Part shown: piece after piece, positions 1 through 32,000 of the stretch
Layout of the letters: the number at the start of each line of letters is the position of its first letter
Position numbering within the stretch: the first letter of the stretch is position 1
NCBI GenBank assembly: GCA_005191425.1
Contig: SUPR01000035.1
Span: forward strand, 984-32,983
Source of the DNA: Candidatus Helarchaeota ASGARD archaeon Hel_GB_B
Lineage (GTDB): Archaea > Asgardarchaeota > Lokiarchaeia > Helarchaeales > HEL-GB-B
DNA: 32,000 nt
Direction: 5' to 3'
The notes under the pieces: generated by a model
The model's database searches: none
Seen by the model: the letters and a program-made list of their open reading frames with translations, nothing else
Told to the model about the DNA's origin: nothing
Translations under genes and position numbers: made by a program

Positions 1-765
1 CAAAATATTTCACAACCAGCATATATTGATAATACACTTGCAACACAACTTCATCTTGATATTGGTGATAAACTAATTGCAACAAGCCAAAGTTCAGGAG
101 TATTCCTTCAGTTAAATATAGTAGGTGTTACTACGTCTCTTAGTTTAGGAATCTCAATCAGCGGCTTTGGTGGTATGGCATATACGACATTATACACTAT
201 GCAAGAATTATTAGCAACAGACTCAGTCCAGTATGTGATGTTAGAATTAGATGATTCTTCATATTCAGAAAGTGTGGCAAATGCAATAAGAGAGACCTAT
301 CCTAATGCGCAAGTAATAACTCAGCAAGAAGTCTTGGAAATGACCGATCAAATTCTAAATATAATCTTAGCTGTTCTATTAGGCATGGCTTCTATTTCAC
401 TTTTAGTCGGTGCAATAGGGATTATGAATACGACTATGACTTCAGTTCTTGAGAGAACTCGCGAAATTGGTATATTAAAGGCAATAGGCTCAAAAAGAAT
501 AAATATATTACAGGTATTTCTTACTGAAGCGTTTATTATTGCATTAATCGGTGGAATTTTAGGTTGTATTTCAAGTGTTGTCCTCGTAATAGGACTGACC
601 ACATTAGTTAAAAGTTTTATGGGTTTTCAAATGCCCTATGTCTTCGATACTTCAATTTTTATTGGAGGAATGGTATTAGCAATAGTAATTGGACTTATTT
701 CGGCTGCATACCCTTCTTGGAGGGCAAGTAGCGTTAAACCTGTCGAGGCTTTGAGATATGAATAA
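1..765 (+). CDS. MacB/FtsX-family ABC transporter permease (5'-partial, begins before the window)
   Basis: Frame is open from base 1 to TAA at 763-765. The C-terminal FtsX domain has the typical motif 'IGIMNTTMTSVLERTREIGILKAIG' and ends 'AAYPSWRASSVKPVEALRYE'. Confidence 0.93.
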   Translation, partial: QNISQPAYIDNTLATQLHLDIGDKLIATSQSSGVFLQLNIVGVTTSLSLGISISGFGGMAYTTLYTMQELLATDSVQYVMLELDDSSYSESVANAIRETYPNAQVITQQEVLEMTDQILNIILAVLLGMASISLLVGAIGIMNTTMTSVLERTREIGILKAIGSKRINILQVFLTEAFIIALIGGILGCISSVVLVIGLTTLVKSFMGFQMPYVFDTSIFIGGMVLAIVIGLISAAYPSWRASSVKPVEALRYE

Positions 766-793
766 TTCACTTTTTTATTATTATTCATTTTTT
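766..793 (+). terminator. Possible archaeal oligo-T terminator tract
   Basis: T-rich run 'ttcacttttttattattattcatttttt' directly after the permease stop. This is weak evidence in an AT-rich genome. Confidence 0.25.
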
Positions 794-827
794 AGAATAG
801 ATTATTATTTAGCTATAAATTTTAGAA

Positions 828-832
828 GAGGT
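828..832 (+). promoter_or_regulatory. Shine-Dalgarno-like site (GAGGT) for the ABC ATPase
   Basis: GAGGT lies 8 nt upstream of ATG 841. Similar GGTGA/GAGGT/AGGAG motifs precede galK-like, HEPN and gcvH genes. Confidence 0.55.
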
Positions 833-840
833 AGTCTTAT

Positions 841-1758
841 ATGGCAGACGCAATAAGATTAAGAAATATTTCAAAAGTATATGATTTAGGACCAATAAAG
901 GTACAAGCGCTAAGAAATGTGAATTTGGAAGTTAAAAAACAAGAATTTACAGCTATTATGGGCCCATCAGGTTCAGGTAAAACTACATTATTAAACATGA
1001 TTGGGGCATTAGATTATCCAACCAGTGGGAGAGTTTTTTTGGACGGAAATGATATTACTGATTATGATGAAGGCGAAATAACCTTTATTCGCTGTAAAAA
1101 AATCGGATTTATTTTTCAATTTTTCAATCTGGTCCCTTTATTAACGGCAAAAGAAAATGTAATGTTACCAATGCTATTCGCAGGAGATTTGACAGTAAAA
1201 GAGGCGGAAGTCCGGGCAGTTGAATTATTAACTGAAGTAGGTATTGGAGACAGAATAAATCATGCTCCTCATGAATTGTCTGGTGGTCAACAACAACGAG
1301 TTGCTATCGCAAGAGCATTTGCGAATAAACCTGCAGTAATACTTGCAGATGAGCCAACTGGTAATACGGACTTTAAAACTGGAGTTTCAATTTTAAATTT
1401 AATGAGAAAATTGAATAGAGAAGAGGGCCAGACCTTTTTATTAGTCACGCATGACCCTGGTATAGCTGGAATCGCCGATAGGGTCATTTATGTTATTGAT
1501 GGACATGTTCAGTCCACATGCCCCGATAGAGTATCTCCTCCATCAGATACTTTGGTGGAATATATAAAAATAAATAAACCTAAAGAATTAAAACGCTTAA
1601 AAAATTTTAAGCGGCAATTAAAGATTATCAAACGAGATTTAGCCTTATTTAAGGCAAGAAAAAATGAGATTGATTTTGTTCAATATCAATATATTAAAAA
1701 TGAATATTATAAAATGCTTAATGAAATTGAAAAAAAGACCAGGTGGTTAACAGCATGA
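841..1758 (+). CDS. ABC transporter ATP-binding protein, LolD/MacB family, with ~80-aa C-terminal helical extension
   Basis: Walker A GPSGSGKT, Q-loop 'IGFIFQFFNL', signature LSGGQQQR, Walker B ILADE, H-loop LVTH. Confidence 0.95.
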   Translation: MADAIRLRNISKVYDLGPIKVQALRNVNLEVKKQEFTAIMGPSGSGKTTLLNMIGALDYPTSGRVFLDGNDITDYDEGEITFIRCKKIGFIFQFFNLVPLLTAKENVMLPMLFAGDLTVKEAEVRAVELLTEVGIGDRINHAPHELSGGQQQRVAIARAFANKPAVILADEPTGNTDFKTGVSILNLMRKLNREEGQTFLLVTHDPGIAGIADRVIYVIDGHVQSTCPDRVSPPSDTLVEYIKINKPKELKRLKNFKRQLKIIKRDLALFKARKNEIDFVQYQYIKNEYYKMLNEIEKKTRWLTA

Positions 1759-4700
1759 AATTTAAGAAAAATTTGTTTTGCATAATAATATTGTTGGGTA
1801 TACTTATATCTTCATATGTAATTTCTATTAAATTTTCTCATTTACAGCCAGTTAATTTATACAATGATCATGGGAATAAAATCACAAATTTAGAAAATAA
1901 CATTCCAGAAAATGTTGAAATAACTAAAACAGAATCTATGACTGTAAACATAAACCCATTTGGTAAAATAATAGAAAAACGTACAACAGTTACATTTACT
2001 CTAAGAAACCTTGGAAATAAGAGAGTAACTTTTCAATTAAAAGACCGAGTCGAAAAAGCAGAACCTAGAACTTTTCAAATAATTCGAGGCAGCTTTAACG
2101 AGGAACCAAAAGTAATATTTATTGATAATGGAACTTATGGCTATATGTTATTTAAATTTCCAAATATTACTTTAGAAGCTAATTCTAGGAAAGAATTTGG
2201 TTACGTAGTCAAAACAAAAATAGAGGTACCTTATACTATCCATTCTACATTTTATATAAATAACACTAAAATTGAATTAAATGAATCTGAGGAAGACCCG
2301 AAAATTATAGCACCTATTGGGTCGAAAATTACTCAAGTAATTAATATACAAAGAGTAGATAAAGGGCTATTTGGGATAAATTCAATGGTACGGGCACCAA
2401 ATATTGTATTATTAACTGTAATATTACCCTACTCTGAGCGTGAAGAGGATATGGACATTTCTGAGCCTGAATATTCAAGTCCTCCAGTAATGGAAAATGC
2501 TCTCGGATTTATCCAGCAAATTTCATGGATAGTTTATTCTAATAATTATACAGTTAATTGGAGCGCAAAAATACTGAGTGGCGGGGGCTGGGGTATATTG
2601 GAACTCCAACCAATGATGATAGTAATAACAAAAGCGACTGACATGACCAGTACAGCTCTACAAGCATTAAACGGTGTATTGGGTCTTATAGCTGGACTAC
2701 AAGGTTATTGGATAGGACTGGTCGCTGATTCGCTAATTGAAGAGTTTATGACGCTCTCTTCCTATATGAATTATATATTTGACATTATGGCTATGGACTC
2801 AAGTATCATGAATATGGGTGTCTACTCGATGATAAATAACATGATTATTGCTCTTGTTGAGGCTAATATCGTCCGCCAGTTTTTGCAAGACAGTATAAGT
2901 ACTATAGATGGCGTAATTGATGATATCGGTGGGTCGTTCCCACTCGATGCAATTAATTTAATTAATGTCCAGACTACATTAAATAATTCTCTTGATTACA
3001 TTACAGATATGGAGCGGAGGATAACCGCGTCATTTGGGGCGCAAATTATTCAGTTGCTAGGGAACCCTGCAGTCATAACAATTAGGAAAATGCCGATAAT
3101 GGACATAATATATCTTGATTATCTATTTATCAATGCAACTGCATCCGAGTTGTCTAATAACCAGACTGATTTTTACACAAAAATTGATATTGAAAATTTG
3201 ACTGCAATTAATGGGTTGGTCAATTTAAGTCGGACATATGAATTTAAATTAGGCAATTCTACTGGGTTCTTCTATCTGTTAGACCAAGTTTTTGGCAGAC
3301 CAATATTTAAAGAGACTAATGTTTCAGGTTCTCCTAATTCAACAGCACCCGGAATTTATACTTCATATTTAAGTATGTTAACCCCTAATGAAGGGTCATT
3401 CTGGTACACTTTAGGGAATTTAAGTAGGTCTATCGCAACTCAGCTATTGTTGTTAAATTCAAGTTTTGGTGGAAAATATAAGATTTTATTAAAAAATCAA
3501 AGTGCAAATGTGAATATCTCGTCTAAAGACCCATTTATCTTAGAAACTGGTTTTACAGGCTTAAATAGTTTTATGAATAGCCTTAAAAGTATTCAGAAAA
3601 AATATCAATCTCCATATGGAAATCCACCTGATGTATATATTCCAGAAATTAACTCGAATTATAATAATATGCCTTTTGGAGGTAATCTTTCAGAAGAAAC
3701 CCTAAATGTCTTGAATAACATGAGTTTTAATACTCAAATGCAGATTTATATGGAACCAAATTTGTATATCCGAAATACACTAAATTTTTCTCTACCAATT
3801 GGAAACTTAAGTAATCTTACAAGTAATTTTACTGGTACTGTCCCGATAGAAGTAGCCGACTATGTATTAGAAGACGGGACAAAACCGAATTGGGTAAATT
3901 CCACCATAAACGGAGTTCAATTCAATGATGCTACTGATCCTATTTTCAAGAGATTTATTGTTAATGGCATTTGTAATTTTAGTAAAAGTGTTTTAGTACC
4001 TGGTAAAAAATTAATGACTAATTTTAGGATAAATAGTACGGACGCTCGTATTGACCTTATCATATACGATGAAAATAATACTATAAAAAAATATAATTTA
4101 CAAGATCTTATGTCAAATATTAATGATTGGAATAATTTCACATGGGATTTGTCGAATCCCAATTATTGGAACTATTATGATAATAATTTTGATAATGACC
4201 ATATAACTAAGTTTGAATTTATTATAAATTCTACAAATCCTGTGGCATTTGATATTGACTATATGAATATGTCAAGGACTGTGCTACCATATCCAAATAA
4301 TATTACGTTATATGAAGGGTATGTCTACAGCAATGGAATAGAACTATTTGGAAATGTAACTAAATATGAGCAACTAAACGGTGGGCTAGAAATTCCGTAC
4401 TCTTTTATTGCTGATGTCTGCGGCGGATCTGATAACGAGGTAGTCGCTGGATCAACTGATGAAAATATTTATGTATTCAATGGGACGACTGGTAATCAAT
4501 TATGGAATTTGACACTTAATGGACATATTACAAACATGTTTGTCCAAGATTTTATTAAAGGCGGTAAAAATGAAATAATTTTAGGTTTAGACAATGGTTC
4601 TATTTTAGTATTAAATGGTACTGGTAGTCTTATCTGGAACTATTCGTTTTCAAATACAATAAATTATATGGCGATAAGTGATATTAATAACGATTCACTG

Positions 4701-7610
4701 GACGAATTGGTTGTGGGTGCAGATGATACCATTTTAGTAGCACTAAATAATTCTGGAAATTACTTGTGGAACGACTCTTTGAAGAATACGATAACTGATA
4801 TAAAAATTGTGGATATAAATGGTGATAATAAAAGTGAAATCTTGACCAGTTCACTTGCAAATTCTGTAAAATGTTTTAATGGGTCAACTGGTGAATTTAT
4901 ATGGAAAAAACGTTTCTATGATGATGTATTAAAAATTGCTATAGGAAATTTTACCGGAGATAAATATAAAGACATTGTAGCATATGTAAAACCAGACTAC
5001 CTGTATGCATTTTCGGGGTATAATTTATCAGATATTTGGGAAATAGAAACGAATGCTTATATAATCAATTTAGATACAATTAAAGTGCCACTCAAAAAAG
5101 ATAATATTGTCATAAGTACAGCAACAAATCTTACTTCATATTTCGGAAATAATGGAACAGAACGATGGACAGTCCCAACAAATTCTATAATTACGACAAT
5201 GAAAGTCTTTGACATAGATTCTGATTCTGCTGATGAAGTAATGATTGGCGCTAATTATCATAATATATCTGCATATTTGGATAATGGGAGCTTACTTTGG
5301 GAATATAGAGCAGATAGTGCTGTTAAAAATATTGGCATTGGTTATATTGACAATAATTCTGTTTATGATATAGCATTAGGCGAAAGCAATAATAAAATAC
5401 AAGCTGTAAATCTAACTTCATTTACTAAATTATGGGGAAATACTTTAGGAAAATGGATTTTATCGTTTAAATTTATAAGGACGAGCAAATATATTTCAAT
5501 ATATTATAATCTTCCCGAGCCTATTACCCATCTTATGCAAACTATTGGTGTTAACCTCCCTGAAATGACTTCTCTAGCAAATATCGGTAGCTTATCATCA
5601 TTGAGTGGTACAAATGTAAATGGACTAGACTCATTATCTCAAATTTCAATGAATCCGAGCGACCTGGAAAATTTTGGAATCAATGTTTCATTCACAGGAA
5701 TTGGTCTAGTAAACATTTTATTGTTAGAACTTGATCTTATGATCTATATTCAAGAACTTAGCGATATTTCAAATTATGAAAAAGCTTTTACAGGGGCCCC
5801 TGATGTAAAATATTATGGAGATAATTCAGCACCCGATATTGATGTTTTTGTTAACGATACCGTTGATTCACCGAATTGGGAATATGTACAATGTGATATA
5901 AGAAATAATGAAGAAGATCCAATTACGGTACAATATTTTGCGGTTACTTTAAAATATAACAACTATTCAATCCCTAAAGATCGAATAATAATCCAAGGAT
6001 ACAATGTAACTTCTAGTAAATGGATTGACTTGAACAGTAGTGTTATTAAAGACTTTGATTGGAATAGTATTGGGTTAAATTATGTCAATGGTAGCGTAGT
6101 GTTTAAAAATTTTATAGAAATTGATACTGATGAACGGAAATTAGTTACTACCGATTGGAAATTAAGACAATTACGTATTAAAATCAATATTTCCGGACTT
6201 TCACCATCAAACTTAACAATAAATATTTGGTCTGATTGTATTCAGGATTTGGACGGAGTTACTATGCAACCAATTAGTAGTTCTATCACGATCAACGCTA
6301 TTTATCCTACTGTACTTGTATTTCAAATACCTTCCATAGAAATACCTCCGAACCCCCAAGTAAATATCTTAAGGATAATTCTAACATCACCAGTTACTTG
6401 GGGTCTTGTTTTAGCTGCTGGTATTATTGGTTTTGTTTATCAAAATTTAAATAAACGTGAAAAATTCAGATATAATAAAATTGCCACCAATAAAATGCTG
6501 AAATGGCTCAAGAAAGAACAAAATAAATGGGACGCTGCACTACTAAATGGGACTATTAATATTAAAAAATATTCAAGCCTTAACCGCCTGAGACTTAGAT
6601 TGATGCACGATTTTAGACAGCCTAAAGAGAAATTTCTGCAGTTTGTATTTAAATATAATAGTATAATTGAGTCTTATAAAATTATGAAAGATACATCCCA
6701 TATCTTCCTCTTAAAAGGATTCTGGCGAGATATTGATCAAAGATCTAAATTAGCTTTAGTCTTAGACCGAATTGTTCATTATATTTTATTACCCGTAAAT
6801 TACATTCTAATTGGATTATTCTGGATTCCAAAAGGAATATACAAACTGTTAGTAAAAATCTTCGTCAAAAAACAAAAAATAATCGTCAAGAAAAAAGCAT
6901 TAATCAGTGATAATGACTTAGACCAAAATGAAATAGAAATAAAACCACCTGTAAAAACTATAAGTCAAAGTAGTGGAAATGAAGAGCTTGATAATGCTTT
7001 ATCTAAATATTTAAAAGATGTTAGGTCTAGCAAACAAAAAAAGAAAAAGAAGTCAAACAAAAAATGGCACGGAAAAACAATGAACGATGGAGGTACCACT
7101 AATGATAATAAATTACCTGAACTAGAAACAAAAATTGGTAAAACATTTTATTTTATAGCTGAAAATAAATATATTGGCAGAAAAGTGAACGAAATTGCTA
7201 AATTTCTAGGTGTATCTATTCATGAGGTAATATTTTATTTGATAAAACTATATGAACAAGGCCTAATCTCCCAAATAAAAGAAGGTAAAACCCTTGGTGA
7301 AGATATCTGGGATGTAAGTTCTAGATTTAAAAAAGTCGACCCTGAACTCGAAAAAATTATTGAAAAAACAAAATACCTCTATGATGAAGTTTCCGAAGGT
7401 ATAATAATAACTGAAGCAGAAATAAAAAATGAAATAGACGAAACAAAAGAAGAAATTGAGGCTGAGCGCGTGCCTGAAAAAAATATAAATATAAAGGACA
7501 TAGAAATTCTAATGCCAAAACCAGTGAAAGTAGATATAGATTTACCTGAAATTAAAGAAAAAGAAACTAAAGACTTACCAACCGCAAAAATAGAAGAAAT
7601 TAAAGAGTGA
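1755..7610 (+). CDS. Giant (1951 aa) multidomain membrane-anchored surface protein with FG-GAP/PQQ-like beta-propeller and C-terminal winged helix
   Basis: ATG 1755 overlaps the ATPase TGA (ATGA), so it is preferred over GTG 1743. N-terminal signal/anchor MKFKKNLFCIIILLGILISSYVI; eight propeller blades at about 4407-5450; TM segment at about 6366-6440; wHTH-like segment at about 7128-7285. Confidence 0.85.
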   Translation: MKFKKNLFCIIILLGILISSYVISIKFSHLQPVNLYNDHGNKITNLENNIPENVEITKTESMTVNINPFGKIIEKRTTVTFTLRNLGNKRVTFQLKDRVEKAEPRTFQIIRGSFNEEPKVIFIDNGTYGYMLFKFPNITLEANSRKEFGYVVKTKIEVPYTIHSTFYINNTKIELNESEEDPKIIAPIGSKITQVINIQRVDKGLFGINSMVRAPNIVLLTVILPYSEREEDMDISEPEYSSPPVMENALGFIQQISWIVYSNNYTVNWSAKILSGGGWGILELQPMMIVITKATDMTSTALQALNGVLGLIAGLQGYWIGLVADSLIEEFMTLSSYMNYIFDIMAMDSSIMNMGVYSMINNMIIALVEANIVRQFLQDSISTIDGVIDDIGGSFPLDAINLINVQTTLNNSLDYITDMERRITASFGAQIIQLLGNPAVITIRKMPIMDIIYLDYLFINATASELSNNQTDFYTKIDIENLTAINGLVNLSRTYEFKLGNSTGFFYLLDQVFGRPIFKETNVSGSPNSTAPGIYTSYLSMLTPNEGSFWYTLGNLSRSIATQLLLLNSSFGGKYKILLKNQSANVNISSKDPFILETGFTGLNSFMNSLKSIQKKYQSPYGNPPDVYIPEINSNYNNMPFGGNLSEETLNVLNNMSFNTQMQIYMEPNLYIRNTLNFSLPIGNLSNLTSNFTGTVPIEVADYVLEDGTKPNWVNSTINGVQFNDATDPIFKRFIVNGICNFSKSVLVPGKKLMTNFRINSTDARIDLIIYDENNTIKKYNLQDLMSNINDWNNFTWDLSNPNYWNYYDNNFDNDHITKFEFIINSTNPVAFDIDYMNMSRTVLPYPNNITLYEGYVYSNGIELFGNVTKYEQLNGGLEIPYSFIADVCGGSDNEVVAGSTDENIYVFNGTTGNQLWNLTLNGHITNMFVQDFIKGGKNEIILGLDNGSILVLNGTGSLIWNYSFSNTINYMAISDINNDSLDELVVGADDTILVALNNSGNYLWNDSLKNTITDIKIVDINGDNKSEILTSSLANSVKCFNGSTGEFIWKKRFYDDVLKIAIGNFTGDKYKDIVAYVKPDYLYAFSGYNLSDIWEIETNAYIINLDTIKVPLKKDNIVISTATNLTSYFGNNGTERWTVPTNSIITTMKVFDIDSDSADEVMIGANYHNISAYLDNGSLLWEYRADSAVKNIGIGYIDNNSVYDIALGESNNKIQAVNLTSFTKLWGNTLGKWILSFKFIRTSKYISIYYNLPEPITHLMQTIGVNLPEMTSLANIGSLSSLSGTNVNGLDSLSQISMNPSDLENFGINVSFTGIGLVNILLLELDLMIYIQELSDISNYEKAFTGAPDVKYYGDNSAPDIDVFVNDTVDSPNWEYVQCDIRNNEEDPITVQYFAVTLKYNNYSIPKDRIIIQGYNVTSSKWIDLNSSVIKDFDWNSIGLNYVNGSVVFKNFIEIDTDERKLVTTDWKLRQLRIKINISGLSPSNLTINIWSDCIQDLDGVTMQPISSSITINAIYPTVLVFQIPSIEIPPNPQVNILRIILTSPVTWGLVLAAGIIGFVYQNLNKREKFRYNKIATNKMLKWLKKEQNKWDAALLNGTINIKKYSSLNRLRLRLMHDFRQPKEKFLQFVFKYNSIIESYKIMKDTSHIFLLKGFWRDIDQRSKLALVLDRIVHYILLPVNYILIGLFWIPKGIYKLLVKIFVKKQKIIVKKKALISDNDLDQNEIEIKPPVKTISQSSGNEELDNALSKYLKDVRSSKQKKKKKSNKKWHGKTMNDGGTTNDNKLPELETKIGKTFYFIAENKYIGRKVNEIAKFLGVSIHEVIFYLIKLYEQGLISQIKEGKTLGEDIWDVSSRFKKVDPELEKIIEKTKYLYDEVSEGIIITEAEIKNEIDETKEEIEAERVPEKNINIKDIEILMPKPVKVDIDLPEIKEKETKDLPTAKIEEIKE
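4407..5450 (+). repeat. Eight ~43-aa beta-propeller blades (FG-GAP-like Ca-binding DxNxD..E motif plus terminal Trp)
   Basis: Blades begin IADVCGGSDNEVV, VQDFIKGGKNEII, ISDINNDSLDELV, IVDINGDNKSEIL, IGNFTGDKYKDIV, DTIKVPLKKDNIV, VFDIDSDSADEVM, IGYIDNNSVYDIA. Each ends with an (L/I/R)W motif. Confidence 0.85.
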
Positions 7611-7618
7611 AACTCGGT

Positions 7619-8419
7619 CTATACAATTAAATAATTGTCAAATTCAGTTCTTTGTCCTAATCTTTTTTTCCTCAATTTTCTTGAATATGTATAATTAATT
7701 TTTTTAATGAGGACATCTTGTTCATTTTTTTTACCAGTAACAATTTCTAATTTTGAAGGAGTTATATACCCTTTTTTAAAATCAATTATAAGACTTTCAC
7801 CAGAATAACCTCTATCTGGTAATTTTCCTACTACATTCACGCCCAAGACTGGGACTCTATTCTCTAATGCTCTAGCTTTTAAATAAATATGCCAATTTTC
7901 AACGCCATCAGAACGAATCATTACAGGGGAAAATAATATATCTGCACCTTTTAAGACCAATTTACGGGGGGTCTCAGGGAAAGTCATATCAAAACAAATC
8001 AAAATACCCAGTTTACCCAATTTTGTATCGAAAACTTTTAGTTCTCCCCCAGGTTGAAAATACTTTTTCTCAAATAAATATAAGTGCTGCTTCTGCTGAA
8101 TTCCAATTCTTTCCCCTTTTGAATTAAATAGAGATGATGTGATCACCAGGATATTTCCTGACCTCTGCCAAATAGCCCCACCTATTATATAAATACCAAA
8201 TTCTCTGGCAAAATTACTCAATGCTTTATTACTAATACCATTTAGCTCTTCTGGATCATTTTTAACCGTTCCATCAAAATAATTCCATCTCTCCGGTAGA
8301 CATGCTATATCAGCTCCAAGATCACTTGCTTTTTTCAATTGTTCCCCTATTTTTTTGATTGTAATCTCTTTATCATTATAAATTTTTGACTGAATTGCCG
8401 CTATTGTTATTTCTTCCAA
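7619..8419 (-). CDS. Carbon-nitrogen hydrolase (nitrilase superfamily)
   Basis: Catalytic Glu-Lys-Cys triad motifs: 'CLPE', 'QQKQHLY', 'ICFDMTFPE'; also 'ARALENRVPV'. TTG start. Confidence 0.9.
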   Translation of the reverse strand: MEEITIAAIQSKIYNDKEITIKKIGEQLKKASDLGADIACLPERWNYFDGTVKNDPEELNGISNKALSNFAREFGIYIIGGAIWQRSGNILVITSSLFNSKGERIGIQQKQHLYLFEKKYFQPGGELKVFDTKLGKLGILICFDMTFPETPRKLVLKGADILFSPVMIRSDGVENWHIYLKARALENRVPVLGVNVVGKLPDRGYSGESLIIDFKKGYITPSKLEIVTGKKNEQDVLIKKINYTYSRKLRKKRLGQRTEFDNYLIV

Positions 8420-8513
8420 TTAAATCACATCAATTAAATAGATTAAAAATTATTTAAAATTTAGTTACTTATAATTATTCTAATATAATTTTCAAAACAC
8501 AAGATGAATCATT

Positions 8514-9137
8514 ATGGAAGAACAAATCGCGGTCAAAGGAAATAATAAATCTAAAAAGTCTTCAAAGAAAAACAAAAATAATAAAAATAATTTAGAAATT
8601 GAAAAAAATAGAAAATATTGGATTTATAGAGGACTTGGTATTGGTGGTGGTGTTCTTGCATTAATAACTTTATTTTTACCTTGGTATCAAGTAATAGGGA
8701 GTGTACTTTTAACGATAACTCCTATATATATATATTATAATGGATATTATATGTATTTTTGGGATTATTATGTGGCAATTAACATAGATTATGGTTTTCT
8801 GGTCATAATAATCGCAATGGATATTTGTTTAGCATTAATAATATTATCTACTATATACAGCCTAATTAAACTTTCACGAGCCCCAAGCTCTATGATAATG
8901 ACCACAATTATTTTATCATTTCTCTTTTTTTCAATTCCAGTTGCAGTCATGTCTATTCTATCTAATTCATTTCCGTTTTTTGGGTTTGATGGGGTCAATT
9001 TATGGGGGTTTACAATTGGTTGGTTTTTATTAATTCCCGCAATGATTTTAAGTATGTTCTTTAGAAAACTCGTGATAAATAAAAAAGAAAAAATACAAAA
9101 AGAGTGGAAAGAAAAAGTAAAAGAAATGCAAGATTAA
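8514..9137 (+). CDS. Hypothetical 4-TM membrane protein (FLPW motif)
   Basis: 207-aa ORF with Lys-rich termini and four hydrophobic segments; 'LALITLFLPWY' ends TM1. Confidence 0.75.
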   Translation: MEEQIAVKGNNKSKKSSKKNKNNKNNLEIEKNRKYWIYRGLGIGGGVLALITLFLPWYQVIGSVLLTITPIYIYYNGYYMYFWDYYVAINIDYGFLVIIIAMDICLALIILSTIYSLIKLSRAPSSMIMTTIILSFLFFSIPVAVMSILSNSFPFFGFDGVNLWGFTIGWFLLIPAMILSMFFRKLVINKKEKIQKEWKEKVKEMQD

Positions 9138-9146
9138 AAAGATAGT

Positions 9147-10088
9147 TTATCCCGTTAAATCAAACATTTTATCTATTCCTATTTTTGCTTTTTTAGAAAT
9201 TTCCGGGTCAATAATGACTCTATTCCTTTTTGGTTTTTTAAGCAAAATTTCGTAAATATTTTGCAGTGTATTACTTTTCATTGCCTTACATATTGCTGAA
9301 TCGAGTAATGGGTAAAACTTTTTATCGGGGCCAAAATCTCTATTTAATCTATCAGCAAGTCCTTTTTCTGTAGCAATTATAAATTCTTTATTTAGCGAGG
9401 TCTTGCAATAATCGTACATAATTTTTGTTGAGCCGACAATATCAGCTTTTTCAAGGACATCCGGTTTGCATTCGGGATGTGCTAATACTATGGCATTTGG
9501 ATGGGCTGATTTTGCTTTTTCAATGTCTTTAACAGAGAATTTGTTATGGACATAACAATATCCATTTTTAGGAACACTAATAATATATATATTTGTTTCT
9601 TTTTTTACCCATAATCCAAGATTTTTATCTGGACCAAATAAAATCCTGTTATTGTTTAATTTTTTACAGATATTTATTGCATTTGAAGAGGTACACATCA
9701 CATCAGCTTTAGTTTTAGCCTCAGCAGTTGTATTTACATAAAGGACAACAGGAACATCTGGGTATTTGCGCTTATATTCATCTATGATATTTGATGGACA
9801 CATTCTTGCCATTGGACAGAATGTTTCCAACCCACTGATATACACTTCCTTTTTCGGGTTCAAGATCACTGCAGTTTCAGCCATAAAATAAGCAGCAGCC
9901 TCAATAATATAATCAAAATTATCCGCTTTTTCTTTTGCAACTTTTGCTAAATATAAGCTATCTCCTATAGCATCTGCTATATCTTGGATATCTACATCTA
10001 CATAAAAATGCGCGAGGATCATTGCGTTCTCTTTTTCTTTTAATTCCAAAATTTTCTCTTGAAGTTCCTTATTTTTTTCAGACAGCAT
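9147..10088 (-). CDS. nadA: Quinolinate synthase A
   Basis: ILAHFY, GDSLYLA, FMAETA, CPMA, YVNTTAEAK, CTSSNA, PDKNLG, CYVH, AHPEC, CKAMK. The three 4Fe-4S cysteines are present. Confidence 0.96.
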   Translation of the reverse strand: MLSEKNKELQEKILELKEKENAMILAHFYVDVDIQDIADAIGDSLYLAKVAKEKADNFDYIIEAAAYFMAETAVILNPKKEVYISGLETFCPMARMCPSNIIDEYKRKYPDVPVVLYVNTTAEAKTKADVMCTSSNAINICKKLNNNRILFGPDKNLGLWVKKETNIYIISVPKNGYCYVHNKFSVKDIEKAKSAHPNAIVLAHPECKPDVLEKADIVGSTKIMYDYCKTSLNKEFIIATEKGLADRLNRDFGPDKKFYPLLDSAICKAMKSNTLQNIYEILLKKPKRNRVIIDPEISKKAKIGIDKMFDLTG

Positions 10089-10216
10089 TAAAAAATTAAC
10101 CTTCTTTCAATAAATTTTTTGAATAAATTTTACATTTTCCTATTATAAAAAATAGGTAATGCATAAATAATAACTAAAAAAATTATTAAAATGGAATTTA
10201 AATCAAATTTTATTCA

Positions 10217-11320
10217 TTAAATGAACCTTAACATTTCATTCTGGCTTTTAATCATTAATTCCGTATTCAAACCTGATGGCAGTTCGAGTCTTGTATTTAA
10301 AAGTCCAAAATGCTCTAAAACAATTTTTGCAGCAGCTGCAATATCTTCTAAATTAAGCGAAACATTCGAATAGCCACGTTTTTTTTCTCTCTCTTGTTTC
10401 ATCTTTTTTAATACATCTGCCATTTTGTCCACAATTTCAAAATCAAGTTGATTTCTTTTTGCAAAATAAACAATGTTTTTAATATCTTCATTTGTAAAAT
10501 TTGGGACGGTGGTCGAAAGATAATTAATTAAATTATTATCGTCAATTTCACATTCCACAGCCTGCCATTTATTGATTGCGGAAGTCCTTTTTAAATAAAT
10601 AATCTCTATTGGGATGCCTATCTTTTCTAACAAATTAACAATCAAATCGCTTAATTCTCTTATTTTTAAAATTATATATAAATGAAGTCCATATGGTTTA
10701 TGCTCTTGCTGCATATATAATCCACGGGTCTGTAAACTTGAAATAATATTTACTCTTATTTTTTTGATCTCATAATTTGGTTGATCCAATGAACTTTCTA
10801 ATAATATCAAATTACCCTTTTTAGAATCGTAATGTCGCACCGTAAAGCCCTTAATACCCTTTTTCGAGCTATATATAAATTTTTTCAGTCCTCTAATAGT
10901 TGGTTTTATATTATATTCTTCTAAATCTGTCTCATCAATAGTCACATAATCATATTCACGTCCAATACACAACCTAATTGCATCCAATTGGAGTGTGTAA
11001 ATTGTACCTAATACCTCTTGAATTGCTTTATTGATCGGAAACACTTCTTTTATTAATATATCTAACCCTGCAGTTATAAGTTCCCATGGAATTATTTCTC
11101 CTCCTATATAATTTTTTTCGGGTGCCTCAGATGCTGTGCATTCTATCTCATAATCTACTAACTCTTTTTTAATGATAAGCGTAGTTGTACCTTTTTTTGT
11201 TTCATAAATTACAACACTTAAATTTTTGTTGATAACTGCCCTAAATTCTGTTGCAAAACTATTTTTGTTTTCATTTCGGTCAAAAAAATTATTCACTCTT
11301 TCTTTCTTATGACTATACAA
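10217..11320 (-). CDS. Hypothetical soluble protein (367 aa), possible AAA+ lid-like C-terminus
   Basis: Long ORF with plausible protein composition; TTG start is uncertain; no Walker motifs seen. Confidence 0.65.
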   Translation of the reverse strand: MYSHKKERVNNFFDRNENKNSFATEFRAVINKNLSVVIYETKKGTTTLIIKKELVDYEIECTASEAPEKNYIGGEIIPWELITAGLDILIKEVFPINKAIQEVLGTIYTLQLDAIRLCIGREYDYVTIDETDLEEYNIKPTIRGLKKFIYSSKKGIKGFTVRHYDSKKGNLILLESSLDQPNYEIKKIRVNIISSLQTRGLYMQQEHKPYGLHLYIILKIRELSDLIVNLLEKIGIPIEIIYLKRTSAINKWQAVECEIDDNNLINYLSTTVPNFTNEDIKNIVYFAKRNQLDFEIVDKMADVLKKMKQEREKKRGYSNVSLNLEDIAAAAKIVLEHFGLLNTRLELPSGLNTELMIKSQNEMLRFI

Positions 11321-11509
11321 ATTTAAGATCGCATCCTATTATTGTGATAATTCTTCTTTATTATTGATTTATTTTATTGTTTCCATTGTTTATTAAGTTT
11401 AAGGAGATTATAAATCGAATTTTTATGGCATTATTTATTTGAATTTTTAAATTCCAATTAATATCTTTTTGCAAATTATTTATTAGTACATCTAAAAAAA
11501 ATCTAACAT

Positions 11510-12017
11510 TTAAATAGCATATTTCTTGAGATAAAAACCGCATATTAAAAGAATTATTCCACCAATGAAATTTAAAATTATACTTGTGCCATTTAAATAA
11601 ATTATTATACTATAAGCCCATAATTCTTGTGCCATAACAAATAATTCGATTATTAAGTATATTAATGCACAAAATGAAAATGTACTTAGCCAAAAAAGTA
11701 TTTCATGGTGCCTGTTTTCTTCTATTCAGTCAAATTTTTCAAAAAATCGTAAATAACCCATTATAACACCAATTAATCTATAAATTAATGGTAGAATTAA
11801 CGGGATATTGTAAATATTAAATCCATATGTATCTAACCAGTTGTCCCATTGAATGACACCCATTCCGTAAGTCCCAAAAATCAGGTTTATTGCATTTAAA
11901 TCAATTTCATAATTACTATATGCATCTATATATTTCACCCAAGGTAAAAAAAAATGAAATGACCAATAATAATAACCCGAAGATAATAGACACACTTATC
12001 TCTTCATTTTTATTCAT
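11510..12017 (-). pseudogene. Disrupted 4-TM membrane protein gene (FLPW family)
   Basis: SD-like GAGGA 7 nt before ATG 12017 (MNKNEEISVSIIFGLLLLVISFF). One extra base in the A9 tract at 11946-11954 breaks the join to LPWVKYID. After an in-frame TGA at 11726-11728 the same frame continues with hydrophobic sequence (IEENRHHEILFWLSTFSFCALIYLII...GGIILLICGFYLKKYAI) to TAA at 11510-11512. Confidence 0.7.
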
Positions 12018-12360
12018 TTAGATTTCCTCTTATTAAATTAATTTAAAATTTCATGTTTTTAAATGAAGTATTTTTAATAAAACATTGTATTTATAACTAT
12101 AATTTTGTTGCTAAGATAATTTTTTTGGATTTCACTTGTCGTTAAAATGGTAAAATATCATATCATTTTTTCATAACCTGTTATATGACGCATTTCTTTA
12201 GTCTAAGTTTCTATTTGATTTATATTAAATGTAGCATATTAAATCGATATATATGATAAAAATTACTCTTAAATTACTAATTATTAAAAAGATAAATTAT
12301 TTATTTAAAGGACTTTATTCATCTTAATTTTATATTAAATTAATTGGATATGTTTAATAT

Positions 12361-13056
12361 ATGTCGATATTAGAAATTACCATGGAAAATGAATGTATCA
12401 ATAGGTTATTATCTGGAGGATTTAAATCAAAAAATTTATATCATATTTTTGGTGCTGAAGGGTCTGGAAAAACTACTTTTGGTCTGTATTTAGCATATTT
12501 AGTAGCAAAAAAAGGGTTTAAGATATTTTATTTAAGTTCTACTAGAAATTTCAATTTGATTAGATTAAAACAAATTGCAGGTGATTCATTCCTTGACATT
12601 TCTCAATTAATTTTTGTCCAAAATCCTAAAAACTTTTTAGAGCAGGATAAGATTGTCAACAAACTGGAAAATTTTATTACTGAAAAGTTTAAGTTAATCG
12701 TTATAGATGACATAGTTTCTCTTATGAAGGAAAAAAGTAAAATAGACTCTAAACGACTCTTAAAAAGCAGGATGTTATCAAGGCAATTGGCATTACTTAA
12801 AAATATTTCTAGAAATTATGATATTATTTCTGTTATTTTAAATCAAAGCTCAATTAATAAAGATGAAGATAGTGGAGAATTAAAAAATGTACCATTCTAT
12901 AAAGCTGTTGTCACTTTTTATTCTGATTTTGATTTAGAAATTATACAATCACAAGAAAATTCACTTTCAAATAGAAAATTAAAAAGAATTAAACCTGAAA
13001 ATCAAGATATTTCTAATATATGTAAATTTCAGCTAGATAATAAAGGAATTATATAA
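12361..13056 (+). CDS. radB: RecA-superfamily DNA repair/recombination protein RadB-like
   Basis: ATPase core only (no RadA N-terminal domain). Walker A GAEGSGKT, Walker B LIVIDD, 'LSRQLALLKNISRNYDIISVILNQ'. Confidence 0.8.
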   Translation: MSILEITMENECINRLLSGGFKSKNLYHIFGAEGSGKTTFGLYLAYLVAKKGFKIFYLSSTRNFNLIRLKQIAGDSFLDISQLIFVQNPKNFLEQDKIVNKLENFITEKFKLIVIDDIVSLMKEKSKIDSKRLLKSRMLSRQLALLKNISRNYDIISVILNQSSINKDEDSGELKNVPFYKAVVTFYSDFDLEIIQSQENSLSNRKLKRIKPENQDISNICKFQLDNKGII

Positions 13057-13077
13057 ATTAAAAATTTGTTTATATAT

Positions 13078-13863
13078 TTACCATGGTTCTTTCTTCAATT
13101 TTAACTTATAAGCTATTAAATTACTCAATAAATGGATCAATGGTGTAAAAATTAACATAAAAACCACATAAATCCATGCATTTTTTATAGGGTGTAAAAG
13201 ATAAGCAAAAAGCATAGCAAAAGATATAAAATCGAGCTGGTCAATAATTGGTAATGGAGCACCTCTTTCGTATTTAAATCGTCTTTTTAAACCTGAACCT
13301 ACCATATCACCAAAAAATGCTCCAAAGGCTGTGAAAAAGCTGACTAACATTGCAATTCCTGGCATTATTTTAAAGAATTGTGCAATTTCTGACTCGTTTG
13401 TAAATAGCGTAATAACGTGCCCGTTCACCGGATTTAACTGATAATTTTCAAATCCCAAGGTTATCATTACATTATTAATAACAAAATAATTTAGGATCCA
13501 AATAATTATTCCTATAATAAATCCAAATAAGACGCCACCGATCATACCTTGCCATGTTTTGCCATCGCCTAAAATTCTGCTACCTTTAAAGTACCTTTTT
13601 CCATCTATTGGTGTACCGTTTTTACCAAAAATTACCATTGTAGCATTAGTCGCAAGCGCTGGTACCATCCATAATAGTGATACCACTAAAATAACAATAA
13701 AATCAAAAAAATTCCACCCTAAAGATGGATTTATTAAGTTTACAATTACTGGGATTATAATAAATCCTCCGAATAAGCTGAGAAATATAATACTGAACTT
13801 GACCATTAAATTAATGTCTCTTTTTTCCAATTTTGGTGTTTCATCATCAAATTTTTTAGTCAT
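13078..13863 (-). CDS. carS: CDP-archaeol synthase (CDP-2,3-bis-(O-geranylgeranyl)-sn-glycerol synthase)
   Basis: 'PALATNA...PIDG...ILGDGKTWQG', 'GAFFGDMVGSGLKRR...RGAPLPIIDQLDF', C-terminal 'LIAYKLKLKKEPW'. Confidence 0.93.
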   Translation of the reverse strand: MTKKFDDETPKLEKRDINLMVKFSIIFLSLFGGFIIIPVIVNLINPSLGWNFFDFIVILVVSLLWMVPALATNATMVIFGKNGTPIDGKRYFKGSRILGDGKTWQGMIGGVLFGFIIGIIIWILNYFVINNVMITLGFENYQLNPVNGHVITLFTNESEIAQFFKIMPGIAMLVSFFTAFGAFFGDMVGSGLKRRFKYERGAPLPIIDQLDFISFAMLFAYLLHPIKNAWIYVVFMLIFTPLIHLLSNLIAYKLKLKKEPW

Positions 13864-13919
13864 CGGTCATCATAATACGAAATAATATTTAACATTTTTC
13901 ATAGATAACAATTAGATCT

Positions 13920-14495
13920 TTAAATTATGGAACTAAGAATCGCCGTGTACAAGTCTTCATCATACATTCTAATCCCTTTTAGATACATTGCGGTCTCTAG
14001 CAAGAAAAATGCAATTATTATAACAACAATTCCCAGACCTAAATACACATAACAAGAAGATGGCTTATAAAAGTTTTTTGTAGATAAATAAATTAATGAA
14101 AAACCACCTAATGCTATAAAAATAAATGATGATGCAAGAATTCCTTCAATAATAAATTGGTCGTTTAATGACCTTAAGAAAATTATCGGTTCAGGTGGAT
14201 TTCCTTGTCCATAACCCATGGGAATTTCTCGATATGCTCCTATTATGAAGTACATCCCACCGCTAAAAAAATAGAAGAATAGTATAAAAACAAAAACCAT
14301 TACTAAATACCTTGAAGTCAAAAAGCTGGGTATTTTTACTCCTACAAAAGGGTTATTTAACCTTATATTTGGCTTTCTAATAATTTTCTGAGGCCATGGT
14401 AGGTGGGCATTCCAAAATGATTTTGATAAAAGTGTTTGAGTTATACTTGTTGCGGATTTCTTGGAAATTTTTTTCGTTTGCTTTTTCTTTGTCAT
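13920..14495 (-). CDS. OSTC/DC2-like oligosaccharyltransferase subunit (OST3/OST6 TM-domain family)
   Basis: Three TM segments, no thioredoxin domain. '[31 protein letters not shown]' matches human OSTC '[32 protein letters not shown]' (human sequence recalled from memory). Confidence 0.82.
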   Translation of the reverse strand: [191 protein letters not shown]

Positions 14496-14689
14496 AAAAA
14501 TACCCTTAAAATCAAAAAAAAATTTCGTTAATTTCTTGATTGATAAATTTGTTTTTTGTTTTTAATAAAAATATGGTGCATTTAATTTAAAGATTTAATT
14601 TTATTTTATAAAATCTTTTCTCCTATACGACCAAATAGCAAATCTATAGACTTTAAAATTAAATAAAAAGATATTTTAGTCTTAAATTG

Positions 14690-15252
14690 TTAATAATTTA
14701 GCGGAGACAATTTATTGGCAATAATTACAGCAACGACACTTATTACTGTACAATAAACTATCATTATTAGACTGAAAAATATTGTCAATAAAATAACGAT
14801 ACCAATAAGCGCAATTCCTACTGGACCAGTAAAAAGCAATCCTGCATTACCCACTAGTACTATTTCCATTATAATCGTAAATATTAAGCTAAAAAACACT
14901 GTCAATAGTCCTTGATACATTGCTTTTTGAGGACGCCTCAAAATAAATCCAATCATAAACCCAATTATCGTCCAAGTAAGTATTGACGCAATTAATACTC
15001 CTGAAACAAGGTTCAAGAATGTTGCTGGATCTATATTTATAATCCAAATTAGAAAACCCGGCCTTGGAGTGATATATAATGAAATAGTCGTTAAAAAAAC
15101 AACAATTGGATTTGCATAATTCGCGATATCTGGGGTAAAAATAATGTATTTATCATTTGAAATGTTGAAGTTGGCTCAATGACTATAATTATGATAAAAC
15201 CTATCAATAAACTTATACCTACACCACCTAAGGCAATTAATATCGAATTCAT
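14690..15252 (-). pseudogene. Frameshifted multi-TM membrane protein gene (~187 aa if repaired)
   Basis: ATG 15252 gives MNSILIALGGVGISLLIGFIIIIVIE... and stops after 53 codons. The 14690 frame stays open without a start codon up to TGA at 15176-15178. One added base between about 15092 and 15175 (e.g. in the A5 tract 15137-15141) joins the two. Confidence 0.6.
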
Positions 15253-15709
15253 AAATTTTCTTTCATTAAATTATTCACTCATTCCTTTCACGCTCACCAA
15301 TTTTTAATTTTCAAAATTAATTCAGTTTTAATATTATATTAGTCATTGAAGTTAAAAATGTAATTAATATATTCTGTTTTATCAAAAATGAATTTTGTTA
15401 ATTTTTTACATATTTCTGTTTATACAAATGTTTCCAATGTTTTATTTGACAAAAAACCATTAGGTAAAACAAGTCCATTTACAAAATTTTTATTTAATAA
15501 AATAATTCACATTAATTTTTATGAAATAAACCTAATAAATTCTAATTTCATAAGAATTTTTTCTTATTTTTCCTTGTTATGAACATATTTTTTCAAAAAA
15601 TTAATAATTTTGTTTAATTTATTTGAAAAAAAGTTTTATATTGAAATGATCGTGTAATATAGCGTGATCAGATCAAAATGAATTTAAAAATATTATGTGG
15701 TAATAAAAA

Positions 15710-16420
15710 ATGACAGTAAATGGCGTTAATTATGAATATGAAATTAAATTTTCACCTTCTTACTCAATATTAAATATATATCTAAAAAAAGATCAAACTA
15801 TATTGGCAGAAGCAGGCTCAATGATTTATCACGATGTTTCTATTGGTATAAAAACGAGAAAAGCAAACAAAAGTTTCTGGAAAAGCATTGTAAGAACTTT
15901 AGCTGGAGAAAATTTTTGGATAAACGAATTTACTGCTGAATCAGGGGATGGTATCATCGGCTTAGCACCACCATATCCTGGAGATATAATGCAAATAAAG
16001 GTAGAACCGGGTAAAAGTTGGTTGGTATATTCTGGTGCATTCTTGGCGTGCTCTCCAAGTGTAGATACTTCAACTAAATTCTCTGGTTTTAAAAAAGGTA
16101 TGTTTGGTGGTGAAAAAATGTTTTATCTCCAAATAACTTCTCCAAAAGAAGCTGACTTATTTGTTTCAGCGCTTGGTGGCTTTTTTATTAGAGATTTAAA
16201 GGACGGAGAAAAACTTCGGATTGATAATTCACACATGGTGGCAATAGAAGGTGAAATAAAATGGGATATCAAGCGAGTTGGTGGAATTAAAGCTACTTTG
16301 TTCAGTAAAGAAGGCTTAGTAATCGAATTAGAAGGACCTGGTAAAGTCATTTTTCAGACTCGGTCTCCATCTGAAATTATATCTTGGATATACCGTTATC
16401 TTCCAAAATCTGAAGGTTAA
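15710..16420 (+). CDS. AIM24 / TIGR00266 family protein
   Basis: 'PSYSILNIYLKKDQTILAEAGSMIY', 'LAGENFWINEF', 'LRIDNSHMVA', 'GEKMF', 'EGPGKVIFQTRS'. Confidence 0.9.
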   Translation: MTVNGVNYEYEIKFSPSYSILNIYLKKDQTILAEAGSMIYHDVSIGIKTRKANKSFWKSIVRTLAGENFWINEFTAESGDGIIGLAPPYPGDIMQIKVEPGKSWLVYSGAFLACSPSVDTSTKFSGFKKGMFGGEKMFYLQITSPKEADLFVSALGGFFIRDLKDGEKLRIDNSHMVAIEGEIKWDIKRVGGIKATLFSKEGLVIELEGPGKVIFQTRSPSEIISWIYRYLPKSEG

Positions 16421-16493
16421 ACAACTTTAAAACAATTCTAATAAATACATAATAAAAATTTTTATTCTTTTTAATTCCTTCAATATTTAAAAT

Positions 16494-17669
16494 TTAATTA
16501 ATTACAACATCAAGAGAGCTTGCTCCATCTGAAATTTCACAAGGATAAATACTTGGACTAATCCCAGTCATTTTTGGATATCTATTCTCTACTCTTTCAA
16601 TAATATTTTTTTCTTCTTTTTTATCAATTAACGCAATTACACAACCCCCAAATCCAGCTCCTGTCATCCTACTCCCATATACTCCTTTATGATTAATTAA
16701 GATATCAAATAATGCGTCCAATTCTTTACAACTTACCTGGTAATCTTCTTTTAAACTTACGTGTGATTCCTTCATACAGTTCCCAACAGTTTCAAGATCT
16801 CCTTTTTCTAAAGATTCCTTAGCAGTCAATACCCTCTCATTTTCGTAGACAATATGTTTAACCCTTTTTGCGATGATTTTTGGTAAAAAATGCTTATATT
16901 TTTCAAAATTATCCGCTGAAAGATCCCGTAATGAATTAATTTCTAACCCATTCTCGTTCAAAATGTTAACTGCTTCAGCACATTCAGATTTCCGCTGATT
17001 CAATGCCTTTTTTGCTGACCTCTTAACATTTGAGTTTATAACAAGTAATTCTATATCTTTTTGTTTTATATTTATGATCTTATAATCTAAAGTCTTACAA
17101 TCAATAAAGATAGCCGAATTTTTCTTCCCGAATAAAGAGGCATATTGATCCATAACTCCTGTTTCAATTCCCAAAAATTCTTTCTCTGCCTTGTAACATA
17201 ATTTTACAAGGTCTATATCCGAAATTTCTACGTTATTTAATGTCTTAAACAAGAGGGCAAGTGCTATCTCATAAGCTCCTGAAGACCCCATACCACTTTC
17301 CATTGGAATGGTACCATGTATTACTGCCTTCAAGCCATTTACCTTATGACCTTTATTTTTAAATTCTGTTATTATCCCTTTTATATAGTTTATCCAATGT
17401 TCATTAATCATACTTGAATCTTCTATGTCAAATGTATACGATTTGTTGAAATTAAGTGAACTAAAGGTCGCTTTATTGCCATTGTAATTAAAACCTCCAA
17501 TTATTATATCCTTATTTACTGAGCAAGGTAATACATAACCTAAATTATAGTCTGTATGTCCACCAACTAAGTTTACTCTACCTGGAGCTCTTACGAAACT
17601 AACATCTTCAATTGAAAAACCTTTGAATCGTTTTAAATTATTTATAATATCTTCCAGCCTTTTATTCAT
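16494..17669 (-). CDS. galK: Galactokinase-family (GHMP) sugar-1-kinase with altered sugar-binding residues
   Basis: RAPGRVNLVGGHTDYN, PMESGMGSSGA, GVMDQ, GSRMTGAGFGGC. The canonical GEH Glu is Gly and the YN.R Tyr is Leu, so galactose specificity is uncertain. Confidence 0.8.
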   Translation of the reverse strand: MNKRLEDIINNLKRFKGFSIEDVSFVRAPGRVNLVGGHTDYNLGYVLPCSVNKDIIIGGFNYNGNKATFSSLNFNKSYTFDIEDSSMINEHWINYIKGIITEFKNKGHKVNGLKAVIHGTIPMESGMGSSGAYEIALALLFKTLNNVEISDIDLVKLCYKAEKEFLGIETGVMDQYASLFGKKNSAIFIDCKTLDYKIINIKQKDIELLVINSNVKRSAKKALNQRKSECAEAVNILNENGLEINSLRDLSADNFEKYKHFLPKIIAKRVKHIVYENERVLTAKESLEKGDLETVGNCMKESHVSLKEDYQVSCKELDALFDILINHKGVYGSRMTGAGFGGCVIALIDKKEEKNIIERVENRYPKMTGISPSIYPCEISDGASSLDVVIN

Positions 17670-19800
17670 CCTTTAAATCACCCTTTGTTTTATCCGTTCT
17701 TTTCTTATGATTCGCCCAGTTAACACAAGTGGTAAATGGCCTTTTTTTTGGGAGTTGGAGTCTGACCATCGGATATTTCTTTCCAAATTCATCTTCGCAA
17801 TATTTACAATATTTATTTAATGGTGTAATTTTACCTTTTTGGGATATGGGAAATGATGTAGTACATTTCGGATAATTTGAACATCCAATAAATCTTTTTT
17901 TAGTTTTTTTAGAATAAAGAATTTTAAGAGTACCTCCATCACAATTTGGGCATTTTCCAATAATACTCTGCTCTTCATATGTTTTTATAATAGAATCTTC
18001 AAGACTTTTTCCGATAGACATCTCATCAGCTTTAAACTTCCCTAAAATGATCATTAACCTCTCTTTAACATTATTGATAACATCGTCCTTGTGGATTTCA
18101 CCCATCTCAATCTTATTCATCATCCGTTCCAATTCTCTTGTCATTTCCACTGATAATATCTCGGGGACATATCTTTTAAGAACATCAATTAAAGACATAC
18201 CGATTTTAGTGGGTTCAATTAACTTATTTTTTATATATTTTCTTTCATATAACTTTTTTATAATTTCAGACCTCGTGGATTTTGTACCAATTTCGTTTTT
18301 CTCCATCCATTTTCTAATAGAATTTGGATTATATCTTGCCGGGGGCTTGGTCTGTTTTTTTTCTTTTTTTAACTCTACATCAAATATTTGTCCTAAATTA
18401 AACGGAGGTAGACCTTCTGCTTTTAACCCCTTGGCTACAATTGGATTAAACTTAAGCCAACCCTTATCGACTAAATTCTGACCTGTTAAATAAAAAGTAT
18501 CTGTATCTATCATTACTTTATATTTCGTTTTTTCAAATTTAGCAGGTTGACCAAAGATGGAAAAAAAGTTATATACTATCAAATTATAGATATTTTTTTC
18601 TGTCTTATTAAGTCCTTCTGCTGGTATATTCCCTGTAGGTGTTATTGGCGGGTGCGCTGGGTCGGTCTTTTTACCTTTATTTGGTACCAGCTGCAACTTT
18701 AATAATTCATCACACAAACTCTTGTATTCTGTGCATTTTTCCAATGATTGTATAATCTGGTTAATATTCAAGCTTTTTGGAATAACTTGATTGGAGGTAC
18801 GAGGATAACTTATTAATGACTTTAAATATAAACTCTCAGCAATTTTTAAAGTGGTAGACGGGTTATACTTAAAAAAATTCCACGCATCATCTTGTAGACC
18901 ACTTAAATTATAGGGAACTGGTGGATTTCTGTAAAAGTCAGATTTTTTAATATCTGATATAACGCCTTGTTTATTTTTACACCTATCTAACACGCGGTCT
19001 ATTTCATTTTCGTCGTAGAACCTCTTCTTTACGCACTCAATAGGATACTTCTTACCTTGAAATTTAAGAAATCCCTTAATTTTCCAATAATCCTCTGGTA
19101 TAAACTGTAAAATACTTTTCTCCCTCTCGACCAATTCTGCCAATGTTGGGCCTTGAACCCGCCCTATTGTAAGTAAATAGAAATTTATCTTCTCTAATTT
19201 TGTCGTACTTAATGTTAATGCATGCGATAAGTTAATCCCAAATAAATAATCCACCTCGTGTCTGCATATCCCCGATTCTATTAAATTGAAATTCAACGAA
19301 GGCATGGGGCACTCATATGAATTTATTATTTCTCGTTCTGTCAGAGACGAAAATTTCATCCGTTTAGCTATACTTACTCTCTCTCCTCCTATGCAATATT
19401 CCAAAATCTTATATCCAATTGTAGAACCCTCAATATCATAATCACACGCTACTATATATTCATTACAGACCTGTGATACCTTCTTAAAAATGTCCAGCAA
19501 GTTTTTATACTGGTAATATTGTCTGTTCTTTTTTCTCGCAAGCGCTAATTTCTCGTAATTTGGCACCCACTTAAGGTCAAAAACAGGGTACTCAAAATTC
19601 CCCTTACCCTCCTCTTTTTTATGACTGACCGTAAAAAGATGTCCTATAGCTGGGACTAACAATAAGACCTTACCACCCCGTTCTGCCCTATAGTACTCGA
19701 CATTCTTCAATTTAACTAATTTAGGGCTGTTTTTTTCGTCCAAAATTTTCGCAATTTTTTTACACGCAAGCGGTTTTTCTGTTATTACCAAGACCGACAT
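17662..19800 (-). CDS. topA: DNA topoisomerase I (type IA, archaeal)
   Basis: TOPRIM ITEKP...ACDYDIEG, 'IGRVQGPTL', catalytic 'ISYPRT', 'DPAHPPI', 'IGTKSTR'; C-terminal Zn-ribbons (CPNC..CSNYPKC). Overlaps galK-like gene by 8 nt. Confidence 0.95.
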   Translation of the reverse strand: MSVLVITEKPLACKKIAKILDEKNSPKLVKLKNVEYYRAERGGKVLLLVPAIGHLFTVSHKKEEGKGNFEYPVFDLKWVPNYEKLALARKKNRQYYQYKNLLDIFKKVSQVCNEYIVACDYDIEGSTIGYKILEYCIGGERVSIAKRMKFSSLTEREIINSYECPMPSLNFNLIESGICRHEVDYLFGINLSHALTLSTTKLEKINFYLLTIGRVQGPTLAELVEREKSILQFIPEDYWKIKGFLKFQGKKYPIECVKKRFYDENEIDRVLDRCKNKQGVISDIKKSDFYRNPPVPYNLSGLQDDAWNFFKYNPSTTLKIAESLYLKSLISYPRTSNQVIPKSLNINQIIQSLEKCTEYKSLCDELLKLQLVPNKGKKTDPAHPPITPTGNIPAEGLNKTEKNIYNLIVYNFFSIFGQPAKFEKTKYKVMIDTDTFYLTGQNLVDKGWLKFNPIVAKGLKAEGLPPFNLGQIFDVELKKEKKQTKPPARYNPNSIRKWMEKNEIGTKSTRSEIIKKLYERKYIKNKLIEPTKIGMSLIDVLKRYVPEILSVEMTRELERMMNKIEMGEIHKDDVINNVKERLMIILGKFKADEMSIGKSLEDSIIKTYEEQSIIGKCPNCDGGTLKILYSKKTKKRFIGCSNYPKCTTSFPISQKGKITPLNKYCKYCEDEFGKKYPMVRLQLPKKRPFTTCVNWANHKKRTDKTKGDLKDE

Positions 19801-19849
19801 TTTTTACCTTACCATAACCTTTTTTTTGAATGCTTGATTTTTATCCTAT

Positions 19850-20629
19850 TCAGACCATCCCTAATAAACCTTTCAGACCACTAAATGACACGTTTTTCAA
19901 CCCTAATATTTTCGGGCCTCCTGGACAAGAATAAATCTCGACCCCGGTCTTCTTAATTATTTCTGAAATAAGAAACTCTGCAAACCTTAATTTTATTATT
20001 TTATTCCTCCCTGCTGGGTGCACTCCTAACCCTGGCTTAGAGTACTCTCCTACCTCCTCCCCAAAATCGAACCCGAATAATATTACTCTTCTAGCTTTAA
20101 ATTTAGCGGCTAAAAAAACACACCTATCACCATCCGTGAAACCGCCATAATTTATTAAGTTTTCAAGTGCCCTCGTCTGGACACTCCCTAATATTTGTCC
20201 CCTAAACCTAGGCGTATACTTCTCAATCAAATGCATATTATCTCCATGTGCATGAATTATTGTAATCGTCCCCCCTTCGTTTGCTTTCATAATATCCTCG
20301 ATATTACCGTCTAGATCTGAACAATTTAAGTGACAACGAATTTTAAAACTAATTAGACCAGAAATGGCACCATCTGCCGCAATATTCGTCCCTTTAAGCC
20401 CGATTTTTTTCAACGCACTCAATGAACTTTTTAACGAAGGGCCACACCCATAAATAAAAACAGTTCTATTCCGAATCAGACCTTCTAACTTTTTTTCCAT
20501 TAATTTAACGTTTACTCTACCCTCTAATAATTTATTTAGCAACCTAGCTGACCTTTCATCATCAGCCTCACTTATTCCCAATTTTTCCTTGATTATTTCA
20601 TAATAACTCTTCCATTCTTTCCATTCCAT
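19850..20629 (-). CDS. mptE: 6-hydroxymethyl-7,8-dihydropterin pyrophosphokinase (DUF115 family)
   Basis: 'IYGCGPSL', 'AADGA', 'SDLDG', 'HAHGDN', 'YGGFTDGDRCVFLA', 'GFDFG', 'KIIKLRFA'. Confidence 0.9.
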   Translation of the reverse strand: MEWKEWKSYYEIIKEKLGISEADDERSARLLNKLLEGRVNVKLMEKKLEGLIRNRTVFIYGCGPSLKSSLSALKKIGLKGTNIAADGAISGLISFKIRCHLNCSDLDGNIEDIMKANEGGTITIIHAHGDNMHLIEKYTPRFRGQILGSVQTRALENLINYGGFTDGDRCVFLAAKFKARRVILFGFDFGEEVGEYSKPGLGVHPAGRNKIIKLRFAEFLISEIIKKTGVEIYSCPGGPKILGLKNVSFSGLKGLLGMV

Positions 20630-20795
20630 TCAAAATAACCTTTTATTTTTTTTCCTAACACTAAGCAAATTTCCATATTTTTCAAAGTTAATCCGTTATT
20701 TCATTTGTTAAAATTAAATTTATAAATAAATTTTTGCTAGAGTTAATTACTTTCAATCAAACAAAAATAAAGAAATTTTAAGGAGTTTGTTAACA

Positions 20796-21239
20796 ATGAA
20801 TTTTAAAAAAGGCGATAAGGAATATTACCTACCTGACGATTTGAAATATGTAAAATCACACCAATGGGCACGAGTAGAAGGTGATATAGTCGTAGTAGGA
20901 ATTACCGATTATGCACAAAAAACATTAAAAGAAGTCATTTTTGTTGAATATAGTCAAGATGTCGGAGATACGACTGAAGCAGTTCAATTCGATGGTGATG
21001 AACCTACAACTGAACCATACGGCTCTGTAGAGAGCACAAAAGGTGTAAGTCTCGTTTATTCTCCAGTTAGTGGCGAAATCGTTGAGAAAAATGAAGCATT
21101 GGAAGACGACCCTGAACCAATTAACAGCGACTGCTATGGAGAAGGTTGGATGATTAAAGTAAAACCTTCTAACTTAGACGCTGATTTAGCTAACGCGCAA
21201 TCTGCTGAAGAGCATGCCGAATGGCTAAAAACTCTTTAA
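20796..21239 (+). CDS. gcvH: Glycine cleavage system H protein (lipoyl carrier)
   Basis: 'YVKSHQWAR', 'VGITDYAQ', lipoyl-Lys motif 'GSVESTKGVSLVYSPVSG', 'INSDCYGEGWMIK'. ATG 20796 lies 10 nt after AGGAG (20781-20785) and is preferred to TTG 20787. Confidence 0.93.
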   Translation: MNFKKGDKEYYLPDDLKYVKSHQWARVEGDIVVVGITDYAQKTLKEVIFVEYSQDVGDTTEAVQFDGDEPTTEPYGSVESTKGVSLVYSPVSGEIVEKNEALEDDPEPINSDCYGEGWMIKVKPSNLDADLANAQSAEEHAEWLKTL

Positions 21240-21270
21240 TTCATTTTTTTTCTTAATAAATTTTTTATAT
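21240..21270 (+). terminator. Oligo-T terminator candidate after gcvH
   Basis: 'ttcattttttttcttaataaattttttatat', a T8 run right after the stop. Confidence 0.35.
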
Positions 21271-21300
21271 TTATTAAAAATTCAATGGTTAATATCAAAA

Positions 21301-22422
21301 TTGTCTGAAAAGAAATTAGGTTTTATCATCAATCCATATGCCGGAATGGGAGGAGCCGTAGGACTAAAAGGGACTGATGGAGAACAAATTTTAAAAAAGG
21401 CTATTGAATTAGGTGCAAAACCTATTTCTCATCTTCGCGCAATTGAAATGTTAAATGAATTGAGTGCCATTAAAGAGAAATTGGAAATTCTTACTTACCC
21501 ATTTGAGATGGGCGCCGATGTCTTAAAAAAGCTGGGTTTTAATTATAGCGTAATTGGCGAAATAACTCGAGGAAAAACTACAGCTATGGACACTATTAAT
21601 GCGGCTCGAAAAATGGAGGAAATGGGCATCAAGTTAATCATATTTTTTGGCGGCGATGGAACCGCTCAGGACATTTTAAAAGCAGTAGCTCAAAAAGTAC
21701 CCGTATTAGGGGTACCTACTGGGGTAAAAATCCATTCCTCTTGTTTTGCTATTAATCCAAAAAATGCCGCTCAAATCACAATTAGGTTTCTGTGGGACGA
21801 ACTACCTCTACATGAAGCAGAAGTAATGGACGTTGATGAAGAGGCGTTTAGAGAAGGCGTGTTGTCCACCGAATTAAAAGGTTATCTAATGGTACCTTAT
21901 GAACCTTCTCTCCTACAAGAAAGTAAAATGGCGACTCCAACTTCAATTGACGAACGGGAAAACCAGATCAGAGCTGCTCGTCATATTATTCATCATTTTG
22001 AAAACGATTATTATTATATTTTAGGACCTGGCTCTACCGTCAAAACTATTTGCGATGTGCTTGGAGTTGATAAATCATTATTGGGCGTAGATATTATTTA
22101 TCAAAATAAATTGATCGCAAAAGATGTAAATGAAGATGATTTATTAAAAATTATCAATAATAATAAAGCAAAAATAATTGTTTCTCCTATCGGAAGGCAA
22201 GGTATAGTCTTAGGTCGCGGTAATCTCCAAATAAGTCCTAAAGTCCTGAGAAAAGTGGGCAAAGAAAATTTGATCATTGTCGCCACCCATTATAAGCTCT
22301 CAAACCTGCCTAAAGGGCACATGGTAGTAGACACTCGAGACCCTAACTTGGACTCCGAATTACGTGGATACGTCAGAGTTATCGTCGATACAAATGAAAT
22401 AAGGATCATAAAAATTGAATAA
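21301..22422 (+). CDS. ATP-NAD/acetoin kinase family protein (COG3199-like)
   Basis: 'INPYAGMGGAVGLKGTDG', 'GGDGTAQD', 'GVPTGVKIHSSCFA', 'GPGST', 'SPIGRQGIVLGRGNLQIS'. Confidence 0.88.
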   Translation: MSEKKLGFIINPYAGMGGAVGLKGTDGEQILKKAIELGAKPISHLRAIEMLNELSAIKEKLEILTYPFEMGADVLKKLGFNYSVIGEITRGKTTAMDTINAARKMEEMGIKLIIFFGGDGTAQDILKAVAQKVPVLGVPTGVKIHSSCFAINPKNAAQITIRFLWDELPLHEAEVMDVDEEAFREGVLSTELKGYLMVPYEPSLLQESKMATPTSIDERENQIRAARHIIHHFENDYYYILGPGSTVKTICDVLGVDKSLLGVDIIYQNKLIAKDVNEDDLLKIINNNKAKIIVSPIGRQGIVLGRGNLQISPKVLRKVGKENLIIVATHYKLSNLPKGHMVVDTRDPNLDSELRGYVRVIVDTNEIRIIKIE

Positions 22423-22499
22423 AAAATAATTTAGACCAATTTAATTATTTTCTATCACTGACATTTAGTATTTACCCTAAAATCTATTTTTTTGCAAAT

Positions 22500-22534
22500 A
22501 TTTATACCCTTCATATTTTATTGAGGGTATAAAT
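22500..22534. repeat. Perfect 11-bp inverted repeat with 13-nt spacer
   Basis: ATTTATACCCT (22500-22510) and AGGGTATAAAT (22524-22534), in the intergenic region after the NAD-kinase-like gene. Confidence 0.6.
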
Positions 22535-23051
22535 TGATCCAAGATATCCCTAATTATATGGTAAAATAATGTGCCTATCATAATAAGACCAATATGCCAT
22601 GACAAAATAAAAAATGACCCAAATTCTAAAATATGTTAGGCACCATTTCCATTATTTTAATTGAAAATAAATTATTTTATTACATTTTGGTATTAAATTC
22701 AAGTTGGACAAAATTTGCATTAGTCCTCTCTTTTAATGTATTTGTGTAAAAAAAGCTCAACTCTAAATTCAAAACGAGATTTATGATTATTTTAAAATTC
22801 TTCGAAAATTGAGAATGGACAAATTTTAAAAATCTTCATAAGTCGTGGGTAAATTAATTATTTTTGTTATCTTATTTTTTAAGTTTTATTAGTCCGTTCT
22901 ATTTAATTACATTTGAAAGTTTTTTATAAAATTCTAATTTACTGTCCTTTTTATCTTATCTTTAATCTTCAATTCATTAGCACCATAACTTTTTTTAAGT
23001 AGAATTCTTTATTCCAAAACTTAGACTTATTAATTAGGATGTGACTTTTTA

Positions 23052-26000
23052 TTGTCAGTATTTGAAAGGATGAAGAGGTCTTTAAGTAAGGTATTCCATA
23101 AACCTACAATTACAATCGATAAAACTAACATTTTACTTTATATTACACTTATCCTTGTTTTTATTATATCACTTATTATTAGGTTAATGCCATTATTTTA
23201 CACTGATGCTGAGATTCATGCTTTAGACCCATTTGTACAATACAGGTCTGCAAGATATATTTTAAATAATGGCTTTTTTAGCTTTATGAATTGGTATGAT
23301 GACCAATCTTGGTATCCTTATGGTAAATATATGGGGGGCTCGATATTTCCGGGCACTCCTCTTTCCGGGATTACTACTTTTTATTTTTTGAATTTCATTG
23401 GTATCCCTGTCAGCTTCTTAGAGGCATGCGCAGTTACACCTGCGATAATGGGTGCTGTGACTTGTTTAATGATGTATTTTTTAGGGAAAGTACTTGCTAA
23501 TAAAAAGGTCGGTCTGATGGCTGCCTTTTTCATGATGGTATTACCTGGCCATATCCAGCGTTCTTATTGTGGTTTTTTTGATAACGAAGCTCTTGGAATT
23601 CTTGCAATAGTGGCGACCTTAACTTTTTTCGTTCATTCCTTGAAAAAAGGGTCTATCTTTACCGGGATACTGGCTGGGATTAGTTTAGGTGTCTTATCGA
23701 GCACCTGGGGTTCTTGGAATTATATGTATGCTTTATTGTCGTTAACTGCATTTCTTTTAGTACTTATAAATAAATATTCGACAAGATTACTTGTAAGTTT
23801 TGGTCTGACCGTTGGAATTGGGTGGATAATGTGTACGGTTGTACCAAGAAATGGGCTCGATGCATTTACAGGCTCCTATGCCCTAATTTCCTTAAGTATA
23901 TTAGCGCTCCTATTCTTTATTGAACTATGGGGGCGGTTTAAAAGGTCTAATTTTTATTTCTTTAAAAATATTAGTGAAATGTTTAATTGGAAAAGAGTTC
24001 TGATCTATTCAGGAGTTGCAATTTTAACGATTGTAATAATTTTTGTTTCCACTGGAATACTTCAATATATCCTTACAGCATTTGTTAACACAAGTTTCTT
24101 TAAAGGTCTGGGGAATAGGGTCATTGCTATAATAAACCCATTATATGTCTCTCAAGCGACTAGGTCTGTTGCAGAACACATTCCATCTGCTTGGGGTGTC
24201 TATTATTTCAACTTCAGTTTCTTTCTCCTATTGATGCCTGTTGGTATTTTCTTTTTATTTAAACGGTTTCGTGAAGAAGATGTTTTAATGATCTTGTTTG
24301 GGGTCACAATGGTCTATTTTTCAAGTTCTTATATTCGACTTCAACTTCTACTAGCCCCAGCAATTTCGATAATTGGAGCTTTTGGGCTTGTATTTCTTTT
24401 TAGACCTTTTTCTCTCATATTTAAAGAAAAATTTATTATCGGAAGGAGAAAAAAGAGATTGTCCAAAATTGTAGGAAAAGAAATCGGGTTTGGAGTGATG
24501 GCATTCTTTATTTGGATGCTATTATACCCTACAATGCATGGCATTTGGAATGGTTATGCAAATATTGGTCGAACACCTGGTATGCCTGACGACATGAAGG
24601 AAGGATATACTTGGATGCGTACTGTATTACCTCAAGGAACTGTAGTTATGTCTTGGTGGGACTATGGATATAGGATCACGACCATGGGTGAAAAAGTAAC
24701 TGTAGACGATAATGCAACAAGTAATTCAACTCAAATGGGTATGGTAGGTAGGATGTTTATGTCAACTGATGAAACTACTGCTGTAGAAATATGTAGAAAG
24801 TATAACGTAAGTTATGTCATGGTACGCTGGGGTTATTATCAGAGTTATCTTGCTGGAGATGATGGAAAGTGGCAGTGGATGTTACGAATAGCTTCACAGA
24901 CGTTAAAAAACACTAAATATAAAATTAATGTTAGTAGCATTTGGAGTGAAGATGAATATAAAGTAACTGGAAACTTCTTTAAGACAATTTTGTGGAAAAT
25001 GCTGATTACTAATGAACCTTACATTGATGCCACAAAGACTTATTCAACAGCCCAAGGAGGTTCAATATCCGGGGCTGATATAATCAATAGTAAAGGTGGC
25101 TTCTACAAGCCATTATGGACAAGATTAGCAAACCCAAATAATAATGAGCAATTTAAGACAGTAGAGGGTCATAATTGGGATTATTATAACCCAATACCTA
25201 TGGGTACAAAGACGAGCCTACCTCTTGACGCCTCAACGACAATCGTAGATGTAGATACTTTCCCAGGAGACGGGGATTCCAATGATATGTTGAAGTTTTT
25301 CGATACAGCATTTTTTTCTAAATATAGGTTAATGAAAGTATATCGTGTGAATTATGATAAAGCGGACTTAAGATTTGATATATCGGATTTAAGATTATAT
25401 AACAATAGCATAGCATATATAAGAATAAATAATACTGGTAAAAGGATATTTGACATAGATTCTATAAAAATCAATTCAATGGAACCTACATATAAATTTA
25501 AAATAGGTGGTAATGGAACAGCGGATTTAAAAAATATATATCCAGGAAAATTCATAGATATACGTGCTTCAGAGTTTAGTACTATTGAGTACAACCAGTC
25601 TTATGATGTTGAAATAGTGATAAAAGATTCTTCAATATCTTCAAATACCCTGACAAAGACTGAAGAAATTAATGCAGAGAAAGCATTGAATTATAATATG
25701 TCTGTGCCCGAGTCTAAAGTATATTTATTTAGTAATAATACAATTGGTTTTATAGTAAAAAATACGGGTGAGGATTACTTTAGGTTGCATGGACTAACGC
25801 TTGATTCTTATGTAGCAAGTGGTTTTATTTCAAATGCTACTTCGATAGTAGTAGCGCCTGGTGAAACTCAGAAAATATATATAGACTCAACATCAATGAG
25901 TCCGTCCTTAAATTTAAATTTGGGCGATTTCTACAATAAAATGACAATAACAACAGATACTCCCAGTAATTTAAGTGTTGAAATTGATAATCTCACAGTG

Positions 26001-27974
26001 ATTTCGGGTTCTTATTGTGGTAATATCCAAAACGTTTCTGTATGGGCAAATGAAACCATTAATTTCAATTTAAAGAATACTGGACTTTACAATTTTACGA
26101 TCGATCATATTAGGATAAATAATTTAATCTGGGATAATTATATAACGCCGAATCCTCACAATATGTTTTTAGCTAAAGGAGATATTCAAAGTTTTGAGTT
26201 TAAAGTGACACATGATATTTGGAATTTAAACGATTCAAATATAGTAAAAATAAATGTCTCAATAAATTTACCGGTAAATATGACGATTGACGAAGAATCC
26301 GCGAAATTATATGGTGAGTATAAAGTTGTTAATGATTGGATTAATTATAATCTAGCGGTACAGACTAAAAAAGCATATTCTAATGAATCAATATTAGTAA
26401 ATGTGACGAATTGGGGTTTGAAAACAATAGAAATTTCCGATTTTAAGGTATCAACAAATTCAACGTCCAATTGGATTGAGACCACAAATTTTACGCGAGT
26501 CCCCAATGGGCCAAATGAACTAGGAGTAAATGAATCTGCTCTATTCTTGATAAAATCTAATTTAAATTTAAATTATAGCGATTTAGTAAAAGTAAAGGTA
26601 GAAACATTTGAAGGTGCTTGGAATGAAACAAAACAGTTAGAATTTACGAGGCGGTGCGGAAATATTACTATTAGTTGGACTAAGGCATATCAAAATAATG
26701 ATACAGTATTTGTCAATTTAACAAATACTGGTGATATAAATATAACAATTAAAAATATCTATTTTAACGGTAATTTATCTGCCAGCTTTATACCGATTGA
26801 TGTCAAATATAATGAACTATCCATGTCTCACTGCACAATAATGCCTGGGCAATACCAGTTATTTAAAGCGAAAATCGAATCGAGTCAAATGTCATCAATA
26901 GTCCCAGGAGGTACTCTTATATTAAACGCTACAACATGGGAAGGTGCAACTGATGCAAAACAAGTAACATGGGAATATAACGTCTGGTTTAAGAAAATTT
27001 ATGCATATTTAAACGATACTATAAAATTAGTAGTCCAAAATATAGGGGCACAAAAAGTAACAATAAATAACTTTTATGTTAATAGCTCATTGTGCAATTG
27101 GACATTAATATCGGGAAGTTTAACTTTAGATGTTAATGATAAAGCCTCGTTCTTATTGAATACTACTTATTTGGTGAACAGTTCGATTGACTTACAATTT
27201 AGCGATTTAATAAATGTGACTGTAGTTGCTAATTATACGTCCAATTTAGATAATATTAGTTTTACTTATAACAATTTATTTGTTTTAGATACTGATTATA
27301 ATATAACAATTCTTCAATATTGGCCTAATACATATGCATTTGACAATGGTACTTTAACAGACGCTAATGACACAGTGTGTGTATCTATAATGAATACAGG
27401 AGCTTATAACATAACAATTTCTAATATTACAGTTAATGGTATCTTGCGAAACTTTTTGATAATTAGTAATTCGCCTTATAATTTTACAATCAAGCCGTAT
27501 CAAATTTTAATGGTAAGGAATTCGACTAACTTAGGGATTGACTTAAATGCGACAGAGAAAATTAAAATAAATGTTTCGACAAATGCAACGGTAGGTACAA
27601 AATTAATTTGGGACAATATTTCTGTAATTGTATGTTATACTCATTTCAACACGACATTATTGTATAAAAATAATGAATCTGTGGTGGTCAATGGGACTGT
27701 TGATACTTTATATTTAAATCTCACAAATTTTGGCAATGAATCATTAACATTGAGCCAAGGAAGTATACTTATAAATAATTCAGTGGACTTTATGTATTAT
27801 TATGGCCAGCAAGCAGGGATTTCAACTATTGTATTGAGACCTGGTGAAAATATAAAAATTAGTATTATAATTACGAACTTGGGACCATTCACTTATCCAT
27901 TACCAGAACCCGGCGATAAGGTAAAAGTCAATTTAAGCTGGAAGACAGGTGATATCTATCTTAATGTAATATAA
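23052..27974 (+). CDS. aglB: Oligosaccharyltransferase catalytic subunit STT3/AglB with ~870-aa C-terminal repeat extension
   Basis: Multi-TM N-terminal half. Motifs HALDP, WYPYG, FDNE (aa 177-179 for DNE), SVAEH (aa 372), WWDYG (aa 535; nt 24654-24668), DNAT, DDGKWQWMLRIA (aa 603). Confidence 0.95.
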   Translation: MSVFERMKRSLSKVFHKPTITIDKTNILLYITLILVFIISLIIRLMPLFYTDAEIHALDPFVQYRSARYILNNGFFSFMNWYDDQSWYPYGKYMGGSIFPGTPLSGITTFYFLNFIGIPVSFLEACAVTPAIMGAVTCLMMYFLGKVLANKKVGLMAAFFMMVLPGHIQRSYCGFFDNEALGILAIVATLTFFVHSLKKGSIFTGILAGISLGVLSSTWGSWNYMYALLSLTAFLLVLINKYSTRLLVSFGLTVGIGWIMCTVVPRNGLDAFTGSYALISLSILALLFFIELWGRFKRSNFYFFKNISEMFNWKRVLIYSGVAILTIVIIFVSTGILQYILTAFVNTSFFKGLGNRVIAIINPLYVSQATRSVAEHIPSAWGVYYFNFSFFLLLMPVGIFFLFKRFREEDVLMILFGVTMVYFSSSYIRLQLLLAPAISIIGAFGLVFLFRPFSLIFKEKFIIGRRKKRLSKIVGKEIGFGVMAFFIWMLLYPTMHGIWNGYANIGRTPGMPDDMKEGYTWMRTVLPQGTVVMSWWDYGYRITTMGEKVTVDDNATSNSTQMGMVGRMFMSTDETTAVEICRKYNVSYVMVRWGYYQSYLAGDDGKWQWMLRIASQTLKNTKYKINVSSIWSEDEYKVTGNFFKTILWKMLITNEPYIDATKTYSTAQGGSISGADIINSKGGFYKPLWTRLANPNNNEQFKTVEGHNWDYYNPIPMGTKTSLPLDASTTIVDVDTFPGDGDSNDMLKFFDTAFFSKYRLMKVYRVNYDKADLRFDISDLRLYNNSIAYIRINNTGKRIFDIDSIKINSMEPTYKFKIGGNGTADLKNIYPGKFIDIRASEFSTIEYNQSYDVEIVIKDSSISSNTLTKTEEINAEKALNYNMSVPESKVYLFSNNTIGFIVKNTGEDYFRLHGLTLDSYVASGFISNATSIVVAPGETQKIYIDSTSMSPSLNLNLGDFYNKMTITTDTPSNLSVEIDNLTVISGSYCGNIQNVSVWANETINFNLKNTGLYNFTIDHIRINNLIWDNYITPNPHNMFLAKGDIQSFEFKVTHDIWNLNDSNIVKINVSINLPVNMTIDEESAKLYGEYKVVNDWINYNLAVQTKKAYSNESILVNVTNWGLKTIEISDFKVSTNSTSNWIETTNFTRVPNGPNELGVNESALFLIKSNLNLNYSDLVKVKVETFEGAWNETKQLEFTRRCGNITISWTKAYQNNDTVFVNLTNTGDINITIKNIYFNGNLSASFIPIDVKYNELSMSHCTIMPGQYQLFKAKIESSQMSSIVPGGTLILNATTWEGATDAKQVTWEYNVWFKKIYAYLNDTIKLVVQNIGAQKVTINNFYVNSSLCNWTLISGSLTLDVNDKASFLLNTTYLVNSSIDLQFSDLINVTVVANYTSNLDNISFTYNNLFVLDTDYNITILQYWPNTYAFDNGTLTDANDTVCVSIMNTGAYNITISNITVNGILRNFLIISNSPYNFTIKPYQILMVRNSTNLGIDLNATEKIKINVSTNATVGTKLIWDNISVIVCYTHFNTTLLYKNNESVVVNGTVDTLYLNLTNFGNESLTLSQGSILINNSVDFMYYYGQQAGISTIVLRPGENIKISIIITNLGPFTYPLPEPGDKVKVNLSWKTGDIYLNVI
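25368..27971 (+). repeat. Eight tandem ~105-118-aa beta-sandwich (Ig/CARDB-like) protein repeats in AglB
   Basis: Recurring '(A)Y.N.(T/S)(I/V).(V/F).(L/V).N(T/W/I/F)G...(I/L).I..I.(I/V)N'. The N-x-G Asn falls at nt 25431, 25761, 26076, 26409, 26724, 27039, 27393 and 27726 (spacings 110, 105, 111, 105, 105, 118, 111 codons). Confidence 0.85.
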
Positions 27975-27990
27975 AAAATTCATTTTTTTT
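27975..27990 (+). terminator. Oligo-T terminator candidate after aglB
   Basis: 'aaaattcatttttttt' immediately after the TAA. Confidence 0.3.
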
Positions 27991-28148
27991 AATAAATACA
28001 AAAATTTAACTCACAAATAAAATACAAATTAAACTAAAGATATAGTCTAATTCGGGTTAAGTAACAAATATAAATAGCAGAAAATGAAGTAAATCAGATA
28101 AAAGAATAATAAATAGTATTTGACATTAAATTAATTGCGTAATAATAG

Positions 28149-28604
28149 TTATGAAATATCAAGATTGTAAAATTTTTTTAAAAGTTTTTTAATTGTTGTC
28201 ATAGCATTTTTTGCGATTTGGATGGCTTGTTCAGCATCTCTTTTTTTATAGAACTCAAGAGGTGAAATTACTCGTCTTGAGCGTAATCTAACATATCTAG
28301 TAAATGAATACTGCTCCATCAACCAATCTGTTTCCTTAATCATCTCTCTTAATTCATTTATTGTATCATTATTGACTCGCGTTATTATTTCTGAAATAAA
28401 TAGGCTTGTAGGGTCATGGTCATAGATTTGCGTTAGACCTTCTAATGCGAGTGCCGATTTCATTATTTTCTCCACGCATTGTTGGGAATCAAATACCGCT
28501 TTATGAAATCTGGACTCCCTCAGCTGCATTTCGGCAGATTTTAAATCTGATTCAGCTTCTTTTACTAATTTTATGGCAAAATCTTTTAATAATTCTGATG
28601 TCAA
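28149..28604 (-). CDS. HEPN domain protein (COG2250/sacsin-like)
   Basis: 'AESDLKSAEMQL..SRFHKAVFDSQQCVEKIMKSAL...HD', 'FTRY', 'DAEQAIQIA'. GAGGT upstream of the TTG start. Confidence 0.88.
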   Translation of the reverse strand: MTSELLKDFAIKLVKEAESDLKSAEMQLRESRFHKAVFDSQQCVEKIMKSALALEGLTQIYDHDPTSLFISEIITRVNNDTINELREMIKETDWLMEQYSFTRYVRLRSRRVISPLEFYKKRDAEQAIQIAKNAMTTIKKLLKKFYNLDIS

Positions 28605-28609
28605 TAATA

Positions 28610-29089
28610 TTACCTCTGAATAAAAATTCCTGATCTTGGATATATCTTCAATTTCCCTGATTCAACTGCTCTAGTAATATAATCATGGCTTTCATCCACC
28701 AATTCCTCTCCAAAAATTATGTAATAACCAAGATATACGCCCAAATTAAATGGAAATAAATTTTCACACCCGAATTTAAAATCGTCCTCTGAAATTACAT
28801 ATGGGTCTATTTTTACAGAATATTTCCTCGATAATTCTCTACAAATAGTAAAAATAATTTCATTTAAATTTCTGTCCTCATAATTCAATATTATTAATAA
28901 GTCTAAATCACTGTCTGGATAATTTTCACCACGAATTCTAGAACCATATAATACAAGCGCTTTTAAATTCTCTCTTAATTTTAATTTTATTTCGGCATAA
29001 ATGTCCTTACTAATTTTTCTCAAAAATGGATCTAAAAGGTGTCTTTTAAATGTCCTATTATTCCTAATTTTTTTCATAATTAGTACCAA
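28610..29089 (-). CDS. Minimal nucleotidyltransferase (MNT), partner of HEPN
   Basis: 'VLYGSRIRGENYPDSDLDLLII' (GS-x10-DxD). Directly upstream of HEPN with a 5-nt gap. An alternative start is ATG 29077. Confidence 0.9.
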   Translation of the reverse strand: MVLIMKKIRNNRTFKRHLLDPFLRKISKDIYAEIKLKLRENLKALVLYGSRIRGENYPDSDLDLLIILNYEDRNLNEIIFTICRELSRKYSVKIDPYVISEDDFKFGCENLFPFNLGVYLGYYIIFGEELVDESHDYITRAVESGKLKIYPRSGIFIQR

Positions 29090-29566
29090 TTATTATCTAA
29101 TTCCTAATTCTCGTCATAACATAATTATTAAAAAAGGTTTTGTCTTTTTACTTTTAAAAAAATGCTATTGTTGTCGAAAAATTCATTAATTCCTTAGTGT
29201 CCCGGATTGATTAAAGATATAGGGATAATGAGTCCATCATTATTTTCTCTTTTAAATAATAATCGAATTAAAGAAGAAAAAAAGAAAAAAGAATTATGTG
29301 TAAAGGATCAAATAATTGTAAAAAATAAATTAAAAGGTGTTAATTTATTCTTTTAGATTTTATAATAAACAAATTATTTTTTTGTAAGAAGTTGGAGAAT
29401 TAGAAGTTTTGTAGTTAATTTTATTACATAAATTGATTTTCTTGTCCAATTTTTAATTATAGATGAATCTGGCAAATTTAGTGGATAAATTATTTAAATC
29501 TAATTACATTTTTTTTTAAACCAAAATTTAGTAATTAAACAAATCGATTAAAAATAAGGCGGTTCT

Positions 29567-30980
29567 ATGAAAACTGGAACAAAAAGTTTTGTTTATTTAC
29601 TAATATTAGTGGCTATATTAATCATACCCATGGTTTTTGTGATTTTTGGGAATACTGCGATCTTTATATCACCATATTCCAGCAATGATATAGACATCAG
29701 GATATCAGCTAATACCTATCAATATACAAAAATTTGGAATAAAAAATGGGATCCGGGTTCTTTGGAAGATAGAAGTGCTGATATAGCAATAGACTCAAAT
29801 GGCAATATCTATATTTGCGGGTTCATAAATAGCTTTGGAAATGGAAGTAAAGATGTCGCGTTAGTAAAGTACGATCCAAGTGGTAATATTCAATGGTATA
29901 AGACATGAGGCGGTTCTAATGATGATGCGGCTAGAGGTATTGCTATTGATTCAAATGATAATATTTATGTCTGTGGATATACTGAAAGCTTTGGAGTTGG
30001 ATATTCGGACTTCTTTACATTGAAATATGGTTCTAGCGGTACATTAATTTGGGTAAAAACTTGGGGCGGACCAAGTTATGATTCTGCATCTGGAATTTGC
30101 ATAGATTCGGCTAAAAATGTCTATGTTTATGGTTCTACTTCTAGCTATGGATCTGGTGGATACGATATTGTTATAGTAAAATATGACCTGAATGGAAATA
30201 AATTGTGGAATACTACTTGGGGTTTAATAGGGAATGATTATGGTATGGACATAAAAATGGGAAAAAATGGATTTTTATATGGGTCTGGTTATACGGACAA
30301 TGGAGGTAATCCTGATTTTGACTTAGTTGTTATTAAGTATAGCCCTAGTACAGGCATACCCATTCCACCTATTCAAATGTGGGGCGGTAGAAATAATGAT
30401 AAACCGAGTAGAATCGCAATGGACAGTAATAATAATATATATATGTGGCGAAACTGACAGCTATAGTAATGGTAATAGCGATATTTTTTTAATAAAATAT
30501 AACGCATCATTGACAAAAATTTGGAACACTTCTTGGGGCGGTACATCACAAGATTATGGAAAAGGTATCGGAATTGATTCAAAAGGATATATTCATGTTT
30601 CAGGAGCGACTTTAAGCTATGGTGTTAAATTTGAAGATGTTGCACTTCTTATGTTTAATTCCAGCGGAAATTTAATTACAAATACTACTTGGGGCGATGC
30701 TAATCTAAATAATGGAGAGAAATTAGCTATAGACTCATCTGACAATATATATGTTTGCGGTTGGACTATCCAGTACGGTACTTCTGATGGTGATTATGAT
30801 TTAATTAAATTTAAAATATCTGTAATCACTATACCAATGACATCAGGAATTATTGTTCCTGGATTCGAGTTTATACCGATTATTCTCTGTGTCCTTCTAT
30901 CTTTAGCTTGGTATTTTCCAATAAAACTAATAAAAAATAAAAAATTTCTTAAAAATTTGATTATAAAAAAATTTGATTAA
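29567..30980 (+). pseudogene. Disrupted 7-bladed SBBP beta-propeller surface protein with PGF-type C-terminal sorting tail
   Basis: Signal peptide followed by seven 'WGG..D....IAIDS..NIYVCG.T.S.G....D..L.KY..G...W' repeats. In-frame TGA at 29906-29908 sits where Trp is expected; frameshift in (AT)5 at 30435-30444. C-terminus VPGFE + TM + Lys-rich tail. Confidence 0.88.
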
Positions 30981-31747
30981 TCCAATTCTCCCATTTTCAC
31001 TGGATCTCCGCAATTATGACAATAATAAGCTCCTTCTAGCAATTCAGCTCCACATTTATCACAAATCAATTCTTGGCCACACCTGCTACAAAATATCTGT
31101 CCTTCGGAAACTTTTTCATGGCATGCTGGGCAAATTTTCTCTTTTTTTAATTTTTTTTCTTTAATATTAAAAGTTTTTACTTTTTCACCACAATTAGAAC
31201 AAAATTTAGCTCCGGGGACTATTGGTGCACCACATTTATCACAAATTAACTCTAAACCACAGTTAGGACAAATTTTATCGGTTTTTAAAATTTTGTTCCC
31301 ACATTTTGGGCATTTTAGATCTTTAATTATTTCATCTTCCTTAGTTTTTATGTCTCTTTCTTTTGTTTCATAAATAAATGGTTCTAAATCGCTCCAAAAA
31401 TCCACGCTGGTTACCTTTACCCTTGCTCTATCGCAATTATTACATCGAAATATTATTTTTTTACGTCTTCCATAATAATACCAATAAGCTTGAGGTGGTG
31501 GTAAATAGTGGGAAAAACCAGTTAAACTATCTTTATTTATTGCCCCACATAAATCACACATAAAGAAGGACTCCCTAACATCTTCAATCCAATCTTGTTT
31601 ATTACTAAAACTTAAAGATACCTTTTTAGTAGATTTACAAATAGGACATCTCATCGCTAATATTAAACTATCTCTTTTAGGTATTGCTTTTATGATTGAC
31701 ATTTTTTGGGACCCTTTACATTTTGGGCATATAAGTTTCTTCGTCAT
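30977..31747 (-). CDS. Multi-zinc-ribbon protein (12 CxxC motifs; two double-zinc-ribbon units)
   Basis: CPKC, CPIC, CDLC, CNNC, CPKC, CPNC, CDKC, CSNC, CPAC, CSRC, CDKC, CHNC. Confidence 0.85.
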   Translation of the reverse strand: MTKKLICPKCKGSQKMSIIKAIPKRDSLILAMRCPICKSTKKVSLSFSNKQDWIEDVRESFFMCDLCGAINKDSLTGFSHYLPPPQAYWYYYGRRKKIIFRCNNCDRARVKVTSVDFWSDLEPFIYETKERDIKTKEDEIIKDLKCPKCGNKILKTDKICPNCGLELICDKCGAPIVPGAKFCSNCGEKVKTFNIKEKKLKKEKICPACHEKVSEGQIFCSRCGQELICDKCGAELLEGAYYCHNCGDPVKMGELD

Positions 31748-32000
31748 ATTCTTTGCCTCATAAATAATTTTATCATATATATTTATTAATTATTTAGTTA
31801 AATAGTTTTGTAAATAATAAATGGAGACGTATGAAAAATAATGACAAGTTATAAAATATTTTTTAGAACCTAATGGGGTAATTAACGTGGAATTTATTGG
31901 TATACTATAAAAATTTATCTTAATTAACTAAAGTTCGACACATCAAGTTATCTGAGAATTTATATATAAATCAGACTGGTATATATTAATTTTTTTGTTA

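Follow-up and report, generated by a model that had tools for sequence, protein, structure and literature searches.

Organization and Conservation of the Locus

In the window, a 32,000-nucleotide stretch of DNA from a Helarchaeota (Asgard) archaeon, one long open reading frame (ORF) covers positions 1755..7610 of the forward strand and encodes a giant protein of 1,951 aa when read from the ATG at 1755. Residue numbers used here run from an in-frame GTG at nt 1743 (P0001, 1,955 aa), so that the ATG at 1755 corresponds to residue 5. This ATG shares the four nucleotides ATGA with the TGA stop of the upstream ATPase gene, and residues M5 and K6 are invariant among the homologues of the giant, which supports the choice of start site. 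Full-length homologues were found at 97, 70, 69, 57 and 32% identity. A previous sequence-only reading of this DNA had delimited the gene as 1755-6440; its start and the ORF itself are real, but the ORF ends at 7610, which adds approximately 390 aa.

Two genes of an ABC transporter precede the giant on the same strand. The 3′ part of an FtsX/MacB-type permease gene, with Pfam matches to FtsX and MacB_PCD, occupies positions 1..765; the complete permease ORF, recovered from the contig (L014:555-1748), is 397 aa long and begins 429 nt upstream of the window. It is followed at 841..1758 by the gene for a MacB/LolD-type ABC ATPase of 305 aa (ABC_tran, E 1.2e-36), the top NCBIfam matches of which are LolD, DevA and MacB NBD. 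By Pfam and NCBIfam, the partners encoded with the giant are thus a permease of the FtsX/MacB_PCD kind and an ATPase of the MacB/LolD type. The ATPase of the window carries a helical C-terminal extension of ~80 aa (aa ~225-305), and an extension of this kind (~75-80 aa) is common to all eight operon ATPases (8/8), while the two other MacB-type ATPases in the same genome (ORFs of 238 and 234 aa) do not have it. This distribution suggests that the ATPase co-evolved with the third gene.

The gene order was also found to be conserved elsewhere. In 9/9 loci, i.e., the window and eight others, an ABC ATPase gene lies directly upstream of the family gene, and the adjoining ATPases are 297-326 aa long. 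In seven of the eight other loci, the end of the ATPase gene and the start of the family gene share 4-8 nt, while the remaining one (L004) presents a 10-nt gap. An FtsX permease gene was called upstream of the ATPase in 7/9 loci, with MacB_PCD also recorded in all of these seven except L004, which is cut by the contig end; at L005 a permease gene was not found directly upstream. The conserved loci take in distant short relatives from other archaeal lineages, and since the flanking genes vary across L003-L008, the adjacency is more than mere synteny. The sequence-only reading, which had proposed an adhesin or a receptor for glycans or partner cells, overlooked this translationally coupled MacB/FtsX-type ABC operon together with the 390-residue cytoplasmic tail of the giant. 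When both are considered, the most likely function shifts away from the one proposed there.

A Proposed Base-and-Stalk Frame Shared With Short Relatives

A profile of the giant form searched against 1.84 billion proteins (30 hits) reached, through its N-terminal domain, a group of short relatives (E 1e-8 to 1e-15), which are 600-920 aa long and originate from Bathyarchaeia/Nitrososphaeria-labelled MAGs. In the giant, this N-terminal beta "base" domain is encoded at 1902..2630 (forward strand; aa 54-296). The short-relative profile in turn matches P0001 aa 54-341 at E 9.8e-35 and the domain is beta-rich in the confident model of a relative, in agreement with the beta-rich N-terminal domain noticed earlier. 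A comparison to Pfam yielded a marginal fn3_5 match and nothing clearer. A further beta domain seen in the sequence-only reading also held up: this C-terminal "base" domain, at 5796..6353 (forward strand; aa 1352-1537), has a homologue in the beta domain at the C-terminal end of the short relatives, as indicated by its alignment to P0025 aa 487-657 (hhalign probability 95.5%, E 1.5e-8). The short-family profile matches both ends of the same giant ORFs, the C part in relatives being found at E ~1e-11. In the short relatives both beta domains are present, with helices alone between them.

In the model of the short relative P0025 (mean pLDDT 83), five long helices stand between a beta base and a second beta domain, after which come a transmembrane (TM) helix and a helix in the cytoplasm. 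The first (residues 268-316) and last (residues 429-478) of the stalk helices superpose on antiparallel coiled-coil hairpins, such as those of SMC/Rad50, the dynein stalk and moesin (for the latter, rmsd 1.5 Å over 104 residues). NCBIfam matches to MCE, SMC and Rad50 within the helices of short relatives were set aside as matches of coiled-coil composition. In addition, the N-terminal base of P0025 superposes on the mu homology domain (MHD) of clathrin-adaptor mu, COPI delta and muniscins (VIA Z 13.3-13.7, AP2 mu2), over ~220 of ~250 residues, with an rmsd of ~4.8 Å and an identity of just 10-13%. The matching region always spans residues 31..639, so that in the model the base is closed by a strand lying after the stalk. 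The MHD is cytosolic, whereas the base of the short relative is extracellular and discontinuous in sequence. Moreover, DUF11-type archaeal surface proteins and ribophorin I match too; the likeness is thus one of a shared beta-sandwich arrangement, kinship with the eukaryotic MHD is not implied, and we did not retain it. Overall, the frame of the short form is, as the model indicates, of the "there and back again" kind, in which an antiparallel helical stalk leads from a beta base to a tip that is likewise helical.

The corresponding helical parts of the giant are less clearly defined. Helical region 1, the putative outgoing stalk, is encoded at 2640..3077 (forward strand; aa ~300-445), and the short family's first stalk helix can be aligned to the beginning of this region. 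An AF2 run on P0001 aa 280-1345 with 6 sequences was confident in the propeller alone, pLDDT being <50 elsewhere; in this model DSSP assigned helices, at low confidence, to aa 303-395 and 400-439. The return segment at 5451..5795 (forward strand; aa 1237-1351) is conserved in homologues including P0016, and contains a short predicted helix (aa ~1319-1345; low-confidence model residues 1042-1062) that ends at the motif SNYEKAFTG. The two helical regions named in the sequence-only reading are predicted as helical, but at low confidence in the giant's own model, and their pairing as a stalk rests on the homology with the short relative. The helical part of the latter is not alignable to that of the giant. 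Since the return helix has ~27 aa compared to ~140 aa for the outgoing one, the stalk of the giant may also be built differently. The same reading had placed an insertion at the tip of the stalk. This is supported, by homology, through the end domains that the giant shares with the short relatives, one of which shows the out-and-back frame in its model; in the giant, ~1,000 residues including the propeller stand in place of the helical tip of the short form.

Modules Inserted in the Giant Form

The part of the ectodomain that is best conserved is a mixed alpha/beta module at 3078..3827 (forward strand; aa 446-695). It contains the blocks of highest identity among homologues and is partly shared with P0016, a giant with two propellers; no Pfam match was obtained for it at E <= 10. 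Next comes a beta-rich module at 3828..4337 (forward strand; aa 696-865), a candidate galactose-binding-like/CBM jelly-roll. Language-model features gave a weak lead to the Lyase_N, Exop_C, CBM30, CBM27 and CIA30 clusters, with a score of 0.90-0.92 and few shared features (127-146), while the module had neither a Pfam match at E <= 10 nor a PDB sequence match with an 8-sequence profile, and its AF2 pLDDT was 23-52. The CBM-like fold that had been claimed for 3840-4275 thus retains this lead, without a Pfam or PDB sequence match to go with it. Searching the PDB by sequence, the profiles of aa 36-870 and 1240-1545 matched nothing meaningful either.

The third module is an eight-bladed beta-propeller at ~4377..5450 (forward strand; aa 879-1236) with D-x-[DN]-x-[DNG]-x3-[DE] loops. 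Here the eight-bladed propeller of the earlier reading was corroborated, as the Pfam scores, the AF2 pLDDT (70-90), the Foldseek matches and eight periodic loops agree. PQQ_2 (47.9 bits, cut-off 27.6), Beta-prop_CGLA (48.5 bits) and BBS2_Mid (45.5 bits) all pass their Pfam cut-offs. The best Foldseek matches are the 8-bladed designs Cake8/Tako8/Ika8 (TM by target 0.79-0.80), YxaL being matched as well; against BamB the TM by target is 0.65-0.68. Acidic loops occupy eight positions spaced ~44 aa apart: five or six are recognized by the motif (aa 891, 936, 980, 1024, 1157 and 1201), those at ~1069 and ~1113 were placed by periodicity, and several of the loop residues are invariant among homologues. 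These D-x-N-x-D loops resemble the calcium sites of the FG-GAP repeats of integrin alpha. As regards the description of the propeller as FG-GAP-like and calcium-binding, the acidic loops are present and conserved, while the Pfam profiles stay below threshold, FG-GAP with 18.4 bits for a cut-off of 22.1 and FG-GAP_3 with 18.0 bits for one of 26.9.

In public databases the giant is named "BamB family protein". Its propeller is eight-bladed like those of the BamB/YxaL/PQQ type, but differs from them in that it is inserted, as a single domain, into a membrane protein of 1,951 aa from an archaeon. The label fits the propeller domain alone and says nothing of function, and is corrected by the present analysis.

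Membrane Topology and the Cytoplasmic Tail

The N-terminal signal or anchor of the sequence-only reading is present as a hydrophobic segment at 1773..1832 (forward strand; aa 11-30; Kyte-Doolittle peak 2.74), preceded by three Lys residues. It may serve as a signal anchor or as a cleavable signal peptide, and the giant is possibly anchored at both ends. A second TM helix lies at 6375..6440 (forward strand; aa 1545-1566; hydropathy peak 1.87) and is followed by 25 K/R among the next 105 residues. The helix had been recognized before as a C-terminal TM, but since the ORF runs to 7610 it is internal, with ~390 residues coming after it. The ectodomain contains 59 N-x-S/T sequons, compared to 24.6 +/- 4.3 in shuffled sequences (z = 8), and the tail one; by position, 58 of the 60 sequons of the protein precede TM helix 2 (aa 36-1487). 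Judged by these sequence features, the predicted ectodomain lies outside the cell and is probably N-glycosylated. An AglB/STT3 gene is found in the same window.

Such a membrane-anchored protein encoded next to a transporter could be the cargo or client of the MacB-type pump, which would extract, insert or turn it over in a LolCDE-like manner. LolCDE extracts lipoproteins and type VII ABC systems handle membrane-anchored proteins, and the tight gene linkage is consistent with this relation. Nevertheless, the Sec-type N-terminal signal and the stop-transfer TM would be enough for insertion, no lipobox or sorting signal was seen in the giant, and the conservation of the cytoplasmic tail, along with the ATPase extension that matches it, points to a stable partnership. 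We regard a cargo relation as very improbable. Weak sorting-signal matches in the short relative P0031 (FILTED, GGIII-CTERM) were dismissed, since the TM is followed by a conserved cytoplasmic helix of 35-60 aa.

The tail begins with a basic juxtamembrane part and a hydrophobic hairpin-like segment (aa 1672-1700), together encoded at 6441..6842 (forward strand). Every giant form retains them, P0013, P0015 and P0016 among them. A third spanning helix at aa 1672-1700 was considered and rejected, as the flanks are strongly basic and sequon-poor; with both flanks basic by charge counts, the whole stretch is read as cytoplasmic. Further downstream, at 7080..7382 (forward strand; aa ~1780-1880), lies a winged-helix-like (wHTH-like) module, followed by an acidic tail up to the stop at 7608-7610. 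Its matches are weak, namely CadC (E 0.054), PefI (E 0.5) and PapI (E 0.73), all below threshold, as well as FaeA (E 0.026) and HTH_Crp_2 (E 0.18) in Pfam. The module itself is conserved in giants P0009, P0013, P0015 and P0018 (E 1e-22 to 1e-26). Giant P0016 ends before it, while P0015 adds a zinc ribbon.

The tail raises the question of whether the giant is a membrane-tethered one-component receptor, in which a ligand of the head would control the winged-helix module, through tethered DNA binding or proteolytic release, with the ABC transporter as co-sensor. The BceAB transporter acts in this way as co-sensor for BceS. The retention of the wHTH-like module and juxtamembrane region in all full-tailed giants, the likeness to CadC, PefI and PapI, and the conserved type VII ABC operon all speak for such a receptor. 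On the other hand, the wHTH assignment itself is under threshold (E 0.05-0.7), P0016 stops short of the module and P0015 carries an additional zinc ribbon, and the short relatives have the operon without a wHTH-like module. The latter observation implies that the module is not the core function of the family, and the one-component receptor appears to us to be an unlikely account of the giant.

Comparison With Known Systems

The sequence-only reading had likened the giant to stalk proteins of the YhgE/Pip type. In this family of Bacillota, the membrane-anchored and elongated EsaA (a T7SSb subunit), YueB and PIP (phage infection protein) possess an out-and-back stalk of helices with a distinct domain at its tip (preprint 10.1101/2020.08.17.254201). 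An out-and-back ectodomain with a helical stalk is found in the P0025 model and, by homology of both end domains, is attributed to the giant. By shape, the P0025 model is similar to Bacillota clusters named "X-X-X-Leu-X-X-Gly heptad repeats" (TM 0.49-0.54 over 415-436 residues), and AFDB clusters of the same name were matched in Foldseek at E 1e-8 to 1e-17; these clusters are themselves uncharacterised. Regarding sequence, the NCBIfam model of the YhgE/Pip N-terminal domain, TIGR03061, matched neither the short relatives nor P0001 or the N half of P0001 at E <= 10, and a scan of the entire genome at E <= 0.01 gave no match, whereas control genomes such as those of B. subtilis and L. lactis were positive. 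TIGR03057 heptad repeats were detected nowhere in P0001 and below threshold in P0031 and P0023 (E 0.02, 15 bits, cut-off 18.6). The multi-pass C-terminal membrane domain of YhgE/Pip is not found in the giant, which by hydropathy has one TM after the ectodomain and shows no ABC2_membrane Pfam match. Furthermore, the beta domain of EsaA forms the tip, whereas the beta domains of the giant's family lie at the membrane-proximal base, and the giant differs from the YhgE/Pip family in having an FtsX/MacB-type ABC pair as gene partner. What remains of the proposed resemblance is therefore the shape (TM ~0.5), and neither TIGR03061 nor the multi-pass domain accompanies it.

The exposed tips of EsaA, YueB and PIP, of like stalk design, serve phages as receptor (preprint 10.1101/2020.08.17.254201). 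This is in line with a free-standing adhesin or glycan/cell receptor, the stalk of which would display a lectin-like module and the propeller, while the job of the ABC transporter would be unrelated or co-regulated. The large, outside and sequon-rich ectodomain, the integrin-like acidic loops of the propeller and the weak CBM-like lead are also compatible with it. It is at odds with the pairing of ATPase and family gene in 9/9 loci from distant lineages, mostly with overlapping stop and start and amid varied flanks, with the special ATPase extension found next to the family gene alone, and with the short relatives that keep the operon without any head domain. As the family gene always lies directly behind a MacB/FtsX-type ATPase, an outer accessory subunit of the transporter is likelier than a free-standing adhesin, which we deem improbable.

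Counterparts in terms of gene context are the MacA-type membrane fusion proteins and EnvC/PcsB, the coiled-coil partners of FtsEX, which are likewise encoded with a MacB/FtsX-type permease and an ATPase. They too are extracytoplasmic and combine beta domains with an antiparallel helical hairpin, and by analogy the giant would be a receiver of ATP-driven movement from the outer domain of the permease. Pfam matches to HlyD, biotin-lipoyl and beta-barrel domains were absent from P0001 and 15 relatives, and the giant's family differs from MFP/HlyD, EnvC and PcsB in carrying neither LytM nor CHAP domains and in showing no sequence similarity to them in Pfam. In contrast to MacA, EnvC and PcsB, it is found in archaea and has a conserved cytoplasmic tail, and is possibly anchored at both ends. 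In the literature on Asgard FG-GAP proteins, archaeal MacB mechanotransmission and YhgE/Pip with FtsX, no description of the giant's family was found.

Proposed Role and Implications

Type VII ABC systems, such as MacAB, LolCDE and FtsEX-EnvC/PcsB, transmit force to extracytoplasmic partners. We consider it rather probable that the giant serves such a system, a type VII mechanotransducer of the MacB/FtsX kind encoded by three genes, as its accessory subunit on the extracytoplasmic side. The results show the architecture, the conserved operon, the propeller, the location of the ectodomain outside the cell and the homology of both ends with the short relatives; a physical binding to the transporter, a ligand and a direction of signalling are what we infer. 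A general caveat for the subunit reading is that gene adjacency can also mean a cargo relation or co-regulation instead of a complex. The locus L005, where no permease gene lies directly upstream, the short return helix of the giant and the missing sequence similarity to known type VII partners likewise weigh against it.

As an accessory subunit, the giant would belong to a module of three gene products, with the permease and the ATPase with its special C-terminal extension as the other two. The N- and C-terminal parts of its ectodomain would assemble into a beta base adjacent to the membrane, from which the helical stalk would run out and back, to be continued by one membrane helix and the conserved cytoplasmic tail. 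In the Helarchaeota-labelled order the tip would consist of the alpha/beta module, a possible lectin-like jelly-roll and the propeller with its calcium-type loops. Powered by cytoplasmic ATP, the outer domain of the transporter may push the base of the stalk, as with MacA, EnvC and PcsB, and this push would move or gate the putative ligand-binding head. The reverse route could also operate, in which the transporter as well as the cytoplasmic tail, where the winged-helix module lies, would be informed of the state of the head.

A more specific version of the subunit reading would be a "motorised receptor", in which the ATPase extension and a stalk like that of Pip/EsaA permanently couple an ABC engine to a glycosylated head of lectin and propeller. 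ATP would move or gate this head and/or the capture of a ligand would be reported to the winged-helix domain; such a receptor would constitute an undescribed class of type VII partner, with the giant occurring only in the Helarchaeota-labelled order. We put it forward tentatively and consider it rather doubtful. Set against these results, the sequence-only reading was confirmed in part as to what it observed and found partial support for how it interpreted the giant.

Knowledge of type VII ABC systems is mainly bacterial and concerns efflux, lipoprotein extraction and the activation of cell-wall hydrolases via outer partners. Archaea have neither an outer membrane nor murein, and to our knowledge the role of these systems in archaea is largely unknown. 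With 30 hits among 1.84 billion representative proteins, the archaeal partner family delineated here is rare; its module of three genes is conserved, and it includes a short form that can be modelled and is tractable for biochemistry and cryo-EM. The Bacillota look-alike group is large, with >1,700 members in one cluster, and the likeness in shape to this uncharacterised group suggests a wider class of stalked membrane proteins. Within the archaeal family, one Asgard order appears, on the predicted features, to have made the partner a glycoprotein of ~2,000 residues, the head of which bears a propeller and the cytoplasmic tail of which is DNA-binding-like.

Gene extent and membrane topology

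The giant gene is a single open reading frame on the + strand that ends at position 7610 and has two possible starts, GTG 1743 and ATG 1755. The true start is ATG 1755, which shares the tetranucleotide ATGA with the TGA stop of the preceding gene; Met5 and Lys6 are invariant in four full-length homologues. Residues are counted from the in-frame GTG 1743 (P0001, 1,955 aa), so that ATG 1755 encodes residue 5 and the length of the protein itself is 1,951 aa. The sequence-only reading had closed the feature at 6440, where a transmembrane helix (TM2, aa 1545-1566) ends, and ~390 residues lie beyond it.

Hydropathy analysis revealed a strong N-terminal segment (aa 11-30), TM2 and a further hydrophobic stretch (aa 1672-1700). 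The region from the N-terminal segment to TM2 contains 59 N-x-S/T sequons vs 24.6 +/- 4.3 expected from composition-preserving shuffles (z = 8), and the tail carries 1. Lys/Arg number 25 in the 105 residues after TM2 and 25 in the 100 residues after the aa 1672-1700 stretch, which was rejected as a third spanning helix in view of these counts. The sequon excess and the Lys/Arg-rich flanks indicate that the region between the first two hydrophobic segments, propeller included, is extracellular and that everything beyond TM2 is cytoplasmic. As several short relatives present A-x-A-like sites after the N-terminal segment, double anchoring of the giant protein is putative only.

Heavy N-glycosylation is consistent with the presence of AglB/STT3 and OST3/6-like genes in the same window. 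The AglB/STT3 oligosaccharyltransferase (23052-27974, +) has 1,640 aa, with ~1,000 residues past the catalytic core, fitting a very sequon-rich surface protein encoded within this window. The OST3/OST6-like small membrane protein (13920-14495, -) adjoins CDP-archaeol synthase.

The ABC operon

The gene directly upstream (841-1758) encodes a MacB/LolD-type ATPase of 305 aa, and upstream of it lies an FtsX/MacB_PCD permease gene truncated by the window edge, whose complete product on the contig has 397 aa. In all readable loci, namely the window and eight loci from other genomes, the family gene has an ABC ATPase of 297-326 aa directly 5' of it; the eight carry close relatives (L001, L002), a two-propeller giant (L006) or short relatives (L003, L004, L005, L007, L008). 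The ATPase stop and family start overlap by 4-8 nt in seven of the eight other loci, L004 having a 10-nt gap. A permease gene was called upstream of the ATPase in 7 of the 9 loci (cut by the contig end in L004), the exceptions being L005, with none adjacent, and L007, cut by the contig end. The genes flanking the trio differ among L003-L008, and the trio is thus a conserved module, not residual synteny.

All operon ATPases (8/8) carry a helical C-terminal extension of ~75-80 aa, which in the window ATPase spans ~80 aa (aa 225-305); it is missing from the genome's two other MacB-type ATPases, which are 53% and 49% identical and lie in ORFs of 238 and 234 aa. All forms of the family protein conserve, on the cytoplasmic side immediately past TM2, a helix or juxtamembrane region, and this region together with the ATPase extension constitutes the main argument for a putative physical three-part machine. 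The best reading, which we consider reasonably probable, is that the giant protein serves a type VII ABC mechanotransducer as an accessory subunit. A free-standing adhesin, as proposed by the sequence-only reading, appears unlikely, since the conserved gene module and the family-specific ATPase extension speak against it. It is very improbable that the transporter handles the giant protein as cargo instead of partnering with it, since its Sec-type signal is an ordinary one and its tail is conserved.

Regarding other genes, ORFs of 207 and 367 aa without a Pfam family (8514-9137, +; 10217-11320, -) occupy the same positions in L001 and L002. At 28149-29089 (-) a HEPN protein adjoins a nucleotidyltransferase (Polbeta/NTP_transf_2), a pairing typical of HEPN-MNT toxin-antitoxin-like systems. 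A 217-aa ORF with an SBBP beta-propeller repeat (30327-30980, +) precedes an oppositely oriented gene for a 256-aa protein with multiple double-zinc-ribbon domains (30977-31747, -). L005, the locus of the short relative P0019, also contains a ubiquitin-conjugating E2 (UQ_con) gene and a Cas12f/TnpB-like fragment (L005:2210-2680 and 7905-8218).

Giant and short forms

Close homologues of the giant come from Helarchaeota-labelled MAGs and one labelled Lokiarchaeota. A profile of aa 36-870 returned just 30 matches at E <= 0.001 among 1.84 billion representative proteins, forming three groups: full-length giants, such as P0009 (32% identity across the entire length), two-propeller giants of 2,160-2,265 aa, and short proteins of 600-920 aa that match through the N-terminal beta domain only. 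No Pfam domains were found in the short forms, in which a signal segment precedes a ~230-aa beta region; helices (50-350 aa), a ~150-aa beta domain and a single TM helix come next, and a short K/E-rich tail closes the protein. The further beta domain previously noted after the helices in the giant (aa 1352-1537) is indeed homologous to its short-form counterpart (hhalign probability 95.5%, E 1.5e-8). Moreover, the short-family profile matched both ends of the same giant ORFs of the window's order (E 1e-33 to 1e-40 for the N part and ~1e-11 for the C part). These two results indicate that the giant is the short frame with its helical tip swapped for ~1,000 residues.

The giant's tail comprises a conserved basic region, a hydrophobic hairpin-like segment and a winged-helix-like module (7080-7382, aa ~1780-1880) that weakly matches CadC, PefI, PapI and FaeA, all winged-helix proteins. 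The module is kept in the giants P0009, P0013, P0015 and P0018 (E 1e-22 to 1e-26), followed in P0015 by a zinc ribbon, and is absent from the short forms, so it is an add-on in giants and not part of the family core. A membrane-tethered one-component receptor working through this tail is a doubtful reading, and the short forms speak against it as the core function.

The giant gene is present in one copy in the genome. Across the phylum (400 genomes), matches of both profiles were confined to the window's order (7/7 genomes, own genome counted, in three families), apart from one marginal match in the helical region outside it. Short forms occur in MAGs labelled Nitrososphaeria and Bathyarchaeia, with a patchy distribution (3/76 genomes of one class). 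In a sequencing-run search, the holders of this DNA were marine-sediment and hydrothermal-vent metagenomes.

Stalk and beta base

The AF2 model of the short relative P0025 (mean pLDDT 83.4, pTM 0.64, 28 sequences) is confident and was compared with known structures. According to VIA-align, helices 268-316 and 429-478 match antiparallel coiled-coil hairpins, examples being moesin (rmsd 1.5 A, 104 residues), the dynein stalk, SMC/Rad50 and chemoreceptors; for the inner helices the matches are four-helix bundles. Through residues 31-265 and ~630-639, the N-terminal beta region can be superposed on the mu-homology domains of eukaryotes (AP2 mu2, COPI delta, muniscins; Z 13.3-13.7, ~220 residues). 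Because the alignments invariably stop at residue ~639, we infer that the base is completed by a strand that comes back after the stalk and C domain. The mu-homology match of this membrane-proximal base probably reflects a shared beta-sandwich arrangement, notable in an Asgard setting. The base (equivalent to window ~1902-2630) also matches ribophorin I and DUF11 surface proteins.

The model shares its design with the EsaA/YueB/PIP ectodomain, described as 'there and back again' (preprint 10.1101/2020.08.17.254201). In the ESM Atlas it matched Bacillota clusters of 649-665 aa by shape (TM 0.49-0.54, 415-436 residues), one named 'X-X-X-Leu-X-X-Gly heptad repeats' and another with 1,723 members; AFDB clusters of that name likewise match. 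The YhgE/Pip-like stalk of the sequence-only reading is therefore right as a resemblance in shape, but membership of that family fails: the YhgE/Pip N-terminal model found nothing in the giant protein, its relatives or the genome, while ringing in control genomes, and the multi-pass membrane domain of YhgE/Pip is absent from the giant's hydropathy profile. Helix pairing in the giant itself is suggested by homology; its own AF2 model can be relied on for the propeller only, and the helical region leading out is far longer than the helix coming back.

Propeller and proposed function

Only the propeller exceeded Pfam cut-offs in the giant (PQQ_2, Beta-prop_CGLA, BBS2_Mid). Its AF2 pLDDT is 70-90, and in Foldseek the closest structures were 8-bladed designed propellers (TM by target 0.79-0.80), BamB and YxaL. 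D-x-[DN]-x-[DNG]-x3-[DE] acidic loops recur with a period of ~44 residues, i.e. eight blades, and many of their residues are invariant among homologues; the loops may bind calcium. Of the FG-GAP-like calcium propeller initially described, the eight blades and acidic loops were recovered, while FG-GAP models stayed below cut-off. For the CBM-like module (aa ~700-845), the Pfam scan and PDB sequence search gave no match and the AF2 model was without confidence; language-model features, the sole support, offer a lead to galactose-binding-like, CBM30, Lyase_N and CIA30 clusters (0.90-0.92, few shared features).

Each of the parts (MacB-type ABC system, propeller, Pip/EsaA-like stalk design) is of a known kind. 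The partner family is an uncharacterised one whose public name covers the propeller alone, and our literature searches found no account that couples it, in archaea, to a type VII ABC system. As an accessory subunit of such a mechanotransducer, the family protein would offer the beta base of an out-and-back stalk on which the transporter's outer domain acts, and the giant form would bear a ligand-binding head at the stalk tip.

Follow-up and report, generated by a model that had tools for sequence, protein, structure and literature searches.

The Helarchaeota-type archaeon studied here carries an STT3/AglB gene whose product continues, behind its catalytic domain, into an extension of eight repeats predicted to be Ig-like, and this fusion of STT3 and stalk is real and conserved. 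With somewhat better than even confidence, we consider the protein to be a sole oligosaccharyltransferase (OST) whose eight-domain stalk, extracellular, glycosylated and non-anchored, serves as a coat scaffold. Shorter versions of the stalk occur commonly in STT3 genes of other Asgard archaea, so that the present one is not a one-off but lies at the long extreme of a seemingly undescribed family. In eukaryotes, N-glycosylation is catalysed by STT3, whose closest prokaryotic relatives are the Asgard STT3s. Should the stalk be a standing part of the enzyme across a large share of the phylum, it belongs in any model of the ancestral OST or of the Asgard cell surface, and cultured Asgard archaea with a stalked STT3 would offer a direct route to testing its role.

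Gene, enzyme core and repeat array

The gene lies on the + strand of the window (the whole stretch of DNA analysed, 32,000 nt) and reads without interruption for 1640 aa in both the ORF list and the translation. The repeats R1 to R8 listed below were delimited by motif anchoring and an HMM profile, and not by self-BLAST, in which the extension yields the identity match only.

23052..27974, + strand: complete STT3/AglB gene, 1640 aa and stop (ORF list, translation, Pfam)
23052..24536, + strand: polytopic membrane domain, aa 1 to about 495 (Pfam STT3 at aa 51-441; hydrophobic segments up to aa 491)
24549..25349, + strand: external catalytic globular domain, aa 500-766 (motifs; STT3A alignment through aa ~619)
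25359..25688, + strand: repeat R1, aa 770-879, 4 sequons
25689..26003, + strand: repeat R2, aa 880-984, 5 sequons
26004..26336, + strand: repeat R3, aa 985-1095, 6 sequons, modelled singly
26337..26651, + strand: repeat R4, aa 1096-1200, 7 sequons
26652..26966, + strand: repeat R5, aa 1201-1305, 6 sequons
26967..27320, + strand: repeat R6, aa 1306-1423, 9 sequons
27321..27653, + strand: repeat R7, aa 1424-1534, 11 sequons
27654..27971, + strand: repeat R8, aa 1535-1640, 6 sequons; terminus of the protein, without membrane anchor

The Pfam STT3 family (PF02516) matches aa 51-441 with an E-value of 4.4e-49 (profile positions 25-404 of 405), alongside an AglB_core-like match, and no other STT3 match exists in this genome, which is 93.7% complete. 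Reading of the sequence locates the catalytic acidic motifs of the membrane domain at D59 (in ALDPF), D177-N-E179 and E375 (the end of SVAE), which we take to be the equivalents of yeast D47, D166/E168 and E350. In the external domain, WWDYG (aa 535-539, nt 24654-24668) and the DK motif DDGKWQWM (aa 603-610, nt 24858-24881) both align to STT3A. With its catalytic motifs intact, the protein is predicted to be active and to be the single oligosaccharyltransferase of the organism.

Eukaryotic STT3 works in a multi-subunit ER complex, and some archaeal AglBs have a few beta-rich peripheral units. The best solved relatives of the core are eukaryotic STT3A chains (E 1e-82 over aa 23-621). Eukaryotic STT3A, STT3B and Stt3 (6ftj, 6s7o, 6s7t, 6c26) share with it the membrane and external catalytic domains, WWDYG and a DK-type motif, but their solved chains, of 696-935 residues, lack an Ig-repeat tail. 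Archaeal AglBs (the Pyrococcus furiosus AglB-L C-terminal domain 2zag/2zai and the short Archaeoglobus fulgidus AglBs 3vgp and 3vu0) belong to the same family and also have an external C-terminal catalytic domain, but they are only distantly similar to this core (E 5e-6 to 7e-3, around WWDYG only) and none matches the extension by sequence. Judged from these match scores (STT3A at E 1e-82 versus archaeal AglB fragments at E 4e-5 or weaker) and not from a phylogeny, the protein is assigned to a eukaryote-like subgroup, nearer to eukaryotic STT3 than to euryarchaeal AglB. The first-pass annotation had placed the normal STT3 end at aa 766, the last residue of FSKYRLMKVYRV (aa 755-766), behind which 874 aa follow; the length is compatible with such an end, but the HMMER alignment to STT3A stops already at aa ~621, which corresponds to STT3A residue 610 of 705.

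Within the extension (98 kDa, pI 4.9), the motif N-[TWIF]-G recurs at aa 794, 904, 1009, 1120, 1225, 1330, 1448 and 1559, that is, at a spacing of 105-118 aa. The eight repeats are mutually alignable, and an HMM profile built from them recovers exactly eight domains (E 5e-12 to 2e-24); the first-pass count of eight repeats, each with this motif, was thus exact, and its unit length of ~110 aa becomes 105-118 aa. The repeats are only 14-28% identical to one another, and no tandem array of a ~320-nt unit is found in the DNA, whose tandem arrays are three very short ones of 16-42 nt; the array of repeats is ancient and has diverged. Likewise in agreement with the first reading, the extension has no C-terminal membrane anchor: against a membrane-helix threshold of 1.6 for the 19-residue Kyte-Doolittle mean, its maximum is 1.22, the last stretch to reach the threshold is aa 473-491, and the C-terminus falls within a beta-strand region. 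As the extension directly continues the external catalytic domain and no further membrane helix follows, it is predicted to lie on the extracytoplasmic side, as had been proposed.

A chimeric joint near nt 25370 had been considered in the first-pass annotation, and it or a decaying gene could in principle produce so long an ORF. However, independent contigs from four runs in four studies span nt 25350-25370 without indel or joint, and one contig of 4,936 nt differs by 11 strain SNPs, of which 6 are synonymous and the other 5 conservative. The strain variant P0002 retains all 1640 aa. In addition, full-length orthologues of 1594-1915 aa are present in independent assemblies, including orthologues with the same eight domains at 28-60% identity over the extension. 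The probability of an artefact or of decay is therefore negligible.

Identity in the extension versus the core is 0.60 versus 0.76 for the closest orthologue and 0.33 versus 0.41 for a distant one, so that the extension evolves only slightly faster than the enzyme core. For each of R1-R8, the best match in P0006 and in P0007 is the repeat of the same index; each of the eight domains thus has its own orthologues across the order. Conservation is even over R1-R8 (all-pairs identity 0.30-0.41), and no more conserved distal tip was found along them. We note that this evenness, together with constraint near that of the core, would suit a more specific role than that of a passive coat.

Upstream of the gene, orthologous loci retain the synteny with GcvH and NAD kinase. 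When downstream ORFs were compared by position, size and strand, no conserved partner gene of matching size and strand was common to loci L015 and L016, which share the upstream synteny only. A look-up of RNA data listed no holder of the extension, a blank that speaks neither for nor against its expression.

Distribution and kinship of the repeat

The repeat profile matches 135 of the 301 Asgard genomes searched, with 1-6 copies per genome, seven in a genome of the same order and eight here. Every match that was located and cross-checked lies in an STT3 frame, and within its own genome the profile matches the STT3 gene only. For example, sister families of the same class have STT3 frames of 1216-1335 aa with the repeat, while frames of 1235 aa carry five repeats in genomes of ~1.4 Mb and frames of 1141 aa carry four. 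In several Asgard families the repeat is matched rarely or not at all, and the STT3 frames there measure 720-940 aa. A scan of the genome collection with the extension alignment itself returned three loci only. The stalks of other Asgard STT3/AglB proteins thus resemble the present one in repeat family, in starting directly after the catalytic domain and in having no second anchor, but they have fewer repeats (1-6), and the five-repeat versions of the same class show little sequon excess.

The first-pass annotation had no characterised OST to set beside this architecture and named routine occurrence of the extension in described archaeal AglBs as a counter-argument. This counter-argument applies in part: the architecture is not exceptional, since the repeat is routine in Asgard STT3 genes, but no description of those stalks was found either; our literature search returned no paper describing a stalk on an Asgard STT3/AglB. 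In the accessible part of a study that modelled the MK-D1 translocon with AF2 (PMC11417166), as also in that of a glycoproteomic study of P. syntrophicum (PMC11284389), a pilin-like domain chain on the OST is unmentioned.

Some orthologues carry additional modules, namely a cupredoxin-like insert between R2 and R3 and, in one case, a ~220-aa insert between R6 and R7. Neither the P0007 insert (aa 960-1090) nor that of P0009 (aa 1470-1710) is assigned to a family by Pfam. A LamG-like identity, guessed by eye for the P0009 insert, is unsupported.

AF2 predicts aa 767-1640 as all-beta (mean pLDDT 81.3, pTM 0.43) and R3 alone as an Ig-like beta-sandwich (pLDDT 92.8, pTM 0.81), which bears out the beta-sandwich fold first proposed for the repeats. 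Since pTM is 0.43 despite confident domains, the inter-domain geometry is not predicted and a rod shape is not established. The repeats are probably most closely related to the globular part of archaeal type IV pilins, of archaellins and of FlaF/FlaG, at a similarity that is weak but significant. The repeat profile matches the flagellar-like type IV pilin of Pyrobaculum calidifontis (8fk7, E 1e-6) and the DUF4352 filament 8q30 (E 4e-5), and Pfam Arch_flagellin matches 6 of 53 repeats (best E 4.5e-6), in a relative over profile positions 84-161 of 162 only. In VIA-align, the single-repeat model is closest to FlaF/FlaG 5tug (Z 8.1, rmsd 2.7 A over 84 residues) and also matches FlaF 4p94 (Z 7.5), archaellins (Z 6.0-7.0) and pilins (Z 6.2-6.5), but GH2 Ig domains reach equally high scores (Z 7.8). 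As Z-scores of 6-8 are middling for a beta-sandwich, the case for pilin kinship is carried mainly by the modest profile matches. The ESM Atlas adds small archaeal proteins of 135-151 aa at TM 0.77-0.78, one cluster of which has Pilin_N in 11% of its members. Further Pfam matches among the 53 repeats are sub-threshold (LTD in 11, best E 3.5e-4; HYDIN_VesB in 6; CARDB in 3), and a single repeat matches TRAP_alpha at E 0.0096. Foldseek with a single repeat found nothing below E 0.03 in the PDB, and a PDB sequence search with the extension gave no match.

An N-terminal class III signal peptide followed by a hydrophobic helix, which builds the filament core, defines archaellins and type IV pilins. 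The solved pilins, archaellins and FlaF/FlaG (8fk7, 6w8u, 5tfy, 8qx4, 5tug, 4p94) are like the STT3 repeats in fold, with the profile similarity described above, but the signal peptide and helix of the pilin and archaellin families (PF01917, PF07790) are both missing from the repeats, which are concatenated in one chain and would not polymerize into filaments. With no hydrophobic segment in aa 767-1640, the repeats would be related to the globular domain of pilins only and would not be pilins themselves. A search of the genome for an archaellin gene found none. N-glycans are present on two archaeal pili described in PMC10334743. A more far-reaching reading, which we regard as rather unlikely, would make the pilin-like stalk a functional organelle of the Asgard OST: rooted in the membrane and glycosylating itself, STT3 would serve as an envelope fibre by which glycosylation is coupled to coat building or sensing. 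The stalk would have been lost where lumenal OST subunits took over towards eukaryotes, and its length would follow the thickness of the envelope, most lineages having 1-6 domains and Helarchaeota-like ones 8-9.

FlaF, the best structural match, is a beta-sandwich that binds protein in the archaeal envelope, which brings in a possible enzymatic role, in which the stalk would be a substrate-handling arm whose Ig domains bind unfolded acceptors or specific surface-protein substrates, or guide them to the catalytic site. Constraint nearly as strong as in the core and the individual orthology of each repeat fit such an arm, and confinement of the repeat to the STT3 gene here, and to STT3 frames among the located and cross-checked matches elsewhere, suggests a role tied to the enzyme. 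However, many sampled Asgard STT3 genes are without the repeat and eukaryotic chains are short, so that the stalk is not needed for catalysis. Moreover, a chaperone surface is hardly to be expected on an eight-domain rod that bears as many as 54 glycans, and evenly conserved repeats offer no evident binding groove or conserved tip. We give this arm a low probability compared with the coat scaffold.

Foldseek with the whole tail returned generic multi-Ig proteins only (hydin, DSCAM, alpha-2-macroglobulin) at TM 0.10-0.18, which is uninformative on function. The resemblance of the whole-tail model to multi-Ig adhesion proteins such as DSCAM, carcinoembryonic antigen and contactin would suit an adhesin or display scaffold directed at surfaces, syntrophic partners or other cells, with the membrane-embedded OST as its anchor, but TM values this low mean little beyond many Ig domains in a row. 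The modules inserted in orthologue arrays (the cupredoxin-like domain and the ~220-aa insert) recall modular surface proteins, and the lack of a second anchor would leave the tip of the stalk free. Nevertheless, Pfam recognizes no binding domain in the protein and dense glycosylation would mask protein-protein surfaces, which makes an adhesive function improbable.

Finally, the first-pass annotation had suggested that the extension replaces lumenal OST subunits in cis, in ribophorin- or WBP1-like roles. Ribophorin II was indeed not found in the genome, but its model also matched none of the control genomes and the blank is uninformative; OST48_N reaches only 21 bits, below its cut-off of 36; and the extension starts about where eukaryotic STT3 ends, by length only. 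The case for replacement of, for example, OST48/WBP1 or ribophorin II is weakened by separate genes for a ribophorin I homologue (on contig C60) and for an OST3/6-like protein, the latter inside the window at 13920..14495. In addition, a Pfam search of the repeats gave no match to OST subunits, their resemblance is to pilin/FlaF domains and not to OST48 or ribophorin folds, and the Asgard families with few or no repeats have the short STT3 frames given above. We therefore hold such a replacement to be very improbable.

Sequons and the proposed coat scaffold

The extension contains exactly 54 N-x-S/T sequons, against 19.5 +/- 3.8 (maximum 32) in 2000 composition-preserving shuffles, a 2.8-fold excess (z ~9.3) that agrees with the earlier manual count of about 54 and threefold; the enzyme core has 7 versus 4.8 expected. 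Only the forward motifs are enriched (N-x-T 34 versus 10.2 expected, N-x-S 20 versus 9.4), while the reversed ones are not (T-x-N 7 versus 10.3, S-x-N 7 versus 9.4), and the same forward-only enrichment is seen in seven orthologues. All four close orthologues retain 31 of the 54 sequons, and 12 are kept in all nine full-length orthologues compared; sequon asparagines are conserved at 84% among close orthologues and at 51% among distant ones, versus 58% and 35% for other asparagines. Given this forward-only enrichment and the conserved positions, the sequons look selected.

In the coat scaffold that we favour, the tail would be exported after the last membrane helix, and the enzyme, acting on itself or on adjacent copies, would N-glycosylate many of its 54 sequons. 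The resulting glycoprotein stalk, non-anchored, would project from the membrane over ~30 nm if extended (assuming ~4 nm per Ig domain). The OST would thereby be part of the glycoprotein coat and the stalk its scaffold, with extra inserted domains in some orthologues.

In the sister families within the same class, five-repeat stalks have few if any sequons beyond expectation (z 0.2-2.3), so that heavy glycosylation would not be intrinsic to the stalk family. The other giant proteins of this genome are equally sequon-dense, with 3.5-6.2 sequons per 100 aa and observed/expected ratios of 2-3.5.

Reading frame, enzyme core and assembly

23052..27974, + strand: STT3/AglB gene, one ORF without interruption, 1640 aa

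Pfam assigns aa 51-441 of this protein to the STT3 membrane domain (E 4e-49) and aa 525-591 to the AglB core domain. The catalytic signatures are complete, as all five looked for in the sequence were found:

D59, in ALDPF
D177-N-E179
E375, last residue of SVAE
WWDYG, aa 535-539
DDGKWQWM, aa 603-610

Among solved structures, the top match is eukaryotic STT3A (E 1e-82, aa 23-621), whereas euryarchaeal AglB fragments match weakly and around WWDYG only; the sequence points to a eukaryote-like core (aa 1-766). STT3 was found once in the organism's own genome (3.54 Mb in 182 contigs, 93.7% complete), and metagenome runs containing its sequence are labelled hydrothermal-vent and marine-sediment.

The first-pass annotation described a normal STT3 end followed by some 870 aa, and the long tail was borne out: the motif FSKYRLMKVYRV lies at aa 755-766, with 874 residues C-terminal of it. 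That aa 766 corresponds to the eukaryotic C-terminus is judged from length and from this motif, because HMMER leaves the last ~100 residues of STT3A unaligned to our protein. An assembly artefact could produce so long an ORF, but its probability is negligible. Across nt 25350-25370, Logan contigs from four runs (four studies) read through without indels, joints or loose ends. One of them, 4,936 nt long, covers 24300-26500 with 11 SNPs (6 synonymous, 5 conservative) and so comes from a different strain. Other assemblies encode a 1640-aa protein (99% identical) and full-length orthologues of 1594-1915 aa. Bridging contigs and orthologues thus contradict a chimeric fusion at the STT3-tail junction, against which the annotation had cautioned. 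The upstream MptE-like, GcvH and NAD kinase genes are syntenic in an orthologue of 56% identity; downstream, the two orthologous loci compared share no gene of like size and strand with ours.

Repeats of the tail and their fold

In the tail (aa 767-1640), N-[TWIF]-G occurs eight times at a spacing of 105-118 aa, in eight units (R1-R8, from N- to C-terminus) that can be aligned on a common strand pattern. Searched with a profile of these units, STT3 yields exactly eight domains (E 5e-12 to 2e-24), in agreement with the eight ~110-aa repeats originally reported, and the rest of the genome yields no significant match (one further hit, E 0.78). The reported absence of a C-terminal membrane anchor also holds, as no membrane helix was found in the tail, where the 19-residue hydropathy mean peaks at 1.22.

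The repeats share merely 14-28% identity, no DNA-level repeat of the unit was found, and each of R1-R8 has the same-index repeat as its best match in two orthologues (P0006 and P0007). The extension diverges just slightly faster than the enzyme core (identity 0.60 vs 0.76 with the closest orthologue, 0.33 vs 0.41 with one distant orthologue), and no repeat stands out as a conservation peak. On these alignments, the stalk is old and constrained. Some orthologues carry inserts: a Cupredoxin_1-like one between R2 and R3 in P0007, P0008 and P0011 (aa ~930-1080; Pfam E 3e-6 in P0011), and one of ~220 aa without assignment between R6 and R7 in P0009 (1915 aa; aa ~1480-1700).

AF2 predicts an all-beta tail (aa 767-1640, 13 aligned sequences; mean pLDDT 81.3), with a pTM of just 0.43, so that the domains are confident and their mutual arrangement is not. 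Modelled alone, R3 (aa 985-1078, 53 aligned repeats) forms a sandwich of six to seven strands (pLDDT 92.8, pTM 0.81). The models uphold the beta-sandwiches first proposed, and the repeat is predicted to be Ig-like.

The repeat profile matches 8fk7, a flagellar-like type IV pilin of Pyrobaculum calidifontis (E 1e-6), and the DUF4352 filament protein 8q30 (E 4e-5); in Pfam, 6 of the 53 repeats match Arch_flagellin (best E 4.5e-6) and 11 match LTD below threshold. In an exhaustive structure comparison, FlaF/FlaG 5tug ranked top (Z 8.1; 84 residues superposed at an rmsd of 2.7 A), and scores of Z 6.0-7.5 went to FlaF, two archaeal pilins and five archaellins. In the same comparison, GH2 Ig domains, which are unrelated, reach Z 7.8. 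Foldseek by itself gave no significant match for the repeat, and the ESM Atlas gave small archaeal proteins (135-151 aa, TM 0.77-0.78; Pilin_N in 11% of one cluster's members). Archaeal pilins and archaellins have a globular domain with which the repeat most probably shares ancestry. The repeat is not itself a pilin, because it lacks the signal peptide and hydrophobic helix that these proteins possess. Pfam Arch_flagellin, which matched 4/4 archaeal controls, found no archaellin gene at E <= 0.001 in the 93.7% complete genome, and the organism may lack an archaellum.

Sequons and the possible role of the stalk

The tail contains exactly 54 sequons (N-x-S/T), against 19.5 +/- 3.8 in 2000 shuffles (maximum 32), confirming a manual count of about 54 at roughly three times expectation; the core has 7 (4.8 expected). 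This enrichment is orientation-specific and conserved. N-x-T occurs 34 times (10.2 expected) and N-x-S 20 times (9.4), whereas the reversed motifs T-x-N and S-x-N occur 7 times each (10.3 and 9.4), and neither D-x-S/T (3 vs 8.0) nor Q-x-S/T (4 vs 3.4) is enriched. Seven orthologues show the same asymmetry, with N-x-T favoured. Thirty-one of the 54 sites are kept in 4/4 close orthologues and 12 in 9/9 full-length orthologues compared, and Asn is better conserved in sequons than elsewhere (84% vs 58% in close orthologues, 51% vs 35% in distant ones). The tail sequons look selected. The excess is strong in the 8-repeat clade (z 5-10) and two other lineages, and weak in 5-repeat stalks of the same class (z 0.2-2.3).

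Within this genome, sequon loading is not peculiar to the oligosaccharyltransferase (OST). The stalk's density, 6.2 per 100 aa, lies at the 99.9th percentile genome-wide, alongside about two dozen giant ORFs (up to 3169 aa; 3.5-6.2 sequons per 100 aa, observed/expected 2-3.5), including:

C80:554-5551: 102 sequons in 1665 aa
C141:1-4126; C89:138-4358; C156:1-9509

We read dense sequons as a signature of the organism's surface glycoproteins, and the ORFs suggest a large set of heavily N-glycosylated surface proteins. The window itself encodes a candidate second giant glycoprotein, with 60 sequons (26 expected), directly after FtsX-permease and ABC-ATPase genes:

1743-7610, + strand: giant protein, 1955 aa, beta-propeller (FG-GAP/PQQ-like) and Fn3-like matches

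The protein combines an enzyme whose catalytic motifs are intact with eight pilin-type Ig domains in an external tail. The tail would be translocated after the last membrane helix, would be glycosylated at the active site of its own molecule or of a neighbour, and would stand as a free-ended glycoprotein stalk within the cell coat. Taken as a whole, this reading (exported, self- or neighbour-glycosylated, free-ended) has slightly better than even chances. The same tail could instead be a substrate-handling arm, which we consider rather unlikely, or an adhesin or display scaffold, to which we give similarly low credence. Replacement of lumenal OST subunits in cis, suggested by the annotation, seems more improbable still, as contig C60 encodes a homologue of ribophorin I and the window an OST3/6-like protein:

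13920-14495, - strand: OST3/6-like membrane protein, 191 aa, Pfam OST3_OST6 transmembrane part

This last match is barely over the cut-off (27.5 vs 27 bits, E 2.6e-6, profile positions 176-282/294), and the product is possibly an OST3/6 subunit without the thioredoxin part. Its gene lies 8.5 kb upstream of STT3, adjoining a CDP-archaeol synthase gene.

Distribution among Asgard archaea and neighbouring genes

The stalk architecture, whose function we infer, is not a singular invention. The repeat is matched in 135 of the 301 Asgard genomes sampled, inside the STT3 frame wherever coordinates were cross-checked.

Repeat matches in Asgard genomes and families (f-numbers)
Own genome: 8 matches; same-order genome: 7
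f3 (sister family, same class): 64/69 genomes, mostly 2-6 copies
f4 (sister family, same class): 7/7, mostly 2-6 copies
f5 (genomes ~1.4 Mb): 3/4, 5 copies
f17: 4/4, 4 copies
f14: 19/19, 1-3 copies
f9: 4/76, single weak matches
f24: 6/21, 1-2 copies, all weak
f7: 6/28, single weak matches

STT3 open frames in these 301 genomes fall into length classes of ~680-790, ~910-960, ~1015-1045 and ~1140-1370 aa, and among the 150 matches listed, none reaches the length of ours (1646 aa). Among 1.84 billion representative proteins, just 14 match the 874-aa extension at E <= 0.001; the 8-repeat form is therefore limited to a small clade. Full-text literature on Asgard, STT3, AglB and OST (subscription journals being outside coverage) yielded no description of an STT3 extension. 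In the accessible parts of two studies, P. syntrophicum glycoproteomics mentions aglB by its motifs only (PMC11284389), and the MK-D1 translocon work models the OST without comment on a tail (PMC11417166). Our STT3 is the longest form found here in a widespread, apparently undescribed family of stalked Asgard STT3s. This architecture is real and conserved, and it bears on reconstructions of the ancestral OST and of the Asgard cell surface.

In the same-order genome (locus L002, G294:C174), the STT3 gene spans two contigs, with 1367 aa to a contig end and a 340-aa frame starting another. From the number 225 and the 340-aa frame, locus L017 (DATKTP010000225.1) would be that second contig, in which case its public title 'Candidatus Deferrimicrobium sp.' may be wrong, because G294 groups with this Asgard order.

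Two further loci follow STT3 in the window:

28149-29089, - strand: adjacent HEPN protein (151 aa) and minimal nucleotidyltransferase (159 aa), directly downstream of STT3
29567-30980, + strand: three short, partly overlapping ORFs (113, 145 and 217 aa)

HEPN and MNT genes side by side are the usual arrangement of HEPN-MNT toxin-antitoxin systems. A scan of the first and third short ORFs (113 and 217 aa) gave SBBP beta-propeller repeat matches in both, and the three look like one gene that is either broken by frameshifts or interrupted in some unrecognised way.
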